Shown in pieces: positions 1 through 64,000 of a stretch of DNA of 64,000 nt. The position numbers were made by a program, and so were the translations under genes. Within the stretch, counting starts at the first letter, position 1, and every line of letters starts with the position of its first letter. The notes under the pieces were generated by a model. The model saw only the letters and a program-made list of their open reading frames with translations. It ran no database searches and had not been told where the DNA came from. The stretch covers positions 1,704-65,703 of the forward strand of contig JAQTRE010000002.1 in assembly GCA_028711995.1 (NCBI GenBank). The letters run 5' to 3'. The stretch comes from Dehalococcoidia bacterium (GTDB taxonomy: Bacteria; Chloroflexota; Dehalococcoidia; SZUA-161; SpSt-899).

Positions 1-2111
1 CCAGGGTCAAACTTATCGATATTGGCATAGGTCACAAAGAAAGAATAGGTGTTCCAAAGCGTCAGGAGGAAACGGCGCAAGCCTTCCAGAATGGCCTCGG
101 CGGAAAAACGGCGCACATTGCCCGGAGGCGATGAAGTTACCAGATACCAGCGCAAGGCATCGGCTCCGTAGGTGTTGATTACCTGCCATGGTTCGACCAC
201 ATTCCCCTTGGATTTGCTCATCTTCTCACCCTCGGCATCGAGGATGTGGCCCAGACAGATCACATTCTTGAAGCTGGGCTGATCGAAAACGAGTTCGGAA
301 ATGGCATGTAAACTGTAAAACCAACCCCGGGTCTGGTCGATGGCCTCGCAGATGTAATCCGCCGGAAAACGGCCATCGGTGAGCAGGGTCTTGTTCTCGA
401 AATTGTAGTGGAACTGCGCAAAAGGCATCGCGCCGGAATCAAACCAGCAATCGATGACCTCTGGAACCCGGCGCATTGTGTTGCCGCATTGGCAAGCGAA
501 CGTGATCCCATCCACCCATGGACGGTGGAAGTCCGGCTCACCCGCGATTCCGGCTACGCCAGGCTTGCTCTGAAGTTCCTCAAATCCGCCGATGCATTCC
601 ACTTTGCCGCATGCTTCGCATTTCCATACCGGCAGCGGAGTGCCCCAGTATCGTTCGCGAGAGAAAGCCCAGTCAACATTGTTTTGCAGCCAATCGCCAA
701 ACCTGCCGCGCTTAATATGATCCGGGTACCAGTTGATCTGCTCATTACCCTGAAGAAGGGCCCCTTTTCTGGCAGTGGTCTTGATGTACCAGGAAGGCTT
801 GGCGTAATAAAGAAGCGGCGTGGCGCAACGCCAGCAGAAGGGGTAAGTATGTTTGATGGTCTCCTTCCGATAGAGAAGGCCGCGCGATTTCAGGTCCTTC
901 AGAATAAGAGGATCGGCATCCTTAACGAACAGCCCCTTAAAGGAATATTCGCCCGCCATTTTCCCCTGCAAATCTACGGGCTTAACCAGCGGAAGGTTAT
1001 TCGCCTTCCCCATCTCGAAGTCGATCTCGCCAAAAGCCGGCGCGATATGCACAATGCCCGTGCCGTCGTCCATGGAAACGAAGTCGCCAGCGACCACAGG
1101 GAACTGGGGCGGGAAGTCTTCGACTCCCCATTCCCATACCCACTCGCCATCTCTGTATAGCCGGATATCGGGCACCTTGTATTCAAGCGGGTCGTACAGA
1201 GGCTCATAACGGATCCCAACGAGATCGCGGCCAAAGATTGGCTGATCAGTATCAACCCGATGATATCCTTCAAATCCTACACTTTCTACTCGCGCCAGGG
1301 CGAGAATGAGATACTCATTCTCGTTCTGCAATAAGATGTATTCCGAATCCGGGGCAACTGCCAGAGCCGTGTTTCCCGGAAGGGTCCATGGTGTGGTGGT
1401 CCACGCCAGCAAATATACGGGCTTGTCCTCCGGCAGACGGGGCAGGTTTTCTCCTTTGGATTCACTCCGATGGAGCTTAAACTTTATGTAAACCGAAGGG
1501 TCCGGCGTGTCATCCTTGTACCCCAGCGCTACCTCATGGGAACTGAGGGAAGTTCCGCATCGGGGACAGTGCGGAGTCACCCGATATCCCTGATAAACAA
1601 GTCCTTTATCCCAGAGCTGCTTGATCAGCCACCAACACGTTTCGATGTAGCTGTTATTGTAAGTGATATAGGGATGGTCTAGGTCAATCCAGAAACCAAT
1701 CCGCTCAGTCAAGTCATTCCACAGGCCGATATTCCCCGTTACCTTCTCGCGGCATTTGGCGTTGAAGTTCCCGATCCCGTAGGATTCAATCTCCGTCTTG
1801 GAAGAAAACCCCAGCGCCTCCTCGATTCCCAACTCCACCGGCAACCCGTGAGTGTCCCACCCGGCAATACGGGGAGTGTAATAGCCGCGCATAGCCTTAT
1901 ACCGAGGGAACACGTCCTTGAAGACTCGCGATAGTACATGATGGATGCCGGGGCTGGCGTTAACCGTCGGCGGGCCATCGTAGAGCATATAGAGAGGTCC
2001 GTCTGAGCGTTGCTTCACGCTTTTACGAAAAACATTCTCCTCCCGCCAGAACCGGAGAATGTTCTGCTCAAGATCAGGAAAATTAGGCTTGTTGGATACG
2101 GGTCGGAACAT
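1..2111 (-). CDS. ileS: Isoleucyl-tRNA synthetase, N-terminal ~700 aa. The gene continues past the window start, so the C-terminus is missing. It is not in the ORF track because it has no in-window stop.
   Basis: The reverse-complement reading frame is continuous from the ATG at 2111-2109 to position 1. Translation gives class I aaRS hallmarks: PPTVNASPGIHHVLSRV (HIGH-type motif), GWDTHGLPVE, TTTPWTLPGN, WAFSRERYWGTPLPVW, DQTRGWFYS and KMSKSKGNVV (KMSKS, encoded near 200-230). All plus-strand ORFs in 260-2100 are antisense shadows. Confidence 0.85.
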   Translation of the reverse strand, partial: MFRPVSNKPNFPDLEQNILRFWREENVFRKSVKQRSDGPLYMLYDGPPTVNASPGIHHVLSRVFKDVFPRYKAMRGYYTPRIAGWDTHGLPVELGIEEALGFSSKTEIESYGIGNFNAKCREKVTGNIGLWNDLTERIGFWIDLDHPYITYNNSYIETCWWLIKQLWDKGLVYQGYRVTPHCPRCGTSLSSHEVALGYKDDTPDPSVYIKFKLHRSESKGENLPRLPEDKPVYLLAWTTTPWTLPGNTALAVAPDSEYILLQNENEYLILALARVESVGFEGYHRVDTDQPIFGRDLVGIRYEPLYDPLEYKVPDIRLYRDGEWVWEWGVEDFPPQFPVVAGDFVSMDDGTGIVHIAPAFGEIDFEMGKANNLPLVKPVDLQGKMAGEYSFKGLFVKDADPLILKDLKSRGLLYRKETIKHTYPFCWRCATPLLYYAKPSWYIKTTARKGALLQGNEQINWYPDHIKRGRFGDWLQNNVDWAFSRERYWGTPLPVWKCEACGKVECIGGFEELQSKPGVAGIAGEPDFHRPWVDGITFACQCGNTMRRVPEVIDCWFDSGAMPFAQFHYNFENKTLLTDGRFPADYICEAIDQTRGWFYSLHAISELVFDQPSFKNVICLGHILDAEGEKMSKSKGNVVEPWQVINTYGADALRWYLVTSSPPGNVRRFSAEAILEGLRRFLLTLWNTYSFFVTYANIDKFDP

Positions 2112-2169
2112 CAGGAATCTTTACCTCTGCCAGAGTGACATCCTTATTGATTGCTGCTTCGCTTGGGGA

Positions 2170-2856
2170 TTATTCGGGGGATACAACAACCTTGCGATTA
2201 TCACCAAAACCGATGCTGCCAGTGGTAACCGCTGGCGTATCTTTCAGTGTGATGTGTATGATTCTCCGCTCCGACGCTGGCATGGCCTCCAGCGTTATGG
2301 GCCTCTTGGAGGAGCTCACTACATCCGCAACCCTCAGGGCCAGGGCTTCCAACTCCTTCTGCCGCCGCTTCCGATATCCGCCAACATCAATGGTGACTCT
2401 GGCATTGCTTTCAAACTTCCGGCTGACCATGAAATTCACAATATACTGCAATGCCATGAGGCTCTGTCCCCGTCGCCCAATTAGAATCCCGAGATCGCCA
2501 TCGCTAATCTCGATCACCATGGGAGACTGATCATTTCCCTCTCCAGTCACCTCAACAGTGGCTGGCACATCCATCAGGGAGAGGAGCTTCTCCGTCGCCT
2601 CTCTGGCCACATCCGCCAGAGCGCTGATTTCTACCGGTGACTCACTCTCTTCTATTATCTCGTCGTCTGCTGATATCAGCGGGGTCACTCTGACCTTTGC
2701 ATCCTCCCCTCCCCATCGAAAGATGCCGCTCTTCCCCTCCTGTAATACCTCGATCGTTACTTCAGAGCGGCTCAGTCCCAGCTTGCTTAAAGCCAGATTA
2801 ACGGCTTCATCAACGTTTTTTGCGCTTATTTCCAGCGGTTCCATCCCGTTTACCAT
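2170..2856 (-). CDS. khpB: Jag/KhpB RNA-binding protein (Jag_N + KH + R3H domains). The track ORF runs to 2961, but the true start is probably the internal ATG (MVNGMEPLEIS) just after the yidC stop.
   Basis: MEPLEISAKNVDEAVNLALSKLGLSRSEVTIEVLQEG matches the Jag N-terminal domain. The C-terminus ...ERRIIHITLKD... is an R3H domain. It sits immediately downstream of yidC, which is the conserved position. Confidence 0.8.
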   Translation of the reverse strand: MVNGMEPLEISAKNVDEAVNLALSKLGLSRSEVTIEVLQEGKSGIFRWGGEDAKVRVTPLISADDEIIEESESPVEISALADVAREATEKLLSLMDVPATVEVTGEGNDQSPMVIEISDGDLGILIGRRGQSLMALQYIVNFMVSRKFESNARVTIDVGGYRKRRQKELEALALRVADVVSSSKRPITLEAMPASERRIIHITLKDTPAVTTGSIGFGDNRKVVVSPE

Positions 2857-3703
2857 CCTCTGCAATTGTACTTGCTTTGGTTTTCTTATTGGCCGATTTG
2901 AGATTCTTTGTAATGTTGGCGGAATAAGGTATTTCCTTCTTCTTCTTGGGCTCCTTTGCATCCGGGCCAGACGAAGTTCTGCCAGGTAACACGTTTGCCA
3001 GCTCTCCCCAATTCCCCATCACAAAATACTGCATGATGATGCGGAAGAGGTTCCCAACTACCACATATAGACCCAGTCCGCTGGGGAAAGCCATAAAGAT
3101 TAATCCAAACATGATGGGCATCATCCATTGCATCATGTTCTGCATTTGCTGCTGCTGGGGATCTGTCGATGGTGTGGCGGACATCTTTTGAGAAATCCAC
3201 ATGGACGCCATAATCAGGAGGGTGATGAATAAGTTGGGAGCGGCCATATCCAGCCAGAGAAAACTGTTATCTGGAGGTACGGCTTGCTGAACAGGTGACC
3301 ATGAATAGAGGTTCTGGGACAGCCCAAAGAGGCGCTCCGGCGTCGTTGCGAGGGATTGCATAATAGCCTGGTAGAGAGCAATCAGAATAGGCATTTGCAC
3401 CAGCAGCGGAAAGACACAGCCTAGGGGGTTTACTCCAGATTCCTTATAGAGCTTTAGAGTCTCTTGTTGAAGCTTTGCTTTATCCTTGGCGTATTTTTTC
3501 TGCAGTTCCTTCATCTTGGGCTGCAGCATCTGCATTGACTTGGTGGCTCTAAGCTGGCGTAGCGTCAAGGGAAGAACCGCCAGATTCACCAGTATCGTCA
3601 GGGCGATGATCGCCATTCCGAAACTGCCTCCAAATACTCCGGATAACACCAAGAGGCCATTGATCAGCGGTTCAAGCAGGATTTTATGCCAGAGTTCAAT
3701 CAA
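2810..3703 (-). CDS. yidC: Membrane protein insertase YidC, short form (297 aa, Gram-positive/Oxa1-like)
   Basis: Multi-TM protein with the YidC/Oxa1 core, a lysine-rich C-terminal tail and the conserved position in the rnpA-yidD-yidC-jag operon. Confidence 0.9.
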   Translation of the reverse strand: MIELWHKILLEPLINGLLVLSGVFGGSFGMAIIALTILVNLAVLPLTLRQLRATKSMQMLQPKMKELQKKYAKDKAKLQQETLKLYKESGVNPLGCVFPLLVQMPILIALYQAIMQSLATTPERLFGLSQNLYSWSPVQQAVPPDNSFLWLDMAAPNLFITLLIMASMWISQKMSATPSTDPQQQQMQNMMQWMMPIMFGLIFMAFPSGLGLYVVVGNLFRIIMQYFVMGNWGELANVLPGRTSSGPDAKEPKKKKEIPYSANITKNLKSANKKTKASTIAEDGKRDGTAGNKRKKR

Positions 3704-3715
3704 GGTTCTTCCTCG

Positions 3716-4891
3716 CTATTTCTGATCCAGCGATGCTAACAAAAGCGAGACGCCTGTTTGGGCATCCAGCGCATAGAGATCATCATGCCGATTGAGATAA
3801 TAGACGGTATTGCCCTCGACCCACGGGTCGGCGTATATCTTTCCCAGATTCTGAGGCAGCCACTTCTCCTTGCCTGTTTCAAGGTCGATTCCATAGACAA
3901 AACCCTGATCAGACTTGCAGGCTACCAGTAGCAAATTATGTTCAGGAACAACGACTGTGGCTGACCTGATCGGTCCTGCAGTTGATACCGGTGGGCTCCA
4001 TCTGGATTTACCCGTAGCGGCATCGATGGCATAGACGTTTTTATCCAGCGAGCCAATATAGATCGTGCCGTTGTGGTATGCAGCTTTGCTCCAGAACCAG
4101 TCATTTGCCTTGAAAGGTTCATCCCACTTTTGATCGCCCGTTTCGGCATCAAGGGCATAGAATTTACCCTCGAAGGTGCCAACGTAGATGGTGCCATCGA
4201 CAATCAAGGGTTCCGCTGCAACTGGTGCGTCGAATCCCTTTTCCCAGAAGAGCTTGCCCGAGGCCAGAGTGACGGCATAAAGCTTGTGCCCGAGGCTGCC
4301 GAAATAGACTTTGTCGCCCGCAATAGCCGGGCTCGACCATATTTTACCGCTGGCTTTGAAGGGTTTAGCCCAGAGAAGGGTGCCATCCGAGGTATTGATG
4401 GCATACAGCTTGTTGTTGGACGCCACGACGAGCGTGGTCCCGGAAAGCACAGGGCTGGCGACAATGGGACCTTTTGTCTCTACAGGCCGCCACATCTCCA
4501 TGCCGGTTATTGCATCTACAGCGTAAATTTTCCCGTCATACGCAGCAATGTAGGCAATTCCGTCCGAGACAACGGGTGCACCGTAGTTGACCAGGTCCGA
4601 AGAGGTGGTCGATTCACATCCGAAGAAATTTGTTTGTTTTTCTCCGATTCTGGGGGTCAGATTGACGGGAACCTTGCCTGGATTTGACAGGTCTATGGCC
4701 AAGAACATGCCGTTCTTCTGCGAAGTGGCATAGAGGGTATTGTCGGATACTACTGGGCCAGCCCATCCGTCAGGGGTAGATATGCGCCCCACACATCCTA
4801 CAAGGAACAAGCTACAGAGGAGGAGGATGAACAGGAGCTTCGCGACTGGTTTAATTTGTGAAATTGGCATCGGTCTATATAAAAATTGCAT
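3716..4891 (-). CDS. PQQ-repeat beta-propeller lipoprotein, BamB-like (391 aa)
   Basis: Signal peptide with a lipobox (LFLVGCVG). Repeated YA.D..TG...W / G.VY.G blades are typical of PQQ-like/BamB beta-propellers. It is inserted between yidD and yidC. Confidence 0.7.
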   Translation of the reverse strand: MQFLYRPMPISQIKPVAKLLFILLLCSLFLVGCVGRISTPDGWAGPVVSDNTLYATSQKNGMFLAIDLSNPGKVPVNLTPRIGEKQTNFFGCESTTSSDLVNYGAPVVSDGIAYIAAYDGKIYAVDAITGMEMWRPVETKGPIVASPVLSGTTLVVASNNKLYAINTSDGTLLWAKPFKASGKIWSSPAIAGDKVYFGSLGHKLYAVTLASGKLFWEKGFDAPVAAEPLIVDGTIYVGTFEGKFYALDAETGDQKWDEPFKANDWFWSKAAYHNGTIYIGSLDKNVYAIDAATGKSRWSPPVSTAGPIRSATVVVPEHNLLLVACKSDQGFVYGIDLETGKEKWLPQNLGKIYADPWVEGNTVYYLNRHDDLYALDAQTGVSLLLASLDQK

Positions 4892-4902
4892 AAATTAAAA
4901 AC

Positions 4903-5112
4903 TTAAGGCACCGGGTCTACTCCGCCCTTGGCAAAGGGATTACATCGGACAATGCGCTTGGCGGTCAGCCACCCGCCTTTCAAAAACCCATATCGGCTGA
5001 TCGCTTCATACCCGTACTCCGAGCATGTTGGCTGATAGCGGCAGGCAGGTGGCAATACAGGGGAAATTGCTTTCTTATAGAAGCTGATCAAGGCCAGGGC
5101 AATCTTCTTCAT
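4903..5112 (-). CDS. yidD: Membrane protein insertion efficiency factor YidD
   Basis: 69 aa, ...[26 protein letters not shown]... is the YidD signature, and it lies directly after rnpA. Confidence 0.9.
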
Positions 5113-5460
5113 CTAGTTTCTCACCAGTAGATCGGCTCGATTCATTAGCCCGATCAAGGCTGCCTCTATATCATCATAGCGCGCCCCGGCAGCTCGATTT
5201 CTAGCGATGATCACGATGTCCCAGCCCGGTTGAATCGGATTCAGCCTCACCGCCTCACGCAAGAGCCGTTTTACCCTGTTTCGTAAGACGGCCTTTTTCC
5301 CTACTTTTTTGCTGACAACAAAGCAAAACCGACTGACCTCCAAGCCGTTTGGCATGGCTCTCAGGACCATAAAGTCATTAGCCGAAGCCTTCCCGCACTT
5401 GAAGACTGCATCGATTTGCGAACCCCTGTTAAGCCGTTCCCCTCTTCGCATCTGTGCCAA
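5113..5460 (-). CDS. rnpA: Ribonuclease P protein component
   Basis: 115 aa basic protein (…KKVGKKAVLRNRVKRLLREA…) in the RnpA family, immediately downstream of rpmH. Confidence 0.9.
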   Translation of the reverse strand: MAQMRRGERLNRGSQIDAVFKCGKASANDFMVLRAMPNGLEVSRFCFVVSKKVGKKAVLRNRVKRLLREAVRLNPIQPGWDIVIIARNRAAGARYDDIEAALIGLMNRADLLVRN

Positions 5461-5480
5461 GCGATGTATTCTTGCACAGT

Positions 5481-5618
5481 CTATACAGTCAATTTATGAC
5501 GACCTGCCAGTCGCCTTCGGCTCAAAACTGCTCGCCCGTCCTTTGTGCTCATCCTGTGCAAAAAACCGTGCTTGCGTTTCCTGGGAATTTTCTTTGGTTG
5601 ATAAGTTCTTTTTGGCAT
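5481..5618 (-). CDS. rpmH: 50S ribosomal protein L34 (45 aa). Absent from the ORF track because it is under the size cutoff.
   Basis: Hand translation of the reverse complement gives [45 protein letters not shown] followed by a stop. This is the canonical L34 sequence, in the canonical position ahead of rnpA. Confidence 0.9.
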
Positions 5619-5644
5619 TTCTCTTGTCCTTAAATACGTAGCGT

Positions 5645-5674
5645 ATTATACCCTTATATGAGTTCTCTTGGCAA
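5645..5674 (-). promoter_or_regulatory. Candidate sigma-70 promoter for the rpmH-rnpA-yidD-yidC-jag operon
   Basis: On the minus strand: TTGCCA (-35), 18 nt, TATAAT (-10; the plus strand reads attata at 5645-5650). The -35 lies in the loop of an 8-bp hairpin (gagttctc/gagaactc, 5660-5687) that may also terminate gyrB. Confidence 0.45.
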
Positions 5675-5703
5675 CCAATGAGAACTCAGTTCTTCATCAG
5701 TCT

Positions 5704-7695
<1,992 letters not shown>

Positions 7696-8137
7696 TTACA
7701 GTTCTACCCTGCGCGTATTGATTATTACCGAAACCATCACCTGCAATCCGATTTCCTGGTGAACGTTGCCGTAATCATTGTAGTATGAATGACTCCCATG
7801 AGTCAATTGGATACCGATATTATGTCATTTCCTCGATGGCTTTGTTCGGAACTATTTTTCAAAGTGTTCTAGTGGACTGACTCAAGCCCGTTTTCCCCCA
7901 CTTTTTTGGGGAATTCTACAAGGGCATATTGCGTTAAGCCCCTATAGATATATCGCGTACAGTCGGGATCAGGAATGTATCACCGCTCTCTCGAAAGCCT
8001 CCGTTGGGATTGACACCGATGATGTTACATGTCGCCGGTTTTGCATGAGGAATAGAGGCCGGGAAGTCAATTGAAAGTCTGCCGGAATCGGACGTTCATG
8101 CCATTTCAATCAAAAGGGTATATCCCTTAGGATACCA

Positions 8138-8440
8138 TCAGTGTCTGATTTCGAAATTGCTGAAACTCTTGGTGTACGCTTCCCACTTGATGTCTATTTC
8201 CTCTACCCTCGCTCCGGATGGCCCAGCCTTGAGACGAGTTGCGAGCTCTTCCAGCTTTGCTCTCTCTCCCTCAGCAACCACCTGAACCGATCTTTCTACG
8301 AGAAGGTTTCTCACGTATCCAGTGAGCCCCAGGCGTCTCGCTTGCTCTTCGGCGAAAGCGCGGAAGTATACTCCCTGCACTCGGCCGTGCACTATGGCTG
8401 ATAGGCAGGCGAGTTCAGTCAGGCTATGCCCAGTTACCAT
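8138..8440 (-). CDS. acyP: Acylphosphatase
   Basis: VHGRVQGVYFRAF…GLTGYVRN…VVAEGE match the acylphosphatase signatures 1 and 2. Confidence 0.8.
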   Translation of the reverse strand: MVTGHSLTELACLSAIVHGRVQGVYFRAFAEEQARRLGLTGYVRNLLVERSVQVVAEGERAKLEELATRLKAGPSGARVEEIDIKWEAYTKSFSNFEIRH

Positions 8441-8466
8441 GGGGATTCTACGGTTCTCCCCACCTA

Positions 8467-8631
8467 CTATCCCTCTTGCTCAGACTCAGTCTTCCTAGGT
8501 GGTCTTTGTTTCTTGATCACTTCCACCGACGGTGGAGGTGGCAGGATGCTGCTGACACTCTTGATTTTCTTGGTGTCCTTCTTGGGCTTCTTTGTTTCTT
8601 TATGCGGGTAGTCTCCCTTTTTTGCCGCCAT
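8467..8631 (-). CDS. Small lysine-rich hypothetical protein (54 aa). Speculative.
   Basis: Hand translation gives MAAKKGDYPHKETKKPKKDTKKIKSVSSILPPPPSVEVIKKQRPPRKTESEQEG. It is an intact ORF but has no recognisable family. Confidence 0.25.
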   Translation of the reverse strand: MAAKKGDYPHKETKKPKKDTKKIKSVSSILPPPPSVEVIKKQRPPRKTESEQEG

Positions 8632-8769
8632 GTTTGCACCTCATGTGTCTTATTGTGATTGGACGGAAGAAATAAGTGATTAGAGTGTAGCAAAGCAAGG
8701 TGACAGTGTAAAGAAGATCGGGATACGTCTGCGCTATTGGTTCCTCCGATGAAACGTCACACGGGCGAA

Positions 8770-10461
8770 CTAAATCCCGGAGGCTTTCTCCGGCTCCGAC
8801 CGTGGAGATGTGGACTCTACACTGATATTCCGCTTCCCCTGCAGGGGGATTTCTTTGAGGAAGACTGTGGCTGCCAATGCAATCAGCGCCACGATTAATC
8901 CTATAAGAAATACCTCGGTGATGGCCGAGGAAAGCGCGTGCCGTAGCGCGTCCACGAGTTGTTGGAACAGCCCTTCGCCTTGGGGGCCCAGCTGGTTGAA
9001 CTGGGAATGAAGTTGCTCCTGAGCTTCAGGACTGACAAGCGCTTGTGGGTTGTGTGCCATTGATGAAAGTTGCCCCTGCTGTAGGGCATCCTTGACACTT
9101 GGTGGGACTGCGTGCGTCAGGTCAGAGGAGAATCGGTTGGTCATCACCGAGCCAAAGACAGCCAGCCCCAGAGTGCCGCCAATAGAGCGAATGAACTGAA
9201 TGGACGATGTGGCCACGCCCATCAGGCGGTAGGGGACCGCGTTCTGAACAGCAATAGTAAAGACGGGCATTGTTATGCCAAGCCCGAATCCCATAAGCGC
9301 AATGTTAAAGATCGTCTGCCCGTGTGTGGTACCTACCGTCATCCGGGAAAGCAAGCCTGTACCAAGCGCCATGACCGTTAACCCCACCAGCGCTTGAGTC
9401 CGATAGTGGCCTCCCATGCGGGAAAGTGCCTGTCCGGAAAGAATACTGCCAGCTACCATTCCCAGCATCATAGGGGTGAGGAAACTACCGCTGCTGGTCG
9501 CCGATGAACCCAGCACCCCCTGGAAAAAGAGCGGGATGAACACAATACCGCCGAACATGCCGAATCCGGTGAGAAAAGTGGCGATCATCGAAATGCCAAT
9601 AATACGGCCCCGAAAGATACTAAGGGGGATAAGGGGCTCAACGGCACGCGACTCCACCCAAAAGAAAAGGCCGGCTGAAATTACTCCAAAGGCTAACGTC
9701 CCGATGATCTGTGCTGAAATCCATGCATATTCCGACCCACCCCAGGAGAGACCCAGTAGAATGGGTACCACCGCCAGCACCAGCGTAATCACGCCCAGAT
9801 AATCAAGGCGCTGTCCGGTGGCTGCCGGTTGCACCTTGGGAAAGAACAGGATAAAGAAAATGATCGCCGGGATACCGACCGGGATGTTGATGAAGAAAAT
9901 CCAGTGCCATGAAAGGTTATCGGTAACAAAGCCTCCGATCATGGGGCCGATCACAGCTGATAGGCCAAAGACCGCAGTGATAATCCCGGAATACTTACCC
10001 CGCTCTGCAGGCGGAAAGAGATCTCCGATAATGATGAAGGAATTGGCCATCATCACTCCAGCACCGATGCCCTGGAAGGCCCGGAAAAGAATGAGCTGGG
10101 TCATCGTCTGGCTGAGCCCTGAGAGAATAGATCCCAGCAGAAAGATGGCAATCCCGACGATGCAAATCCATTTTCTCCCGTAAATATCCGTCAGCTTGCC
10201 TATAATGGGTACTACCGTGGTGGAGGTTACCAAATAGGCTGTGGTCACCCAGGTATAATGGGCGAATCCGCCGAGGTCGGCGATGATACGTGGCATGGCA
10301 GTGCCCACTACTGTCGAGTCCATAGACGACAAAAACATGGCCAGCATCACTGCGGCCATGGTGAGCACTATCTGGCGTCTGGGTAAAGAGTGGAATCCTG
10401 CGGTGTCGCCCCCGTCCCAGCCGTGATCCTTTGTTTCTGTCTGATCCGTTTTCGGCATCAT
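8770..10461 (-). CDS. MFS transporter, DHA2 (EmrB/QacA-like, 14-TMS) drug:H+ antiporter family. The likely start is MMPKTDQ; the track ORF extends to 10530.
   Basis: Hydrophobic multi-TM protein with the MFS motifs (…[11 protein letters not shown]…) and about 14 predicted helices. Confidence 0.8.
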
Positions 10462-10596
10462 ATGCTTCTCTGAAGATGTCTTGATGCATTCTCCGGTGCA
10501 GAACGAGGAATATCCGCGCCGTTGTGTCAATACCCCATCTCAGATGCTGGTTTTCCGCATCAACGCTCCCCTATCTGAGGACTCTTCACATTGGTT

Positions 10597-10619
10597 GATA
10601 GTTTATCGAATAAACTATC
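10597..10619. promoter_or_regulatory. Perfect 9-bp inverted repeat GATAGTTTA-n5-TAAACTATC (candidate operator) in the divergent MFS/pfkA intergenic region
   Basis: The palindrome was read directly from the sequence. It lies about 100-150 bp upstream of the MFS efflux gene start. Confidence 0.35.
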
Positions 10620-10767
10620 TCGTGTCAAGCATTCTAAGACCACCTCAAAACAGGGATGAGTGAGCCCGCACATTTTTTGTCTTCAGGCTTGCGCAGTTAC
10701 CGTGGAGGAGGTTATGAGGAAAATCGGAGCATTTCAAAAACTTCAGCGGCTTCTTGACATGAAGTGC

Positions 10768-10796
10768 AGACAAAGCTAGAATTGCACCAAAGTGCA
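10768..10796 (+). promoter_or_regulatory. Candidate sigma-70 promoter for pfkA (TTGACA-17-TAGAAT)
   Basis: ttgacatgaagtgcagacaaagctagaat was read about 110 bp upstream of the pfkA start. A short tgcac-n4-gtgca palindrome follows it. Confidence 0.4.
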
Positions 10797-10906
10797 CAAC
10801 TGCTACAGTCGAATGTTGGTCTCAGGCAGTGGCTCTCTACTACAAGATCGGCTGGTTCGAGGAGGGTAGGGAGTGGGTAGGTTATGGGATTCCAGGAGGT
10901 TTTGAG

Positions 10907-11878
10907 ATGAAAAGAATTGCAGTGTTAACCAGCGGAGGGGATGCTCCCGGCATGAATGCTGCTATCAGATCTGTGGCACGCACCGCCGCGGATAAGGGTT
11001 GGGGCGTATTCGGCGTTCGAAATGGATATGCCGGCCTTATCAATGATACGATGGTGCCGCTCGGGGCTCGGGATGTGGGCGGTATTATGCAAATGGGCGG
11101 CACTATGTTACGCAGCAGCCGCTGTCCTGAATTCAGGACAGAGGAAGGACGAATCAAAGCGCTAAGGACGCTTCATGAACATGGCATCGAGGCGCTGGTT
11201 GTCATCGGAGGAAATGGATCTCAGACCGGGGCCCACGCTCTATCCAAGATGAAGTTCCCAGTCATCGGCATTGCCTCCACTATCGATAATGACCTCTACG
11301 GATCAGAGGTTACCATCGGGGTAGACACAGCCCTGAATATAGCCCTAGAATCCATCGACAGGCTGAAAGTCACTGCCTCATCCCATCAACGAGCCATCCT
11401 TGTAGAAGTTATGGGGCGCGATTGTGGATACCTGGCTTTGATGTCCGGGCTTGCCGGTGGAGCTGAAACGGTGGTTATCCCGGAGATGGAAACAGATCCT
11501 GAAATAGTGGCCAGTCAAATCATCAGCGCCTATGGACGAGGCAAACCACACGCCCTGGTAGTGGTGGCTGAAGGTGCCAAATACAATGGCATCAAGCTCA
11601 TGGAGCACTTCCAGAAACACCAGCATCGGTTGGGGTTCGATTTGCGGCTGACCACCCTGGGACACGTGCAGCGCGGCGGTGTACCCAGCGCCTTTGATCG
11701 ATTGCTGGCTACCCGATTGGGCGTAGCAGCAACGGACCACCTGGCCAAAGGTGAGCACGGAGTGTTGATGGGGCTGATAAAGGACGAAATTGTGCCTACA
11801 CCGCTGGAAGAAGTAGTCGCCACCAAGAAGCCACTGGATTTGCACTTGCTGGAATTGGTCAGAACCCTGGCACAGTAG
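10907..11878 (+). CDS. pfkA: ATP-dependent 6-phosphofructokinase. The start is taken at MKRIAVLTSGGD; the track ORF begins at 10829.
   Basis: MKRIAVLTSGGDAPGMNAAIRSV… and …GGDGS… are classic PFK-A motifs, and an RBS (ggaggt) precedes 10907. Confidence 0.9.
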   Translation: MKRIAVLTSGGDAPGMNAAIRSVARTAADKGWGVFGVRNGYAGLINDTMVPLGARDVGGIMQMGGTMLRSSRCPEFRTEEGRIKALRTLHEHGIEALVVIGGNGSQTGAHALSKMKFPVIGIASTIDNDLYGSEVTIGVDTALNIALESIDRLKVTASSHQRAILVEVMGRDCGYLALMSGLAGGAETVVIPEMETDPEIVASQIISAYGRGKPHALVVVAEGAKYNGIKLMEHFQKHQHRLGFDLRLTTLGHVQRGGVPSAFDRLLATRLGVAATDHLAKGEHGVLMGLIKDEIVPTPLEEVVATKKPLDLHLLELVRTLAQ

Positions 11879-11904
11879 CCAGATTCTTCACATATGGGGC
11901 TGGT

Positions 11905-13338
11905 TCAGGACTCACTCAATTCTTCTCTGCGCCGAATCCACATTGCCGGCACAAGCGCCAGCAGGCACACGATTGCAGCGGCAAGGAAGAAGTTGTGAAA
12001 GAGGTCCAGCACCAGCGGGGGGAGTTTATCCTCAATTTGTTGCAGTGACATCCCGGCTGCCATTACATGAAAATGACCCATTCCCCATGAATTCATCAGC
12101 GCCAGCCCGATGATCATCCCGATCATGCGCATTGATGTCACCAGTGCCGAGGCGACCCCCCGATCTCCCTCACCGACTGAGTTGAGGACAGCAGTGGTGA
12201 TAGGCGCGATGACCAGCCCAAATCCAAGGCCGCACATTACCAGGTGTATCGTGAGCCAGGGTTCAGCCACTGAATCTGTCCACCGCCACAAAAACAAGAA
12301 CCCCCCGGCGCTCAGGAGCAACCCCACAGCCGTGGGAATGCGATATCCCAATCGATGGCACAGAAAACCTCCTATCACCGCTCCGATAGGGATAGCAAAG
12401 GTAAGCCGCCCCAGCCTCAGTCCCAGTCCCACGCCTTCCACTCCCATAAGTGTAGCAGCCATTACGGGAACGATAACAATAGCGATGATAAGCGCGCCAC
12501 CGATGAACAAATGAGTGATGTTAGCCGCAGAGAAGGTGCTATCTCTAAACAGATGAAGTTTGACAAGAGGCTCTGCCGCCCTCTGTTCTCGAAGGATAAA
12601 CAACCCGAAGAGGAAGATGGAAGCTAACAGCAAACCAGCCATATAAAACTCGGCATTTGGACGGTGCAGTTGTTGCGAGAGCCCAATGCTCATGAAAGCA
12701 AGCGCCGCCGCAATCATCAGACCACCCCGGTAATCCACCGATGCCCGGACCTGCTGGCTCGGTTTTACAAAAAAGTATATCAGTGGAATAACTATCAGCC
12801 CCACAGGAACGTTGATCCAGAATATCCAATGCCAATCGAGATATTCGGCAATTACAGAACCATACAGAGGACCGAGCGCTCCTCCCAGTTCCACTGCCCC
12901 GCCGAGAATTCCCAGGGCGATGGCTCTTCTGGCTAGCGGATAGGTATCCCCGATAATAGCCATGCCAACTGGCACTACCGCCCCCCCCCCAATTGCCTGC
13001 ACCACCCGGGCGGCCAGAATATAGTTAAAGCTGGCCATCAATGCAATCAGTACTGAGCCTACCATAAAAACCAGCAGCGAGAGGATGTACATTCGACGAT
13101 GACCGTAGACGTCGGAGATTCGCCCCACCAGAGGCATCGCGAACGTATATCCCAGAAGATAGCCACTGACTAGCCATGACACTTGGTCCAGGCGGGTGAC
13201 ATTCATGTGAAGATCAAACATGATCTCATTGAGAGCGCCGTATATCACTGTCTGGTCAAGGGCAGCAACAAAAATGCCAGCACAAACAGCAAAGAGGATG
13301 AGATTATGGGAAGGGACTCTCGTCTTGGATTCTTCCAT
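11905..13338 (-). CDS. MFS transporter (DHA family; P55-like partner of the upstream LprG-type lipoprotein)
   Basis: 477 aa with 12-14 TM helices and MFS signatures (…GRISDVYGHRRM…). It lies directly downstream, on the minus strand, of the lipoprotein gene at 13380-14087. Confidence 0.8.
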   Translation of the reverse strand: MEESKTRVPSHNLILFAVCAGIFVAALDQTVIYGALNEIMFDLHMNVTRLDQVSWLVSGYLLGYTFAMPLVGRISDVYGHRRMYILSLLVFMVGSVLIALMASFNYILAARVVQAIGGGAVVPVGMAIIGDTYPLARRAIALGILGGAVELGGALGPLYGSVIAEYLDWHWIFWINVPVGLIVIPLIYFFVKPSQQVRASVDYRGGLMIAAALAFMSIGLSQQLHRPNAEFYMAGLLLASIFLFGLFILREQRAAEPLVKLHLFRDSTFSAANITHLFIGGALIIAIVIVPVMAATLMGVEGVGLGLRLGRLTFAIPIGAVIGGFLCHRLGYRIPTAVGLLLSAGGFLFLWRWTDSVAEPWLTIHLVMCGLGFGLVIAPITTAVLNSVGEGDRGVASALVTSMRMIGMIIGLALMNSWGMGHFHVMAAGMSLQQIEDKLPPLVLDLFHNFFLAAAIVCLLALVPAMWIRRREELSES

Positions 13339-13379
13339 AATGGCAGGCTAGAGGCACAGCGTGCGGTTCTTCTTTGGAA

Positions 13380-14087
13380 TCATTCGGGTAACTGGATGGT
13401 GACGGGCTGGTTGAATCTGGAAATGTCCAGTGTCCTGATGATGCCCTCCTTCTCGTCCTCACAAATTCGGCCATCGAAGACAACTTTGCGAAGCAGGAAA
13501 TCCTCGACGCCGATCCAGATATCGGTCCTGACAGGCAATCCTTCAGCAGCATGCCCCACGGCGATGGAATTCAGCGTTTCAGAAAACAGGGTTCCGCTCA
13601 TATGAAAGCATATGACCCCGCCTGACTTTTCGTCCGTCATCATCGAAAGTCCGGTGACGCTTTCCATCACCGCCTTGATGCCAGTACCAGGCTGGAACAG
13701 TGAGACAGCGTTAAAATCTTCCGAAAGAAGTTCCCAACTACTGTTCAGGGGATTGGTCATATAGGTCACCGTGCCGACGGTGATCAGTTCCGCCTCAACG
13801 AACATTCGGCCCCATGTGGCCTCGATCTTCATCTTGAGCTTATCGGGCGGCGCAATATCGCCAGAAGCTCCGGTCATCTCGAGTCCCATATTTATCGGGG
13901 TCCCACCACCTTCCTGGCTTAGAGCAAAATGGAAACTGGTCAGGTTATCCAGTTTGGGCGAGGCCGTAGCGATGATCTCTTCCGGCGTAAGGGAAGAGGC
14001 CGATAGTGTCGGAGTGGAGTCCTCATCCTTTCCGCAAGCGCATACCAAGAGCGCCAACATCAAACCGAAAAGGAGTATTTGTTTCAT
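13380..14087 (-). CDS. Lipoprotein of the LppX/LprAFG (LprG-like) family. The start is taken at MKQILLFGL; the track ORF extends to 14123.
   Basis: Signal peptide plus lipobox (LLVCACGK). The architecture and length resemble mycobacterial LprG/LppX (…TSFHFAL…, …FVEAELITVGTVTYMTNP…, …TDIWIGVEDFLL…). It sits in an operon with an MFS transporter, as in lprG-p55. Confidence 0.5.
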   Translation of the reverse strand: MKQILLFGLMLALLVCACGKDEDSTPTLSASSLTPEEIIATASPKLDNLTSFHFALSQEGGGTPINMGLEMTGASGDIAPPDKLKMKIEATWGRMFVEAELITVGTVTYMTNPLNSSWELLSEDFNAVSLFQPGTGIKAVMESVTGLSMMTDEKSGGVICFHMSGTLFSETLNSIAVGHAAEGLPVRTDIWIGVEDFLLRKVVFDGRICEDEKEGIIRTLDISRFNQPVTIQLPE

Positions 14088-14419
14088 TTGCCTTCCCCCG
14101 TTGCTTTTACTGTTGCTGGTCATGCCGCCGGCTCCTATCGAAGACGAGTCTTTGACTGGAAATCCTTCTTCTAGAAGTCATTGAAGGAGACTCCCTCTTC
14201 TTTCGGCCGATTTTCCCGAGCCCGGCAGAGAACCTCAGAGAATTGGGGCGGTACGCACCCGGCCATTGTTTGTATTATAATCGCCACATCCGCGGAAGTG
14301 AAGGAAACAGGGGCTGTGATATTTCATGGCCGAAGATGAACTAAATCTCTCGTCACAGAGATGCAGTGAAGTGCAGTGCCTGACCAAAGGACGGATGGCT
14401 GTACGGCGCATCCGTTATT

Positions 14420-15385
14420 CTACTTATCGCGTTCCAGTACGTAGTCAGCCAAGCTCAACAGCGAACTCTTGGCCGGGCTATCGGGCAGGGGATTGATAGA
14501 TTGCTTGGCTCTCTGAACGAGGTCTTTGGCTACGGAATAAGACTCTGCGATGAAAGGCGATTGCTGTATTTGCGTGATGGCATGACGCAACTCTTTTCCC
14601 TTCCCTTTGTTCTCGAATCCTCGCTTAACAGGGTTATCGTCCGGGCGCTGTTCAAGGTAGAGTAGGGCAGGCAGTGTCAATATGCCTTGGAGGAGATCAT
14701 TGCCTACTGGCTTGCCCATCACCGCCTCATCCCCGGTGAAGTCCAGCAAGTCGTCGATAACCTGGAATGCAAGGCCCAGATTCAGACCATACGACTTGAG
14801 AGATTGAACGTGCTCCTCGGGGCTATCACTGAGAATGGCGCCCGACTCGGCAGCCATGGCAAACAGGGCAGCGGTTTTTCCGGTTATTCGCCTGAAGTAG
14901 TCTTCCCGGCTCTGCTGCCAGTCATAGACGCTCAAATTCTCTTCCAGTTCACCTTTGGCCAATGCCATCAGCGTCTGGGCAAAAAGTCTGACCGCCCTTA
15001 GATTCCCGGGGACGGCGGCCAGTTCGGCAGATTTGGCAAAGAGGTAGTCGCCTGCTATGGTGGCGGCGCTATCGCCCCAGATGTTATAGAGCGTTGGAAG
15101 ACCTCTTCGGAGCGGCGACTTATCGATGGTATCATCGTGAACCAGAGAAGCCACGTGGAGCAACTCCGTGGCGGCAGCCATCGGGACCAGCCGATCCAGA
15201 TTGTATTGGTTAAACTTTCCGGAGAGCAGGGTAAGGGCTGGACGAATCCCTTTGCCAAGGCCGCTCATCACATGTCTGGCGATATCGGCAAGCTGCGGAT
15301 AATCGACATCGGCGACGCTTCCCAGCGTTTCCATCACCAGGGGCATCTCGTTTTTGACAGGCTCGAAAATGGTTTCGATCCTCAT
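14420..15385 (-). CDS. Polyprenyl diphosphate synthase (trans-isoprenyl diphosphate synthase, IspB/HepT/GGPPS family)
   Basis: Two aspartate-rich motifs are present: LVHDDTID (FARM) and VIDDLLD (SARM). Confidence 0.85.
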   Translation of the reverse strand: MRIETIFEPVKNEMPLVMETLGSVADVDYPQLADIARHVMSGLGKGIRPALTLLSGKFNQYNLDRLVPMAAATELLHVASLVHDDTIDKSPLRRGLPTLYNIWGDSAATIAGDYLFAKSAELAAVPGNLRAVRLFAQTLMALAKGELEENLSVYDWQQSREDYFRRITGKTAALFAMAAESGAILSDSPEEHVQSLKSYGLNLGLAFQVIDDLLDFTGDEAVMGKPVGNDLLQGILTLPALLYLEQRPDDNPVKRGFENKGKGKELRHAITQIQQSPFIAESYSVAKDLVQRAKQSINPLPDSPAKSSLLSLADYVLERDK

Positions 15386-15478
15386 AAGTCAGAACACCTT
15401 TGTTTCGATGCAAATCTCTGTGTCATTGCGATGAGATCAGGCCATCTATTCTGAAGAGGGTGAATCCTCCAAACCCTC

Positions 15479-17137
15479 TTAGCCCAATCTGCTCGTTTCT
15501 GCAGCGACGACATCTTCATCGAGCTTTTTGAAGAGGGGTTCAGGTTGGGCCAGCGCCTGTCCGGTAAGCGGGAATTTGAAATTCCAGCCGCCATCCCGGA
15601 TATCTCCGGCAGAACCAAGAAGACGATGGACTTTTTCTGAACTGAACGGCAGGTAGGGATAAAGCACTGTTGCCAGACAGGAGATCGCTCCGAGCGCTAC
15701 GGCCAGAGTTTGACCGGCAGCCTCTTTGTTCTGCTTGATAGCTTTCCACGGGGCTTTCTCGTCGAGATACCGGTTGGCCTCCTGGGCAAACGCAAACGCA
15801 GCCTTTATCCCTTCCTTAAAGTGGCACGCTGAGAGGGATTGGCCGACGCTACCCAAGGCGGCCCTTGCTTTTCCAAGAAGCGCATTATCGGCAGCATCGA
15901 GTTCTCCAACCGGTGGGATATGCCCATCGAAATTGCGATAGGTAAAGCTGACCACCCGATTGACGAGGTTGCCATAGGTAGCCACCAGTTCATCATTATT
16001 ACGCCGCACGAATTCTCGCCAGGAGAAATCGGTATCGCCGGTCTCCGGCATATTTACTGAAAGAATATAACGGAGCGGATCAGGATCATAGCGTTCTAGA
16101 TAATCGGGAAGCCAGACCGCCCAGTTGCGGCTGGTGGAGAATTTCCTGGCCTCCAGTGTCAAGAACTCGTTGGCTGGGACATCATAAGGTAAATTGAGTC
16201 CCTCGTAGCCCATCAGCATCGCGGGCCAGATGAGGGTGTGAAAAGGAATATTGTCCTTCCCGATGAAGTAATAGGCTTTAGCATCCTTTTGCCAGAACGG
16301 TCGCCACATCTCCGGATCGCCGTGGATCTGTGCCCATTCCTGGCTGGCCGAGAGATATCCGATCACGGCTTCAAACCAAACATAGATGCGCTTGCTATCA
16401 AATCCGGCGATTGGAACGGGAACACCCCATTCCAGGTCGCGAGTGATAGCTCGATCCCGAAGACCTTCATTGATATACCTCAGGGTGAAGCTGAGCACGT
16501 TCGGTCTCCACTGATTCTGTGTCCTTGCCCAGGATTCCAATTGTTCACTGAACGCCGACAGCTTGAAAAAGAAATGCTCTGTCTCCCGGATTTCAGGGGA
16601 TCCGCCGCAGAGGATGCAGCGCAGGTTGATCAACTCGCTGGGATTTATCGGCTTGCCACAGGCATCACACTGGTCTCCTCGCGCACCGGAAGCGTGGCAG
16701 TATGGGCACTCGCCTTCGACGTAGCGATCGGGAAGGAATCGCTGGCATTTCGGGCAGTAGGCAGACGGCATGCTGGCTTTGTAAATGTAGCCCTTTTGGT
16801 TGAGGGTGTTGAAAATGTCATGAACCACCCGGGTGTGATTGACTGTGTGGGTGGAAGTAAACAGGTCAAAGGAAATTCCTACCTTCTTCCATGAGTCCAG
16901 AAAGCTCTGGTGACTGGCGGTTGCCACCTGCTCAGGAGTCGTTCCCTCTTTCTCTGCTCTGACCGTGATAGGAGTGCCGTGCATGTCGCTGCCTGAAACC
17001 ATTAATACCCGATCTCCCTTAAGGCGATGGTATCGGGCGAAGATATCGGCTGGAAGATAGGCTCCGGCCAGATGTCCTAGATGAAGTGGGCCATTGGCAT
17101 AAGGCCAGGCAGCTGCCACAAGGATATTTTCAGGCAT
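15479..17137 (-). CDS. metG: Methionyl-tRNA synthetase (552 aa, with a C-terminal extension)
   Basis: WPYANGPLHLGHLAG (HIGH motif), the zinc knuckles CPKC…CPYC…CDAC…CILC, and KFSTSRN (KMSKS variant). Confidence 0.9.
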   Translation of the reverse strand: MPENILVAAAWPYANGPLHLGHLAGAYLPADIFARYHRLKGDRVLMVSGSDMHGTPITVRAEKEGTTPEQVATASHQSFLDSWKKVGISFDLFTSTHTVNHTRVVHDIFNTLNQKGYIYKASMPSAYCPKCQRFLPDRYVEGECPYCHASGARGDQCDACGKPINPSELINLRCILCGGSPEIRETEHFFFKLSAFSEQLESWARTQNQWRPNVLSFTLRYINEGLRDRAITRDLEWGVPVPIAGFDSKRIYVWFEAVIGYLSASQEWAQIHGDPEMWRPFWQKDAKAYYFIGKDNIPFHTLIWPAMLMGYEGLNLPYDVPANEFLTLEARKFSTSRNWAVWLPDYLERYDPDPLRYILSVNMPETGDTDFSWREFVRRNNDELVATYGNLVNRVVSFTYRNFDGHIPPVGELDAADNALLGKARAALGSVGQSLSACHFKEGIKAAFAFAQEANRYLDEKAPWKAIKQNKEAAGQTLAVALGAISCLATVLYPYLPFSSEKVHRLLGSAGDIRDGGWNFKFPLTGQALAQPEPLFKKLDEDVVAAETSRLG

Positions 17138-17347
17138 AACGTGCCTATTCTACCACAATTAGAGGGAGATAGGGATCGGTTTTCACAGAGGAGCAGTTGT
17201 TTGTGAGTATGCAGGTTGTCTTATTAACCAATCGTTGACCCGGTGTATATCACTTCTTAACCTTACTGTTACCTTCTGTTTATGCTCATTGACCCTTTCG
17301 TTGACCTTCCCTCCCTATACTAATTATGGTTGAAGGAGATATAGGTT

Positions 17348-17920
17348 ATGTTAACAACAGCGCAGAACGCCCCCAACGGAAAATACGCCATTGACGATCC
17401 CGAGATCTTCGCGGGAGATATGGAGATATACATTGCTCCGCCTTTTGACAATGCTCATGTAATAAACATCATGAGACAGATGAAGAAGCATAAATGCAGA
17501 TTTCAATACTCCAGCGGCTCGCACCGGGATGGTTGCTTGATCGCCGTTTATCTCGATGAGCCACAAGCCATGGTCAGTATTCTAGCCGATACCCCTGGCA
17601 TCAACGATGTCCGGATAACTCCGGTACTGGAATCTAAATTCGAACAGTCTCACGGGCAATCCCGGCAGTTGCTTATGTCTGGAAGAATGAATGTTCATCG
17701 GATAACGGTCACTGTGGAACCCCGCAAGGTAAGGGCCGTGGAAGGCGGGCGAGAAGGCATCGCCGACGGCCAAAATGTGAAGAGCCCCGCTCACAAGGCC
17801 AACGAGACAGGCATCTTTAATCCGGAAAGATCAACGGATAGTTACTCTCGACGTGTCACCTTTGATGCCCGAGGAGGAGCGTTCGGGGCAAGGGCGAATG
17901 CGATACCACGCATCGTTTAG
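17348..17920 (+). CDS. Hypothetical protein (190 aa) directly upstream of pilT
   Basis: A good RBS (aaggaga) precedes the ATG at 17348. There is no recognisable domain, and the C-terminal half is Arg/Gly-rich and of low complexity. Confidence 0.4.
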   Translation: MLTTAQNAPNGKYAIDDPEIFAGDMEIYIAPPFDNAHVINIMRQMKKHKCRFQYSSGSHRDGCLIAVYLDEPQAMVSILADTPGINDVRITPVLESKFEQSHGQSRQLLMSGRMNVHRITVTVEPRKVRAVEGGREGIADGQNVKSPAHKANETGIFNPERSTDSYSRRVTFDARGGAFGARANAIPRIV

Positions 17921-17967
17921 TGAAGCAGTGTTTGGCTTTTTCAATTCTGTTTCTCAGGGAGGGAAAA

Positions 17968-19059
17968 ATGGAAATCAATGAACTACTGCGTTTGGCGGAT
18001 CAGAAGAATGCCTCAGACCTTCACCTCATGGTCGGAGTCCGTCCGGCGCTGAGGGTCGACGGACAGTTGATAAATATTCAATGTGAGCCGATTACTCCTG
18101 CTGAGCTGATACAGGCTTTCAATTCGGTGACAGATGAGAATCAGCAGAGCACATTCTCTCGCGATTTGGAGCTGGATTTTGCCTATACTGTCCCACATGG
18201 ATCTCGCTTCCGGGCTAATGCTTGCCGGCAGAAGGGAACCATCAGCCTCGTCTTCCGACACCTAGAGTCACCCCCAATCAACATCGAGGCTATCGGTTTG
18301 CCCCTGGTCTGCAGGGACCTGGCCCTCAAACCGAATGGATTGGTGTTGGTAACCGGACCCTCGGGATGCGGCAAATCGACCACGTTAGCAGCAATGATAC
18401 AGCACTTGAATCAAACCAGGGAACGACGAGTTATCACCATTGAGGACCCCATCGAGTATGTTTACGCCAGCGATCGGTGCATGATCTCGCAGCGAGAGGT
18501 GGGATCTGACACCCATTCGTTCGCTCAGGCGCTGAAGCATGTGCTTCGGCAGGACCCGGAAGTCATTCTGGTTGGGGAAATGCGAGATGTTGATACGGCG
18601 ATGATGGTGCTGACGGCCGCGGAGACCGGCCAATTGGTGTTGTCCACGGGGCATGCTTCCAATGCTCCCAGTTCAATTGACAGGATAATTGATCTGTTTC
18701 CCCCGAATCAGCAGATCTTCGCCCAGGCAAGACTGGCCGAGGTGCTTCAAGGAGTATTATCCCAGAGATTGCTGGCTCGTGTGGATGGATCAGGACGAGT
18801 TCCCGCAGTGGAGGTCATGCTGGGAAACCCGGCGGTGAAGAGCCTCATTCGGGAAGGCAAGATACACCAACTAGCCAACGTTATCCGCACCGGTCAGCAA
18901 TTGGGTATGCGGTCTATGGATGAATCTCTGATACACCTTTACGATGCAGGGCTGATAAGCAGAGAGGCGGTATTGACGTACTGTGTGGATTACGGCGAAA
19001 CAGTAAGAATCGTTGGTGAGCCATTGACATCTGGTGTTACCGGGCGATTGCAGCTTTAA
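17968..19059 (+). CDS. pilT: Type IV pilus retraction ATPase PilT. The start is taken at MEINELLRL; the track ORF begins at 17920.
   Basis: Walker A GPTGSGKST-type (here GPSGCGKST), Asp box, Walker B, His box (LVLSTGHA) and the PilT-specific region are all present. An RBS (agggagg) precedes 17968. Confidence 0.85.
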   Translation: MEINELLRLADQKNASDLHLMVGVRPALRVDGQLINIQCEPITPAELIQAFNSVTDENQQSTFSRDLELDFAYTVPHGSRFRANACRQKGTISLVFRHLESPPINIEAIGLPLVCRDLALKPNGLVLVTGPSGCGKSTTLAAMIQHLNQTRERRVITIEDPIEYVYASDRCMISQREVGSDTHSFAQALKHVLRQDPEVILVGEMRDVDTAMMVLTAAETGQLVLSTGHASNAPSSIDRIIDLFPPNQQIFAQARLAEVLQGVLSQRLLARVDGSGRVPAVEVMLGNPAVKSLIREGKIHQLANVIRTGQQLGMRSMDESLIHLYDAGLISREAVLTYCVDYGETVRIVGEPLTSGVTGRLQL

Positions 19060-19086
19060 CAGGAGACTGTTTGTCAAGGCTCAGAG

Positions 19087-22000
19087 TTAGGCCATCGGGC
19101 TTTGCTGTTCTCCCATAACCCTGAAAAACACGCCAATGATGGCGGGATCAAACTGGCTTCCGCTGCATCTTTGCAATTCGGCCATCGCTTCTGTGTGCGA
19201 CATCACATCAGCATAGGATCGGGCAGAGGTCAGGGTATCGTAAGTATCAGCTACGGAGATGATCCTGGCACGGATTGGAATCTCTATGCTCTTCAACCGG
19301 CCCGGATATCCGCTGCCATCATACCATTCATGATGGTGGCGGATATCCGGCACAATGTCCGCCAGGTCTTTGACGTGTTCCACAATCTTCGCTCCCTCGG
19401 CAGAGTGCCTTGTGAGGAGCGCCCACTCTTCTTCCGTAGGTTTTCCCGGTTTGCTCAGGATCGCATCAGAGACGCCGAATTTACCGATATCGTGCAGGAT
19501 GGCGGCAGAGTGCAACTTTACCAGGTCCATCTGAGTCAACCCCATCGCCTTGCCAATCCTTTCACACAGACCTGCTACCCTTGTAGCATGACCATACATT
19601 TCTTTGTCCCTGGCATCTACTGCGGCGGCCAGAGCATAAATCTGGTCCAGCGTCGCCAAGCCCAAGACTCCCGAAGCTGCCAGCTCGTCCAGATCGGACA
19701 CCCGCGTGGTGGTAGCCCCCCCGCGTCGCTTTGACTGATAAAGAGCGATATCAACCAGATTCATCAGGCTGTCTATGGTATCTCCATCATCGGGGAAGTC
19801 AACTATCCCTGCACTGATCTGCAAAAGCATCTCTGAGGAAGGAAAACTGGACTTGACTCTCTCCTCCCATTTTTGTCTGATGCGCCTAGCAATCTTGTCT
19901 GCTTTTTTAACATGAGTTGAGCGCACCAGCAGGATGAACTCGTCGCCGCCGTAGCGAAAAACCATGTCATTGTTCTTAAGAGAAGTTTCCAGCAGTCGGG
20001 CGAACTCTTGAAGGACCTTATCGCCATTTGTGTGCCCGTAAGTGTCATTGTACAGCTTGAATCGATCGAGGTCGAGCATTACCAGCGAGAATGAACTGCC
20101 GTCTGCAAGGGCTCGGTTGATCTCCGTTTCGACCACATCGTAGAAACGGCGGCGATTCGGAACGCCGGTCAACTCATCGGTTACACTCAGGCGACGTAAT
20201 TCTTCCTCGGCCTGTCTACGCTCCGTGACGTCACGAATGACAGCAAGGTACGTCACTGCCTTTCCCTCGCTGAAAATTGGAGAATGGGTCACCTCGCCAA
20301 ATCGTACGGCTCCGTCTTTGGAGATGAATTTATAGGTTGGATTGGGAAGCGTCTCACCTGCGAAGATGTGATCTAGATTGTGATGCAGTTCCTGCAATGA
20401 ATCCTCTGCGATGACGCCTATCTCCAGCCATCTCTTTCCCATCAGTTCCGCGAGGACATATCCGCCAAGCCTCTCAGCCGAGGGCGAAACGTCAATAAGC
20501 CTGAGTTCCTGGTCAAACTCAGCGATGACATCGGATACATTCTCGAAATGGAGCCGGTATCGCTCCTCACTATGACGCAGCGCTTCTTCTGCAACCAGCC
20601 GGGCAATACCTTCCCCCACATGTCCTGTGATCTGCTCGAGTGCAATACGAGCGTGGACGGAAAATCTTTCTTCAGTGTGAGAAGTTACGTGGAGGCAGGC
20701 GACCAACCGGCCCTCATGAACAATCGGAAGTATTGCAATGGCCCGCAGACCCTCCATCTGCTCTGCTTCTTTTGAAGGTATGTTAACCTTCGAGAACTCA
20801 GTATACAGTGGCACCGCGTTCATCACCAGACGGGTATTGGGGGAATCGGGGCCATAGTATGAAACAGAATCAATGAAATCGGCTGATAATCCGTGGTGAC
20901 ATACCAGCCTTATTCCCCCTGTATCTTCATCAACGAGGTAGATGCCTCCCGAGTCCATTCCGGAGGCGGCGATGGCCGCCTCAAGGCACAGGGCGGCGCC
21001 CTTATCGAGTTCGTCGGTAGCAGATAAGGATTGAGCCAGATTCTGCTGAATGGCGGACTGTTTCTCTGCCCGTTTTCGGTCGGTGATGTCCGAGGTCAAA
21101 CCATAGAAATACCGTTTGCCGTCTTGCTCATAGGAATTAACGGCTCTGGTATATAACCATAGCCATTCCCCGTCCTTTCGCCTGAACCTGTGCTCGATAG
21201 CAAAGTAAATCCCTTCCTCATCGAGGGCCCTCAAAGCAATTTTCACATTGTTGAGGTCATCAGGGTGAACGTTTCCCAGCCAACCACGGATTCCTCCCTG
21301 ACGCAGTTCTTCCGGCGCACATCCCATGATTGCCTGCACATTGGGGCTAACGAAAGCGATCCCCTTTCCCTGCTCGACTATCCACACGGTATCCGGAATG
21401 TTGTTCACCACAGTACGGTATTTCTCTTCACTCTCGCGGAGCGCCCTTTCCGCTTGCCTTCGCTCCGTTACATCTCGCACCACAGAGGTATACGCTGTAA
21501 TCTTTCCTTCCACAATAAGGGGGGTATTGGTTACCTCGCCAAGTTTAATCGTTCCGTTCTTGCAGATGAACCTGTAGGTACGAGGCGGCATCGCTTCGCC
21601 GGGAAGGAAGTGGTTCAGGTTGAAAACGATCTCCTGCGCTGATTTCTCTGAGATGATGCCAACATCGACCGCCTTCCTGCCGATCAACTCGGATGGTGTA
21701 TATCCCAGCATCGTTTCGATTGACGGTGAGACATCGAGAATGCGAATCTCTGTGTCAAAGCTGACGATGATGTCGGACGCATTCTGAAAGTGGAGCCGAT
21801 ATCGCTCTTCGCTCGCGGCGAGCGCTTTCCAGGCTCGCGTCTTCTCCAAAGCATTGCCTATGATGTCGGCGGATAGCTGGAGCAGGGCTCTGTCATCCTC
21901 TTTCCACTTTCCGGCTGTGGAAACATTGTCAAAACCGATGAGCCCTGCCCACCGGTTTGCCATAAACAGAGGAACAATGATGAGTGATTTGATTTCCTGG

Positions 22001-23517
22001 CTCTCCAGAAGCAATCGGAGATTTCTCTCCCGGGTATTCTCAAGGGAAAGCATGGAAACATCTGGAATGTGCATCCCCTCTCCGGAGCGCATCTTGTCCA
22101 CACCTTCGAATTTATTGCAGGGTATTCCTTGCAGATTACTTATCTGGGGAGATACTCCCTCGGCGCACCACTCGTGGGTGTTGTCGATGATATTGCTATC
22201 TTCTCGCAACAGAAACAGATAAGCTCGATGGGCTCCGCTCAGCACAGCCATATCCTGCAGTGCCTCTTTGATGGCGCTGTCAATATCGTCATTCCCCACA
22301 AATCGAGCAGAGATGATGGCTATGGTCTTCTCGAACTCCAGCCGGCGGTTTATATTCTCCTGTGCGCGCTTACGTTCGGCGATTTCCACAGTTAATTTGT
22401 CGCGCGAAACGGTTGTTGTCCTGAGTGTCTCAGCCATCCGGTCAAACGAACGGGAGAGATCGCCGAGTTCATCCCTGTCCTTCGCGTTCATCCGGTAATC
22501 CAGATTGCCCCGGCTGATCTCCTCTGCTCCCTGCGAAAGACGACGGACCGGTAAGGTAATAGTACGGCTGAAAAACAGGGCCAGGAATATCACCCCCAGC
22601 GCCATACCGGCACCGATGATCAAAATTATGTTCCGTAAATTGCGGACCGGTGTAAATGCTTCGGCTTGATCTACCTCTGTCTGAATGTATAACTTCCACT
22701 CCGGTATCCATTGACCGGCTCCAATGACCGGCACGCCCCGGTAGTTATGGTACAGGCCGTGGAAAGCAATGGGTCCGCCCGGATTGGGGGGCGCTTCCCT
22801 GTTCACGGCCAGAACGGCTTGGTCCTGAACATTTCCCTTACCAAATTCCGGGACGGTGACAAACTGATAGGATTCATCAATCAGGCATGTGTTCTGGGTT
22901 TGCTTTGAATCGGCCCCTCTGGCCAGAATGTCGGAGGACAGCTCCTGTATATCGACGCGACCTGCAAGCACAGCGACAAGGTTGCCTTGATTGTCTTTGA
23001 CGGGCATTCCGATAACAATGGCGGAGGTTGACGACGGAGGAGACTGGCAGCAGACAGTCTGGACATACATCCCTTGCTTACCTTCCTCAAAAAAAGGCTC
23101 CCCCACCCCGTATTGTCCCTCTCTGGCCTCATTCGAGGAGACAAACACCAGTCCATCGCTGGCTCTGAGGAGAAACATTTCGTCCAAACCGACCCCTTCA
23201 ATTGCCGCCGCGAAGAGACGATCAACGATACCCTGACGGGCTTCCCGGTATGCTGGGTCCGTCCGGTCAAGTGATCCCATCGCTTTCAATTTCTCCAACA
23301 TGTAGGAATGGGCAGACAGTATATCGACCGCAGTCTCATTAGAATTCATCCAGCCTGTGAACTGTGTAGCCTTGTAGGCGTTGATTGAGATGAGGTTTTC
23401 CAGCGTGTCATCTTCGATGGTTTTCCGGCCATGGTCATAAGCCACGTAACCAACAATGATCACCGGGATGAGAGAAAGAAGGAGGAAAATCAGGATTAAC
23501 TTGGTGGCTAGTTTCAT
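19087..23517 (-). CDS. Multidomain c-di-GMP signalling protein (1476 aa): TM, periplasmic dCache-like sensor, TM, HAMP, GAF, PAS x2, GAF, PAS, GGDEF, HD-GYP
   Basis: An N-terminal TM helix, an extracytoplasmic region of about 260 aa and a second TM helix are followed by …RYGGDEFILL… (GGDEF) and a C-terminal …ILHDIGK…HHEWYDGSGYP… (HD-GYP). Several PAS and GAF signatures are visible between them. Confidence 0.85.
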   Translation of the reverse strand: MKLATKLILIFLLLSLIPVIIVGYVAYDHGRKTIEDDTLENLISINAYKATQFTGWMNSNETAVDILSAHSYMLEKLKAMGSLDRTDPAYREARQGIVDRLFAAAIEGVGLDEMFLLRASDGLVFVSSNEAREGQYGVGEPFFEEGKQGMYVQTVCCQSPPSSTSAIVIGMPVKDNQGNLVAVLAGRVDIQELSSDILARGADSKQTQNTCLIDESYQFVTVPEFGKGNVQDQAVLAVNREAPPNPGGPIAFHGLYHNYRGVPVIGAGQWIPEWKLYIQTEVDQAEAFTPVRNLRNIILIIGAGMALGVIFLALFFSRTITLPVRRLSQGAEEISRGNLDYRMNAKDRDELGDLSRSFDRMAETLRTTTVSRDKLTVEIAERKRAQENINRRLEFEKTIAIISARFVGNDDIDSAIKEALQDMAVLSGAHRAYLFLLREDSNIIDNTHEWCAEGVSPQISNLQGIPCNKFEGVDKMRSGEGMHIPDVSMLSLENTRERNLRLLLESQEIKSLIIVPLFMANRWAGLIGFDNVSTAGKWKEDDRALLQLSADIIGNALEKTRAWKALAASEERYRLHFQNASDIIVSFDTEIRILDVSPSIETMLGYTPSELIGRKAVDVGIISEKSAQEIVFNLNHFLPGEAMPPRTYRFICKNGTIKLGEVTNTPLIVEGKITAYTSVVRDVTERRQAERALRESEEKYRTVVNNIPDTVWIVEQGKGIAFVSPNVQAIMGCAPEELRQGGIRGWLGNVHPDDLNNVKIALRALDEEGIYFAIEHRFRRKDGEWLWLYTRAVNSYEQDGKRYFYGLTSDITDRKRAEKQSAIQQNLAQSLSATDELDKGAALCLEAAIAASGMDSGGIYLVDEDTGGIRLVCHHGLSADFIDSVSYYGPDSPNTRLVMNAVPLYTEFSKVNIPSKEAEQMEGLRAIAILPIVHEGRLVACLHVTSHTEERFSVHARIALEQITGHVGEGIARLVAEEALRHSEERYRLHFENVSDVIAEFDQELRLIDVSPSAERLGGYVLAELMGKRWLEIGVIAEDSLQELHHNLDHIFAGETLPNPTYKFISKDGAVRFGEVTHSPIFSEGKAVTYLAVIRDVTERRQAEEELRRLSVTDELTGVPNRRRFYDVVETEINRALADGSSFSLVMLDLDRFKLYNDTYGHTNGDKVLQEFARLLETSLKNNDMVFRYGGDEFILLVRSTHVKKADKIARRIRQKWEERVKSSFPSSEMLLQISAGIVDFPDDGDTIDSLMNLVDIALYQSKRRGGATTTRVSDLDELAASGVLGLATLDQIYALAAAVDARDKEMYGHATRVAGLCERIGKAMGLTQMDLVKLHSAAILHDIGKFGVSDAILSKPGKPTEEEWALLTRHSAEGAKIVEHVKDLADIVPDIRHHHEWYDGSGYPGRLKSIEIPIRARIISVADTYDTLTSARSYADVMSHTEAMAELQRCSGSQFDPAIIGVFFRVMGEQQSPMA

Positions 23518-24125
23518 CGTTTCCTCGGGTCGTAATCGGGAAAGGGTGAAATATCAGACATGCACTGTATACTCGACAATTTAGCCTTTTGATCTCCTGT
23601 TGTCAAGAGAGTCATTTTTTCCTTAATCCTTGGAGTATCGACCCTCTGCGGATCAGGTTGACGCAAAACAGAGAAATGCCTGGAAGATGATACTGCCTGG
23701 CTAAATTATAACCCTCCAACGCTTGTCTCGAAAATGAGTCGGCAGTAACAAATATCAAACCGTGTAAGTTTCCTGTTGATTATGTTTAACCATAAGGAAA
23801 ATTTGGGGGTAACCATCACAGAAAAATCAGTGTTCTCACCGTTTCGTATAGACGGGGTCTTGGTGTATTCTGCGTGTAACGTGTAAATGGGCCAACTCCG
23901 TCGAAGCTACAGCACCCTCGTGGCGGGTAGCGATGATGCTGTTGATTTTGCGAAGGCATCCTGAGCCGTGTATTTAGTAGGAACCTTCCGGGGTTAGCCC
24001 CATATATGGAGAATTCATGTGGCAACGGTTGAAAGCAGCAAGCTTTTTCCCCGAATCCGAGCCATGGTTTCCTGGAAAGTTGCTGCAAGAAGAGAACTGA
24101 ACATGACAGAAAGGAATTAGGCCAG

Positions 24126-24413
24126 ATGCATCTAGCGATTCAATTACTGATTCAATTAACGATACTTATAGTTGCCATTGTCATAGCCAGTTTGATTTTG
24201 CGCTGGATGACGAGCAATCCCGAAAAGCTCAAAGCCATATGGAGGCGCACTAAGAGATTTTGGGTAACACCCTTGATATACCTAAGGGCATTTCGAGCCT
24301 ATGTTAACTGGAAAAGGGTGGGGATGGGTTTCAGCCTTCGGGATTGTATGTGCCAGGAATGGGAGAAATATGATAAGGAACATTATCCCGATCAACCCTA
24401 CTATCGACTGTGA
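24126..24413 (+). CDS. Small hypothetical membrane protein (95 aa) in the 1-kb divergent promoter region. Speculative.
   Basis: One N-terminal TM helix and a weak RBS (aggaa), with no family match. Confidence 0.25.
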   Translation: MHLAIQLLIQLTILIVAIVIASLILRWMTSNPEKLKAIWRRTKRFWVTPLIYLRAFRAYVNWKRVGMGFSLRDCMCQEWEKYDKEHYPDQPYYRL

Positions 24414-24544
24414 AGAATAGTGAACTTGTAGCTGTTGTGTGATGGGAATAGAAGCATCAATGGAAACAAAGTTGGTACAAAAACGAAGGGCCGCTTCTGA
24501 GCAGTTTGGGTGATCTTCCATGAAGTTACCATAGGAGGAATTAA

Positions 24545-26164
24545 GTGAAAATGGTGGATAAGGTAGGCATGATAAAACTCAGTTTTCAATGGAAGCTGCT
24601 GTCTGTGGGATTGATGAGCATGGTTGCATTTGTGGTATTGTTGCTGGTCGGCGCCGTTCCCGACACAGCTAAGACCACTCTTATGACCATTGGCGGTGCT
24701 TTGGCTGCTGTGTCTCTGATTGCTCTGGTTATTCTCTCGCAATATGCGGGCAAGAATATTAAAGAGTTGGCCAAAACTGCCGATAGGATCAGCCATGGAG
24801 AGTTGGGTTTCAACATTGATCTCAAGTCCAAGGATGAAATAGGAGACCTAGCCACCTCACTGCGGAGTGCCGCCGTATATTTCAAGGAGTTGGCTTCCAC
24901 GGCTGAGAAGGTGGAGGCAGGGGATCTATCTCTGTCATTCACGGCGAAATCCGAGAGAGACGTCCTCGGTAATGCCTTTGCAAACCTGACCAAGTGCTTC
25001 AAAGACATCATCGGCAAAGTGGCCGGTGATGCCAAAGAGATGGATTTAGCTAGTGACCAACTCGCCGCATCGGCCACTCAGGCAGATTCCGCAACGCAAC
25101 AGGTTGCCAGCACCAGTCAGCAGATGGCGAAAGGTGCCAGCGATCAGGCCGCGAGTTGTCAGGAAACAGCCAAGGCGGTAGGTCAATTGACTGAAGTTGT
25201 TGCCCAGATTGCCAAGGGCGCTCAGGAACAGGCCGAGGGAGTCCATAAAGCGACTTCATCCATAGCGGAACTGTCCTCCGGGGCAGATCAGGTAGCGAAG
25301 AATGCCCTTGCTGCTGCCGGGGGATCCAAAGCAGCAACGGAGGCTGCCAACAAGGGTGCGGAACAGGCCAAACAGGCAGTCGAAGGGATGAAACGAGTCA
25401 GAAACAGTGTGGAAGCAGCCTCGCAGAAGGTTTCCGATCTGGGGCAGAAGTCCGAGGCGATCGGCAAAATTGTAGCGGTGATCGATGATATTGCCGCCCA
25501 GACCAATCTTCTGGCGCTGAATGCCGCCATCGAGGCGGCTCGGGCCGGAGAACATGGGCGGGGATTTGCGGTTGTGTCCGATGAAGTCAGGAAGCTGGCA
25601 GAGCGGACGGCCCAGGCCACCAAGGAGATTGCCGATCTCATCAGCAACGTGCAAAAGGGTGTGGGAGAGGCAGTGAAAGCGATGCAAGAGGGGACCAATG
25701 AGGTGAACGGAGGGTACAAACTGACCAGCGAGGCGGGCGAATCTCTGGAAGATATTCTGAAAGCGTCGACGGAAGTCAGTGTGCAAATCGAACAGATATC
25801 GGCTGCGGCCCAGCAGATGAGCGCCTCTGCCAATGAGATGGTAACCATCATCGATAGTGTTGGGAGCGTTACGGAAGAGAACACGGCAGCGGCCGAAGAG
25901 ATGTCCGCGAATGCGCAGCAGGTGAGCAATTTGATCGAAACAGTCGCCGGGGTGGCAGAGGAGAACAGCGCCGCAACCCAGCAGGTGTCGGCTTCCGCCG
26001 AAGAGATGAGTGCTCAGATGCAGGAAGTGGTGGCCTCATCCCAGTCGCTGAAGCAAATGGCTGAAGCGTTCATGATATTGATGTCCCTTTTCGGGAGCAC
26101 TGATGATGAGGGCGACTCACAGGAGACCGAACCTGAGCGTGACAAAGTGCTGGTTGGAGCCTAA
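24545..26164 (+). CDS. Methyl-accepting chemotaxis protein (539 aa: two TM helices with a minimal loop, HAMP, MA signalling domain)
   Basis: The highly conserved MCP signature …[39 protein letters not shown]… is present. Confidence 0.9.
25050..26075 (+). repeat. Paralogous repeat: the MCP1 signalling-domain coding DNA is highly similar to 27625-28655 in MCP2
   Basis: Long stretches are near-identical by eye. For example, 25441-25640 versus 28020-28220 differ only by scattered third-position changes, as do 25790-26070 versus 28370-28650. Confidence 0.8.
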
Positions 26165-26266
26165 GAGAAAGTGCGGAGGGGAGAGGATTGGGGAATGACT
26201 ATGAGTCAGGAGATTGTCCTTACTGCTTATTGCCATTGACCCCAGTATCACCCAAAAGGAGGGCAG

Positions 26267-28741
26267 GTGGGAAAGTTAATTAATCTGAAATGGCGGCCGA
26301 AATTGGGCGCTAAGCTGCAAAGGTTGACAACGCTTAACCTCGGACCGAAGTTGCTTATCGGTTTCCTGGTGGTTGTAGCCATGACCGGGGCTACGGGTTT
26401 TATCGGCATGCGGGGGATTTCTGGTGTAGCTGATGCTTCGCAAAGTGCCGATGAGGCCAATCTGACCGTGCAAAAGGTGCTGGAAATCAGGCAAGCGGAA
26501 AGGGAGTATGTGCAAACTGGGGATGATCGCTATCTTGTCCGGATTGATGCCATATTGGCTGACGCGAAGAATCTCATCGCAACGATGAAGGAATCGTCTG
26601 GAGGAGAGAACCTCGCCCTTCTCAATGTAATGGAGGCCCAGTTTGATAGCTACAGGCAATCAAAAGATGCCTATGCTGGTCTTATGAGCGCAGGAGCTGC
26701 GAAGCAACTTCAAATGGAAGAGGTGTCTGTTGCCGCCCAAAACGAGGTCAAAGATATGACAGGACAGCTGGAAGCACGGGCGCTTAGCGATGTTACCACG
26801 CTGTCAGTCTTCGTGGAGGGATCGTACGACACCAGTTCAATGGACGCTTCCGGAAAACTCAGCGTGCTAAACAGTGCTAACCGCCTCATGCGAAACATCC
26901 AGTATCTCAGAATGGCCGAGAAAGACTATCTGCTTAGCCATGATAAGAACTATTCTGATGAGTTCATGGTGCAGATATGGACTGCGCAGAGTGTGGTGAA
27001 CTATGATCTCGAGGCGAGCGTTGGCGATCTGATCGATCGGGCGCAAGCAGATGCGATCTTAAAGTCTCTGGATGCATATCAAGCTGCATTTGAGGCATAC
27101 GTCGATTTAGATCAGCAGAAAGAGGCTCAACTCTTGGTGATGATAGAAGCCGGAAATGTATTGATCGGCAGTCCGGATAAAGATAGCCAATACTACGGCG
27201 GGGCAGAATTACTGAAGGCAAAGGCTCAAGACGACTCCGAATCTGCCAAGAGTCTAGCCATCATGATGACATTGGCCTTCATAGGCGGCTCGATAATGAT
27301 AGGTATTGTTCTTGCCATCGTCATTTCCCGCTCAATCACCAAAAAGGTCCGGTTGATAGCGGAGAGGGCGGATGAATTTGCCACCGATCTCGAGGGGCTA
27401 TACGGCACCATGCAATCAGCTGCCCAGGGAGATCTCTCCGAGAAAGTTCGGATCAACACACAGGAGATGCCTATAACCTCGCGTGACGAAATCGGCGTTA
27501 CCATGACGTCTCTGAATAGAATGATTGCCAATTTGCACAACACTGGCGATGCCTTCGAAAACATGATGGTCAATCTGCGAGACTTGATTGCCAAGGTAAC
27601 GGACAACTCGACACAGTTGAATGCAGCCAGCGATCAACTTGCTGCATCGTCAACGCAGGTAGGTTCTGCCACCCAACAGGTGGCCAGCACCAGCCAGCAG
27701 ATGGCCACCGGAGCCAGCGATCAGGCTGCAGCCTGCCAGGAAACGGCCAAGGCAGTAGGGCAACTGACCGAGGTTGTCGCACAGATAGCAAATAGCGCTC
27801 AAAAGCAATCGCAGGGAGTTCAGGCGGCAATCACTTCGATCACCGAGTTGTCAACCGGAGCGGAGCAAGTGGCAAGCAGTGCCGCTTTTGCCGCCAGGAC
27901 GGCAAAAGGTGCGGCCGAAGGAGCGCAGAAATTCACGGAGACGTCAAAGCAGGGGGGAGATCGGATGAAACTGATCATGACCGCGGTCGAAACAGCCTCG
28001 CAGAAGGTTTCCGAACTGGGACAGAAGTCCGAGGCGATCGGCAAGATTGTGGCCGTGATCGATGATATCGCCGCCCAAACCAATCTACTGGCGTTAAATG
28101 CAGCCATCGAGGCGGCGCGGGCAGGAGAACATGGTCGGGGATTTGCGGTGGTATCTGATGAAGTAAGAAAACTGGCAGAGCGGACAGCCCAGGCTACCAA
28201 GGAGATTGCCGAGCTGATCAGCTATGCGCAAAGGGGTGTGGCAGAGGCAGTAAAGGCGATGGAAGAAGGCCGGAAAGAGATGAAGGGTAACTATAAAGGG
28301 ATCGCCGAATCCAAAGCATCCCTTCAGACTGTCCTGAATGCAAACTCGGAGCTTGGTGTGCAGATCGAACAGATATCGGCCGCGGCCCAGCAGATGAGCG
28401 CCTCTGCCAATGAAATGGTAACCATCATCGATAGTGTGGGGAAGGTTACGAAAGAGAATACCGCGGCGGCCGAAGAGATGTCGGCCAATGCTCAGCAGGT
28501 GAGCAATCTGATCGAAACAGTTGCCGGAGTGGCTGAGGAGAACAGTGCCGCGACCCAGGAAGTATCGGCTTCCGCCGAAGAGATGAGCGCCCAAATGCAG
28601 GAAGTGGTAGCGTCATCCCAATCACTGAAGCTAATGGCTGAGGAACTCCTGACGAAGGTCTCCGTTTTCAAAACGGGCGGCAACAGATATAGCGATCAGG
28701 GAAATGAGCTTGATCGTGAGAAGGTGTTGGTTAATAGCTAA
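26267..28741 (+). CDS. Methyl-accepting chemotaxis protein (824 aa: ~290-aa periplasmic helical sensor domain, TM, HAMP, MA domain)
   Basis: It has the same MCP signature, and its cytoplasmic domain is near-identical to the upstream MCP. Confidence 0.9.
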
Positions 28742-28859
28742 AGATGATGTGAAGGAAGAGGGACTAAGGAAAAACTCTTTCCCCCCAACTGGGCAGAAAC
28801 TTTGTGATAGCCAATAGAGCGGTGAGTTGACCGGGTGAAACAAGTGGAGGGCAATTGAT

Positions 28860-29363
28860 ATGAGCAGCGATGCAGGGAAGAAGCAGGCTGAGAGACAACT
28901 GGTGATCTTCAGCCTGGCCAATGAATCCTACGGGGTGGATATCGGCACGGTGAATGAAATCATCCGCATACAGGAGATATCAAGGGTGCCCAGAACTCCG
29001 GCATACGTGCAGGGAGTGATCAATCTCAGGGGCAGGGTTATCCCGGTGGTTGACTTGCACAAGGTTTTCGATTTTGCCGACAGAGAGACAACAAAAGAGA
29101 GCCGCATTATCGTGGTGGATATTCTGGAACAACAAGTGGGCATAATGGTTGACGCGGTGACGGAGGTGTTACGCATCTCTGCCGATTCTGTCGAGCCTCC
29201 CTCGTCGATGATTGCTACGGGTGATTCGGATTATCTGCTGGGGATAGCCAAAGTCGGACAGAGGCTGATCACTCTTTTGGACCTGGCAAAGGTGTTCACA
29301 AGAGATCAGGCTGAGAAGCTTGAAGAAGTGGAACTTGCTGCGATCGGCGCCGCCGCAGGGTGA
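28860..29363 (+). CDS. cheW: Chemotaxis coupling protein CheW
   Basis: 167 aa with a CheW-like fold (…FSLANESYGVDIGTVNEIIRI…VINLRGRVIPVVDL…). Confidence 0.9.
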   Translation: MSSDAGKKQAERQLVIFSLANESYGVDIGTVNEIIRIQEISRVPRTPAYVQGVINLRGRVIPVVDLHKVFDFADRETTKESRIIVVDILEQQVGIMVDAVTEVLRISADSVEPPSSMIATGDSDYLLGIAKVGQRLITLLDLAKVFTRDQAEKLEEVELAAIGAAAG

Positions 29364-29543
29364 AACGGCTACGCAGAATTCTAGAGGCCATGCATTGAGA
29401 GAAAGGGGCCTATCTGGTTATCGATAACCATCGATAAGGAAGGAACCCTGAGAATTGCCGAAAAACCGGTCACTGGATTATTGATCGGCTTGAAGCAATG
29501 GTGAATCGTAATCCCTCACTATCGCTTTGTGAGGAGGCTGGGA

Positions 29544-29933
29544 ATGAATCGGAAAGTATTGGTAGTTGACGATGACCCAACTATGCTCAAGACTGTGAAG
29601 GCAATCCTGAGCAGTAATGGCTTTGCGGTGACCACTGCCGCGGGGGGGCAACAGTGTCTTGCGGAGCTGAAAATGGGGTTCAAAGGGGTAATCCTTATGG
29701 ATGTAATGATGCCTGATATGGATGGGTGGGCCACTATCAGAGAGATCGTCAACCGTGGACTTCTGGAGGGAAATGTGATCACCATGTTGACTGCAAAACA
29801 TACTCCAGATACAGAGATGGAAGAGCTTGCCGAGTGCGTTCTGAACTACATCAGAAAGCCGTTTGAACTCCGCGAACTCAATTCAGTTGTGGAGGAATGC
29901 AGTTCTTATTTGGAATCACTGGAGAGTATTTAA
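29544..29933 (+). CDS. Stand-alone response-regulator receiver domain. It looks like the REC half of a split CheB. The start is at MNRKVLVVDDDP; the track ORF begins at 29529.
   Basis: The REC acid pocket DDD is present, along with the phospho-acceptor Asp in the LMDVMMP context and the K near the C-terminus. Its C-terminus overlaps the following methylesterase ORF in another frame. Confidence 0.75.
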   Translation: MNRKVLVVDDDPTMLKTVKAILSSNGFAVTTAAGGQQCLAELKMGFKGVILMDVMMPDMDGWATIREIVNRGLLEGNVITMLTAKHTPDTEMEELAECVLNYIRKPFELRELNSVVEECSSYLESLESI

Positions 29934-29965
29934 CCGGCCGCCTGCTGGCTGATCTAGGAGCAGAA

Positions 29966-30565
29966 GTGGAGTTTTCAAAAAACATCATCATAATCGGTTC
30001 TTCTAGCGGGGGACCTCTGACTTTGAGGAGGGTGTTGGCCAAGTTGCCGGTGCTCGATGCTTCCATCCTCATTGTTCAGCACATGCCCAAGTTTATCAAT
30101 GACACCATCAGAGAGTCTCTGTCACGAATGACGGATATGCGTGTCAGATTAGCAGAGGACAGGGCCATGTTGGAAGACGGGAAAGTCTTTGTCGCTCCCA
30201 GCGAAGTGCATATGGAGATAGAGGATAACCGAAGGATCAGGCTGCGTCAAAGCGAAAGGGTCAACTTTGTGTGCCCGTCGATAGACGTTACGATGCAGTC
30301 TATCAGACACGAACCTGGGTTGTCCACTGTCGGCGTCATTCTAACCGGCATAGGTCGAGATGGAGCACAGGGAATCAGCCATATCAAATGTTTGGGAGGC
30401 ACAACCATCGCACAGGATAGCAGGACATGCGTCGTATACGGTATGCCCAAGGCAGCCGTTGAGACCGGTAACGTGGACTTTGTGCTGACTCCTGAAGAGA
30501 TACGGGAGAAACTTATTGAGCTGGTAAAAGGATCAAGGGGGAAAAATGGTAACGTTAGCAGCTGA
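29966..30565 (+). CDS. CheB-type methylesterase catalytic domain only. A GTG start with an RBS is proposed; the track ORF begins at 29897 and overlaps the REC gene.
   Basis: IIIIGSSSGGPLTLRRVLAKLP…ILIVQHMP… is the CheB_methylest signature with the catalytic Ser-His-Asp. It is in a different frame from the upstream REC ORF. Confidence 0.7.
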   Translation: MEFSKNIIIIGSSSGGPLTLRRVLAKLPVLDASILIVQHMPKFINDTIRESLSRMTDMRVRLAEDRAMLEDGKVFVAPSEVHMEIEDNRRIRLRQSERVNFVCPSIDVTMQSIRHEPGLSTVGVILTGIGRDGAQGISHIKCLGGTTIAQDSRTCVVYGMPKAAVETGNVDFVLTPEEIREKLIELVKGSRGKNGNVSS

Positions 30566-32675
30566 TGTGACACCGGAAGAATTGCAGGTGTTTCTGCAAG
30601 ACACAGATGAACAATTGCAGGTCCTGGATGAAGATATCATCAAGCTGGAGAATGAAGGGGATAACCCGGAGGTGTTGCAGGAGATTTTCCGCGCCGCTCA
30701 TACGATAAAGGGATCCTCCGCCATGGTCGGTTATCACAAGATGGCCGATCTGACTCATGCCATGGAGAGCATACTGGACAAGCTGAGGAAAGGCACGCTA
30801 TCGGTCAATACCCAGATAGCCAATGCTCTTTTGCATAGCCTGGATAGTCTCCGAGTGCTGCGGAATAATCTGACCGCTAAGAAGGAAGAGAATATTGACG
30901 TCGATTCTGTCATTGCGACACTAAAAGAGCTCACCAGCGCTGAAGCGAAGCTCGCACAGGCCGGGAAGTCGGATCAGGAGACGCCCACAGCGGTGAGGAT
31001 ATCCCTGGATAAGAGTGAGTATAAGCGACTTCAGGAATCGCTGGCCTTGAGCCACAGGGTACATCAGATAGAGATGGCAATCAGCAAGGAAAGCCAATGG
31101 GCGGCGGTTCGCTGTCTTCAAGCATTAAACGAGCTGGATGAAAAAGGAATCGTCATTGCATCTAAGCCCTCCCGGAAAGAGATTGAGGCTGAGAAAGTGG
31201 AATCTCAGTTGATATTGATCTTTGCCGGATTGCTGGAGGAAGAAGAAATAAGAGCGCTGCTCTGCACAATATCCGATGTGGAGAATGTAAGAGTTGGTTT
31301 CTACGATCCTGGCGAAGACGGCTGCCCAGGTGAAAAAGCTGTGGAGGATGGGGCCCTTAACGCATTTGATGTAGAGAAGACCGTCAAAACTGATCGCCCG
31401 GCACAATCCCAGTCTTCGGGCGCTCCAGCCGAACGGGCTCCGGTTGAAGCCATTAAAGCAGCTGAGACGGTTCGGATTGATGTGGAACGGCTGGATAGCC
31501 TGATGAACATGATCGGCGAGTTGGTAGTTGCCCGAACCAGGATGAACCAGATCAGCCGGTCGCTGGACCTCAAATATAGAGAGGATGAAGATGTGGTGGC
31601 TCTGAGCAAGACCTTCACCCAGGTCACCAAAGTCATCGATCAGCTTCAACTGGATATCACCGTTGCTCGCATGCTGCCGGTAGGAACAGTGTTCAATCGC
31701 TTCCCTAGGATGGTCAGAGACCTGGCCCAAAAGATGGGGAAAAAGGTTGATTTCATCATCACGGGTCAGGAGACGGGGATTGACCGTTCGGTGATAGAGC
31801 ATATCCGCGACCCGTTGGTGCATTTACTGAGGAATTCGGTCGATCATGGCATCGAGACTTCGGAAAAGCGCGAGGCTGCTGGGAAGCCGGAAAAGGCAAC
31901 CGTTCGGCTTTCAGCAGCTCATGAACAAAATTTCATCATGATCACCGTAGAGGATGACGGCAAGGGAATCGATGGAGCGGTGATCAAAGAGGTTGCTCTC
32001 AAAAAAGGCCTGATAACCGCTGAGGCCGCATCGAGGATGAGTGATGCCGAGGCCATCGATCTCATCTTCGCATCCGGAGTATCAACCGTTGAAAAGGCCA
32101 CCGATGTATCCGGCAGGGGAGTGGGAATGGATATCGTGCGCAAGAATATTGAAGCGTTCAACGGCGTCATTTCTGTGGAGACGAAAGTGGGCCAGGGCAC
32201 CAAGTTTGTATTGAGGTTACCGCTTACCCTGGCAACCATTAATGCGCTGCTGGTTTCCTCTGGCAATACGATTTATGCCATTCCTCTGGTCACCATCAGC
32301 GAAACACTGAGACTCAGCCCGAAAGATATTAAGACGGCTGCTCAAAGGGAGGTGTTCAGCCTCAGGGACAGAGTGGTGCCGTTAATTAGACTGAACGAGG
32401 TATTTGATACGGATATAGAGGAATCCACTGACGCGGAAATGGTTCACATCGTTGTGGCCCGCGTCGGCGAGCGAATGGTGGGACTTTCAGTGGATTCTTT
32501 GATAGAGCCTCAGGAAGTGGTGGTAAAGTCTATGGGCAGCTTCATCGGCAACGTCCACGGCATAGCCGGAGCCACCATTCTTGGCAGCGGAGAAGTGGCA
32601 CTGATATTGGATGTGCCCAGTTTGATAAAGTCTTGCAGCGAATCGATGAAGTTTGGCGGGCAATCCATGAACTAG
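30546..32675 (+). CDS. cheA: Chemotaxis histidine kinase CheA (709 aa: Hpt, dimerisation, HATPase and CheW-like domains)
   Basis: The Hpt phosphorylation site is AAHTIKGSSAMVGY, the HATPase_c G-boxes are present (…GRGVGMDIV…), and the C-terminal CheW-like domain is intact. Confidence 0.9.
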   Translation: MVTLAADVTPEELQVFLQDTDEQLQVLDEDIIKLENEGDNPEVLQEIFRAAHTIKGSSAMVGYHKMADLTHAMESILDKLRKGTLSVNTQIANALLHSLDSLRVLRNNLTAKKEENIDVDSVIATLKELTSAEAKLAQAGKSDQETPTAVRISLDKSEYKRLQESLALSHRVHQIEMAISKESQWAAVRCLQALNELDEKGIVIASKPSRKEIEAEKVESQLILIFAGLLEEEEIRALLCTISDVENVRVGFYDPGEDGCPGEKAVEDGALNAFDVEKTVKTDRPAQSQSSGAPAERAPVEAIKAAETVRIDVERLDSLMNMIGELVVARTRMNQISRSLDLKYREDEDVVALSKTFTQVTKVIDQLQLDITVARMLPVGTVFNRFPRMVRDLAQKMGKKVDFIITGQETGIDRSVIEHIRDPLVHLLRNSVDHGIETSEKREAAGKPEKATVRLSAAHEQNFIMITVEDDGKGIDGAVIKEVALKKGLITAEAASRMSDAEAIDLIFASGVSTVEKATDVSGRGVGMDIVRKNIEAFNGVISVETKVGQGTKFVLRLPLTLATINALLVSSGNTIYAIPLVTISETLRLSPKDIKTAAQREVFSLRDRVVPLIRLNEVFDTDIEESTDAEMVHIVVARVGERMVGLSVDSLIEPQEVVVKSMGSFIGNVHGIAGATILGSGEVALILDVPSLIKSCSESMKFGGQSMN

Positions 32676-32745
32676 CAACGAGAAAAGGCAAGACAGAAGA
32701 CCTGGTAGATATTGATTATGCGCGAACACAGGCACTAATAGGAGG

Positions 32746-33393
32746 GTGAAATTGGAGAAAAGCAGCAAATCAGGACTCAAGGAGATTGATGTAGGGAAAT
32801 GGGCGGAACTCGTCGGGCAAGGAACTCAGAATGCGGTCCATGGCCTATCTGGAATGGTCGGGGTGGAGATTAAGACCGTTGCCCTTGATCTTAAAGTAAT
32901 CCCGGCAGCGAAAGCGGCAGATCTGGTTGGCGGGCCGGAGAATGAAGTGGCATCCATCTATTTGATGATCACCGGCGCAGCAACGGGTCATATTATGCTG
33001 ATCTATTCAAAGGAAGTGGCCTTTGGCCTGGTGGATATGCTGATGGGACAGCAGGTCGGAACCACCAAGGAATTGGGTGAGATGGAATCCTCTGCCCTGG
33101 GTGAGATGGGCAATATCACGGGGTCATTTTTCCTCAATTCAGTAGCCGATAACACCGGTCTGCGTCTGATGCCTTCGATACCAACGGTGATGATCGACAT
33201 GGCCGGATCGATCCTTGATTCAGCCGTAGCCGATGTCCTGCAGGATCATGATGAATTATTCGCCATGGAAGCCATCTTTGCCGTTGGAAATCAAGAGATC
33301 AGCGGAACACTCCTGGTTTTACCAACTGCGGAGTTTATGGAGGTTATGGTAGAGCATAGCAAACTGATCCCTAAGAAGGGGGCACAGTGCTAA
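32746..33393 (+). CDS. cheC: CheY-P phosphatase CheC (the start may be the TTG at ~32752)
   Basis: Two CheC-type repeats with E/N-containing active-site helices (…SALGEMGNITGSFFLNSVAD…). Confidence 0.8.
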   Translation: MKLEKSSKSGLKEIDVGKWAELVGQGTQNAVHGLSGMVGVEIKTVALDLKVIPAAKAADLVGGPENEVASIYLMITGAATGHIMLIYSKEVAFGLVDMLMGQQVGTTKELGEMESSALGEMGNITGSFFLNSVADNTGLRLMPSIPTVMIDMAGSILDSAVADVLQDHDELFAMEAIFAVGNQEISGTLLVLPTAEFMEVMVEHSKLIPKKGAQC

Positions 33394-33881
33394 CACTAAC
33401 TCAAGAAAGCACGGTCGTGGTGAGTTTGGGAGAGATCAAGTTGTCTAAGGATCCGCAAACAGTTTTGACGTGTCTGGGCTTGGGGTCGTGTATCGGCCTT
33501 TGTATGTATGACCCTATTGCCGGTGTGGGAGGAATGGCGCACATTGTTCTGCCATTCAGCAACAATGGGGCTGCGGGCAATGCGAAATTCGCCGATATTG
33601 CCATTCCCCAGCTACTTCAAGCAATGAGAGAACATAATGCCGTGAGATCTCGCCTGATCACAAAACTCGCCGGTGGCGCGCAGATGATCAAGCCGGGAAC
33701 GGCGGATAATTTCAATACGGGGCAGAGGAATATCGAGGCGGTCAAACAGATATTGGCAGACGAGGCCATCAGGGTTTCGGCCGCCGAGGTAGGCGGATCT
33801 CGTGGACGTTCACTTAAGTTATTCGTGGGGACTGGCAAGGTGATGGTGAAATCAGTGGGTTCAACAGATGTGGCACTGTAG
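33387..33881 (+). CDS. cheD: Chemoreceptor glutamine deamidase CheD
   Basis: 164 aa containing …LGLGSCIGLCMYD…, the CheD catalytic Cys region. It overlaps the cheC stop, which is typical of cheC-cheD pairs. Confidence 0.85.
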   Translation: MLTLTQESTVVVSLGEIKLSKDPQTVLTCLGLGSCIGLCMYDPIAGVGGMAHIVLPFSNNGAAGNAKFADIAIPQLLQAMREHNAVRSRLITKLAGGAQMIKPGTADNFNTGQRNIEAVKQILADEAIRVSAAEVGGSRGRSLKLFVGTGKVMVKSVGSTDVAL

Positions 33882-33908
33882 GCCCGAAGAAGGAAACAAG
33901 GAGAATAA

Positions 33909-34268
33909 ATGATGGCGAAAATATTAGTTGTAGATGATGCCCCCTTCATGCGCATGAGGGCCAGTAAATTATTGAGCGAGAATGGATTCCAGGTGATCGA
34001 GGCCGGAAACGGCGCCGAAGCGGTGAAGAAGTACAAAGATGAAAAGCCCGATGCGGTGATGATGGATATCACCATGCCTGAGATGGATGGGTTGCAGGCG
34101 TTGAAGGAGATGAGAAAGCTGGACCCGAATGCTAAGGTGTGCATGGTCACGGCCATGGGACAACAATCTATTGTGTTGGAAGCCATAAGCGCCGGAGCTA
34201 AGGACTTTGTGGTGAAGCCCTTTGATGCCAACCGGGTTCTGGCGACGGTTCAAAAGATGGTGAGCTAG
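33909..34268 (+). CDS. cheY: Chemotaxis response regulator CheY
   Basis: 119 aa single-REC protein with VVDDAPFMR, the phospho-acceptor Asp in the MMDITMPEMDG context, and the K at the KPF motif. Confidence 0.9.
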   Translation: MMAKILVVDDAPFMRMRASKLLSENGFQVIEAGNGAEAVKKYKDEKPDAVMMDITMPEMDGLQALKEMRKLDPNAKVCMVTAMGQQSIVLEAISAGAKDFVVKPFDANRVLATVQKMVS

Positions 34269-34391
34269 GAAACCTGTGATTAAGTGGTGCAGAACACCTC
34301 CTGCCGGGAATCCGGGGGTGCCCAACACTTGATGGCGCTTGCCTAGGGAAGCGCCATCAACACACAGGAATTCTGAAGAAAGGAACCTGCC

Positions 34392-35471
34392 ATGAGCAAT
34401 AGCATTAGCGTGCTGATAGTGGATGATTCTGCCTTTGCCAGGTTTGCTATTTCCAAGCAGATTGGCGCTCATCCGGAGATGAAGGTCATAGGTACTGCTC
34501 GCGATGGGATTGATGCCCTGGAGAAAATCAAGCAATTGAAACCGGATGTGGTGACACTCGATGTGGAAATGCCGAAGATGGATGGCTTGGCGGTACTCAA
34601 ACATGTCATGTCAGAGTATCCCACACCGGTGATCATGCTCAGCAGTCTGACCAGTGAGGGTGCGGAGACAACACTGAAGGCGCTGGATATGGGAGCTGTT
34701 GATTTCTTCCTTAAGCCTTCCTCGGCGGCACCGGCAGGGCTATCGCCCGAAATGGTGAACGATTTGGTAACCAAAATAAGGATGGCTGCCAAAACCGATG
34801 TGTCACGCATGAAGACGATTGCCACCGTCCCGAGAAAAAGTCAGGCGATGGAGAAGAAAGCACGCAAACCTCGTGCCAGTATACAGAATAAAGTGATCGT
34901 TCTCGGGTGCTCAACCGGAGGCCCGCGAGCATTGCACAGGGTGATTCCTTCGCTGCCCGGAGATTTGCCAGCAGCCATGCTGGTAGTGCAACATATGCCG
35001 CCGGGATTCACCAAGTCATTGGCCAATAGGCTGAACGACTTGTCGGAGGTGGAAGTCCGAGAGGCTCAGGAGGGAGATGCCCTCAAGCCCGGTCTGGTAT
35101 TACTAGCTCCCGGCGGCAGCCATATGACGGTGAATGAAGGTGGCCGGGTGAGCCTCAATCAGGGCCCGATGGAGTGTGGGCTGCGGCCTGCAGCCAATGT
35201 GACCATGGAGTCGGTGGCTAAGGCTTATCAAAAGACTGCTCTCGGTGTAGTGCTCACCGGCATGGGAAATGATGGTACCAGGGGGGCGGGTCTCATTAAA
35301 AAGTTCGGCGGTGAAGTGGTGGTGGAGGACGAATCTACCTGTGTGGTCTACGGAATGCCCAAAAGCATTGTTGATGCCGGGTATGCCGACAGAGTTTTGC
35401 CATTATCGCAGATAGCAGGTGAGATCACCAAAAGATGCCATGTAAATCTCGAAATGGCCCTTGAGGTATGA
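34392..35471 (+). CDS. cheB: Protein-glutamate methylesterase CheB (intact REC + methylesterase, 359 aa)
   Basis: An N-terminal REC (LIVDDSAF…LDVEMPKMDG) is followed by a methylesterase domain (…VIVLGCSTGGPRAL…LVVQHMP…). Confidence 0.9.
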   Translation: MSNSISVLIVDDSAFARFAISKQIGAHPEMKVIGTARDGIDALEKIKQLKPDVVTLDVEMPKMDGLAVLKHVMSEYPTPVIMLSSLTSEGAETTLKALDMGAVDFFLKPSSAAPAGLSPEMVNDLVTKIRMAAKTDVSRMKTIATVPRKSQAMEKKARKPRASIQNKVIVLGCSTGGPRALHRVIPSLPGDLPAAMLVVQHMPPGFTKSLANRLNDLSEVEVREAQEGDALKPGLVLLAPGGSHMTVNEGGRVSLNQGPMECGLRPAANVTMESVAKAYQKTALGVVLTGMGNDGTRGAGLIKKFGGEVVVEDESTCVVYGMPKSIVDAGYADRVLPLSQIAGEITKRCHVNLEMALEV

Positions 35472-35474
35472 ACT

Positions 35475-36311
35475 ATGGATGATGTGGAATACGGTTATCT
35501 GAAAAAGAAAGTGCTGGATCTGATTGATATCGATCTGGATAGCTATAAGGAAAAACAGATGCGTCGGCGGTTGGCCGGATTTCTGGAGCGATCCGGTGCC
35601 CCCAACCCCGCAGCCTACGTCAGCCGCGTCGAGCAGGATCAGCGGATGTTGGATGAATTACGGGATTTCCTGACGATAAACGTGTCCTCATTCTTCCGTG
35701 ACGAAACGCAGTTTGAGAAGCTCCAGACAACGATACTGCCTGAATTGCTGGGCCACAGCCACCGTCTCAATATCTGGAGTGCCGGCTGTTCCAATGGCTC
35801 TGAGCCCTATACAATGGCCATGATTCTAGGCGAACTCGCTGCCAAGCAGGAACACCGGATACTCGCTACGGATATAGATAAGACCATCATCGCGCGGGCG
35901 CAAGGCGGTGGGCCTTACACCGCAGCTGACGTTAAAACCGTGCCGCCAAACCTTCGGGACAGATACTTCAAGGAATCGGCAGGCGCCTATTGGGTGGTTG
36001 ATAGTATCAAGAAGAAGGTAGAGTTCAGGCAACATAACTTGCTGGCCGATCCATATGAAAATGGTTTCGACCTAATTCTGTGCCGCAATGTGATGATCTA
36101 TTTTACAGACGGAGCCAAGGATAAGATCATCACGCGATTCTCGAACTCACTGAAAGATCAAGGAGTTCTGTTCCTCGGAGGGAGCGAAATCGTCTTCCGC
36201 CCGGCAGAGATGGGGCTTAAGACTTTGTCCCCCTCCCTCTATCGTAAGACAATGATCTCTGGCAGCACTGGTGGCCAGTCTTTCTGGGGGCAGAAAACCT
36301 TTAAAGAATAA
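35475..36311 (+). CDS. cheR: Chemotaxis protein methyltransferase CheR
   Basis: A CheR N-terminal helical domain is followed by a SAM-MTase domain (…TINVSSFFRD…NIWSAGCSNGSEPYTMAMIL…). Confidence 0.9.
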   Translation: MDDVEYGYLKKKVLDLIDIDLDSYKEKQMRRRLAGFLERSGAPNPAAYVSRVEQDQRMLDELRDFLTINVSSFFRDETQFEKLQTTILPELLGHSHRLNIWSAGCSNGSEPYTMAMILGELAAKQEHRILATDIDKTIIARAQGGGPYTAADVKTVPPNLRDRYFKESAGAYWVVDSIKKKVEFRQHNLLADPYENGFDLILCRNVMIYFTDGAKDKIITRFSNSLKDQGVLFLGGSEIVFRPAEMGLKTLSPSLYRKTMISGSTGGQSFWGQKTFKE

Positions 36312-36334
36312 TGGCTCAATAAGGGGAAAATATC

Positions 36335-37435
36335 ATGCGTCGCATATCGGTTAAATACGCTCAACCCGAAATGGAGCTGGCAAAGCCTCTTTTTGATAAA
36401 TGGGGCAATATGCTGTTACCCATTGGCGCCAAACTGACGGAACGACAGCTGCGGTTATTGCCGAACAAGGGTGTAAGGGAATTATCCATTGAAGACTCGC
36501 GAGTCGATGATGTGCTTTGGGACCCACTTATAAAGCCGGAGACGCAGCAAGAAGCAGTCAAGGCAATCAGCGATCTGTTGACCATAAACCAGAAGGGTGG
36601 AGGGATCAAAAGTCCCAAGGACCCGAGAATGGTCTCCGCTCGACTGAACATCGAGAAAATGAGCTATATGATCACGCAAGAGGTTTTGACATCAGTTATG
36701 GGGGAGCCGGATCTCTCTGGCTGTCAATCCATCGAAGATTATCATTGCATTCAACCTGTGCAATCTACCATCCTGGCAGTGATGCTGGCAAAGGAGGCCG
36801 GCTTCAACGAAGGGGATATGCTGAGCGTGGCCAAAGCCGCCATGCTGCAGAACATTGGTTATACCTTTCTGCCTCAGGAGATATTGAGAAAAGAAACGGA
36901 GCTATCACCAGAGGAGACTCTGGAATTTGAAAAACATCCCATATATGGTGCTGAAATCCTCCGTCAGACCGGCCAGACTTCTCCTCAGATCATCGAAGCA
37001 GTACTGCAACATGAGGAACGGTGGAACGGGAGTGGTTATCCTAACAAGATAAGGGGCTGGGATATATCCCCATTTGCCCAGATTATAGGGATTGCACATA
37101 CCTACTACGATCTTGTGTCGGCGAGACCATGGAGGGAGCCATTCAAGCAAATGGATGCGTTTGAGTACATCATGGCATACGGGGGAGAGCTTTTCGATCC
37201 GGAATGGGTGCAGGTCTTCTCGCGTCGCGTTCCCATCTACCCCAGCGGGGTGAAGGTGAAATTGAGCACAGGGGAGATCGGAATCATTTCTGATGCCAAC
37301 CTCGGACATATCGGCAGACCGATGGTGCGGATCATCTCTGATAGTAAAGGCAATGATGTCAGCCGCCCATACGATATGGACCTCTCGAAGCCAAGTTATC
37401 AGGATCGACTGGTTATAGAACTCTTAGAGATTTGA
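36335..37435 (+). CDS. DUF3391-like N-terminal domain + HD-GYP-like domain with a degenerate HD dyad (366 aa), paralog 1
   Basis: The N-terminus MRRISVKYAQPEMELAKPLFDKWGNMLLPIGAKLTERQL fits the DUF3391 pattern that commonly precedes HD-GYP domains. The core has …YHCIQPVQSTILAVMLAKEAG… and KAAMLQNIGY where active enzymes have AALLHDIGK. The GYP motif is retained (HEERWNGSGYP). A C-terminal extension of about 100 aa follows. Confidence 0.7.
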   Translation: MRRISVKYAQPEMELAKPLFDKWGNMLLPIGAKLTERQLRLLPNKGVRELSIEDSRVDDVLWDPLIKPETQQEAVKAISDLLTINQKGGGIKSPKDPRMVSARLNIEKMSYMITQEVLTSVMGEPDLSGCQSIEDYHCIQPVQSTILAVMLAKEAGFNEGDMLSVAKAAMLQNIGYTFLPQEILRKETELSPEETLEFEKHPIYGAEILRQTGQTSPQIIEAVLQHEERWNGSGYPNKIRGWDISPFAQIIGIAHTYYDLVSARPWREPFKQMDAFEYIMAYGGELFDPEWVQVFSRRVPIYPSGVKVKLSTGEIGIISDANLGHIGRPMVRIISDSKGNDVSRPYDMDLSKPSYQDRLVIELLEI

Positions 37436-37455
37436 TTGTGGAGCGACATTAAGCG

Positions 37456-37899
37456 ATGACCAAGGGAGTGATTTCACCCGCAAAAACAGAGATCCGGAGA
37501 GCAACGGTACTGGTTGTAGATGATGCTCGCTTTCAGCGCATGAGGTCCGTCAGATTGCTGACCGAAAACGGGTTCCATGTAGTTGAGGCATTGAATGGCA
37601 TCGAAGCCATCAAGCGGTACAAAGAGGAAAAACCTGATGCAGTGATCATGGATATTACCATGCCCGAGATGGATGGATTGGCGACCCTGAAGGAGTTGAT
37701 TAAACTGGATACCGATGCCAAGGTGTGCATTGTCACCGCGATGGGCCAACAGTCCATAGTCATGGAGGCTATCCATGCTGGTGCCAAGGATTTTGTGGTA
37801 AAACCCTGTAGTGATGATCGGGTTCTGGCGGCGGTCAGGAAAATGATCGGCCAGGGTGAACTTCTTCAAAAGGGACAGGTGCAAGCCGCGCAGGAATAA
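37456..37899 (+). CDS. CheY-like single-domain response regulator (147 aa), paralog of cheY at 33909
   Basis: The REC domain is near-identical to CheY over its C-terminal two thirds (…DAVIMDITMPEMDGL…KVCIVTAMGQQSIV…AGAKDFVVKP…). Confidence 0.85.
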   Translation: MTKGVISPAKTEIRRATVLVVDDARFQRMRSVRLLTENGFHVVEALNGIEAIKRYKEEKPDAVIMDITMPEMDGLATLKELIKLDTDAKVCIVTAMGQQSIVMEAIHAGAKDFVVKPCSDDRVLAAVRKMIGQGELLQKGQVQAAQE

Positions 37900-37949
37900 C
37901 GAGTGGATAAGTTTCACCAGTAGGATAAAAAGGGATAAGGAAAGACACC

Positions 37950-39056
37950 ATGCGACGCATATCTGTTGAACACGCAAGACCAGGGATGCAACTGAGCAGC
38001 CCGGTCTTTGACAAATATGGGGACATGCTTTTGCCTGCAGGCACGGAGCTGGTGGACAACTACCTGAAGTCTCTGCAGAACAACGGAGTCTGGGAGCTTC
38101 TGATTGAGGACCCGCGAGTCAGCGATCTGACCATCAAGCCTCTGGTAAAGCTGGACATGCAGAAAGAGGCGGTCGAGGCAATGCGCCGATTGATCAACAT
38201 CAATAAGAACAAAAAAGGTGACCGAAGGAAGAATCTGGATGACGATGATATGTTCGCATCGAGGCTGGAAGTAGAGCGATTGACCTATGCCATAGTCCAG
38301 GCGATCCTTATCTCGCCTTTGGGCGAGCCGGACAGCTCAGGGTGTTTACTGGTGGAGGACTTCCATTATGTCCAACCGGTGCAGAGTACTACCCTGGCCA
38401 TTTTGTTGGCGAGGGAGGTCGGTTTGAGCAATACGGCTTTGCTCAATGTGGGAAAAGCAGCCATGCTGCAGAATATCGGCTATATCTGGCTGTCCTCTCC
38501 GCTGTGGGAAAAGAGGACTCCTCTGACTCAGGCGGAAAATACGGAGTTCGAGAAACATCCCCTATACGGAGCTGAGATTCTCGGCCAGTATGAACGCGTT
38601 CCTCCGGCAGTGGTTGAAGCCGTGGCTCAGCATCACGAGCGGTTTGATGGTACAGGTTATCCCAATGGTGTAAAGGGATGGGATGTATCGCCTCTGGCGC
38701 AGCTCATCAGCATAGCCGAGACCTATTATGGGCTTGTTTCCGCCCGGCCAGGGAAAAAACCTATTATGCCAGCGGATGCTTTTGACTATATTATGGCGGA
38801 GGGAGGGCGGATGTTTGACCCGGAGTTGGTAAAGGTATTTGCCAGAAGGGTTCCTATCTATCCCAGTGGTGTGATGGTTAAGTTAAATTCAGGGGAGACC
38901 GGCATCGTTACTAATGTTAATCTGGGACACATTGGCAGACCAGTGGTACGTGTTGTTAAGGATACCAACGGTAAAGACGTGAATCCCCCTATTGATATGG
39001 ACCTCACCACGCCCGTGTATCAGAGCAAGAAAATAACGGAGTTGCTGGAAATATAA
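37950..39056 (+). CDS. DUF3391-like + degenerate HD-GYP-like protein (368 aa), paralog 2
   Basis: It has the same architecture as 36335-37435 and the same substitution KAAMLQNIGY in place of the HD motif, followed by HHERFDGTGYP. The C-terminal extension is conserved. Confidence 0.7.
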   Translation: MRRISVEHARPGMQLSSPVFDKYGDMLLPAGTELVDNYLKSLQNNGVWELLIEDPRVSDLTIKPLVKLDMQKEAVEAMRRLININKNKKGDRRKNLDDDDMFASRLEVERLTYAIVQAILISPLGEPDSSGCLLVEDFHYVQPVQSTTLAILLAREVGLSNTALLNVGKAAMLQNIGYIWLSSPLWEKRTPLTQAENTEFEKHPLYGAEILGQYERVPPAVVEAVAQHHERFDGTGYPNGVKGWDVSPLAQLISIAETYYGLVSARPGKKPIMPADAFDYIMAEGGRMFDPELVKVFARRVPIYPSGVMVKLNSGETGIVTNVNLGHIGRPVVRVVKDTNGKDVNPPIDMDLTTPVYQSKKITELLEI

Positions 39057-39072
39057 CTTTGGGGAATAAACT

Positions 39073-39939
39073 ATGGCCGATGAAGTACTTTCGCAAGCTC
39101 AAATAGATGCCCTGATATCAAGAAGTGCCTCCCAGAAGGGGGCCGACATGTCTCCTGAGATAGAGGCTCTGCTGACGAAGGGCAGTGAAGCTCCCAGTGA
39201 AGGACTGTTTGCCAAAAGGATAGCCGGAAAGCTGGCCCAAAGTGAAGGCTCTAGCGCGGGTGTTCCTGAAAAGGGCCCAGCCGTTGCGGCACCCCCCGCA
39301 CCGAACACGTCCCCTGATAAAGGCGCTTCAAGTCAGCACGGCACGGCATCGGCTGCAAAGCCCGGTCCAAATGTGGCTCCAAATGCTGCATCGTCTAGCC
39401 CCTCGGGTGAAGTAGCGGCGACGAAAGCAGCGCCAAGGCAGATTGAACCGATGGGATCACCTAGGGCAAAAGGCCCTGGCAATGTTGGATCGGGGCAGGT
39501 GATGGCGAATTCAGATACGGAGAAGGCCATAAAGGCTTTGCAATCAGCAACAGATGCTCTGGCAAGGCGTATGGAGAAAGTTGAGTCCATCGCCGCGCGA
39601 GTGAGTCCTCTGGAAAGCGCTGTGGCCAATGGTGCTCAGCAGCCATCGCAACGGCCCGGACAAGACTCGGCAAAGGTTCGGCAAATGGAGATGGAAATAA
39701 AGAGCCTCAGATCGGAAATCCAAAAGATCACGGCGAGTATGCAGAACATCATGAATGTAACCAGGCAAAAGGAGAGCCAGATGAAGACCATCAACAAGGG
39801 GCTTCACAACAGTTTTGGTTACAATATTCGTGAAACTTTTGAATGCGAACATTGCGGTTCTCAGGGGCATGTTGTGGGACTGGTCAAATGCAGCCGGTGT
39901 GATGAAGAGAGTTGGTGGGGATGGTGGCCTCAGGAGTGA
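39073..39939 (+). CDS. Hypothetical protein (288 aa): N-terminal FliM-like CheY-P-binding peptide, Ala/Pro/Ser-rich disordered linker, coiled coil, C-terminal CxxC-x13-CxxC zinc ribbon
   Basis: The N-terminus MADEVLSQAQIDALISR matches the LSQxxIDALL CheY-docking motif of FliM/FliY N-termini. Residues 40-150 are of low complexity. Heptad-like segments are visible (…KSLRSEIQKITASMQNIM…). The C-terminus reads CEHCGSQGHVVGLVKCSRCDEESWWGWW. Confidence 0.55.
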   Translation: MADEVLSQAQIDALISRSASQKGADMSPEIEALLTKGSEAPSEGLFAKRIAGKLAQSEGSSAGVPEKGPAVAAPPAPNTSPDKGASSQHGTASAAKPGPNVAPNAASSSPSGEVAATKAAPRQIEPMGSPRAKGPGNVGSGQVMANSDTEKAIKALQSATDALARRMEKVESIAARVSPLESAVANGAQQPSQRPGQDSAKVRQMEMEIKSLRSEIQKITASMQNIMNVTRQKESQMKTINKGLHNSFGYNIRETFECEHCGSQGHVVGLVKCSRCDEESWWGWWPQE

Positions 39940-40453
39940 TATTTTCTATCGATCGATCTGCTGCTCTTGTTCACTAGATGAGGCGGTAAATCAAGACTTA
40001 TCTCTACAGAAACACAGAAACAATCGCTTGTTTCGGATGTGTCTTTCAATCGGGTCGCCATGAGGGTAGACTCCAATTGGTCGACGGACCGCGTGACTTT
40101 CCCACCGAGAGTTATCAGCGCCAGCCCACTTGAGTTATCCGCTCTCCGGGAAACCACTCGCAAGAACTGCATTCTGCCCATCTTATCCTTCGACGCATGG
40201 TTTCCAATCGCTGCCTCGTCAACCCCCTGTTTCTACCCCTCACAGGCATGGCAAGTATGAAATTGAGACATGGTAGAACCCCTTCCTGAGGCGAGTTTGA
40301 TCTCCCCGTTGTCAGAAATCGGTTCATATGTTAAACTAGACGGCGGTGAATAGCGCGGTAGCTGAATGATGCTGGTATCGAAACAGCCCAATCGCGTGAG
40401 TATCGCTATCAGACGCTTGGTGCGTCGCGAATGAAGGAGGGTATAATTTAGAT

Positions 40454-42439
40454 ATGGCAGAGCCGAAAAAAGCAGAAGAAAAAGCGATCACTTCGATGAT
40501 GGATGAAAGAAGAGTATTTCCTCCTCCGAAGAAGCTCGCCGAAACGGCATATATCAAGAGCATGGATCAGTACAAAGAAATCTACAAGAGATCCATCGAT
40601 GATCCCGAGGGGTTCTGGGGCGAACAGGCTGAGGCCGTAGATTGGTTCAAGAAATGGGACAAGGTTCTCATTGAGGACTTCAAGAACGCCAAGCACGAAT
40701 GGTTTGTCGGCGGGAAGCTCAATGTCTCCTATAACCTGTTGGACAGGCACATTAAAACATGGAGAAAGAATAAGGCAGCAATCATCTTTGAAGGAGACAT
40801 AGGCGATAGCAGAACGCTAACTTATCAAGAGATGCATCACGAGGTATGCAAATTCGCCAATGTCCTCAAAAAGCACGGTATCAAGAAGGGCGATCGCGTC
40901 ACGATTTACTTGCCCATGATTCCCGAGCTGCCCATTGCTATGCTTGCCTGCGCCAGAATTGGCGCTATTCATAGCGTTGTCTTCGGCGGTTTTAGTGCTG
41001 AAGCTCTGCGTGACAGGATTCAGAACTGCGAATCCACCATGCTCATCTGCACAGATGGCTACTTCCGGAGTGGCAAGGTTGTCAAGAGTAAGGATAATGC
41101 CGATGCCGCACTCAAGGAATGTCCCAATGTGAAGGATGTGATCGTATTCAAGAGAGCCAATGCCGATGTTACCCTTAAGAAAGGCCTTGAGTACTGGTGG
41201 CACGAAGAAATGGCTGCCCCCGATATTACACCCGTTTGTGAGCCGGAGTGGATGGATGCCGAGGATCCGTTGTTCATCCTCTATACCAGCGGCAGCACCG
41301 GAAAGCCCAAGGGAGTGCTTCACACCTGCGGCGGATATCTGGTATATGCTCAACTGACTACCAAGTGGATATTCGATATGCATGATGAGGATACCTTCTG
41401 GTGCACAGCCGATATCGGCTGGATCACCGGGCACACCTACATCCTGTATGGCCCGCTAGCTCTGGGTGGATCATCTATCGTTTTCGAGGGCGTTCCTACT
41501 TATCCTGCCGCCGATAGGGTATGGCAGATCATAGAGAAATACAAAGTCAATACCTTCTATACCGCGCCAACCCTCTTGCGCTCGCTCATGAAAGAGGGCG
41601 ATGCCTGGGTCAATAAGCATGACTTAAGCTCTCTTCGCATCCTGGGTTCGGTGGGCGAACCCATCAACCCGGAAGCCTGGATGTGGTACTACAACGTTGT
41701 TGGTAAAGGTAAGTGTCCCATTATGGACACATGGTGGCAGACAGAAACTGGCGGAGCACTTATTACTCCATTGCCAGCAGCCACGCCTCTTAAGCCAGGT
41801 TCAGCCACATTCCCGTTCCCCGGACTGAAGATGAAAGTGGTCCGAGAAGATGGCACTGAGGCCGCCCCGAATGAAGGCGGACAGTTGGTGATTCAGAGAC
41901 CCTGGCCCGGCTTGATGCGCAGGGTATATGGAGAGCCGGAAAGGTTCAAGAAGACTTATTTCGAGGCGTTCCCCGGCAGCTATACCAGCGGAGACGGAGC
42001 CAGAATTGATGACGACGGCTATATCTGGCTGATGGGACGAATCGACGATGTCATTAAAGTATCTGGACATCGCATTGGCACCGCTGAGGTCGAAAGCTCC
42101 CTGGTATCCCATAAGGCAATAGCTGAAGCCGCAGTTGTCCCCTTCCCGCATGCAGTCAAGGGAAGCGCCATCTATGCCTTCGTCACTGTAAAGACTGGAG
42201 TCGAAAAGACCGATGCTCTCAAGAAAGAGCTGGTTGCTCATGTCCGCGCAACCATTGGCCCTATCGCTTCTCCCGATAAGATACAGTTCGCTGATGCTCT
42301 GCCCAAGACGCGAAGCGGCAAGATCATGAGAAGAATACTGACCAAGATCGCCTCCGGCGATGTTGGGAATTTGGGCGATACCAGCACACTGGCTGACCCT
42401 GCTGTGGTTCAGGTACTGGTGGACACCAGGATCCCGTAA
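40454..42439 (+). CDS. acs: Acetyl-CoA synthetase (AMP-forming)
   Basis: 661 aa with the Acs N-terminal domain, the AMP-binding motif YTSGSTGKPKG, …WWQTETG… and the C-terminal …PKTRSGKIMRR…. Confidence 0.9.
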   Translation: MAEPKKAEEKAITSMMDERRVFPPPKKLAETAYIKSMDQYKEIYKRSIDDPEGFWGEQAEAVDWFKKWDKVLIEDFKNAKHEWFVGGKLNVSYNLLDRHIKTWRKNKAAIIFEGDIGDSRTLTYQEMHHEVCKFANVLKKHGIKKGDRVTIYLPMIPELPIAMLACARIGAIHSVVFGGFSAEALRDRIQNCESTMLICTDGYFRSGKVVKSKDNADAALKECPNVKDVIVFKRANADVTLKKGLEYWWHEEMAAPDITPVCEPEWMDAEDPLFILYTSGSTGKPKGVLHTCGGYLVYAQLTTKWIFDMHDEDTFWCTADIGWITGHTYILYGPLALGGSSIVFEGVPTYPAADRVWQIIEKYKVNTFYTAPTLLRSLMKEGDAWVNKHDLSSLRILGSVGEPINPEAWMWYYNVVGKGKCPIMDTWWQTETGGALITPLPAATPLKPGSATFPFPGLKMKVVREDGTEAAPNEGGQLVIQRPWPGLMRRVYGEPERFKKTYFEAFPGSYTSGDGARIDDDGYIWLMGRIDDVIKVSGHRIGTAEVESSLVSHKAIAEAAVVPFPHAVKGSAIYAFVTVKTGVEKTDALKKELVAHVRATIGPIASPDKIQFADALPKTRSGKIMRRILTKIASGDVGNLGDTSTLADPAVVQVLVDTRIP

Positions 42440-42484
42440 GGTAAAAGATACCTTTAACGGAGAAAACGGGCGAGTTAAGCGAAA

Positions 42485-42514
42485 CACCCACGGGAGCAAT
42501 CCCGTGGGTGTTTC
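42485..42514 (+). terminator. Rho-independent terminator after acs
   Basis: acacccacggg-agcaat-cccgtgggtgt hairpin followed by a T-containing tract (tttcag). Confidence 0.5.
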
Positions 42515-42624
42515 AGAGTGAAGGATGAGTTGACCACTGGCCAGTGCCCGTGCTATACTAGCTCGGTTTTTTAGAGCAGACCCAGAGGCAATTCTAAATA
42601 GCGAATCTAGGAGGTTAGACTACA

Positions 42625-43944
42625 ATGGCAGAAGCCACAAAAGACATGGGCCCGGAAAAACTGTTCGGGCTGCCCGTAAAGACGGGTCGTTGGGTATTCG
42701 TCATCGCGGGACTGGCAATTCAGCTGTGCTTGGGCGCGGTCTACGGATGGAGCGTTTTCAAATCAGCCGTTATGAGCCAGTACGATATCAGCACACTGAA
42801 GGGCAATGTTCCGTTCATCCTGTTCCTGGCTTTCTTTGCCGTGTTGATGCCCTTCGGCGGCAAACTGATCACCAAATATGGCCCTCGCAAAATCTGCTTC
42901 ATCGGCGGCATCATTGTCGGCGCAGGTTGGCTGCTGGCGGGTTATACAGATACCAACTTCGCCTTATTGTGTCTCACATACGGAGTAATCGGGGGAATCG
43001 GTGTCGGATTGGCCTACGGAGCGCCCATTGCCACTGCCGCAAAATGGTTCCCTGACAAAAAGGGCCTGGCTGTAGGGCTGACTGTATTGGGCTTCGGCGT
43101 TTCCGCAGCCATTGTTGCGCCGATAGCCAAACGGTTGATTGACTTTCAGAAAGTCGGAGGGGTGGTTGTCAACAACGACGTATCGGACGCGTTCAAAGTC
43201 TTTGGCATCGCGTTCCTCATATTGGTTGCCCTTATTTCCCTCTTCCTCAAATTCCCACCGACCAACTGGAAGCCGGCCGGATGGCAGCCTCCTGCCGCGA
43301 GCGCGGCTACGGCCACATGGAACTTCAGCCCCAAACAAATGCTCAAGAATCGCAGCTTCATCGTTCTCTGGTTGTGCTTCATGATCGGCTCTTCAGCCGG
43401 ACTGATGGCCATCGGCATGTGCACCCAGTTCGGTCGCGATGTTATCGGCATGACAAATGAGACCCTATGGGGCATGGATTATACGTTAGTAACCTTGGTA
43501 TCGGTCTTCGCCATATTCAACGGCGGCGGACGCCCGATCTTCGGCTGGCTCACAGACAGAATCGGGACACGGGGAACGGCCATCATTACCCTGTTCATGA
43601 TCGGAGCTGCAGCCCTTGCCTTGATTCCGGCAGGTATTGGCGATAATGGGATATATCTCGTCAGTTTCTCCGTTCTGTGGTTAGGCCTCGGAGCATGGCT
43701 CGCGATCGCCCCAACGGCAACCACCATTTTCTTCGGCCTCAAGAATTACACCGATAACTATGGAATAGTGTTCATCGCCTATGGTGCGGGTGCGATCATT
43801 GGCAATGTGGTATCCGGCTATGCCGCCGATGATGGAAATTATGATCCGGCACTCTGGGCGACAGCCGGTCTGGCAGCATTAGGAATCATAATTGCTGCCC
43901 TCTGGCTCAAACCGCCTGACAAAGCGCCTGAGGGAGAAGCATGA
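42625..43944 (+). CDS. MFS transporter, oxalate/formate antiporter (OFA)-like family
   Basis: 439 aa with 12 TM helices. The N-terminal region (…GRWVFVIAGLAIQLCLGAVYGWSVF…) is typical of OFA-family MFS proteins. Confidence 0.75.
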   Translation: MAEATKDMGPEKLFGLPVKTGRWVFVIAGLAIQLCLGAVYGWSVFKSAVMSQYDISTLKGNVPFILFLAFFAVLMPFGGKLITKYGPRKICFIGGIIVGAGWLLAGYTDTNFALLCLTYGVIGGIGVGLAYGAPIATAAKWFPDKKGLAVGLTVLGFGVSAAIVAPIAKRLIDFQKVGGVVVNNDVSDAFKVFGIAFLILVALISLFLKFPPTNWKPAGWQPPAASAATATWNFSPKQMLKNRSFIVLWLCFMIGSSAGLMAIGMCTQFGRDVIGMTNETLWGMDYTLVTLVSVFAIFNGGGRPIFGWLTDRIGTRGTAIITLFMIGAAALALIPAGIGDNGIYLVSFSVLWLGLGAWLAIAPTATTIFFGLKNYTDNYGIVFIAYGAGAIIGNVVSGYAADDGNYDPALWATAGLAALGIIIAALWLKPPDKAPEGEA

Positions 43945-44040
43945 CCGGCGGCAGCCCCGGCTCAAAAGAAACAGCTTAGAACAAACAAGGGATCTCGATA
44001 TGGGGGGCGTAAAATCCCCCCATATTTTTATGAAAGCGAG

Positions 44041-44433
44041 GTGGAAATCATGGGACACGGAAAATTCGGCACGGCCATCAATTGCATGGACGGAAGGACG
44101 CAACTGCCCGTCAACAACTGGATGAAACAGCAGTATCACCTGGACTATGTGGATACCATCACCGAACCCGGACCGGACCGGATATTGGCCGACCATGGCA
44201 ACCAAGTGGAGTCAATCAAATCAAGAGTGATGATTTCGGTCAAAGCTCATGGCTCCGAAACCATTGTGATCGTCGCTCATCACGATTGCGCCGGGAATCC
44301 GGTATCAAAGGAAGATCATTGGGCTCATGTGAAGAAGGCTATGGAGGCCGTTCGGTCGTGGAACCTGCCGGTAAAGAAAGTGGCCGGGGTTTGGGTGAAC
44401 GAGAACTGGACCGTGGAGGTCATCGAATCTTAG
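44041..44433 (+). CDS. Small beta-carbonic-anhydrase-like protein (130 aa). Speculative.
   Basis: It contains CMDGR (CxDxR) and HHDCAG (HxxC), the two zinc-ligand motifs of beta-class carbonic anhydrases, but it is shorter than canonical beta-CAs. Confidence 0.4.
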   Translation: MEIMGHGKFGTAINCMDGRTQLPVNNWMKQQYHLDYVDTITEPGPDRILADHGNQVESIKSRVMISVKAHGSETIVIVAHHDCAGNPVSKEDHWAHVKKAMEAVRSWNLPVKKVAGVWVNENWTVEVIES

Positions 44434-44449
44434 GGGGCAGATGACGGCC

Positions 44450-45907
44450 TCATGATCTTTTCGCCGCAGGCAGGCTAAAAATGATCGTGGAACCTTGGCC
44501 CAGCTTACTCTCACCCCATATACGGCCGCCATGTTCCTCCACGATCATTTTGCATATGTTAAGCCCCAGACCGATACCCCCTCTTCGGTGAGCCACACCG
44601 CTTTCCACGCGATAGAAGCGGTCGAATATCTTGTCGACGTGCTCGGGCGAAATACCGACACCCTCATCGGTAACGCTCACTGTGATCTCATCACCGATCT
44701 GTCTCGCATCTAGAATCACTCGACTTCCCCGATCAGAAAACGCCACCGCATTCTCTAACAGATTCCATATGACGTCTCCGATATAGAGTTGATCCACAAC
44801 AATGGGAGGCATGTTTGACTCAATACTCACTTCCAGCCGATGACTGGACGATACTTCCTTCAGACGGCTACTCAGATTAGCCGTAATGCTCGAAATGTGA
44901 GTCTTCCTCTTTTCCATCTTGGTGATTCCGGCTTCCAGCCTGGCCATCTTCTCTAGATTCTCCACCACATGAGTGAGCGTTTCTGACTCACGGCTGATCA
45001 TCCGCAGGAAGTCCTGCCGAGTAGCATCGTCCCACTCGACATCATGCAGAAGCAAGCTGTCCGACAATCCCTTTATGGCCGTGAGCGGGGTGCGCAACTC
45101 ATGCGATACGCTGGCCAGAAGCGCATTGCTAAGCCGATTGATTTCTTCCAGCTCTCGTGCCCGTAATTCAGCCGCTTCTTTACGCTTGATCTCGGTGATA
45201 TCATGCCAGATGCTGAGGCGATACGTTTTCCTTCGAAATCTTACGGGGCTGGATTGCACCAGAACATCCCGTATCTCTCCGCTCTGTGTCCTGTGCCGTG
45301 TCTCAAAGGTGACCGGACCGCCTTTACTGCCTTCCCTGGCATGACGGGCAGTATCCTCGACAGACTCCATAGCCTCAAAATCAGCTAGCTTTTTCCGCTT
45401 GAATTCCTCGCGACTATAGCCAAGGTTCTTATGGGCCTGATCGTTAAAATTAACCAATTCTCCAGTGGCCGTATCAATCAACACGATTGAGTCTACGGCT
45501 TGCTCAAAAATGGCGCGATACCACTTCTCGGAGTCGCGAACCGCCTCTTCAGCTTGCTTGCGCTCGGTGACATCGTGAATGACAGAAAAAAGGAGATGCT
45601 GCTCTCCGATCTCTATAGGGGACGAGTAAACCTCCACCGTGCGGATTTCGCCGCTGTGTATCCGGTGAGGGAAGACAAAATAGTCGCACTCTCCGTTCAA
45701 GGCCCGCTGCCTTTCCGCGGCGACCTGATCGGGTGGCAACTGGTTGATTTCACTGATATTCATGCTGCAGAGGACGTCGCGTGGGTAACCGTAGAATTTG
45801 ACCGCCGCCGAGTTGGCTTCTATGATTCTGCCGCTCTCCGGTTCGATCAGGAGCATGATTGCCTGGTGGCCCTCAAACATTTTCCGAAAACGTCTCTCGC
45901 TCAACAT
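44450..45907 (-). CDS. Sensor histidine kinase with two PAS domains (cytoplasmic, 485 aa)
   Basis: PAS signatures are followed by a HisKA domain (…LLASVSHELRTPLTAIKG…) and the HATPase_c boxes (…DEGVGISPEH…GGIGLGL…). Confidence 0.85.
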   Translation of the reverse strand: MLSERRFRKMFEGHQAIMLLIEPESGRIIEANSAAVKFYGYPRDVLCSMNISEINQLPPDQVAAERQRALNGECDYFVFPHRIHSGEIRTVEVYSSPIEIGEQHLLFSVIHDVTERKQAEEAVRDSEKWYRAIFEQAVDSIVLIDTATGELVNFNDQAHKNLGYSREEFKRKKLADFEAMESVEDTARHAREGSKGGPVTFETRHRTQSGEIRDVLVQSSPVRFRRKTYRLSIWHDITEIKRKEAAELRARELEEINRLSNALLASVSHELRTPLTAIKGLSDSLLLHDVEWDDATRQDFLRMISRESETLTHVVENLEKMARLEAGITKMEKRKTHISSITANLSSRLKEVSSSHRLEVSIESNMPPIVVDQLYIGDVIWNLLENAVAFSDRGSRVILDARQIGDEITVSVTDEGVGISPEHVDKIFDRFYRVESGVAHRRGGIGLGLNICKMIVEEHGGRIWGESKLGQGSTIIFSLPAAKRS

Positions 45908-46139
45908 ACGCGCCTCCTCGAAAGGCTGTGCTCATCTTCTGTTTGTTCAAATTCAGCGATTTCCCCTTCGGACCCGTGTACCCTGTTGGTCGATATGGAA
46001 ATACTATCGGGTTAACGCCAATATCACAAGGGGGAAAGCCCTCAGTTGGTCCGACTGTGCTATACTAGTTTTCAAATCAGAGAGATCGCCGCCGTGTAGA
46101 GTTGGATAGATTCATGGCGACTTTGAATGACAAACGCCA

Positions 46140-46862
46140 ATGTATGAGCCAAGAATATATCGCCATTCGATAAAGGATACTGATTTGGTCTCATTCGCTG
46201 CCGTTATCAAAGAGACCGATCTCCTCATTCGAGCCCGCAGAAACCTGAAGAGAAAAGCCCTGAAAGCAGTGATGAAATGTCGAGCTGCTATCGAGAGATA
46301 TATCGAGCAGCATCCGGCATTCCTCACCACTCTCGAACCTTTTTCAATTCAGGAGGATGCCCCTGCAATCGTGAAAGAGATGGCGCTTGCCGCGGAGACG
46401 GTTTCTGTCGGCCCAATGGCCGCCGTTGCTGGGGCCATCGCCGAACACGTTGGCAAGGAGCTGCTGGCATTTTCACCTGAAGTCATTGTAGAGAACGGGG
46501 GAGATATTTTTCTCAAAATCACCAAAAAGCGACTGGTTGGCATCTATGCCGGTGATTCCCCTCTGAGCGGTAAAGTTGCTATTGAACTGGTTCCGGAGGA
46601 GACGCCCGTTGGAATCTGCACGTCATCGGGAACAGTTGGGCACTCCCTCAGCTTTGGAAAAGCCGATGCTGTTGTTGTGGTGGCTTGCTCTGCTGCCCTC
46701 GCTGATGCGGCAGCAACGGCTATTGGCAACATTGTGAAAGAGAAGACTGATATACCCGGAGCAATCGAGACAGCTCAAGGCATTGAAGGCCTGAAAGGAA
46801 TAGTGATCATCAAGGATGATCAGATGGGAATCTGGGGTGAGATCAGAATTGCCTCACTCTGA
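46140..46862 (+). CDS. UPF0280 / ApbE-like family protein (240 aa)
   Basis: …GPMAAVAGAIAE… and the overall pattern resemble the ApbE/UPF0280 family. This rests on recollection only. Confidence 0.45.
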   Translation: MYEPRIYRHSIKDTDLVSFAAVIKETDLLIRARRNLKRKALKAVMKCRAAIERYIEQHPAFLTTLEPFSIQEDAPAIVKEMALAAETVSVGPMAAVAGAIAEHVGKELLAFSPEVIVENGGDIFLKITKKRLVGIYAGDSPLSGKVAIELVPEETPVGICTSSGTVGHSLSFGKADAVVVVACSAALADAAATAIGNIVKEKTDIPGAIETAQGIEGLKGIVIIKDDQMGIWGEIRIASL

Positions 46863-46871
46863 TTCAGGGAA

Positions 46872-47171
46872 CTACTTCAGCATATATGACAGCACAACCA
46901 GTAAAACGAACATCACTGCCATAATCGATGCAAGCCACTTTATGTCAGAGGTCACGTATGAATAAGAGCCTTGAGCCGCCAATCCGACCGTGGCCTTTTT
47001 GGGTGAAGGGGATACGGCTTTCGCTGGAACAGCGTCGGCCGCCTTTCCACTTTGCGATGCGGTAACAGTGGTTTTTTCGGCTGTGAGCGGTTGCTTAGGA
47101 GCCACGACATTTTTAGCCTTCGCGTTTTTTCGGGGTTGCGCCGGCGCTTTTCTTTGGGATTTCTTCGCCAC
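46872..47171 (-). CDS. Small Lys/Ala-rich tail-anchored hypothetical protein (99 aa)
   Basis: A histone-H1-like basic low-complexity N-terminus and a single C-terminal TM helix (…WLASIMAVMFVLLVVLSYMLK). Confidence 0.35.
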   Translation of the reverse strand: MAKKSQRKAPAQPRKNAKAKNVVAPKQPLTAEKTTVTASQSGKAADAVPAKAVSPSPKKATVGLAAQGSYSYVTSDIKWLASIMAVMFVLLVVLSYMLK

Positions 47172-47287
47172 TGAAATTCTCCTTGCAATAGGCTTTCGGC
47201 TAGTTTAGAGTTTACCGCCCCGGGGTTGTTTTTGCAACTGTCCCATGGTTCTTCATCGGGCAGAACCGGAATGATTCCACTCGCATC

Positions 47288-47917
47288 CTAATTACATAAA
47301 CGCGAGATCAACAATCGTCGAGCTTCGACTGCTGCCTTCCCTCGATGGCTGACCCTGTTCTTCTGCTCATCGCTGATTTCGGCCATGGTTCCGGCGAATT
47401 CCGGCATATAAAATATGGGGTCGTACCCGAACCCTTTTGTCCCCTTCGGCTCAAACCCGATAATTCCGGGGCATTCCCCCTGGCACAATTCGACCTTGCC
47501 ATCCGGAAACGCAATGGCGATGACGCATCTGAATCGGGCCGTTCTCTTCTCCCATGACACTCCGGCAAGTTTGCTCAAAAGAAGCTCGATCCTCTGCTTA
47601 TCTGAGGCCCCCATTCCAGCATAGCGCGCCGACTGCACGCCCGGCTCCCCGTTCAGGCCTTCCACTTCCAATCCGGAATCGTCGGCGATGGTGATCATAC
47701 CAGAAACCTCGGCATAGGCCAAGGCCTTCAGAGTGGCGTTCTGCTCAAAGGTTTTGCCCGTCTCCTCTACATCTATCTCGATACCTTCCAGAGAGGGCGT
47801 GGTAAGCTCCCATGCAGGGTGGGATATCAGAGACACGAATTCTCGAACCTTCCCTTGATTATTGCTGGCGAGTAGAATCTTCAATAATTCATCCTTTGAC
47901 TGTTTCCTTGCTGACAA
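47288..47917 (-). CDS. rdgB: dITP/XTP pyrophosphatase (RdgB/Ham1 family)
   Basis: …LLASNNQGKVREF… … …GFGYDPIF…ISDEQKNRVSHRGKA… are the Ham1 signatures. Confidence 0.85.
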   Translation of the reverse strand: MSARKQSKDELLKILLASNNQGKVREFVSLISHPAWELTTPSLEGIEIDVEETGKTFEQNATLKALAYAEVSGMITIADDSGLEVEGLNGEPGVQSARYAGMGASDKQRIELLLSKLAGVSWEKRTARFRCVIAIAFPDGKVELCQGECPGIIGFEPKGTKGFGYDPIFYMPEFAGTMAEISDEQKNRVSHRGKAAVEARRLLISRLCN

Positions 47918-48162
47918 GAACGCCCTGACCAGATTATGAGACTAACTAATGTTATGTCAACTACGTCGTTATTCTCACCCTTTCACATGCGGCCTCTTTT
48001 AGGGGCTGGTCGCTCGGCGAAAATGAACTACCCCGCCGCAAGCAGCGGGGTATCCGATGTCATGCCAGACTTGATCCGGCATCCAGTTTCTGGATTCTGG
48101 CCTTCGCCGGAATGACGATTCGTCGCAAGCGACGGGGAATTGAACCCCAAGTGATTAAAAAG

Positions 48163-48195
48163 GGGCGACCCCTTGCGGCCGCCCCTTTTGTATGT
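48163..48195. terminator. Strong GC-rich hairpin flanked by A- and T-tracts (bidirectional terminator) downstream of fbp
   Basis: aaaaa-ggggcg-accccttgcggc-cgcccc-ttttg. On the minus strand this directly follows the fbp stop. Confidence 0.5.
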
Positions 48196-48222
48196 TTACA
48201 CTACTTGATTTCCATCCAAGAC

Positions 48223-49314
48223 TTATAGGGGAGAGAATCGTTTATCCAGCTTCCTCAGAATTTGAGGCATGGTGGTATATTCCATCTCATCCATCGGCAG
48301 GCGATGGGGTTCGAAGGGGCCGTGGCGGCGCAGGTATTCTGCAACCACGTTAGCCTGATGACGCGCCTCATCAAAACTGACATCATCGAACATATCGACC
48401 GGGCCGACCAGTTTTCCTCCTGAAAGCTGGAACCCGGCACACACCACTCGCGGCGGCCCATCAAAGCGCGAAGGGTTCGAGTTGGGAATCGAGCACGGCA
48501 TCAACGGCCCATTATGTGATCCTCGCATCCATCCCTCTACTGATTGAGGGAAGGCGAACGGCTCAAGCACTTCTCCCACAGCCGGGAAGATTCCCTGCGA
48601 TCGAACAACCAGCACTGGATCGTCTTTGCCAACATACCGCCCCGCTACTGCAAAAAGCTTATCGGTAGAGGAAACCGCCGCTATTTCGCCCGAAGGTCGA
48701 TGACGGATGGATTTAACCGCATAGCGCGATGGAGATCCAATAAGCGCTAGCATATCGTAAAGTTCCTCCGGACAATTGAAGGTCACCTTCCGATGTTTCC
48801 GCACATCATGCACCTCGAAACTGAATCCGGAATGCATGTTTTCAGCGATGATCAGGCCAATGGTATTGAAGGGGTCCGCGAACATTTTGTATAAGGGCAT
48901 ATTCCATGCGCCGGAAGAAGTCTTGTCCGCCATGAAGATAAGTACCGGTTCGGAGCCTCGCTCCTCAAATTGCATCTCGGCAGATCCCGGACCCATCCCT
49001 TTCACATTTCCGGAGAAAGCATCACTCAGGAGATCTTGCCCCGCTCCGTGAAGTTTGAGCTTCTTGGCAACTTCTGTGCAGGCGATGAAGGTATCCCAGG
49101 CTAGTCGATGGATACGCCCATTTCCCTCGCCTTCTTGGTGCGTCATAATGAGCTGCAGATCATCCCCGCATCGGGTGACGCAAAAATCAACCAGGAGCCC
49201 TTGCCCCTTGGCTCTTATCATGTGCTCTTTGGCTTCCGCGATGAGATCAGGGTGCATACTGGAGTGCCCGACATAACCCCCGACATCTGCCTTTATTACG
49301 CTTAGTGTGATCAT
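48223..49314 (-). CDS. fbp: Fructose-1,6-bisphosphate aldolase/phosphatase (archaeal-type bifunctional, class V FBPase)
   Basis: The N-terminus MITLSVIKADVGGYVGHSSMHPDL… and the 363-aa length are characteristic of the FBP aldolase/phosphatase family. Confidence 0.9.
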   Translation of the reverse strand: MITLSVIKADVGGYVGHSSMHPDLIAEAKEHMIRAKGQGLLVDFCVTRCGDDLQLIMTHQEGEGNGRIHRLAWDTFIACTEVAKKLKLHGAGQDLLSDAFSGNVKGMGPGSAEMQFEERGSEPVLIFMADKTSSGAWNMPLYKMFADPFNTIGLIIAENMHSGFSFEVHDVRKHRKVTFNCPEELYDMLALIGSPSRYAVKSIRHRPSGEIAAVSSTDKLFAVAGRYVGKDDPVLVVRSQGIFPAVGEVLEPFAFPQSVEGWMRGSHNGPLMPCSIPNSNPSRFDGPPRVVCAGFQLSGGKLVGPVDMFDDVSFDEARHQANVVAEYLRRHGPFEPHRLPMDEMEYTTMPQILRKLDKRFSPL

Positions 49315-49392
49315 ATCCCCTCTTTTCGTTTAGTTTAATTGTACATCACAATTCAAACCGCATCTCATATTGCCCATCGACTTGGCCAGCGG

Positions 49393-49917
49393 CTAGTATT
49401 CGAACCCGGGTCTGGCTTGGATTCCCTTACGATAGGGGTGCTGGACTTCCACCATCTCCGTGACCAGATCAGCGCACGCAATCAGCAAGGGGTCGGCATA
49501 ACGGCCGGTGAGAATAAGTTCAACATTGGGCGGCTTTGATTTTACCAAGTCGATCACATCTTCAAGTTTAATCAGGTTCCAGCCCGCGGCGATATTTACC
49601 TCATCAAGTACGACAACATCGTACAATCCGCTAAAAATAGCCTCCCGGGCAGCCTCCAGGGCTTTGCAGGCCTCGTCCCTGTCGATTTCCAGTATGTTAT
49701 CAGGATCAACAAACTCGATTCGCCCAAATCTCATGACCGTGATCTCAGGCAAGCGCCGTAAGGTCTCGTACTCTCCATAAGGGTAATCGCCCTTCATGAA
49801 GGACACGATGCAAACCCTCAGCCCATGGCCAACAGATCGGAGTACAGTACCTAGTGCCGCAGAGGTTTTGCCTTTTCCGTTGCCAGTGTAAAGCTGAACC
49901 AATCTTTTCTGCATCAA
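49393..49917 (-). CDS. cobO: Cob(I)yrinic acid a,c-diamide adenosyltransferase (CobA/CobO/BtuR type)
   Basis: The P-loop YTGNGKGKTSAALG is characteristic of CobO-type adenosyltransferases. Confidence 0.85.
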   Translation of the reverse strand: MMQKRLVQLYTGNGKGKTSAALGTVLRSVGHGLRVCIVSFMKGDYPYGEYETLRRLPEITVMRFGRIEFVDPDNILEIDRDEACKALEAAREAIFSGLYDVVVLDEVNIAAGWNLIKLEDVIDLVKSKPPNVELILTGRYADPLLIACADLVTEMVEVQHPYRKGIQARPGFEY

Positions 49918-50456
49918 ATCTCCTCGTATCTTGCTAGGGTGAAAAGAAGGTCGGCAAGTCTGTTCAGATAAGGGAGGAGGAATTTGTTTTTGACATCCCC
50001 GCTTTCATGCAATGAGACAGTCCTTCTTTCGGCCCGCCTCAGCATGGAACGGGACAAGTCCAGAGCAGCTGACCCCGGGTTCCCCCCCGGAATGATGAAA
50101 GCCTTGGGCATCTCAATCCCGGCCTCCAGCTCATCGATCATGCTCTCGAGATCGTCCGCCATCTTTTCGGTGATGGGACTAAACTGGGAGATGAATCGCT
50201 CATAGTCAGCTGATTCAACAGCAAGCTCCGCACCCACCGAAAACAACTCTTTTTGAGCTTTCAAGATAATCTCTCTTGTCCGCTCCTTTTTTACCAGACT
50301 CCTCGCCAGCCCCAGAGCAGATACCACTTCATCCACAGTCCCATAGGCCTCACAACGGGGAGAGTTTTTAGAGACCCTTGCACCATAAAGCAGGCTGGTT
50401 GTACCCTTGTCTCCACGCTTGTTGAACGTCTTCATTTTAGGATCGACAGCAGCCAC
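49914..50456 (-). CDS. ATP:cob(I)alamin adenosyltransferase, PduO type (MMAB family)
   Basis: …KRGDKGTTSLLYGARVSKNSPRCEAYGTVDEV… matches the PduO-type N-terminal signature. It overlaps the cobO start by 4 bp. Confidence 0.8.
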   Translation of the reverse strand: MAAVDPKMKTFNKRGDKGTTSLLYGARVSKNSPRCEAYGTVDEVVSALGLARSLVKKERTREIILKAQKELFSVGAELAVESADYERFISQFSPITEKMADDLESMIDELEAGIEMPKAFIIPGGNPGSAALDLSRSMLRRAERRTVSLHESGDVKNKFLLPYLNRLADLLFTLARYEEI

Positions 50457-50630
50457 TTTCTCACTTCAGGGGCGGGTGTAAACACAAAGTATAAAGTTAC
50501 TTTAGCAGGCGTCAGATGCAGTGTCAAGAAAATTTAGAGCGTCAATCCCGGACTCTGAACGAAGATTGCGAGACTTCTAGTACCAATGTTTCCTCTGGAT
50601 TACGCGCTCCACGGAAGGATTGCAGTCGGA

Positions 50631-52058
50631 CTAGGCTCCGTTGGTGTGGAAGCGGTAGTAGTCCAGCAGTTTTCTGAGAGCATATGCCGATCTCTCATAA
50701 CTCAGATAGCTCGGTATTCCTGCCTGCTGCAGCCTCAGATTCAAGTCACCCAGCGCTTTGCCGTCTGCGTAGGGATCGGGAGAAAGCAGAAGCCCTACAA
50801 AAGGTTTTTCCACTTTGTCACGCGTTCCAATCAGCGCTCTGATGATGCGTGCCAGCCGATCTGGTCGAGTGGTGAAGGTGGATATTCCTCCAATTTGTAC
50901 TGCAACAATATCGATGTTCGCATCCTGGGCCACTATTTCTATAGAGGCCTCCATATTTTCATCGTTCATAGCGCCGAGGTCAATCGGGTTCTGGCAGCTG
51001 GCCCCGACTGTCCTGAGCATGTCCTCTAATTTGCTGTGGGTTGATTTCTGCAGCAATGGGACACGCAAACCCGCGCTGGCAAAGGCATCCGTCACCGATA
51101 CGGATTGCCCGCCTGACCATCCGATGACGCCCATTCCGTCTCCCGTGACCTCTGGCAGACAGGCCAACGCCTTGATCACATCGATCATCTGATCCAGGCA
51201 ACCCACGCCAATGGCTCCGCATTGCTTTATGGCGATATCCCACGTGTCTGTGGATCCGGATAGAGCTCCTGTGTGGGACAATGTGGCTCTCATGCCTTCA
51301 TCTGTCCGCCCTCCCTTCCAGATGACAACGGGCTTCCGGGGAGTAATTTCCCTTAGCAAGCGGAAGAACCGCTGCCCATCTTTCACATCCTCGACATACA
51401 TCCCTATGATCTTGGTTTCCTCATCGTGTGCGAAATAGTCCAGGAAATCCGTGCTTTCCAGGACCACTCCGTTCCCAACGCTGACGACCTTGTTGATCGC
51501 CACACCCTGGGCCTTTGCCGCAACCGAAAAACCCCCGCCATGTCCTCCACTCTGCGAGATGAATGATACCGGCCCCTTTTCGCCAACGGCTTGAATCGGC
51601 AAAAATCGCAACCCGATCTCCGGATTATAGACGCCCATGCAGTTGGGACCAAGGAGAGCCAGGCCAGCCTCTCTGGCCATTTTCCCGATATGCCGTTGCA
51701 AATTGATGCCTTCGACACGGCCGGATTCTGCGAACCCGGCCGTGAACATCGATACACCGCCCACTTTCTTTTCGATGCAATCCCTGATTACCGAAGAAGA
51801 CGCCTGCATGGGAACCGAAACCACTACATAGTCAATCTCTTCAGGAATTTCCAGAAGGCTCTTATAGTTGGGAATTCCCATCTTCTCAATGCCGGGAATC
51901 TCCCTGGGGTCAATCTGGACAGAAAACACCTTCCCCCTAAACGTGCTCATGTTAGTGAGCCACATGTAGCCAAACTTCTCCTTATCGCCTATTACGGCTA
52001 CAGTTCTGGGATTGAGGGCGCGGTCCAGCCTCTCTCTACTGACATGCATTATCGTCAT
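50631..52058 (-). CDS. ADP-forming acyl-CoA synthetase alpha subunit (CoA-binding + succinyl-CoA-synthetase-like domains, 475 aa)
   Basis: A CoA-binding Rossmann N-terminus (…TVAVIGDKEKFG…), a phosphohistidine loop (SHTGALSG) and a CoA-ligase flavodoxin-like domain. No beta/ATP-grasp partner is adjacent. Confidence 0.7.
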   Translation of the reverse strand: MTIMHVSRERLDRALNPRTVAVIGDKEKFGYMWLTNMSTFRGKVFSVQIDPREIPGIEKMGIPNYKSLLEIPEEIDYVVVSVPMQASSSVIRDCIEKKVGGVSMFTAGFAESGRVEGINLQRHIGKMAREAGLALLGPNCMGVYNPEIGLRFLPIQAVGEKGPVSFISQSGGHGGGFSVAAKAQGVAINKVVSVGNGVVLESTDFLDYFAHDEETKIIGMYVEDVKDGQRFFRLLREITPRKPVVIWKGGRTDEGMRATLSHTGALSGSTDTWDIAIKQCGAIGVGCLDQMIDVIKALACLPEVTGDGMGVIGWSGGQSVSVTDAFASAGLRVPLLQKSTHSKLEDMLRTVGASCQNPIDLGAMNDENMEASIEIVAQDANIDIVAVQIGGISTFTTRPDRLARIIRALIGTRDKVEKPFVGLLLSPDPYADGKALGDLNLRLQQAGIPSYLSYERSAYALRKLLDYYRFHTNGA

Positions 52059-52258
52059 ACTCCTTCCAGAGCTTTCAATTGCAGTGCCTGGCGCTCTTGA
52101 CCAATAGCAACTATGGATCAGCAGGGTTTTCTTGTCAAGGTCCGCACGCCAAAGTAGAATAGAGCCACTGGTTCGCCATCACTTCACTGACCAGCACAAT
52201 CGCTACGGCTGATATGACATGGTCCCGACAAATCCGAGGAATCCTGAGGAAAGCAACG

Positions 52259-52960
52259 ATGCGCATCGAAATCTTGACCCTTTTTCCCGAAATGTTCCAT
52301 GGCCCTTTTAATGAAAGCATCATCAAGAGAGCCATTGACAATAAGTTGATCGAAATCGTCTTTCATAACCTGCGAGATTGGGGTTTGGGCAGGCATAAAA
52401 CCGTTGATGACTACCCTCATGGCGGTGGGGCGGGGATGGTGCTCATGCCAGAGCCGCTCTTTACCGCCGTGGAATCCATAAAGGGATCGGAGGAATTTCC
52501 GGTGATCTTGCTCACCCCCCAGGGCAGGCTTTTTAATCAGAAGATTGCCGAGGAGCTTTCCTGTTATCCGCGATTTCTGCTCATCTGTGGACACTATGAG
52601 GGCGTCGATGAGAGAATCAGAGAGCATCTGTGTACTGACGAGATCAGCATCGGCGACTATGTTCTGACCGGGGGAGAGTTACCCGCCATGGTGGTTATCG
52701 ATGCCGTGGCCAGACAAATTCCCGGTGTTTTGGGCTCGTGCGAATCGTCAAAGGATGATTCGCACGCCAGCGGACTTCTGGAGTACCCCCACTACACTCG
52801 ACCCCGCACATTCCGCGGTTGGGAAGTTCCGGAGGTCTTGCTTTCTGGAAATCACGCCGAGATTGCCAAATGGCGTCATGAGCAATCGATCCTGCGGACC
52901 GCCACCCACCGGCCCGACCTTCTGGAAAAGGCCGATGTTAAGGAAAGCGAGACTTCTTAG
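52259..52960 (+). CDS. trmD: tRNA (guanine37-N1)-methyltransferase. The start is at [13 protein letters not shown]; the track ORF begins at 52214.
   Basis: [13 protein letters not shown]…GGGAGMV… …[12 protein letters not shown]… are the TrmD signatures. Confidence 0.9.
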
Positions 52961-54656
52961 TTCGGAAAGGTTTTGGTTTCTTTTCCTTTTCGACCCTCTG
53001 GAGAGCGTCCTTCTGCTCCTGGATCCCCTGCAAGGTTTTCTCGCAGGCTATACTGTTTCCTGCCATATCGGTTTCGCAGAAATACATCGTGGTGGAGATT
53101 GTTGACGGGGTGGGGGTGAATATCTGTACCTGCTCAGGGGTAAATCTCAGCCCGGTAGACAGAAAGTCCCTGAGGCGCTGCATATGCCCCATGGTACAGC
53201 CCGGATGTGCGGCGATGAAATAGTACGTCATAAAATAGCGTTTGCCTATTGCGGCGCAAGTGCTGTCAAACATTTCCTTGAATTGCAGCAGCGATTTCAC
53301 TGAAGGTTTGTTCATCAGCGTCAGGATTCTATCGTCGGAATGCTCCGGTGCCACTTTGATCTGCCCGGAAACATGATACCTGACGAGTTGTTCGATATAG
53401 CGTTTTGCGGTGTTCTTATCAGCCATAACCAGATCAGGCCGGATACCCGACGAGACAAAAACTCTCTTTATCCCTGTAACACTTCTAAGCCGTTCAAGGA
53501 GTTCGATCTGTGCCTGGTGTCCAAACTGTAGATTGGGACACGGTTTCGGCATTAGACAATGCTTATTGCTGCAGCGCCATCCCTTGAGGCATGTGGCGCC
53601 GTACATGTTGGCCGTCGGTCCTCCTATATCGGAAATTATTCCGTTGAACCCTGGAGTTCGGCTGATGCGAACAGCTTCCTCCATGATTGATTTCGTGCTA
53701 CGGGAAACAACCGTCCGGCCCTGATGAACAGCGATGGCACAGAAATTACATTGCCCAAAACACCCTCGATGGGTGGTGATGGAATACCGGATGGTATCGA
53801 GGGCTCTTATCTCACCGGTTTTGTAATAAGGGTGTGCATCCCTCTCGAAATCCAGGGCATATATCTCGTCGATTTCTGCAGAAGACAACGGCGGCTGAGA
53901 CGGATTATGAATCAGGAATCGATCGCCGTGCTTCTGTACCAAACCTGTGGACGTATTTTCGGCATTCCTCTCAAACAACTCCGACATCCGGCGAAATGCC
54001 GTCTTATCGCTTGAGACTTCCTCGAACGATGGGATCTCGATGAAATCCCCTTTGGGCAAGGTCTTGGCGATATAGCAAAGCCCTCTGATTTGTTTCCAAT
54101 CGGAGCCTTCTCTCAATGCATGTGCCAGTTCGATGACCGTCTTCTCCGCCATGCCATAAGCGAGAATGTCCGCTTTTGAATCAAAAAGGATCGATCTCCT
54201 AACGGCATCGTCCCAATAATCGTAATGCGCGATGCGCCGCAAACTAGCCTCAATCCCGCCAAGGACGATGGGTTTCGTCTTTTTGAAGTGCTGTCGGATA
54301 AGGCCGGTATAGGCGATCGTTGCCCGGTTTGGCCGGATATTGATGCCGCCGGGAGTGTAATCATCCTGATGGCGCCGCTTCTTCGTTGCGGTATAATTTG
54401 CCACCATGGAATCGATTGATCCGGCGGTCACTCCCCAGAACAACCGCGGTTCCCCAAGACGGGTGATATCCTTGCCATCGGTTATCGAAGGCTGGGCGAT
54501 AACAGCCGTTTTGAGACCCTGTTGAAGCAGGTACTTTCCTATTACTGCTATGCCTATATGGGGGCTATCTATATAGGTATCCCCTGTGACCAGAATAACG
54601 TCCGGCCTCTCCCAGCCGAGGGCTTTGAGTTCGAGTGCGGTCGTTGGCAAGAACAT
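52938..54656 (-). CDS. YgiQ-family (UPF0313) radical SAM protein
   Basis: 572 aa with an N-terminal YgiQ domain and a radical-SAM CxxxCxxC motif (CFGQCNFC). Confidence 0.85.
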
Positions 54657-54840
54657 GCGCGATTCCTTGCTGCCAGGGATACAAAGGGTAGCGCCGGGCA
54701 GAATTTCACCTGATTTGCAGACTAGTATAGCATGTCAGGCCGAGATTTGAAAAAGGAATGTCTCAATATACCCCGCCACTATTCCAAAGGAGAGACTTGA
54801 TCTTGACTTATGAGCTATCCAAGCTGTAGTCTAGGTAATT

Positions 54841-55491
54841 GTGAAAAGGGGACGGAAAGGGCCAATGGAAGGTGATATTCTGCCGGGTGAGATCGTTGAG
54901 GAAAAACCTCCTGACACAGTGGAGGTAAGCCAGCGAAAAAGACGATATTCCATAGCGATACTTATCATCGCGGTCGCCATCGTTGTGGCTGTTATTGTCC
55001 TGGTTGACAAGCCGGACGGCTCCACCGATTATTGGGAATACATCAGAAACACGGGCTATGTTGGTGTGCTGCTTATGGCCCTCATCGGGAGCACCTCCCC
55101 GATCTGGCCGCTGCCGGGTTCCTGGGCAGCATTCATCGCTGGCGGGCTGGGCTTAAATCCTATTATTCTGGGACTGGTTGCTGGTATCGGCGAAACAATA
55201 GGCGAGCTGACTGCCTACATGGCAGGATATGGCGGACAGGGAGCCATTGCTAAGTGGAAAAGATACAAGCAAATCGAGGGATGGACGGCCCGGCATGGCG
55301 CAATAACCATCTTCCTTCTTTCAGCCGTGCCAAATTTCTTCATCAAGCTGGTAGTTATGGCCGCGGGCGCCCTTCGTTATCCCTGGTGGAAATTCTTTTT
55401 CCTTTGCTGGGGAGGAAAGACAATCAAGGACTTCTGCTTTGCTCTGGCCGGCGCAGGCCTGTTCGGTGTGATCATGAGTCTCCTTGACTAG
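54841..55491 (+). CDS. DedA/VTT-domain (YqaA-like) membrane protein
   Basis: Four to five TM helices and the glycine-rich VTT core (…AAFIAGGLGLNPIILGLVAGIGETIG…). Confidence 0.55.
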   Translation: MKRGRKGPMEGDILPGEIVEEKPPDTVEVSQRKRRYSIAILIIAVAIVVAVIVLVDKPDGSTDYWEYIRNTGYVGVLLMALIGSTSPIWPLPGSWAAFIAGGLGLNPIILGLVAGIGETIGELTAYMAGYGGQGAIAKWKRYKQIEGWTARHGAITIFLLSAVPNFFIKLVVMAAGALRYPWWKFFFLCWGGKTIKDFCFALAGAGLFGVIMSLLD

Positions 55492-55976
55492 TGACCCTGA
55501 TTGTGGTGGCCATGGTGATGATGATAGTCATTCGGCTTTGGGGAGTGAACGCCTCTTTGTAATACATGGTATTTGCCTTCCAATGCCCCGATCCCGACCA
55601 GAATAGCCACCGTCAGGACAGCGATAACCATTGCCTCTGCATATTGCTCAAAGCCAACCACTGCGCCTATGGCAGCCAATACCCATATCACAGCCGATGA
55701 GGTTACCCCAGCAATCACGCCTTCGCGAGCAATGATAACGCCGGCCCCAAGAAAACCGATCCCTGTTACCACTTGCCCGAGCACACGGGTTCTATCCGTA
55801 TTGCCCCCTACCTCAGAAGATCCCAGATTAATAAACAAAGCCGTACCTAGGCAAATGAGAATACTGGTGCGCACACCGGCTGGCTTGCCCCTCATTTGGC
55901 GCTCAAGGCCAATGCCCCCACCGCATAATATTGATACGCCAATCATCTGCCAGAAACTGAGTGTGGTAACATCCAT
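55488..55976 (-). CDS. mgtC: MgtC/SapB family membrane protein. The start is taken at MDVTTLSF; the track ORF extends to 56051.
   Basis: …ILCGGGIGLERQMRGKPAGVRTS… is the MgtC family signature. Confidence 0.75.
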   Translation of the reverse strand: MDVTTLSFWQMIGVSILCGGGIGLERQMRGKPAGVRTSILICLGTALFINLGSSEVGGNTDRTRVLGQVVTGIGFLGAGVIIAREGVIAGVTSSAVIWVLAAIGAVVGFEQYAEAMVIAVLTVAILVGIGALEGKYHVLQRGVHSPKPNDYHHHHGHHNQGH

Positions 55977-56110
55977 TGGCCACCGCCTTTGTTCAATGAA
56001 TGAGGTATCTTTAACTACCTCAATTTGCGAAATAGTATAGCATATGGACATCCAGTGGGGTAAGGGGACTAAGAAGAATCAATCACGCAACGATGTGATA
56101 TATTTATGAC

Positions 56111-57418
56111 ATGGACATCATTCTCTTGGTCGCTCTTATCATCTCATCATCGGCATTGGCTATCCTGATTCTCAGAGGCAAGCAAGGGACTGATGGAAAC
56201 GAGCGCCTTGAGCGGACGATCCGTGAAGAATTTCGAGCTGCCAGAGAGGAGTCCGCTAAGACAGCAAGAGCCCTGCGTGAGGAAATATCGGCCGGGCAAA
56301 TGATTTCCATGGAAACTCTGGTCAAAACGATCAGCGAGATGGGGAAATCACAGAGCGAGAATCTCGAACTGGTGGCAAGGCGAATAAGAGAGCTCACCGA
56401 GTCCAACGAGTCCAGTATCGAAAGAATGCGCGGCATCATCGAAGCCCGGTTAAACAATCTCCAGGAAAGCAATGAGAAGAAACTCGATCAGATGCGCCAA
56501 ACAGTTGATGAAAAGCTGCAGAGCACCCTCGAGAGGCGTCTAGGCGAATCGTTCAAACTCGTCAGCGAGCGCCTGGAGGCAGTTCAGCGCGGCCTCGGTG
56601 AGATGCAGAGCTTGGCAACCGGCGTGGGAGATTTGAAGCGCGTGCTTACCAACGTGAAGGCACGCGGCACATGGGCTGAGGTACAACTGGGAGCTTTGCT
56701 CGAACAGATCCTCGCTCCGGATCAATATGCCAAAAACGTGCAGACTCGGGAAGGATCGCGCGAAATCGTTGAGTATGCCATCCGTCTTCCCGGAACAGAT
56801 GAGGGACCGGATTCACATGTGTGGCTGCCGATCGATTCGAAGTTTCCCCAAGAGGATTACTTGCGGCTTCTTGATGCGACGGATGCCGCTGATATCGAAG
56901 CGATACAAAGAGCAACTGCATGTCTCCTGCGCACCGTCCAGACCTCAGCCAAAGACATTTCCGGAAAATACCTCGATCCTCCGCGAACCACCGATTTTGC
57001 CATCATGTTCCTGCCAACGGAAGGTCTTTATGCAGAGGTGCTCCGGCAGCCGGGACAGGTGGAGGAAATGCAGCAGAAATACCGTGTTGTCATTGCCGGT
57101 CCCACCACACTGGCAGCGATCCTCAGCAGCCTGCGCATGGGATTTCAGACTGTGGCGCTCGAAAAGCGATCCCATGAGGTCTGGACCGTCCTAGCTGCAG
57201 TCAATACCGAATTCCGAAAATTCGGGGAGGCCCTGGGAAAGGTCAAGAGGCAGCTCGACACGGCCTCTAAGACGATTGACCAGACAGAGGTCCGGACCAG
57301 GGCCATGGTTCGAAAACTGCGCGAGGTACAGCAGCTTTCAGAGGTGGAATCGGCGCAACTTCTCGAGCTCGACGGGTTGGCAAAACAGGATTCAGCCGAT
57401 GATGAAATGGGACCGTGA
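56111..57418 (+). CDS. rmuC: DNA recombination protein RmuC
   Basis: An N-terminal TM anchor, a long coiled coil and the C-terminal RmuC nuclease-like domain (…DFAIMFLPTEGLY…). Confidence 0.85.
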   Translation: MDIILLVALIISSSALAILILRGKQGTDGNERLERTIREEFRAAREESAKTARALREEISAGQMISMETLVKTISEMGKSQSENLELVARRIRELTESNESSIERMRGIIEARLNNLQESNEKKLDQMRQTVDEKLQSTLERRLGESFKLVSERLEAVQRGLGEMQSLATGVGDLKRVLTNVKARGTWAEVQLGALLEQILAPDQYAKNVQTREGSREIVEYAIRLPGTDEGPDSHVWLPIDSKFPQEDYLRLLDATDAADIEAIQRATACLLRTVQTSAKDISGKYLDPPRTTDFAIMFLPTEGLYAEVLRQPGQVEEMQQKYRVVIAGPTTLAAILSSLRMGFQTVALEKRSHEVWTVLAAVNTEFRKFGEALGKVKRQLDTASKTIDQTEVRTRAMVRKLREVQQLSEVESAQLLELDGLAKQDSADDEMGP

Positions 57419-57613
57419 GTGGGAATTCATGACTATCGGCTATTGCACTTCTTCCGAATATCCCGTATACTCCAATCAGTGGCATGATCAAGGTTACCAA
57501 ATCTCCCAGAAACCCCTTAGACTTATCCCGGCAAAGGTCTTTTCAAGGAAAGGTTCCTCAAGATATTGGATGACCGAGGTTCAGTTCACGATATTCAAAA
57601 AGGAGGTCATCCA

Positions 57614-57946
57614 ATGAGTTTCACCGATAGGCAAATGCAGTGTGCGGATTGTGGGAGTACGTTCACCTTCACAGCAAGTGAACAGGAGTTCTTCGCCAAC
57701 AAGGGTTTCACCAATGATCCCAAGCGTTGTCCCGATTGTCGCACAACAAGAAAGCAAGCGCGCGGTGGGAGTGCTGGTGGAGGCGGAAGCTTTGGGAGTT
57801 TTGGCTCCCGCAGACAGATGTATCCGGCAGTATGCGCCGCATGTGGCACCAACACCGAAGTGCCGTTCGAGCCTCGCCTGGACAGACCTGTCTATTGTAG
57901 CCAGTGCTACAGCAGCCAGGGTGGCGGATCCAAGAGCAGGCGATAA
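57614..57946 (+). CDS. Zinc-ribbon protein with two CxxC…CxxC modules separated by a Gly-rich linker (~110 aa from MSFTDRQ)
   Basis: CADCGSTF…CPDCR and CAACGTNTEVPF…CSQCY, with GGGSFGSFGS between them. Confidence 0.5.
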   Translation: MSFTDRQMQCADCGSTFTFTASEQEFFANKGFTNDPKRCPDCRTTRKQARGGSAGGGGSFGSFGSRRQMYPAVCAACGTNTEVPFEPRLDRPVYCSQCYSSQGGGSKSRR

Positions 57947-58049
57947 CCTGACTGTTAGGTAGGTTCACATAGGGGCCGGGACTAGTTCCCGGCCCCTTTT
58001 TTGGGCATCGCTTTGATTTGACAGTTCTACCAACAGTAAACTACAATCC

Positions 58050-59360
58050 ATGAGCGGGTCAATACCCCGCTATACTCAAAAAAGGTGTGTCGTTGTGTAC
58101 CAGAAAACGGTTCTAAATAATGGGCTGCGCATTGTGACCGGTCATATGCCTCACGTTCGTTCGGTGAGCATCTGCATTTTTGTTGGGGCGGGTTCCCGCT
58201 ACGAATTGCCGGATCAGGCTGGAATATCGCACTTTGTTGAACATCTCCTGTTCAAGGGCACCCAGAGACGGCCGGAGGCCCAGACAATATCCGAAGCCAT
58301 CGAAGGTGTGGGCGGAGTTCTCAACGGGGGCACGGATAAAGAGATGACCGTCTACTGGGCCAAAGTAGCCCGTCCGCATTTAGAGCTTGCCTTTGATGTC
58401 CTGGGCGATATGATCCGCTGCTCCAGATTTGATCCCGTTGAGACGGAAAAGGAACGCCAGGTGATCATCGAGGAAATCAACATGAGCATGGATTCTCCAC
58501 AGCAACGTGTGAGCATGCTCATTGACGAAGTCATCTGGCCCGATCAAACGCTGGGACGGGATGTTGCAGGGAGCAAGGAAACGGTGAGTTCGCTCACCCG
58601 TGAGACCTTGTTTGATTATCATGCCCGGCAGTATACGCCTTCAGGTATTGTAGTTGCGGTTGCCGGTGATATAAGACATGAGGACGTAGTTCTCACTGCG
58701 GACAGGACGTTTGGTGACTGGGCTGCTACCACTCCCGGCCTATGGTTCCCTGCTGAAGATAGTCAAGAGGAGCCTCGCTATCGCAAAGAGTTCAGGGATA
58801 CAGAGCAGTCCCATCTCTGTCTGGCGCTGAGAGGTCTTTCCAATTCTCATCCGGATCGTTTCAACTTCGATATGTTGAACGTTGTCCTCGGAGGCGGAAT
58901 GAGCAGCCGCCTCTTTCTGGAGCTTCGAGAACGGAAGGGGCTGGTTTACGATATTCACAGCTACGTGAGTCACTTTCTGGACTCGGGTTCGCTCACGATT
59001 TACGCCGGGGTTGAACCGAAGAACATCGAAGCCACAATCGCGGTTATCCTTGAAGAACTGGCCAAACTTAAGGCGCGGGATATTCGCGAGGAAGAGTTTG
59101 CCAAGGTCAAGGAAATGGCTAAAGGCCGTCTTTTGCTTGGCATGGAGGATACCCGAAGCGTCTCCGGCTGGATCGGAAGCCAGGAACTTCTGCTAGGGGA
59201 AATCAAAACCATCGATGAGATGGTCTCCATCATCGATGCGATCACTATCGACGGGTTAAGAAGAGTGGCAGAGAATCTGTTTCAGCCCAAAGGATTGAGC
59301 ATGGCAATTGTCGGGCCGAAGTCTGATGAAGGACGGATCAGGCATCTGTTGAACCTCTGA
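58050..59360 (+). CDS. M16-family zinc metallopeptidase (insulinase-like)
   Basis: The inverted zinc-binding motif HFVEHLLFKGT (HxxEH) sits in the N-terminal domain, with an inactive C-terminal M16 domain after it. Confidence 0.85.
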   Translation: MSGSIPRYTQKRCVVVYQKTVLNNGLRIVTGHMPHVRSVSICIFVGAGSRYELPDQAGISHFVEHLLFKGTQRRPEAQTISEAIEGVGGVLNGGTDKEMTVYWAKVARPHLELAFDVLGDMIRCSRFDPVETEKERQVIIEEINMSMDSPQQRVSMLIDEVIWPDQTLGRDVAGSKETVSSLTRETLFDYHARQYTPSGIVVAVAGDIRHEDVVLTADRTFGDWAATTPGLWFPAEDSQEEPRYRKEFRDTEQSHLCLALRGLSNSHPDRFNFDMLNVVLGGGMSSRLFLELRERKGLVYDIHSYVSHFLDSGSLTIYAGVEPKNIEATIAVILEELAKLKARDIREEEFAKVKEMAKGRLLLGMEDTRSVSGWIGSQELLLGEIKTIDEMVSIIDAITIDGLRRVAENLFQPKGLSMAIVGPKSDEGRIRHLLNL

Positions 59361-59480
59361 TGAGAACAGTTGGGGAATTTTGACATGCCGTTTATCCGGG
59401 GATGTTGGCGATGATGGCTTGCTAAGGGTGTTTTTGGTGTGGAAGTAGGTGGGTGAGATTTGATATAATGGAAATTACTT

Positions 59481-59554
59481 GGGCTCATAGCTCAGTTGGT
59501 CAGAGCATCTGCTTTACACGCAGAGGGTCAGAGGTTCGAGTCCTCTTGAGCCCA
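59481..59554 (+). tRNA. tRNA-Val (anticodon TAC)
   Basis: Cloverleaf read by hand: acceptor gggctca/tgagccc, D-arm tagctcagttggtcagagca, anticodon stem-loop tctgc-tttacac-gcaga (anticodon tac), T-arm agaggttcgagtcctct, discriminator a. Confidence 0.85.
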
Positions 59555-59853
59555 TTGTCAAACACGCTGTTTTGATCCTCTCTATTACAGCGGTTATGGT
59601 CATTCAAGCGTTTTCCCCATGTCAACGGCAATCCTCTGAGAAATAGCCCCTGTTGCTCATTTATCGTGGGTTCGTTTATCGGGAATCGAGAGCAGGGCCT
59701 GTCTTGTCGAAGCGGTTCGGGCCTGACTCTCGGGAGTATCTACTCGCCATTAAGCCCCATGCTAAAGCTTGACTTCTTTGATGGGCGTGGATATCATCTT
59801 AATAACATCTTTCGGCAGGCTTCACGATTAAATGCCGTCAGGAGGCCAGACTC

Positions 59854-60276
59854 ATGAAGTATCAAACTCAGGAGTGGTTGGATGCTATCGTGGCGAAGAG
59901 CAGGACGGATGAAGCATATCTGAAGAAAGCCAAAGGGCTGACTGCCAAGCAAAGATCGATCACCCTGGATGCCCCGGGAGGCGTGGATATTCTTATCGCT
60001 TGGGAATGGGTGGACGGCAAGGTAGTGAAGGCTAACCGCCAGGAGAAACCCGCCCCCAGTGAGTGGCGCAACTGGAAGAATGAAGACGAATACCTCTCGA
60101 CTACCATGGGAACCTATGAAAACCTGTCCAAGATCGCCAAGGGAGAGATGAATGCCCAGGTTGCCATGGCCAAGAAGCAATATGTTGTCCATGGGAACAT
60201 GCTCAAGATATTTGCTAAAATGGGCAAATTCAACGCTTTCGCCGAATTAGTAGCCTCGATTCCGACCGAGTACTAA
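59854..60276 (+). CDS. Hypothetical protein (140 aa; a small alpha/beta SCP2-like fold is possible but unproven)
   Basis: A good RBS (caggagg) is present, but no firm family assignment can be made. Confidence 0.4.
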   Translation: MKYQTQEWLDAIVAKSRTDEAYLKKAKGLTAKQRSITLDAPGGVDILIAWEWVDGKVVKANRQEKPAPSEWRNWKNEDEYLSTTMGTYENLSKIAKGEMNAQVAMAKKQYVVHGNMLKIFAKMGKFNAFAELVASIPTEY

Positions 60277-60494
60277 ATTCACTTTTTGTGAGAGGCTTTC
60301 CGAATCAACCATGTCGGCCCTCGCCATGGCTTGGCAATCATGCAGGGACATAATGCACCACGCCCCTGAACAGTTGAGCCCAGGCAAGGGCTGGTTTTGA
60401 TCCATACCCTGCAGGGACAACATTATGCCCGGAGGGAAGCACCTCCGGCTGTTTAGGTGACTAAATCCGAGAAATTTAAAAAGGAGGCTAAACT

Positions 60495-60899
60495 GTGGAA
60501 ATCAAGAAGGAAATCATGGAAATGGTCAACAAGCCCGGAAGGATCGGAACACTGAGCACAGCGAACAAGCAAGGCCAACCCAATGTGGCCTATCTGGGCA
60601 GCCCCCGTCTTACGCCGGAGGGAACGATGATCCTGGCGCTGGGAAACAATCGAACGCTACGTAATCTGAATGAGAATCCCAATGCTGTCTTCTTCTGTAT
60701 CGCAGATGGGCCGGTTGCGTTTACAACGCCGGGCTATCGTCTGTATATGAAGGTAAAAGAGATTCAAAATCAAGGGCCGATCCTCGATGGCATAAAGAGC
60801 GCCATTGCCAAAATGGGAGCAACCGACGCCGCTAAAATGATGGTAGCCGCGGTGATCTTTGAGGTCACTGAGATTCGTCCAATGGTAGCCAGAGGCTAA
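60495..60899 (+). CDS. Pyridoxamine 5'-phosphate oxidase-like FMN-binding split-barrel protein (GTG start)
   Basis: …GRIGTLSTANKQGQPNVAYLG… is typical of the PNPOx-like/flavin-reductase-like family. An RBS (aaggagg) precedes the GTG. Confidence 0.7.
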   Translation: MEIKKEIMEMVNKPGRIGTLSTANKQGQPNVAYLGSPRLTPEGTMILALGNNRTLRNLNENPNAVFFCIADGPVAFTTPGYRLYMKVKEIQNQGPILDGIKSAIAKMGATDAAKMMVAAVIFEVTEIRPMVARG

Positions 60900-61006
60900 A
60901 ACACTCATCGTAACGATAATTCCTCGATTGGTATGGACGCCGGAGAACCGAAGAGGTTGTCCGGGGTTCATGCTATCGATAGTGTAGGGAATTCAGGGAG
61001 GGAAAA

Positions 61007-61795
61007 TTGATCGTCGCCGGATGTGATGTTGGTTCTTTGACGGGTAAAGCCGTAATTATGAAGGATTCGAAGATAGTCTCCAGCGCAATTATGCTGCGCA
61101 CCGTGAAACCTGAGGACACGGCTAGGATAATTCTGGATCAGGCGCTCACCAAGGCCAAGATGAAGCGGGAAGATATCGAATATCTCGTTGGCACAGGTTA
61201 TGGCAGAACGAAAATCCCGTTTGCCAACACCAATATTTCAGAGATCACCTGTCATGGGAAAGGGGCTCACTGGCTGGTACCTTCGATAAGAACCATCCTC
61301 GATATTGGGGGACAGGACAGCAAGGTAATCTCACTGGATTCAGAAGGGTTCGTTGCCGACTTTGTGATGAACGACAAATGCGCCGCCGGAACGGGAAGGT
61401 TTCTGGAGGGTGTGGCAAAGGCGCTGGAAATAAAACTGGAAGAGCTGGGGCCAGTGTCGTTAAAGGCGCACGCTCCATCTCAAATCAGCAGTCAGTGTAG
61501 CGTCTTCGCCGAGTCTGAGGTCGTTACCTTGCTGGCTGATGGGGTGGACATCGCCGATATTGTGGCCGGTATTCACAAGGCAATCGCCAGCCGACTCATA
61601 TCGATGGTCAAAAAAGTGGGCGTCAAGAAGGACTTCACCGTCACCGGCGGTGTGGCCAAGAATGTCGGTGTGGTTAAGTTCCTTGAGGAAGGCCTGGGTG
61701 AGAAAGTCATGCATCTGCCGGAGGATCCTCAACTTGTGGGGGCTATAGGCGCTGCTATCTTAGCCCAGGAAAAACTGACCAAAAGCCGCGCGTGA
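61007..61795 (+). CDS. BadF/BadG/BcrA/BcrD-type ATPase (CoA-substrate-specific enzyme activase, HgdC-like), TTG start
   Basis: IVAGCDVGSLTGKAVIM… (actin-like ATPase phosphate-1 motif), …ITCHGKGA… and …DIGGQDSKVI… with the cluster-ligating Cys (NDKCAAGTGRFLE), which is characteristic of archerase-type activases. Confidence 0.8.
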   Translation: MIVAGCDVGSLTGKAVIMKDSKIVSSAIMLRTVKPEDTARIILDQALTKAKMKREDIEYLVGTGYGRTKIPFANTNISEITCHGKGAHWLVPSIRTILDIGGQDSKVISLDSEGFVADFVMNDKCAAGTGRFLEGVAKALEIKLEELGPVSLKAHAPSQISSQCSVFAESEVVTLLADGVDIADIVAGIHKAIASRLISMVKKVGVKKDFTVTGGVAKNVGVVKFLEEGLGEKVMHLPEDPQLVGAIGAAILAQEKLTKSRA

Positions 61796-61825
61796 GATCA
61801 ATAACTTTTCAGGGAGGTTGGCGAT

Positions 61826-62584
61826 ATGCAAACCAAGGGAATCAAAATAGCCGTAACCGGCAAGGGCGGCAGCGGCAAGACAATGCTCACTGCCCTGATG
61901 ACCAAACTCCTGGCAGAGAGAAAAGACCTCAAGATTCTGGCCATCGATGCGGATTCCGCCATCAACTTACCCTACGCGCTGGGGACGAACTTCACCAAGA
62001 CCGTGGCGGAACTCCGAAGATACATTATTGAAGATCCTTCAGCCAAGGACGAAATGCAAGATAAGCCGATCAAAGCGGTGATGGAGCAAAGCCTTCAGAC
62101 AGGAAAGGGATTTCAACTTCTGGTGATGGGCCGGCCTGAAGGACCGGGATGTTTTTGCGGTGTCAACGAACTGCTCAAGCACGGAATTGAAACCCTCTCT
62201 AAAGACTTTGATGTAACGTTGATTGATTGCGAGGCAGGCCCGGAACAAGTAAACCGCAGGGTGGTTAAGGGGGTGGATTTCCTCATCATCGTGACGGACA
62301 CGTCGATCAGAGGCGCCCAGGTGGCAGGCGCAATCACCGAGGTGATGGAGCGGGACAAAGATATCCGACCCGCTCATGCAGGCTTGGTTATTAACAGATT
62401 CAAGGAAGACGACAAACTCATCAGGGAGATTGCCGACCGGCGCGGCATCGAAATTCTTGCCCATATTCCGGAGGATCCAAACATCACCGAATATGACGGG
62501 GCCGGCAAGCCAATCATCGATCTGCCCAATAGCTCGCCGAGCGTCCTGGCCGTTCAAGAGCTGCTTCGTAAGATGAAGTTGTGA
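61826..62584 (+). CDS. CooC/AcsF-type MinD-family ATPase (nickel-insertion/CO-dehydrogenase-maturation-like)
   Basis: A deviant Walker A (GKGGSGKT) and the conserved CxC motif (GPGCFCG) are typical of CooC. Confidence 0.8.
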   Translation: MQTKGIKIAVTGKGGSGKTMLTALMTKLLAERKDLKILAIDADSAINLPYALGTNFTKTVAELRRYIIEDPSAKDEMQDKPIKAVMEQSLQTGKGFQLLVMGRPEGPGCFCGVNELLKHGIETLSKDFDVTLIDCEAGPEQVNRRVVKGVDFLIIVTDTSIRGAQVAGAITEVMERDKDIRPAHAGLVINRFKEDDKLIREIADRRGIEILAHIPEDPNITEYDGAGKPIIDLPNSSPSVLAVQELLRKMKL

Positions 62585-62908
62585 AGTGCTCATTTCTTGC
62601 ATGTGAGGGCATGGTTTTAAGGGCTTGCCATGACCATCCGTTCCAGCCTGGGGAACTCTCCTGATTTAGCTTGGCGCTTTCATCAGCCCTGCTAAGAACA
62701 GGCCGCTCTTTGGAATCAAATTGGACGCTGTGCTGCCTTGTAACGGGACTATTGTTGGGATACAATGGATGCAGAGTTATCAGAATCGGACGGTCTCGTT
62801 TTTGAGTTATACGGGCCTTCACGTCCACTTTTAACAACGGCTGACGGTAGCATCAGAAGGCTACCGAAGTTATTGGGCAAGCAAAATTTCAGGAGTAGGA
62901 GCGCTGAC

Positions 62909-64000
62909 TATGGAAGCATTAGCTCCCTCAAAAGAAGGATCACAGTTCATCAAAGAGGCGGGGGGTGAGGCATTCAAGCTCTGTTACCAGTGCGGTCTAT
63001 GCGCAGCTACATGTCCGTGGAATATGGTCAGGAACTTTATTCCCCGGCGCATGATCCACGGAACACAACTGGGCTTGTTTGAATCGGACATCGAAGAGTT
63101 CTGGCAGTGCACTACCTGCGGGGCATGCGTCAAGCGATGTCCGCGCGGCGTAGAGATCATCGATGTAATGAAGTCGGTGCGACGCATTGTCACTGAGTTC
63201 GGTGTTGGCAAGGTCCCCGATTCACTGCGCATCACCGTTAAGAATATCTCCGCCCTGGGCAACCCGCCAGGCGAAGCTCCTGAAAAGCGGGTGGACTGGG
63301 CAAAAGGCCTGGACGTCAAATCCTTCACCAAAGACACTGACCTGCTCTATTTCTCCTGTTGCATCCCCGCTTATGACCCTAAAGCTAAGAAGATTGCCCA
63401 GTCTACAGCCAGCATCCTCAAGAAATGCGGAGTGGATTTCGGCATATTGAACGGCCAGGAAAACTGCTGCGGAGAGAGCGTCCGCAAGGCGGGGGACGAG
63501 CGTGTGTTCCAGACCCTCGCGCAGAACAATATCAATATCATGAATGAGAGCGGCGTCAAAAAGATCCTGGTCAGTTCGCCGCATTGCTATCATACCTTCA
63601 AGAACGAATACCCCGAGCTTGGCGGGAAGTTTGAAGTCGTTCATTACACTCAATACATGGCACAACTCATCAAGGAAGGGAAGCTAAAACCAACCAAGCC
63701 CATGGCGAAGAAGGTCATATATCAAGATCCGTGCTATCTGGGACGGCACAACGGTATTTATGACGAGCCGAGGGAAGTGCTCAAGAGTATCCCCGGCTTG
63801 CAGTTGGTGGAATTCCCTGACGTTCGGGAAAACGCGCTCTGCTGCGGTGGTGGGGGCGGCAGAGTCTGGATGGAAACTGCGGCCGGAGAGCGATTTTCCG
63901 AGATCAAGGTAAAGCAGGCGGTTGAAGTCAAAGCTGAGGTGATAGCCGTTGCCTGCCCCTATTGCAAGGTGATGTTTGAAGACGCCATCCTGGTGACCGG
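62909..64000 (+). CDS. HdrD/GlpC-like iron-sulfur protein with two 4Fe-4S ferredoxin motifs and CCG cysteine-rich domains. It runs off the window end, so the C-terminus is missing. It is not in the ORF track.
   Basis: CYQCGLCAATCP and CTTCGACVKRCP (ferredoxin motifs), then CCG-domain patterns …FSCCIPAY…CCGESV… and …CCGGGGG…CPYCK… An RBS (aggagtagga) precedes the ATG at ~62909. Confidence 0.8.

Follow-up and report, generated by a model that had tools for sequence, protein, structure and literature searches.

Degenerate HD-GYP proteins and a conserved zinc-ribbon partner as a candidate output module of an F1-like chemosensory operon in Dehalococcoidia

The 64-kb stretch of Dehalococcoidia DNA analysed here (the window) encodes, at the end of an F1-like chemosensory operon, two HD-GYP proteins, W1 and W2, in which the metal-binding His-Asp pair reads Gln-Asn. 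The locus raises the question of what such proteins do beside chemotaxis genes. The first-pass annotation had suggested that they form an RpfG split into separate genes, in which CheY-P acts directly on dead HD-GYP domains and PilT is the likely output. The features considered are listed in Table 1. The che gene order of the window was also found in related loci, as read from precomputed Pfam labels. A PilT-like ATPase and a large GGDEF/HD-GYP sensor were confirmed nearby, 13−19 kb 5′ of the two genes. The sensor has intact GGDEF, HDIGK and HHEWYDGSGYP motifs and is likely to be a source or sink of c-di-GMP. Flagellar genes, which had been annotated as absent, were not found among the scanned ORFs of at least 150 aa in the window, and neither were archaellum genes.

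Table 1. Positions of the features discussed, numbered from the first letter of the window
Feature	Position	Strand	Remarks and basis
PilT-like T2SSE ATPase	17920-19059		Within window
1476-aa Cache-HAMP-GAF-PAS-GGDEF-HD_5 (HD-GYP) protein	19087-23517	-	Pfam, motifs
Whole F1-like chemosensory operon	26267-36311	+	5′ of the degenerate HD-GYP genes
MCP	26267-28741	+	Upstream, F1-like operon; ORF list
CheW	28860-29363	+	Upstream, F1-like operon; ORF list
REC	29529-29933	+	F1-like operon; ORF list and Pfam
CheB, methylesterase only	29897-30565	+	F1-like operon; ORF list and Pfam
CheA	30546-32675	+	F1-like operon; ORF list
CheC	32746-33393	+	F1-like operon; ORF list
CheD	33387-33881	+	F1-like operon; ORF list
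CheY1	33909-34268	+	F1-like operon, main cheY; ORF list and Pfam
CheB	34392-35471	+	F1-like operon; ORF list
CheR	35475-36311	+	F1-like operon, immediately 5′ of W1; ORF list
W1, degenerate HD-GYP protein	36335-37435	+	366 aa; Pfam HD_5
W1 N-terminal beta domain	about 36335-36499	+	
W1 helical linker	36500-36724	+	
W1 HD-GYP core	36725-37228	+	
W1 QN replacing HD	36848-36853	+	
W1 HEERWNGSGYP	37010-37042	+	
W1 C-terminal beta-barrel	37229-37432	+	Five strands
CheY2	37456-37899	+	147-aa single-domain receiver; Response_reg 2.7e-28
W2, degenerate HD-GYP protein	37950-39056	+	368 aa; HD_5 4.7e-29
W2 LQNIGY	38466-38483	+	
W2 HHERFDGTGYP	38631-38663	+	
W2 C-terminal barrel	38853-39053	+	
Conserved partner	39073-39939	+	288 aa; directly 3′ of W2
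FliM-like docking peptide LSQAQIDALI	39088-39117	+	Partner residues 6-15; sequence motif
Cys4 zinc ribbon of partner	39838-39930	+	WWGWWP end

Both HD-GYP ORFs were recovered as annotated, together with the strings KAAMLQNIGY in each, HEERWNGSGYP in W1 and HHERFDGTGYP in W2. The two proteins are paralogs with 55% identity over their full length (E = 3e-154), and W2 clusters nearer than W1 to the main clade of the family. Their original label, DUF3391/HD-GYP, held for its second part only. Pfam HD_5 (PF13487) matched W1 at 112.9 bits and W2 at 101.8 bits against a cut-off of 27.2 bits, and the three-dimensional HD-GYP fold was found for both, whereas DUF3391 (PF11871) gave no match in the full-length scan and none to residues 1−130 at E ≤ 10. 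Pfam searches detected no REC or PilZ domain in W1 or W2. In Pfam and NCBIfam, the N- and C-terminal parts returned only weak matches, to eEFSec RIFT (0.013) and DUF2196 (0.067). A PilZ-like identity was considered for the C-terminal barrel and rejected as unsupported.

The C-terminal extension had been described as having no obvious assignment. It corresponds to a beta-barrel domain that is also present in canonical HD-GYP proteins. Three-domain HD-GYPs of Bacillota, Actinomycetes and Spirochaetes (e.g. L008−L014) aligned to the W1/W2 family over nearly their full length, with the same N-terminal beta domain, linker, core and ‘YPxGxxVxLsnGexGvV’ barrel. These proteins are presumably active because they retain the HD pair, K225 and D308 (PmGH numbering, see below), and since they share the barrel with the family, the barrel is ancestral to the architecture. 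The family is judged to be descended from three-domain HD-GYP phosphodiesterases composed of an N-terminal beta domain, an HD-GYP core and a C-terminal barrel.

To describe the active site, W1 and W2 were aligned by phmmer to the active enzyme PmGH (PDB 4MCW), whose numbering is used throughout. The string ‘aamlQNigy’ lay opposite ‘aapmHDigk’ with no shift, from which it follows that the HD dyad (H221, D222) was truly replaced rather than displaced. In both proteins, the first His ligand (H189) is Gln, and the catalytic K225 and the structural D308 are both Tyr; D305 is His in W1 and Glu in W2. Relative to the GYP loop consensus HHExxDGxGYPxxxxxxxI, W2 reads HHERFDGTGYP...V and W1 reads HEERWNGSGYP...I, H277 being replaced by Glu in W1 only. 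The metal ligands left are therefore H250 and H276 in W1, and H250, H276 and H277 in W2. Alanine substitution of H189, H221, D222, K225 or D308 in PmGH abolished or severely reduced activity (PMC4159591).

Loss of the metal site was seen across the 122 aligned family members. Position 221 was occupied by Gln (72), Met (22), Glu (20) or Lys (8) and never by His; position 222 was Asn in 113, position 225 was Tyr in 117, and no member had Asp at position 308. H189 was retained in 74. Nearly invariant were H250, H276, H277, E278, the GYP Tyr, R314, which contacts guanine, and K317 (as Arg). Within the GYP loop, G284 and E278 were invariant, P286 was present in 121 of 122 and I294 in 116. A sequencing error, already argued against when the locus was first annotated, and a frameshift were rejected as the source of the QN reading on the evidence of both paralogs, the 122 relatives and the HDIGK/HHEWYDGSGYP domain encoded in the same window, which also speaks against a lineage artefact. 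From these residues, W1 and W2 are judged to be catalytically dead HD-GYP-fold proteins and not enzymes. As the metal site was lost in both copies and throughout the family, selection on a non-catalytic role, as previously put forward, is the right reading.

The best structural match was DvhD of Desulfovibrio vulgaris (PDB 9RBZ/9RC0), in which a likewise degenerate HD-GYP domain serves as a c-di-GMP receptor. The contacts compared were Y621, R650, Y652, M646, L577 and K582 of DvhD and Y285, R314 and K317 of PmGH. Those kept were the GYP Tyr (Y285/Y621), R314/R650, K317 as Arg or Lys, and L577. Two were not conserved: K582 aligned with Thr in W1 and Asn in W2, and the aromatic clamp Y652, which is variable across the family, aligned with Trp in W1 and Gly in W2. 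The combination characteristic of DvhD, metal ligands lost and pocket retained, was found here too, the GYP loop, the G-site His and the guanine-binding Arg being kept. In the manner of DvhD, the pocket of the family may plausibly bind c-di-GMP and leave it uncleaved. The two systems otherwise differ. In DvhD, which is membrane-bound with a dCache-PAS-HD-GYP architecture and acts on an adhesin protease, the HH pair has been lost (MN), whereas the W1/W2 family keeps HH and consists of soluble three-domain proteins encoded in a che operon.

The family, of about 360 aa, is uncharacterised; going by the source names available for a minority of matches, public records place it in Dehalococcoidia/Chloroflexota only. 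Twenty-one columns were invariant over 38 diverse members, including residues in the N- and C-terminal beta domains, and the same catalytic-site substitutions recurred over dozens of clusters (50% identity). In one relative (L099), only an 88-aa N-terminal remnant was seen. A survey for che operons with QN-type HD-GYP genes, which had been recommended, covered 12 clades: in 11 the family gene came directly after cheR, and in the twelfth after a truncated cheA. A scan of genome contigs with the family alignment, through the generic pattern HHExW[DN]G[ST]G, gave only canonical HD-GYPs among the matches listed, and these were of use as a control; a che core gene lay nearby in 7 of 80 control loci, the che arrangement of the family was found in none, and the zinc-ribbon protein described below was never encoded 3′ of the canonical gene.

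The second cheY, between the two HD-GYP genes, was located as annotated, after cheR and W1. CheY2 is 72% identical to CheY1 and so appears to be a recent duplicate. In every other tandem-copy locus examined, the HD-GYP copies had no cheY between them and were directly adjacent (L001, L005, L088, L120, L162, L164, L166, L169, L174 and L175). The interleaved cheY is therefore peculiar to the window, and the comparison with a split RpfG is not supported.

A further gene, directly 3′ of W2, was found to be a regular companion of the family. In its product, a putative docking peptide is followed by a disordered Pro/Ala/Ser-rich linker, a coiled-coil segment and the zinc ribbon. The AF2 model has low confidence (pLDDT 55.8) and was used only for its secondary-structure layout, in which two long helices span residues 146−186 and 195−248. 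Of the 12 clades sampled, 10 had a homologous ORF directly 3′ of the HD-GYP gene. When the partner family was used to search proteins by indexed words, 13 matches were returned, the low-complexity linkers being limiting. Metagenome DNA was also scanned with the seed ExWWGWWP from the zinc ribbon; in this reciprocal direction, a dead HD-GYP gene was directly upstream in 37 of 42 evaluable loci and in 24 of 25 EIDAL-type clusters. The median gap between HD-GYP and partner genes was 32 nt, with 13 of 53 pairs abutting or overlapping, and in one genome a 480-aa protein (P0077) is a natural fusion of dead HD-GYP, coiled coil and zinc ribbon.

The docking peptide closely resembles that of flagellar switch proteins. 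The N-terminal peptide of E. coli FliM is LSQAEIDALL, which starts where the motif starts in the partner ORFs, and LSQAQIDALI of the partner is nearly identical to it in sequence and position. In FliM and FliY, CheY-P binds at EIDALL (PMC9126983). Of 71 complete partner ORFs, 58 carried an LSQAEIDAL-like motif, starting mostly at residues 6−11; control sequences gave one match in 2.65 M residues, and the window had a single match. Unlike in FliM and FliY, the peptide precedes a disordered linker, coiled coil and zinc ribbon; neither a FliM middle domain nor a FliN C-terminal domain was matched by Pfam (FliM, FliMN_C), so the partner is not a FliM homologue and has the peptide alone in common. 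Gene context and motif identity suggest that the peptide would bind CheY-P and that the partner would form a physical complex with the HD-GYP protein. The conserved docking peptide lies on this protein, and the proposal that CheY-P acts on the HD-GYP domain itself is not supported.

Genes for archaellin, ArlH, ArlI and ArlJ were located within 10 kb in L005, L088, L089, L094 and L095, and among the 11 EIDAL-type clusters whose loci reach 9 kb or more, 5 were accompanied by archaellum genes; roughly every second one of the longer related loci had none within 10 kb. By incidental observation, no flagellar genes turned up in the loci that encode the partner. ArlC, ArlD and ArlE were not identified by Pfam among the unlabelled ORFs inside the archaellum clusters. 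The pil genes, unlike those of the archaellum, did not recur beside the family. The idea of a chemosensory pathway with a non-flagellar output was thus borne out, with an archaellum cluster rather than pilT adjoining in related loci, and the archaellum may be the target in this genome as well, although none of its genes was found among the scanned ORFs of the window. Working archaella were demonstrated in Chloroflexota bacteria in 2025 by authors who noted that CheF, the adaptor between CheY and the archaellum, is absent from archaellated Chloroflexota and that some other component has to be present (PMC12488501). According to a 2026 preprint, which named no adaptor, Chloroflexota archaella are accompanied in their transfers by F1 chemosensory systems (bioRxiv 10.64898/2026.05.11.724246). 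In L133, and probably also L143, a CheY, an EIDAL zinc-ribbon protein and an archaellum occur without an HD-GYP gene, which indicates that the HD-GYP protein is not indispensable for the adaptor's task.

It is proposed, at about even chances, that the dead HD-GYP protein and its partner form the output module of the F1-type chemosensory pathway, possibly gated by c-di-GMP, and act on a motor. CheA would phosphorylate CheY, and CheY-P would dock onto the LSQAEIDAL peptide of the partner, itself in complex with the dead HD-GYP protein. The complex would then act on the motility motor, in related genomes a horizontally acquired archaellum without CheF, and c-di-GMP in the HD-GYP pocket would gate or bias the chemotaxis output. 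The more specific suggestion that the gene pair is the missing CheY-P-to-archaellum coupler of Chloroflexota, replacing CheF by a FliM peptide plus a c-di-GMP input, is tentative and stands somewhat below even.

The strongest competing explanation, though still unlikely, is that the HD-GYP fold is a ligand-free scaffold which attaches the CheY-P-binding partner to the motor (ArlCDE, ArlH or ArlI), equivalent to the PH domains of CheF and with no part for a nucleotide. The strong synteny, the P0077 fusion, invariant residues in all three domains and the DvhD ligand contacts that are not conserved would all suit such a scaffold, and PA2572 of Pseudomonas aeruginosa, a REC protein with a YN-GYP domain, has no detectable phosphodiesterase activity and works by protein contacts (PMC3411652). 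The scaffold reading is harder to reconcile with the nearly invariant pocket residues given above (H250 to K317), for which there is no obvious structural need, and with the c-di-GMP turnover enzymes that the organism encodes. An improbable reading is the split RpfG, with the dead domains as c-di-GMP receptors that, regulated by CheY2-P, steer a type IV pilus through pilT and the GGDEF protein. The cheY between the copies and the PilT-like ATPase and GGDEF/HD-GYP sensor upstream are in its favour, and the GYP motif of Xanthomonas RpfG contacts GGDEF proteins that control pilus motility (work cited in PMC4159591); however, the interleaving occurs here only, CheY2 is a duplicate of CheY1, the docking peptide is conserved on the downstream protein, and it is archaellum genes that recur.

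More improbable again is an enzyme of residual or altered activity, a local sink at the chemoreceptor array, whose mononuclear G-site (H250, H276, H277) would hydrolyse c-di-GMP, pGpG, cGAMP or another phosphoester. The three G-site His and E278 are conserved, 74 of the 122 members have H189, and HD-GYPs are known to have bi- or trinuclear sites and to accept other substrates, e.g. V-cGAP3 (PDB 5Z7C). Against this, PmGH is essentially inactivated by any one of H221A, D222A, K225A and D308A (PMC4159591), and the whole family has lost all four residues; in W1, H189, H277 and D305 are gone as well, and DvhD, with comparable site losses, was inactive with every metal tested. That the genes are decaying, functionless copies of a phosphodiesterase has almost no probability: loss of catalytic residues and the remnant in L099 could be so explained, but both ORFs are intact, 55% identical and free of frameshifts, and the 21 invariant columns, the recurrent substitutions and the conserved synteny already contradict decay.

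The proposed output module can be set beside several known systems. PA2572 shows the same Asp-to-Asn change as W1 and W2 and is functionally tied to the chemoreceptor-like protein PA2573 (PMC3411652). It differs in its fused REC domain, its orphan MCP partner and its role in virulence rather than motility, and it has neither an EIDAL zinc-ribbon partner nor the N- and C-terminal beta domains. The role proposed here resembles that of CheF (DUF439) with ArlCDE, a che-encoded adaptor that passes the CheY-P signal to the archaellum motor. CheF, however, is built of a pair of PH-like domains with a helical tail at the C terminus. It is unrelated in sequence or fold to W1, W2 or the partner, none of which was matched by its Pfam model, and it binds CheY-P near the phosphorylation site without an EIDAL peptide. 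A c-di-GMP receptor on a motility motor or the chemotaxis machinery is a concept shared with the YcgR/MotI (PilZ) brakes and with MapZ-CheR; no PilZ domain was detected here, and the receptor fold would be HD-GYP. MapZ acts on CheR1, which the position of the family gene after cheR recalls.

The gene pair ends an F1 che operon and often adjoins an archaellum cluster, and it provides two concrete candidates for the adaptor that replaces CheF. Its confirmation would reveal how bacterial signalling came to control a transferred archaeal motor, would add to DvhD a second structural class of c-di-GMP receptor built on HD-GYP, and would offer a first hint that an archaellum is under the control of a second messenger. 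The flagellar FliM docking peptide would then have been reused on a new scaffold, in a chimeric solution that combines a bacterial signalling peptide and a bacterial second-messenger sensor with an archaeal motor.

The loss of the HD dyad in W1 and W2, the two paralogous degenerate HD-GYP proteins of the window, was confirmed by phmmer alignment with PmGH (PDB 4MCW), an active phosphodiesterase that also served as the reference for residue numbering. The segment aamlQNigy fell exactly on aapmHDigk of PmGH, without any shift. For site mapping, 122 family sequences and six canonical relatives were aligned and the functional residues of PmGH mapped. In both window proteins H221 is replaced by Gln, D222 by Asn, the catalytic K225 by Tyr and D308 by Tyr. 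Across the 122 family members, His was absent from position 221 (Q 72, M 22, E 20, K 8), position 308 was Asp in 0/122, and Asn and Tyr occupied positions 222 and 225 in 113 and 117 members, respectively. W1 and W2 read Q/Q at H189 (His in 74/122), H/E at D305 (Asp in 82/122) and E/H at H277 (His in 118/122). H250, H276, E278 and G284 were invariant in the family, P286 was retained in 121/122, Y285 in 105/122 and R314 in 96/122, and K317 was replaced by Arg in 89/122. Ala mutants of PmGH at H189, H221, D222, H250, H276, H277, K225 and D308 had activity abolished or severely reduced (PMC4159591). Since residues needed in PmGH are replaced, W1 and W2 are almost certainly not phosphodiesterases, in line with the non-catalytic reading of the first-pass annotation, and their degeneration is wider than the HD dyad reported there. 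The comparison showed that W1 and W2 have an enzyme fold that is predicted to be catalytically inactive and is under strong purifying selection. A large sensor protein of the same window had intact GGDEF, HDIGK and HHEWYDGSGYP motifs, which indicates that the QN state is specific to the W1/W2 genes and that the organism uses c-di-GMP.

Over their whole length W1 and W2 share 55% identity, and the source of the identical database protein is named as a Dehalococcoidia (Chloroflexota) MAG. The DUF3391 label given to them at first found no support in the Pfam profile search. The structure prediction proposed as a check gave a confident AF2 model of W1 (pLDDT 90, pTM 0.88; input alignment of 38 sequences), with a small N-terminal beta/alpha domain (residues 1-55), helices to residue 298 and a five-strand C-terminal barrel (307-364). 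HD-intact HD-GYPs of Bacillota, Desulfosporosinus, Roseburia, an actinomycete and a spirochaete aligned with the family at full length, so the N- and C-terminal domains are no novelty of the dead family; the C-terminal motif YPxGxxVxLsnGexGvV is likewise common to it and to HD-intact three-domain HD-GYPs. When 1.84 billion representatives were searched exhaustively with a profile, the 28 top-ranking matches were all degenerate, canonical 'HHDK...' three-domain proteins dominated from about rank 45, and 57 of the best 150 matches were degenerate. This ranking indicates that the dead HD-GYP family is a derived branch, of modest size, of the enzyme family. Canonical HD-intact genes lie beside che genes in L011 and L029, which may hint at an older tie between the three-domain architecture and chemotaxis.

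Features of the window and of related or control loci
Locus	Feature	Position	Strand	Remarks
Window	jag/khpB, yidC, gyrB	2170-7611	-	Together near left end
Window	190-aa ORF, PilT-like T2SSE ATPase (379 aa)	17348-19059	+	190-aa ORF without Pfam match; its stop overlaps ATPase start
Window	Sensor protein, 1476 aa	19087-23517	-	Cache-HAMP-GAF-PAS-GAF-PAS-GGDEF-HD-GYP; adjoins second MCP; divergent from che operon
Window	Second MCP	24545-26164
Window	Co-directional gene string	26267-39939	+	ORFs, Pfam: MCP, CheW, lone REC, CheB-methylesterase-only ORF, CheA, CheC, CheD, CheY1, CheB, CheR, W1, CheY2, W2, 288-aa ORF
Window	Lone receiver ORF (134 aa), CheB-methylesterase-only ORF (222 aa)	29529-30565	+	Receiver ORF overlaps start of second ORF
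Window	Full-length CheB	34392-35471
Window	CheR	35475-36311	+
Window	W1, 366 aa	36335-37435	+	Pfam HD_5 1.8e-32
Window	CheY2, 147 aa	37456-37899	+
Window	W2, 368 aa	37950-39056	+	Pfam HD_5 4.7e-29
Window	Partner ORF, 288 aa	39073-39939	+
L001	Partner homologue	11111-11914
L089	Partner homologue	11081-11866
L094	Partner homologue	11118-11732
L098	Partner homologue	11075-11824
L001	Second zinc-ribbon paralog	12539-13621
L123	Zinc-ribbon protein	627-1598
L097	P0077, 480 aa	10001-11443		NCBI GCA_052744475.1
L133	CheY, zinc-ribbon gene	3394-4465
L143	CheY, zinc-ribbon gene	16-1118		Probable
L096	KaiC/ArlH-like ATPase (PF06745)	7098-7853
L099	Near relative of window locus	4504-6580
L011	MCP-CheW-HD-GYP	6899-11119		Actinomycete MAG
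L029	HD-GYP-CheR-CheB-CheY-CheA-CheW-MCP	4753-12000		Lachnospiraceae MAG

The tie to chemotaxis was borne out by gene context. Twelve members from separate sequence clusters were inspected on their own contigs. In 11 of these, cheR was directly followed by the dead HD-GYP gene, either one copy or two in tandem, which closed an MCP-CheW-CheA-CheC-CheD-CheY-CheB-CheR operon; in L097, the twelfth, the gene came after a truncated cheA. Of 80 canonical HD-GYP control loci, just seven carried a che core gene at a distance of 10 kb or less, and the cheR-then-HD-GYP arrangement occurred in none. Within the che operons of L096 and L146, a KaiC/ArlH-like ATPase gene was found between cheY and cheB. In the near relative L099 (CheR 66% identical), only an 88-residue N-terminal remnant of a W1-like gene (73% identical) stands between cheR and the zinc-ribbon gene. 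L099 has lost the rest of W1 together with cheY2 and W2, and it lacks the upstream che genes. In the window, the lone receiver and methylesterase-only ORFs resemble a split or second CheB.

The ORF directly after the HD-GYP gene was homologous in 10 of 12 clades (pairwise blastp E 1e-8 to 1e-25). In the window this ORF bears the locus tag PHV74_00785, on an NCBI contig of 90,003 bp. These partner proteins have a constant architecture: an N-terminal peptide, a Pro/Ala-rich linker of varying length with predicted disorder, two long helices and a C-terminal Cys4 ribbon, F-C-x2-C-G-x2-G-x8-C-x2-C-G-x-E-x-WWGWWP. The peptide is MADEVLSQAQIDALIS in the window, MAENQVLSQAEIDALLG in L089 and ..VLSQAEIDALF in L094. 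The N-terminal sequence of E. coli FliM is MGDSILSQAEIDALLN. The partner peptide is essentially the N-terminal EIDALL motif of FliM/FliY and is equally far from the start codon. In the flagellar switch, EIDALL is the established site at which CheY-P docks (PMC9126983). A relaxed EIDAL pattern matched once in the window, at 39088, and once in 2.65 million six-frame residues of control loci. All public names in the partner family are 'hypothetical protein', from Dehalococcoidia. The WWGWWP ribbon also occurs with other N-termini: with a transmembrane helix in a second paralog of L001 and, directly after arlJ, in L123, and with a module reading HVEYLLRQGKKPKEL in L156-L159, where an HD-GYP neighbour is absent.

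The first-pass annotation had read the cheY between W1 and W2 as part of an RpfG-like arrangement split into separate genes, in which the HD-GYP domains would be under direct CheY control. A conserved arrangement of this kind was rejected, as no other tandem locus inspected had an interleaved cheY. CheY2 is best described as a local duplication, because it is 72% identical to CheY1 and the interleaving is confined to the window. Direct action on the HD-GYP domain was likewise disfavoured, the putative docking peptide being carried instead by the product of the next gene.

The pairing was examined from the partner side by scanning the whole metagenome collection for ExWWGWWP, which gave 167 stretches, 99 confirmed relatives and 80 fetched loci. 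An EIDAL-like motif was present in 58 of the 71 ORFs with a complete N-terminus, starting mostly at residues 6-11. Where there was upstream room, a degenerate HD-GYP gene lay immediately 5' in 37/42 fetched loci; after clustering at ~70% identity, this gene was directly upstream in 24 of 25 evaluable EIDAL-type clusters (partner homologues with the FliM-like peptide). The 45 HD-GYP ORFs of these loci read QN (30), KD (7), EN (5), MN (2) or HD (1) at the HD position, the sole HD case being a separate 592-aa gene on the opposite strand (L153). The median gap between the two genes was 32 nt, with abutting or overlapping genes in 13 of the 53 pairs. In P0077, a fusion protein of L097 that adjoins the truncated cheA, a degenerate HD-GYP is joined to the coiled coil and zinc ribbon without the EIDAL peptide. 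Conserved adjacency, tight spacing and this natural fusion argue that the two proteins function as a complex. L133, and probably L143, have CheY, an EIDAL-variant (LPQAVIDEMF) zinc-ribbon gene and a convergent archaellum cluster, with the HD-GYP gene absent. The zinc-ribbon protein can therefore apparently stand alone, and looks like the core element, with the HD-GYP protein a near-constant accessory.

A non-flagellar output had been proposed, and the related loci agree. In L005, L088, L089, L094 and L095, archaellin (PF01917), ArlH (KaiC-like, PF06745), ArlI (T2SSE) and ArlJ genes were found no more than 10 kb from the pair, and archaellum genes likewise in L130, L133, L136, L143-L146, L149, L153, L161, L164, L168, L169, L173 and L175. 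Of the 11 EIDAL-type clusters whose loci reach 9 kb or more, five had this proximity. In L130 and L136, arlJ lies upstream of the pair, and no che gene was recognised in the interval. The pilT output suggested at first pass was set aside, the neighbours in related loci being archaellum clusters. No archaellum gene was found by Pfam scan of the window ORFs of at least 150 aa; this absence is uninformative because in the published example of Ca. Lucifugimonas the F1 system lies ~1 Mb from the archaellum.

No further pilus genes accompany the PilT-like ATPase among the scanned window ORFs. The sign of the GC skew changes from negative to positive at ~24 kb, the point at which the coding strand changes. 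Together with the jag/khpB, yidC and gyrB group near the left end, this may mark a region close to the origin, or may only reflect gene strand bias.

Archaella have been transferred to Dehalococcoidia and Anaerolineae, and in Chloroflexota flagella and archaella are mutually exclusive; CheF, the archaeal adaptor from CheY-P to the archaellum, is absent, and 'another protein component' may link chemotaxis to the motor (PMC12488501). The co-occurrence of F1 systems with archaella, and again the absence of CheF, were described in a 2026 preprint (bioRxiv 10.64898/2026.05.11.724246). Neither source mentions an HD-GYP or EIDAL protein, and full-text literature searches pairing HD-GYP with either archaellum or Dehalococcoidia returned nothing relevant.

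The pair lies at the output end of the F1 che operon, often adjacent to an archaellum cluster. Based on comparative genomics and structure prediction, CheY-P would bind the N-terminal peptide of the partner, whose long linker would bridge the distance between chemosensory machinery and motor. The partner's coiled coil and zinc ribbon would associate with the HD-GYP protein, the WWGWWP end being perhaps membrane- or motor-proximal, and the complex would change archaellum rotation or activity. For the HD-GYP part, non-hydrolytic c-di-GMP binding is the most likely role, because the pocket has kept its G-site histidines, GYP Tyr and guanine-binding Arg and because DvhD, a degenerate HD-GYP receptor, provides a precedent. 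DvhD has SQ for HD and, in its solved structure, is metal-free; it binds c-di-GMP with sub-micromolar affinity and does not hydrolyse it (PMC13090378). However, its contact K582 is not kept in the window proteins, nor Y652 in W2, which makes c-di-GMP binding the weakest step of the mechanism. PA2572 (YN-GYP), in which Asn replaces the Asp as in W1 and W2, is a second precedent: it is inactive and has a link to a chemoreceptor-like protein (PMC3411652).

The more important result lay just outside the interval covered by the first-pass annotation, in the gene for the partner. The HD-GYP genes are one half of a conserved two-gene module, the other half carrying a predicted FliM-type CheY-P docking peptide, and the gene partnership of the two is obligate-looking. 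This module is a concrete candidate for the chemotaxis-to-archaellum coupler of Chloroflexota, and if the HD-GYP part does bind c-di-GMP, a second messenger would control chemotactic output.

Follow-up and report, generated by a model that had tools for sequence, protein, structure and literature searches.

What does a chemotaxis pathway act upon when its operon ends in a gene whose product begins with a FliM-type peptide and continues into a helical hairpin and a zinc ribbon? The question is raised by a gene in a stretch of 64,000 nucleotides from a Dehalococcoidia bacterium, referred to here as the window. The genes of the operon follow the order MCP, MCP, CheW, REC, CheB-like, CheA, CheC/X, CheD, CheY, CheB, CheR, HD_5, REC, HD_5 and, finally, the gene under study, whose product we call the adaptor as a working name (Table 1). 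The CheB-like esterase of the cluster is devoid of a receiver domain. The best solved relatives of the CheY encoded at 33909 are the CheY proteins of Pyrococcus horikoshii and Thermotoga maritima (including 4iga), with E about 1e-39, and judged by homology it is a CheY of the ordinary kind found in these two species. Downstream of the adaptor gene there are 514 gene-free nucleotides, followed by a gene for acetyl-CoA synthetase. Since che genes are found upstream, and the spacer and an acetyl-CoA synthetase gene downstream, the adaptor gene closes the che cluster, the position it had been given in the original prediction.

Table 1. Positions in the window of the chemotaxis genes, the HD-GYP-like genes and the parts of the adaptor gene.
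Feature	Position	Strand	Description
Core che genes	24545..36311	+	Two MCPs, CheW, REC and CheB-like, CheA, CheC/X, CheD, CheY, CheB, CheR
CheY, 119 aa	33909..34268	+	Presumed ligand of the peptide once phosphorylated
Second degenerate HD-GYP paralog	36335..37435	+	QN in place of the HD dyad; HEERWNGSGYP
CheY paralog, stand-alone receiver, 147 aa	37456..37899	+	
Degenerate HD-GYP protein, conserved upstream partner	37950..39056	+	HD dyad replaced by QN; HHERFDGTGYP retained
Shine-Dalgarno-like site GGGGA	39061..39065	+	7 nt before the ATG, 5-9 nt past the stop of the preceding HD-GYP-like gene; operonic
Adaptor gene	39073..39939	+	288 aa: FliM-type peptide, linker, helical hairpin, zinc ribbon with WWGWWP
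Peptide, residues 5-16, VLSQAQIDALIS	39085..39120	+	Candidate FliM_N-type (EIDAL) phospho-CheY docking peptide, from sequence
Second short helix, residues 26-36, MSPEIEALLTK	39148..39180	+	Conserved only in the closest subfamily of the window protein
Linker, residues 37-146	39181..39510	+	Hypervariable, low-complexity, A/P/S/G-rich, flexible
Helical hairpin / coiled coil, residues 147-255	39511..39837	+	Helices 147-187, 195-245 and 248-255
Zinc ribbon, residues 256-286	39838..39930	+	F-x-C258-xx-C261-GS...V-x5-C273-xx-C276-x4-WWGWWP, Trp-rich end

The adaptor is identical to the NCBI MAG protein PHV74_00785, a hypothetical protein of a Dehalococcoidia bacterium, and the same open reading frame is also a called gene on an independent public contig. 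A gap of 16 nt separates its start from the stop codon of the preceding gene. The N-terminus, MADEVLSQAQIDALISR, contains the motif VLSQAQIDALI, and the protein ends in the tail SWWGWWPQE, whose WWGWW codons, at 39913-39927, are the sole such site in the window. A scan of the protein against Pfam and NCBIfam returned only sub-threshold coiled-coil noise. The structure was predicted with AlphaFold2 from a 40-sequence alignment. The model contains a helix at residues 8-21 (pLDDT 77-84) and a short helix at 28-36, followed by disorder over most of residues 56-144, with pLDDT <50 at 56-73, 79-114 and 136-144. The long helices 147-187 and 195-245 form a hairpin, and the C-terminal end folds as a small β zinc-ribbon module (residues 256-283), which is predicted with confidence (pLDDT 87-93). 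The two CxxC knuckles of this module are located on β hairpins, as in a C4 zinc ribbon, so that a metal site is predicted from both the sequence and the model. The open reading frame on the forward strand, the linker of about 110 residues, the helical segments and the Trp-rich tail that the original prediction had described are thus all present. It had also recognized the two CxxC pairs, but the x13 spacing it gave them does not stand: the cysteines are C258, C261, C273 and C276, and the spacing is therefore CxxC-x11-CxxC.

The adaptor belongs to a large family. A phmmer search of 1.84 billion cluster representatives found at least 304 relatives at E<=1e-3, 68 of them at E<=1e-10, and a word-indexed search returned only three; no Pfam or NCBIfam model covering the family was found. 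Among the best 152 representatives, a stringent profile score assigns the N-terminal peptide to 81, and these are typically proteins of ~200 aa composed of the peptide, a variable linker, two helices, the zinc ribbon and the WWGWWP end. In another 17 the peptide is replaced by an N-terminal transmembrane helix, usually with an acidic tail after WWGWW, and 54 have neither peptide nor transmembrane helix, ~30 of these being shorter than 145 aa and either fragment-like or short forms. The existence of transmembrane and peptide-less members implies a role of the C-terminal module that is independent of CheY. The WWGWWP end often runs on into lysines; where the genome also encodes a paralog anchored by a transmembrane helix, an acidic tail follows instead. 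A scan for the WWGWW signature in one genome per species, covering 185,579 bacterial and archaeal species, yielded 39 confirmed loci, all in Chloroflexota and nearly all in Dehalococcoidia or Dehalococcoidales; the same scan of these species-representative genomes found no archaeal locus. The family is undescribed, lineage-specific and restricted to Dehalococcoidia.

Conservation is concentrated at the two ends of the protein. In the alignment of 40 sequences, M1, L6, S7, Q8, I11 and D12 at the N-terminus and Y250, F256, C258, C261, V267, C273, C276, W281, W282, G283, W284, W285 and P286 at the C-terminus show no or almost no variation. The four cysteines are invariant in 40 of 40 sequences, G283 and W285 are also invariant, and W281, W282, W284 and P286 are nearly so. 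Between these ends no conservation was found in the alignment, the linker being unalignable and variable in length. Conserved ends around an unalignable middle are characteristic of a folded module to which a short linear motif is tethered and, judged from this alignment, the peptide is kept by strong selection while the linker varies freely.

The FliM_N peptide docks phospho-CheY, as established from FliM_N-CheY complexes. A 22-column profile built from 42 family N-termini was compared with 177,635 distinct PDB sequences and gave one significant match (E=1.1e-4), residues 1-16 of FliM (MGDSILSQAEIDALLN), which align to positions 1-16 of the profile; the next PDB match has an E of 0.29. A phmmer search of the PDB with the first 44 residues of the adaptor, a single-sequence query, returned no match. 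The assignment of a FliM-type N-terminal peptide, made originally by eye, is thus borne out at the level of the family profile, which matches FliM_N only. The motif is located at the extreme N-terminus, the same place as in FliM, and it is found within the first 40 residues in 34 of the 38 family genes without a transmembrane helix, against none of the 623 other open reading frames of at least 80 aa in the same loci. From these similarities, CheY-P probably docks on the N-terminal peptide of the family. A second EIDAL-like motif, LSPEIEALL at residues 26-35, scores -3.7 with the peptide profile, that is, it does not match, and for this reason a tandem docking site considered there was dropped and is not claimed.

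The surroundings of the family genes were compared across the 39 loci of the genome scan and the loci of the closest homologs, using a crude open reading frame finder with BLAST labels from the che proteins of the window, cross-checked where precomputed gene calls existed. In about 30 of the 34 loci with a called family gene, CheY-CheB-CheR are followed by one or two HD_5 genes and then by the family gene, and independent precomputed gene calls with Pfam labels give the same order. Degenerate HD-GYP genes, to which attention had been drawn at the outset, adjoin the family gene in essentially all loci. The metal-binding HD dyad of these che-linked HD_5 paralogs is replaced in 42 of 42 cases, by QN in 39 and by KD or EN in three, and the HHExxDGxGYP motif is retained, defining a distinct subfamily. 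The AlphaFold2 model of the partner encoded at 37950 (pLDDT 92, pTM 0.90) has extra β-rich N- and C-terminal domains, and its core matches the HD-GYP domains 4mcw, 3tm8, 9rbz and 4r8z in a Foldseek search (E about 1e-8). The label of degenerate HD-GYP protein that these genes had been given is thus upheld, by motif alignment for the lost dyad and by model and Foldseek for the fold, and the loss of the catalytic site suggests a non-enzymatic role. The partners share the HD-GYP fold with Bd1817 (3tm8), PmGH (4mcw), DvhD (9rbz) and PA4781 (4r8z). Bd1817, however, keeps HD and lacks the tyrosine, as given in its entry title (HDG"Y"P), whereas the window partners have QN and keep GYP, possess their own β-rich domains at both ends and are a fixed part of che operons. 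Just upstream in the window lies the gene for a large GGDEF-HD-GYP sensor of canonical type, with the HD motif LHDIGK.

Other neighbors differ among the close relatives. In most of the closest subfamily (L004, L008, L009, L011/L049, L048 and L021) the family gene is followed by a gene for a conserved 161-aa membrane protein and by the paralog anchored by a transmembrane helix. L010, of the same subfamily, keeps the anchored paralog and has no 161-aa gene; L001 and L002 keep a gene of the 161-aa type, and no anchored paralog was seen there. Both are absent from the window, with no pseudogene trace in the 514-nt spacer. Apart from the archaellum genes described next, no further family recurs in this linkage: in a Pfam scan of the 137 remaining neighbors, the 25 most frequent families listed include none of flagella, CheF, pili or MinD.

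Archaellum genes are found within 10 kb, upstream or downstream, of the family gene in 18 of the 39 loci, and in 11 of the 15 loci that extend for at least 8 kb on both sides. The linked clusters carry ArlB, an ArlCDE-like protein, ArlG, ArlF, ArlH, ArlI and ArlJ. One of them, at L027, illustrates the assignments: an archaellin (Pfam Arch_flagellin, E=3e-16) lies next to the family gene, together with a coiled-coil ArlCDE-like protein, ArlG by a weak NCBIfam match, ArlF by FlaF_Ig-like, an ArlH of the KaiC family, two paralogs of ArlI (629 bits with the NCBIfam model archaellum flagellar ATPase motor FlaI, whose cutoff is 550) and ArlJ (NCBIfam, E=2e-118); Pfam also finds T2SSE and T2SSF in this cluster. 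Matches to an ArlH profile in public data, in the best 120 of 3,400, are labelled FlaH and Dehalococcoidia. No archaellum gene was found in the 64-kb window, and within the closest subfamily none occurs within 10 kb in L001, L004, L009, L011 and L048; only L010 has one. Flagellar genes are absent from the window and none is recurrent in the related loci. The suspicion that this pathway may not control flagella is thus reinforced, both by this absence and by the archaellum clusters beside che genes, and the che pathway of the adaptor family probably does not control flagella.

These observations agree with what has been reported for the phylum. Of 3,780 genomes of Chloroflexota, 243 were reported to carry archaellum clusters, and in these no flagellar genes were ever encountered (Sivabalasarma et al. 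2025; PMC12488501); a transfer from Methanotecta to Dehalococcoidia and Anaerolineae was inferred, and a functional bacterial archaellum was demonstrated (PMC12488501). In archaea, CheY-P binds CheF and CheF binds ArlCDE (PMC7534055, PMC9126983). CheF is absent from archaellated Chloroflexota, for which another, unidentified component linking chemotaxis and the archaellum has been postulated (PMC12488501). None of the papers searched connects the coupling of bacterial archaella with peptides of the FliM type, with zinc ribbons or with HD-GYP proteins.

The adaptor resembles parts of several known CheY partners. With FliM and FliY it shares the motif (LSQxEIDALL) at the extreme N-terminus, the flexible linker that follows it and, presumably, the same ligand face, α4-β5-α5 of CheY-P. 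Unlike FliM, the family has neither a CheC-like middle domain nor a FliN/SpoA C-terminal domain (Pfam and NCBIfam, E<=0.1), and from FliY it has the peptide only, without the CheC-like phosphatase or the FliN domain; the sole NCBIfam trace is a match of FliY residues 2-27 to the family member P0117 (E=0.091). The body of the protein is instead a helical hairpin with a zinc ribbon, in a host lineage that uses archaella and not flagella. With CheF the likeness lies in the proposed role, from CheY-P to the archaellum motor, and in being encoded with che and arl genes. However, no similarity to CheF/DUF439 was detected in sequence (Pfam, NCBIfam) or fold, CheF binds CheY by a folded domain and not by a FliM-type peptide, and the two have separate distributions: CheF is absent from Chloroflexota (PMC12488501) and the adaptor family from archaea in the genome scan. 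CheZ likewise combines a CheY-binding peptide, a flexible linker and a long oligomerizing helical hairpin, but its peptide is C-terminal, whereas that of the family is N-terminal and of the FliM type, and the family has no conserved catalytic Gln/Asp in its helices, carries an additional zinc ribbon and shows no homology to CheZ (Pfam/NCBIfam). The underlying principle, in which an output protein carries a docking peptide for CheY-P, is already known, whereas the adaptor is new in its scaffold, its partners and its probable target.

A mechanism can be proposed in which the CheA encoded upstream would phosphorylate the CheY at 33909, its paralog at 37456 or both, and the peptide would capture the resulting CheY-P. 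The long flexible linker would tether the peptide to the helical hairpin, acting as an oligomerization module, and to the WWGWWP zinc ribbon. This ribbon would anchor the adaptor to its target jointly with the adjacent, catalytically degenerate HD-GYP proteins, and may contact a cytoplasmic archaellum component, the membrane interface or the anchored paralog. At the level of the family the target would most likely be the horizontally acquired archaellum motor, whose rotation would be affected. The exchange of flagella for archaella may then have kept the old docking of CheY on FliM, with the FliM peptide placed on a new scaffold. We hold the chances to be evenly balanced that the adaptor is the output-end adaptor of Dehalococcoidia chemotaxis with the archaellum motor as its family-level target. 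That the family is a non-homologous functional replacement of CheF, linking CheY-P to the archaellum, is given a chance that at best just reaches even, and the chimeric solution as a whole, a FliM peptide grafted onto a new coiled-coil/zinc-ribbon scaffold with degenerate HD-GYP proteins, independently of CheF, a chance slightly short of even. A che operon beside a motility cluster would be expected for any che component, so the adjacency does not single out the adaptor gene, and it counts against the archaellum as target that the constant partner of the family gene is an HD-GYP-like protein and no archaellum protein. Further points against it are the members that lack the peptide, the window without archaellum genes and the scarcity of such genes near its closest relatives.

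This constant partner leads to an alternative in which the adaptor would deliver CheY-P to the degenerate HD-GYP proteins, or the reverse, making the output or an additional input c-di-GMP-linked. The QN-GYP proteins might bind c-di-GMP, the complex serving as a brake or clutch, or the pathway might control a function other than motility. The only partner gene that does not vary across the family is that for the QN-type HD-GYP protein, present once or twice. L001 still keeps a truncated 107-aa N-terminal HD-GYP-like fragment beside the family gene; an intact fold with GYP kept and the HD ligands consistently lost is typical of a receptor and not of an enzyme, and the canonical GGDEF-HD-GYP sensor is encoded nearby. 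We nevertheless regard this alternative as unlikely, although of appreciable probability, since it leaves unexplained both the frequent joining of the che-HD-adaptor module to archaellum clusters and the confinement of the family to the lineage that acquired the archaellum. It would be compatible with the archaellum as target if the HD-GYP-like proteins were co-adaptors at the motor. In the window genome itself, the adaptor could couple CheY-P to a type IVa pilus motor, and hence to twitching, instead of an archaellum. The gene at 17920-19059, 5 kb upstream of the che cluster, encodes an ATPase that exceeds the NCBIfam cutoff for the PilT/PilU family, which makes a type IV pilus an alternative output in a window without archaellum genes, and some Chloroflexota encode T4aP or Tad pili (PMC12488501). 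A divergently oriented sensor gene separates the PilT gene from the che operon, however, and the other 39 loci show nothing PilT-like close to the family gene, their T2SSE matches all being ArlI in arl clusters, so that this coupling is given a small probability.

The remaining alternatives concern the protein rather than its target. The peptide-linker-hairpin topology of the model resembles that of CheZ, and by analogy the adaptor might be a CheZ-like phosphatase or a phosphate sink, with the hairpin bundle dephosphorylating the captured CheY-P; the helices, however, have no conserved polar or catalytic residue in the 40-sequence alignment, which leaves this possibility a slim chance. The peptide could also have a different ligand. 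FlhG has been reported to bind the EIDAL motif of FliM and FliY. The motif name is in use (PMC12826062), and MinD-like proteins have been discussed for archaellum positioning (PMC12488501). An EIDAL-type peptide that recruited a MinD/FlhG-type ATPase, and not CheY, would give the adaptor a part in placing or assembling the machinery of motility or chemosensing. Genes for MinD/FlhG do not recur in linkage with the family, however, and the family genes lie within che operons, beside those for CheY; we consider this very improbable. Finally, the N-terminal peptide, taken by itself, would fit a remnant or fragment of FliM or FliY in a flagellated organism. A full-length architecture with its own C-terminal domain is conserved in hundreds of sequences, no FliM, CheC-like or SpoA/FliN domain is present, and flagellar genes are absent from the window and not recurrent in the related loci; the possibility of a FliM/FliY fragment accompanying a flagellar regulon, raised at the outset, is thereby effectively ruled out.

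The original reading of the gene as a CheY-P-binding adaptor or output protein is thus supported, the binding being predicted from sequence, and is extended to a whole lineage-specific family with a connection to the archaellum. A new protein family without a Pfam or NCBIfam model has been defined, together with a conserved class of non-catalytic HD-GYP partners. Even if the archaellum link were wrong, CheY-P would still have in this family a target of a new type, distinct from the flagellar switch. How bacterial chemotaxis controls an archaellum derived from archaea is a stated open question, with CheF absent and no adaptor known (PMC12488501), and the family is a strong candidate for the chemotaxis-archaellum link in archaellated Dehalococcoidia: a concrete, testable one, with a recognizable docking motif, a defined neighborhood and hundreds of homologs. 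If the archaellum reading is true, the HD-GYP partners hint at an input of c-di-GMP at the archaellum, and the transplantation of a short linear motif would have rewired a chemotaxis pathway to a non-homologous motor after gene transfer between domains of life.

The degenerate HD-GYP-like genes linked to the che cluster form one subfamily. In the set compared, which comprised the two genes in the window and 40 homologues in loci L004-L046 (n = 42), the HD dyad is replaced by QN in 39 proteins and by KD or EN in the remaining three, with the GYP motif kept. More distant proteobacterial homologues contain an N-terminal DUF3391 domain. At L001, which carries the closest homologue of the adaptor, the HD-GYP-like protein encoded beside the adaptor gene consists of a 107-aa N-terminal fragment only: the protein is either truncated here or an N-domain that occurs on its own. 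A canonical HD-GYP domain, with the motif LHDIGK, is found in the 1476-residue sensor encoded immediately upstream of the che cluster and transcribed divergently from it; the presence of this GGDEF/HD-GYP protein suggests that c-di-GMP signalling takes place close to the degenerate genes.

About 5 kb separate the PilT/PilU-family ATPase gene from the che cluster downstream of it. With a score of 420 bits, its product exceeds the NCBIfam cutoff of 319, and this type IVa pilus ATPase may serve the window's genome as an alternative output for motility. The ORF preceding it has no family match. Within the che cluster, the stand-alone receiver and the receiver-less CheB methylesterase ORFs share 37 nt, which they read in different frames, and the pair constitutes a second cheB, either split or frameshifted, in addition to the intact one. 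Finally, the genes at the left end of the window, among them jag, yidC and gyrB, point to a position near the chromosomal replication origin region for that end.

Features of the window and of related loci carrying adaptor-family genes
Feature	Locus	Positions	Strand
jag (KhpB-like), yidC, gyrB	Window	1-7611	
190-aa ORF and PilT/PilU-family type IVa pilus ATPase (379 aa)	Window	17348-19059	+
Sensor, 1476 aa (dCache, HAMP, GAF, PAS, GGDEF, HD-GYP)	Window	19087-23517	-
Stand-alone receiver ORF, 134 aa	Window	29529-29933	+
CheB methylesterase ORF without receiver, 222 aa	Window	29897-30565	+
Intact cheB	Window	34392-35471	
che-linked HD-GYP-like genes	Window	36335-37435, 37950-39056	
Second short helix of the adaptor, residues 26-36	Window	39148-39180	
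Gene-free stretch between adaptor gene and acs, 514 nt	Window	39940-40453	
HD-GYP-like fragment	L001	5360-5683	
161-aa protein and TM paralog genes	L004	9352-10531	
	L048	13130-14753	
	L008, L009, L010 (TM paralog only), L011/L049, L021		
Tandem ArlI (FlaI) ATPase paralogs, two per archaellum cluster	L027	13158-16646	
	L026	12705-16219	
	L029	3087-6337	

The second short helix of the adaptor, LSPE(I/V/M)EALLT, is kept solely among its closest relatives. Despite its resemblance to a degenerate docking-motif repeat, it fails to score with the profile of adaptor-family N-termini. Two genes come after the adaptor gene in this closest subfamily: a conserved one for a 161-aa single-TM protein (absent in L010) and one for an adaptor paralog, in which an N-terminal TM helix replaces the CheY peptide and an acidic tail follows WWGWW. 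Both are absent from the window, where the spacer between the adaptor gene and acs contains no terminator-like site, matches nothing in Rfam and retains no trace of the genes occupying the same position in related loci.

The two tandem ArlI paralogs of the archaellum clusters share about 56% identity. In many loci of the L031-L046 group, three genes, one for a CheY-like receiver and the other two for regulators that contain a receiver, are located between the adaptor gene and the archaellin gene arlB, 2-3 genes downstream of the former; together they may make up a two-component unit that regulates archaellum expression.

Follow-up and report, generated by a model that had tools for sequence, protein, structure and literature searches.

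A gene block behind tRNA-Val as a probable accessory locus of an ATP-dependent iron-sulfur enzyme

The genes at positions 59854-62584 of the window (the whole 64,000-nucleotide stretch of DNA analysed here) probably form the accessory half of an ATP-dependent Fe-S enzyme system from the 2-hydroxyacyl-CoA dehydratase/class I benzoyl-CoA reductase (BCR)/double-cubane superfamily, with the catalytic genes located elsewhere in the genome and the HdrD-like gene that follows being separate. That the catalytic genes are encoded elsewhere is an assumption of this reading; presumably they act together with the block in trans.

The gene block and its proteins

The initial annotation had described four genes in this region, for a PNPOx-like protein, an activase, a CooC-like ATPase and an HdrD-like protein, and open reading frames and domains confirm all of them. 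The SCP2-like gene upstream is a fifth member of the gene set and belongs with the PNPOx-like, activase and CooC-like genes. The features of the region are as follows.

59480-59555, + strand: tRNA-Val gene, anticodon TAC (Rfam RF00005, 75.2 bits; ARAGORN)
59769-59797: promoter-like site upstream of the SCP2-like gene
59854-60276, + strand: SCP2-like gene, 140 aa (Pfam SCP2, weak), first in the block
60495-60899, + strand: gene for a PNPOx-like FMN-binding split-barrel protein, 134 aa (PF01243)
61007-61795, + strand: HgdC/HadI/BzdQ-type activase gene, 262 aa (PF01869, TIGR00241)
61826-62584, + strand: gene for a CooC-like SIMIBI P-loop ATPase, 252 aa (CbiA, AAA_31 and Fer4_NifH domains)
62585-62909: intergenic gap of 325 nt between the CooC-like and the HdrD-like gene, a probable operon boundary
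62738-62766: weak promoter-like site inside this gap
62910-64000, + strand: HdrD/TfrB/GlpC-like CCG gene, first 363 of 383 aa (PF02754, Fer4 families)

The tRNA-Val gene is the upstream edge of the block and the point where synteny breaks with relatives whose HGD-D genes occupy this place. Pieces of 16-25 nt of the tRNA gene are not repeated in the window, which thus shows no integration signature there. All four open reading frames of the block (59854-62584) are complete and uninterrupted, with no catalytic motif lost. The activase, CooC-like and HdrD-like genes are adjacent on one strand; the activase gene is separated from the CooC-like gene by 30 nt and the latter from the HdrD-like gene by 325 nt. 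This longer gap has no + strand open reading frame of 60 aa or more and no match to Rfam, so that no regulatory RNA was found in it. The activase is without a catalytic partner in the window, as had been noted initially: a tblastn search with 185 diverse HGD-D queries and E-values up to 1 detected neither an HGD-D gene nor a remnant of one in the 64 kb (best E=0.01 over 37 aa). CODH/ACS genes are likewise absent from the 64-kb window.

The activase belongs to the BcrAD_BadFG family (PF01869; 219 bits, cut-off 31.5, E=1e-64). The HMM classification proposed in the initial annotation assigns it over its full length to the acyl-CoA dehydratase activases (TIGR00241; 280.5 bits, cut-off 125.4). The best matches in the PDB are MbdQ (9gai_D, 247 bits), HadI (4eht, 228 bits) and HgdC (1hux, 219 bits). 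The cluster cysteines are present as well: Cys125 and Cys164 align with those of MbdQ and HadI, and by their offset to 1hux we take them to be the equivalents of Cys127 and Cys166 of HgdC. As judged from these alignments, the protein is predicted to be an ATPase of the ASKHA type whose two subunits are bridged by a [4Fe-4S] cluster. It is encoded by a single gene and its scores with the equivalog models are too low for a class I BCR component (BzdQ 220 bits, cut-off 380; BcrA 198, cut-off 578; BcrD 140, cut-off 313). The NCBI protein P0001 is 100% identical to it.

The CooC-like protein is a P-loop ATPase of the CbiA/MinD/NifH type with a deviant Walker A motif (GKGGSGKT, residues 12-19). A full-length alignment with CooC1 (PDB 3kje) places its CxC motif (Cys109, Cys111) at the CxC of CooC1, and the motif is invariant in 72 homologs. 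Phmmer scores are 43.7 bits for MinD and 41.8 bits for CooC1. The AF2 model (pLDDT 88) has NifH, FleN and MinD as its top Foldseek matches, with TM values of 0.70-0.77 that do not discriminate between a CooC and a MinD or NifH protein. An exact match to the protein was found only in a Logan contig of 1.7 kb.

SCP2 proteins are sterol/acyl carriers. The SCP2-like protein of the window matches Pfam SCP2 with E=0.0065, and 12 of 34 members of its family match as well (best E=1.6e-5); the assignment is based on these family-wide matches, since an AF2 model made without an alignment was unusable (pLDDT 46). The family is rare, with 58 representatives in 1.84 billion proteins. The PNPOx-like protein is a member of PNPOx_N (PF01243; 35.9 bits, cut-off 28.1) and weakly matches an "FMN-binding protein" in the PDB (3in6).

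Gene neighbourhoods of the activase and CooC-like relatives

Close orthologs of the activase (69-83% identity) with enough flanking DNA were found at seven loci (L002, L003, L085, L086, L087, L094 and L096), and all seven are located beside a BzdN/BzdO-like pair of HGD-D (PF06050) genes. The description of the activase as an orphan thus holds for the window but not for the family. The nearest syntenic relative is L094, from a Dehalococcoidia MAG, with the gene order HGD-D, HGD-D, SCP2-like (79% identity), PNPOx-like (76%) and activase (83%). From this order, the block in the window is the L094 cassette minus the catalytic pair. DNA homology between the two starts exactly at position 59854. The PNPOx-like gene of L094 is at the same position as in the window, and the SCP2-like orthologs of L094 and L096 (79-80% identity) have the HGD-D pair on one side and the activase or CooC-like gene on the other. 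Gene order varies: three close relatives show three different orders.

The HGD-D partners match BzdN (8s02_B) at 168-192 bits. The first subunit in the orthologous cassettes (H1) has NCBIfam "double_cubane" as its top match (238-240 bits, cut-off 350), with the six double-cubane cysteines conserved to 100%; the second (H2) is equally close to HadB and BzdO, and its three cysteines are conserved to 96-100%. Based on these cysteines, the catalytic pair of the relatives is a predicted BzdN/DCCP-like subunit with the six ligands of an [8Fe-9S] cluster and a HadB/BzdO-like subunit with the three ligands of a [4Fe-4S] cluster. H1 is below the cut-offs of the "double_cubane" and bzdN models and the activase below those of the bzd/bcr models, so that these models assign neither a substrate nor a reaction type (dehydration or reduction).

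Linkage to the catalytic genes is tighter for the CooC-like gene than for the activase gene. HGD-D genes are present within 3 kb in 58 of 80 loci anchored on CooC-like genes, and all 16 loci that have a homolog with 40-70% identity and flanks of 3 kb or more on both sides contain an adjacent BzdN/O-like HGD-D pair. Only four of these 16 also encode an activase; the other 12 have none within 10 kb, so activases acting in trans appear to be normal in this family. Cassettes with two activase genes were found only among more distant relatives. That activase and CooC-like gene form a genuine conserved pair, as the initial annotation proposed, is borne out by their distance of 30 nt and their adjacency in many relatives. 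CODH does not occur among the annotated recurrent neighbour families of the CooC-like homologs.

In the proposed mechanism, a low-potential donor would pass an electron to the activase dimer, which would use ATP hydrolysis to drive it into the catalytic heterodimer. The CooC-like ATPase may form a dimer around its invariant CxC site and have this heterodimer as its target too, where its most likely task would be to insert or repair a metal or cluster. The catalytic HGD-D pair, not located within the 62 kb upstream, would presumably be encoded elsewhere in the genome, and the HdrD-like gene would have its own transcription unit, probably continued by an HdrA-like gene. One point against an accessory locus is that the window is the exception in the family, with HGD-D genes next to the CooC-like gene in 16/16 long loci.

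The HdrD-like gene and alternative readings

The HdrD-like protein combines an N-terminal ferredoxin domain for two [4Fe-4S] clusters (Fer4_8, Fer4_9, Fer4_10) with two CCG domains (PF02754 in two stretches, 118.7 bits, E=1e-34). It does not reach the cut-off of any named equivalog (TfrB, GlpC, DsrK, TmcB, GlcF and others), the best being TfrB with 146 bits (cut-off 385). The identical NCBI protein P0121 has 383 aa and thus extends 20 residues past the window. Exact look-ups of the activase and the full-length HdrD-like protein returned no recorded locus, and JGI metagenomes contain no exact match to a 48-mer taken from the end of the window.

The initial annotation had combined activase, CooC-like and HdrD-like genes into one module, in which the first two would work with the HdrD-like protein and unseen downstream partners (e.g. 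HdrA), the HdrD-like protein being a low-potential electron supplier or an acceptor of ATP-energised electrons. The genes are indeed adjacent on the same strand, and marine Chloroflexi offer a precedent: an Hdr-IFO cluster is located directly downstream of bzdNOPQ, and a role in ferredoxin regeneration for the reductase has been proposed for it (PMC5736913). In addition, three of 25 related cassettes (L126, L144, L147) contain distant HdrD/GlcF-like genes, and through such recurrent genes there may be a link between Fe-S/CCG proteins and the CooC-like/HGD-D cassettes. However, these cassette-borne genes, which are distant paralogs, form pairs with GlcD-like FAD oxidases and belong to hydroxyacid dehydrogenase modules. 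The orthologs of the HdrD-like protein (64-68% identity; 64-67% for the seven fetched loci) occur in three contexts: HdrD-HdrA by a NiFe hydrogenase, AFOR-Fer4-HdrD-HdrA-FlpD-Fdh, and alone amid housekeeping genes. An HdrA-like gene follows immediately in two of the three, and none of the seven loci shows activase, CooC-like or HGD-D genes up to 8 kb away. Conversely, the approximately 170 loci anchored on activase or CooC-like genes contain no ortholog of this HdrD-like protein (best match 39%). Together with the 325-nt gap and its own promoter-like site, this makes the three-gene module an improbable reading. The HdrD-like gene looks like an unrelated neighbour of the accessory block, probably opens an hdrD(-hdrA) unit of its own and should stay out of the annotation of the system.

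The block could also be a relic, left behind when a rearrangement at tRNA-Val removed the HGD-D genes, with accessory genes that are partnerless in the genome and heading to decay. The homology to L094 begins right behind the tRNA gene, at the place where L094 has its HGD-D pair, the three gene orders in three close relatives indicate that the region rearranges readily, and the window breaks the 16/16 adjacency rule. The intact reading frames with their conserved catalytic motifs and the lack of any HGD-D pseudogene fragment nevertheless argue against decay; cassettes without activase are common, which implies shared activases acting in trans, and L117 also has a second, stand-alone CooC-like gene. 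We therefore regard a relic as unlikely. That the CooC-like protein is an ordinary nickel insertion factor for CODH/ACS, placed beside the activase by chance, is less probable still. JGI labels homologs "CO dehydrogenase maturation factor", CxC and Walker A motifs align with CooC1, and in some related cassettes a gene like the N-terminal domain of CdhC adjoins the CooC-like gene. But the similarity to CooC1 is low and no better than that to MinD, the window has no CODH/ACS genes for such a factor to serve, and the homologs in all 16 long loci are found beside BzdN/O-like genes, with CODH missing from the annotated recurrent neighbours. A 341-aa Fe-S protein that is often encoded after the CooC-like gene was considered as a relative of the CdhC-like protein, an idea rejected because BLASTP showed no similarity.

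Comparison with known systems and a possible third component

[quoted passage not shown] To our knowledge, these enzymes have so far been described as two-part systems in which a catalytic Fe-S heterodimer is paired with an HgdC-type activase. The window activase resembles HgdC and HadI in fold, length, full-length alignment (219-228 bits) and both [4Fe-4S]-bridging cysteines; as with them, one gene encodes it, which fits a homodimer. In contrast to the 2-hydroxyacyl-CoA dehydratases, no dehydratase genes adjoin it, the partners of its orthologs include a six-cysteine BzdN/DCCP-like subunit instead of a HadC-type beta subunit, and it has a CooC-like companion, which our literature search did not find described for the classical systems. 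The Bzd/Mbd class I BCRs provide the best PDB matches, MbdQ (9gai, 247 bits) for the activase and BzdN (8s02) for H1 of the orthologous cassettes, yet the window encodes one such ATPase and not a BzdP/BzdQ pair. With DCCP/DCCP-R (6eno, 7yyl), H1 shares the six cluster cysteines and the "double_cubane" top match, and a homodimeric HgdC-like reductase is used in both; DCCP, however, is a homodimer of one subunit type, whereas the orthologous cassettes encode two distinct HGD-D subunits (240 bits against the cut-off of 350), and a CooC-like partner is not mentioned in the DCCP review.

CooC1/AcsF (3kje) and the CooC-like protein have in common the deviant Walker A motif, the CxC position, an EAGxE...R motif and a similar length; they differ in that the match reaches no more than 41.8 bits, a BzdN/O-like enzyme takes the place of CODH/ACS as genomic partner, and the predicted fold comes equally close to NifH and MinD. 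The HdrD-like protein shares two [4Fe-4S] motifs and two CCG domains with the HdrD-HdrA units of anaerobes, although it stays below the cut-offs of all specific equivalog models and its partner gene would lie beyond the window.

The role of the CooC-like protein can be framed only tentatively. In Chloroflexota, Desulfobacterota and other anaerobes, a large and uncharacterised clade of BzdN/O-like double-cubane enzymes might have it as a dedicated third component, which would either insert or repair a metal or cluster in the catalytic heterodimer or serve as a NifH-like ATP-driven electron donor that replaces the activase in the many cassettes without one; the window would then hold both helpers, serving several cassettes in trans. 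A full-text literature search found no paper in which BCR, dehydratase or DCCP systems are connected with a CooC-like ATPase, and none that describes one as a partner of the BzdN/O-like clade. A function as obligatory double-cubane maturase was also considered and is weakened by the finding that BzdNO with an intact [8Fe-9S] cluster can be produced in E. coli (PMC11971306). A dedicated maturase is thus not generally required, and this weakens a cluster insertion role of the CooC-like protein. The initial suggestion of an uncharacterised function in metallocentre assembly or ATP-driven electron transfer is a reasonable one.

The orphan status of the activase in the window is a matter of gene order. 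If the CooC-like protein is indeed a third conserved partner, with its invariant CxC motif, of a large clade that is common in sediment Chloroflexota, this raises the question whether the clade needs metal or cluster insertion, or a second energising ATPase similar to the nitrogenase Fe protein.

The activase block at the end of the window

Downstream of a tRNA-Val gene the window ends with five genes, all in the same orientation, whose products match proteins deposited at NCBI for a Dehalococcoidia MAG, on a contig of 90,003 bp, with 100% identity.

Features at the end of the window (the five protein genes share one orientation)
59480-59555: tRNA-Val
59854-60276: SCP2-like protein, 140 aa, weak similarity to Pfam SCP2
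60495-60899: PNPOx-like protein, 134 aa, PF01243 above cut-off
61007-61795: activase (HgdC/BcrAD-type ATPase), 262 aa, PF01869 with E=1e-64, TIGR00241 with 280 bits against a cut-off of 125
61826-62584: CooC-like P-loop ATPase, 252 aa, CbiA, AAA_31 and Fer4_NifH domains
62910-64000: HdrD-like protein, 363 of 383 aa in the window, two [4Fe-4S] motifs and two CCG domains

Open reading frames and domain matches confirm the gene descriptions of the initial annotation; the SCP2 model is matched by 12 of the 34 members of the family of the 140-aa protein. In full-length alignments with solved proteins the activase scores 247 bits with MbdQ (3-methylbenzoyl-CoA reductase), 228 with HadI and 219 with HgdC, and both cluster cysteines (Cys125 and Cys164) are kept. 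Judged by its sequence, the window activase is a normal family member.

The activase had been described as an orphan, which is true for the window, since neither a gene nor a fragment for an HGD-D catalytic subunit (PF06050) is present in the 64 kb, but not for the family. Its nearest relatives in public data share 69-83% identity with it and, wherever the flank suffices, have two HGD-D genes directly upstream (loci L002, L003/L004, L085, L086, L087/L088, L094 and L096). In L094, from another Dehalococcoidia MAG, two HGD-D genes (376 and then 441 aa) come first, followed by a 141-aa gene, a 134-aa gene and the activase; the last three are 79%, 76% and 83% identical to the SCP2-like, PNPOx-like and activase genes of the window. 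Nucleotide homology between L094 and the window starts exactly at position 59854. Upstream of this position the window contains the tRNA-Val and a peptidase gene; L094 carries the catalytic genes at the same place. A repeat of the tRNA-Val end was not found in the window. L096 shows a third arrangement: GMC oxidoreductase, HGD-D, HGD-D, SCP2-like, CooC-like and activase. Judged by these gene orders, the window block belongs to a known type of cassette but lacks the catalytic pair. Other lineages also have activases that are not linked to their partners: in L080, a Deltaproteobacteria chromosome, the 10 kb on each side of an activase with 49% identity (10001-10759) contain no HGD-D gene.

The remaining window is ordinary chromosome with gyrB, yidC, pfk, metG, a chemotaxis operon, acetyl-CoA synthetase, trmD, rmuC and an M16 peptidase; CO dehydrogenase and acetyl-CoA synthase genes are absent from the 64 kb. 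The chemotaxis cluster (24545-39939, all on the + strand) is complete, with two MCPs, CheA, CheB and CheR, includes several HD-GYP-type proteins and coincides with a strong positive GC skew at 24-40 kb. A 1476-aa multi-sensor protein (19087-23517, - strand) combines dCache, HAMP, GAF, PAS, GGDEF and HD-GYP domains, and an archaeal-type bifunctional fructose-1,6-bisphosphate aldolase/phosphatase (FBPase_3, E=1e-179) is encoded at 48223-49314 on the - strand.

The CooC-like ATPase and the catalytic subunits in relatives

In the CooC-like protein the Walker A motif is of the deviant kind, and a CxC motif lines up with the one that binds metal in CooC1; this CxC is invariant in 72 homologs as well as in a second alignment of 42. 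The sequence scores 41.8 bits with CooC1 and 43.7 bits with MinD and so does not place the protein nearer to CooC1, and its confident AF2 model (pLDDT 88) matches NifH, FleN and MinD equally well. Homologs are labelled "CO dehydrogenase maturation factor" by JGI and "AAA family ATPase" by NCBI.

With the CooC-like protein as anchor, 80 metagenome loci were fetched. An HGD-D gene lies at most 3 kb from the CooC-like gene in 58 of them; nearly all of the other 22 are on contigs too short to show one. Sixteen loci extend 3 kb or more to both sides; in every one of them the CooC-like gene adjoins a pair of a BzdN/DCCP-like (H1; DCCP, double-cubane cluster protein) and a HadB/BzdO-like subunit (H2), while an activase is present within 10 kb in only four of these 16. 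The gene orders found are H1-H2-CooC, CooC-H1-H2, H1-H2-activase-CooC and H1-H2-activase-activase-CooC. In a set of 80 genome loci for which the activase served as anchor, the CooC-like gene occurs only alongside the BzdN-like type of H1 and never with Lachnospiraceae-type dehydratase cassettes. By these neighbourhood counts, the BzdN/O-like enzyme clade has the CooC-like protein as a conserved component, and its link to the catalytic genes is tighter than that of the activase. The previously proposed link to the CooC-like ATPase is real. Full-text searches of the literature, and two relevant papers, gave no description of the association between CooC-like and BzdN/O-like proteins.

H1 matches best to BzdN (8s02_B, 168-192 bits) and to the NCBIfam model "double-cubane-cluster-containing anaerobic reductase" (238-240 bits, short of its cut-off, 350). 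All six cysteine ligands of the [8Fe-9S] cluster known from BzdN and DCCP (as described in PMC11971306) align in H1 and are invariant across 45 H1 sequences. H2 is as distant from HadB (54 bits) as it is from BzdO (46-50 bits), and the three cysteines for its catalytic [4Fe-4S] cluster are retained. None of the equivalog models run on the catalytic partners scored above its cut-off, and therefore substrate and reaction type cannot be named. Recurrent neighbours in the cassettes are MarR, GMC oxidoreductase, acyl-CoA dehydrogenase, SDR, a Rieske protein and an HbpS-like protein, which suggests that CoA esters or hydroxy compounds are catabolised under MarR control.

At position 223 of H2 (numbering of L094 1464-2789), 40 of the 49 sequences from CooC-linked cassettes have an extra cysteine; in loci without a CooC-like gene the residue is mostly Tyr or Ser. 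This cysteine may be only a clade marker or may be tied to CooC-like function. Another recurrent neighbour, a 341-aa protein encoded directly 3′ of the CooC-like gene in 21 loci (e.g., L100 1704-2726, L132 10793-11884 and L144 7811-8803), consists of a Cys-rich N-terminal part of ~270 aa without assignment and, at the C-terminus, a ferredoxin domain with two [4Fe-4S] motifs; electrons for these systems may come from this protein. Some cassettes contain a ~274-aa gene between activase and CooC-like gene (L005 3951-4730, L008 10822-11676, L010 10952-11773), the product of which resembles the N-terminal domain of the acetyl-CoA synthase subunit CdhC (PF03598, E=2e-17), a second connection to CODH/ACS that was not expected. 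Besides the window, locus L117 also has a CooC-like gene (3877-4623) for which no HGD-D gene lies in the 3.9 kb upstream or the 1.1 kb downstream; it adjoins a divergent MarR and two zinc-ribbon/OB-fold genes, and a long TPTLTATPSP repeat is present in another protein encoded on the contig.

The HdrD-like gene

The initial annotation had placed the HdrD-like gene in one module with the activase and the CooC-like ATPase. Orthologs of this gene (~382 aa, 64-68% identity) are abundant in Chloroflexota, and three independent contexts were retrieved: alone amid gatB, secG and tRNA synthetase genes (L089, L090), within a cluster of the order AFOR-Fer4-HdrD-HdrA-FlpD-formate dehydrogenase (L092, L093), and in Dehalococcoidia beside a NiFe hydrogenase, with an HdrA-like gene starting 16 nt downstream (L175, L176). 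In the genome of the window, too, an HdrA-like gene is predicted to come after the HdrD-like gene, at a distance of up to about 20 nt. No activase, CooC-like, HGD-D, SCP2-like or PNPOx-like gene is located within 8 kb in these contexts. Conversely, ~170 activase- or CooC-like-anchored loci contain no ortholog of the window gene (best match 39%). In the window, a gap of 325 nt separates it from the CooC-like gene, and a promoter-like site lies within this gap (62738-62766). The ortholog contexts, the absence from the ~170 loci and the gap do not support such a module; taken together with the promoter-like site, they indicate that the HdrD-like gene is most likely a separate unit.

Two observations qualify this reading. 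Distant HdrD/GlcF-like genes (36-37%) are found inside three related cassettes (L126, L144, L147), and Sewell et al. (PMC5736913) noted that in marine Chloroflexi bzdNOPQ is directly followed by an Hdr-IFO cluster, which they proposed to supply ferredoxin. In the three cassettes the gene is paired with one for a GlcD-like FAD oxidase (L144 5204-7811, L147 8592-12678, L126 11264-13796), and the pair fills the usual place of the GMC oxidoreductase. This suggests that the hydroxy-compound dehydrogenase modules of the cassettes are interchangeable.

Proposed function

From the gene identities, intact cofactor motifs and conserved neighbourhoods shown here, we infer the following functional steps. 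The activase dimer would inject a low-potential electron, driven by ATP, into a BzdN/O-like heterodimer encoded elsewhere; such a shared, trans-acting activase fits the many cassettes that lack one. The CooC-like dimer would act on the same heterodimer through its CxC site. Since BzdNO gains its [8Fe-9S] cluster in E. coli (PMC11971306), a role as strict double-cubane maturase is less likely; insertion of another metal, cluster repair or NifH-like electron donation are possible. The PNPOx-like and SCP2-like proteins would be lineage-specific helpers, the former possibly a flavin electron carrier and the latter possibly an acyl-CoA or lipid binder. The link to the CooC-like ATPase is the part worth following up.
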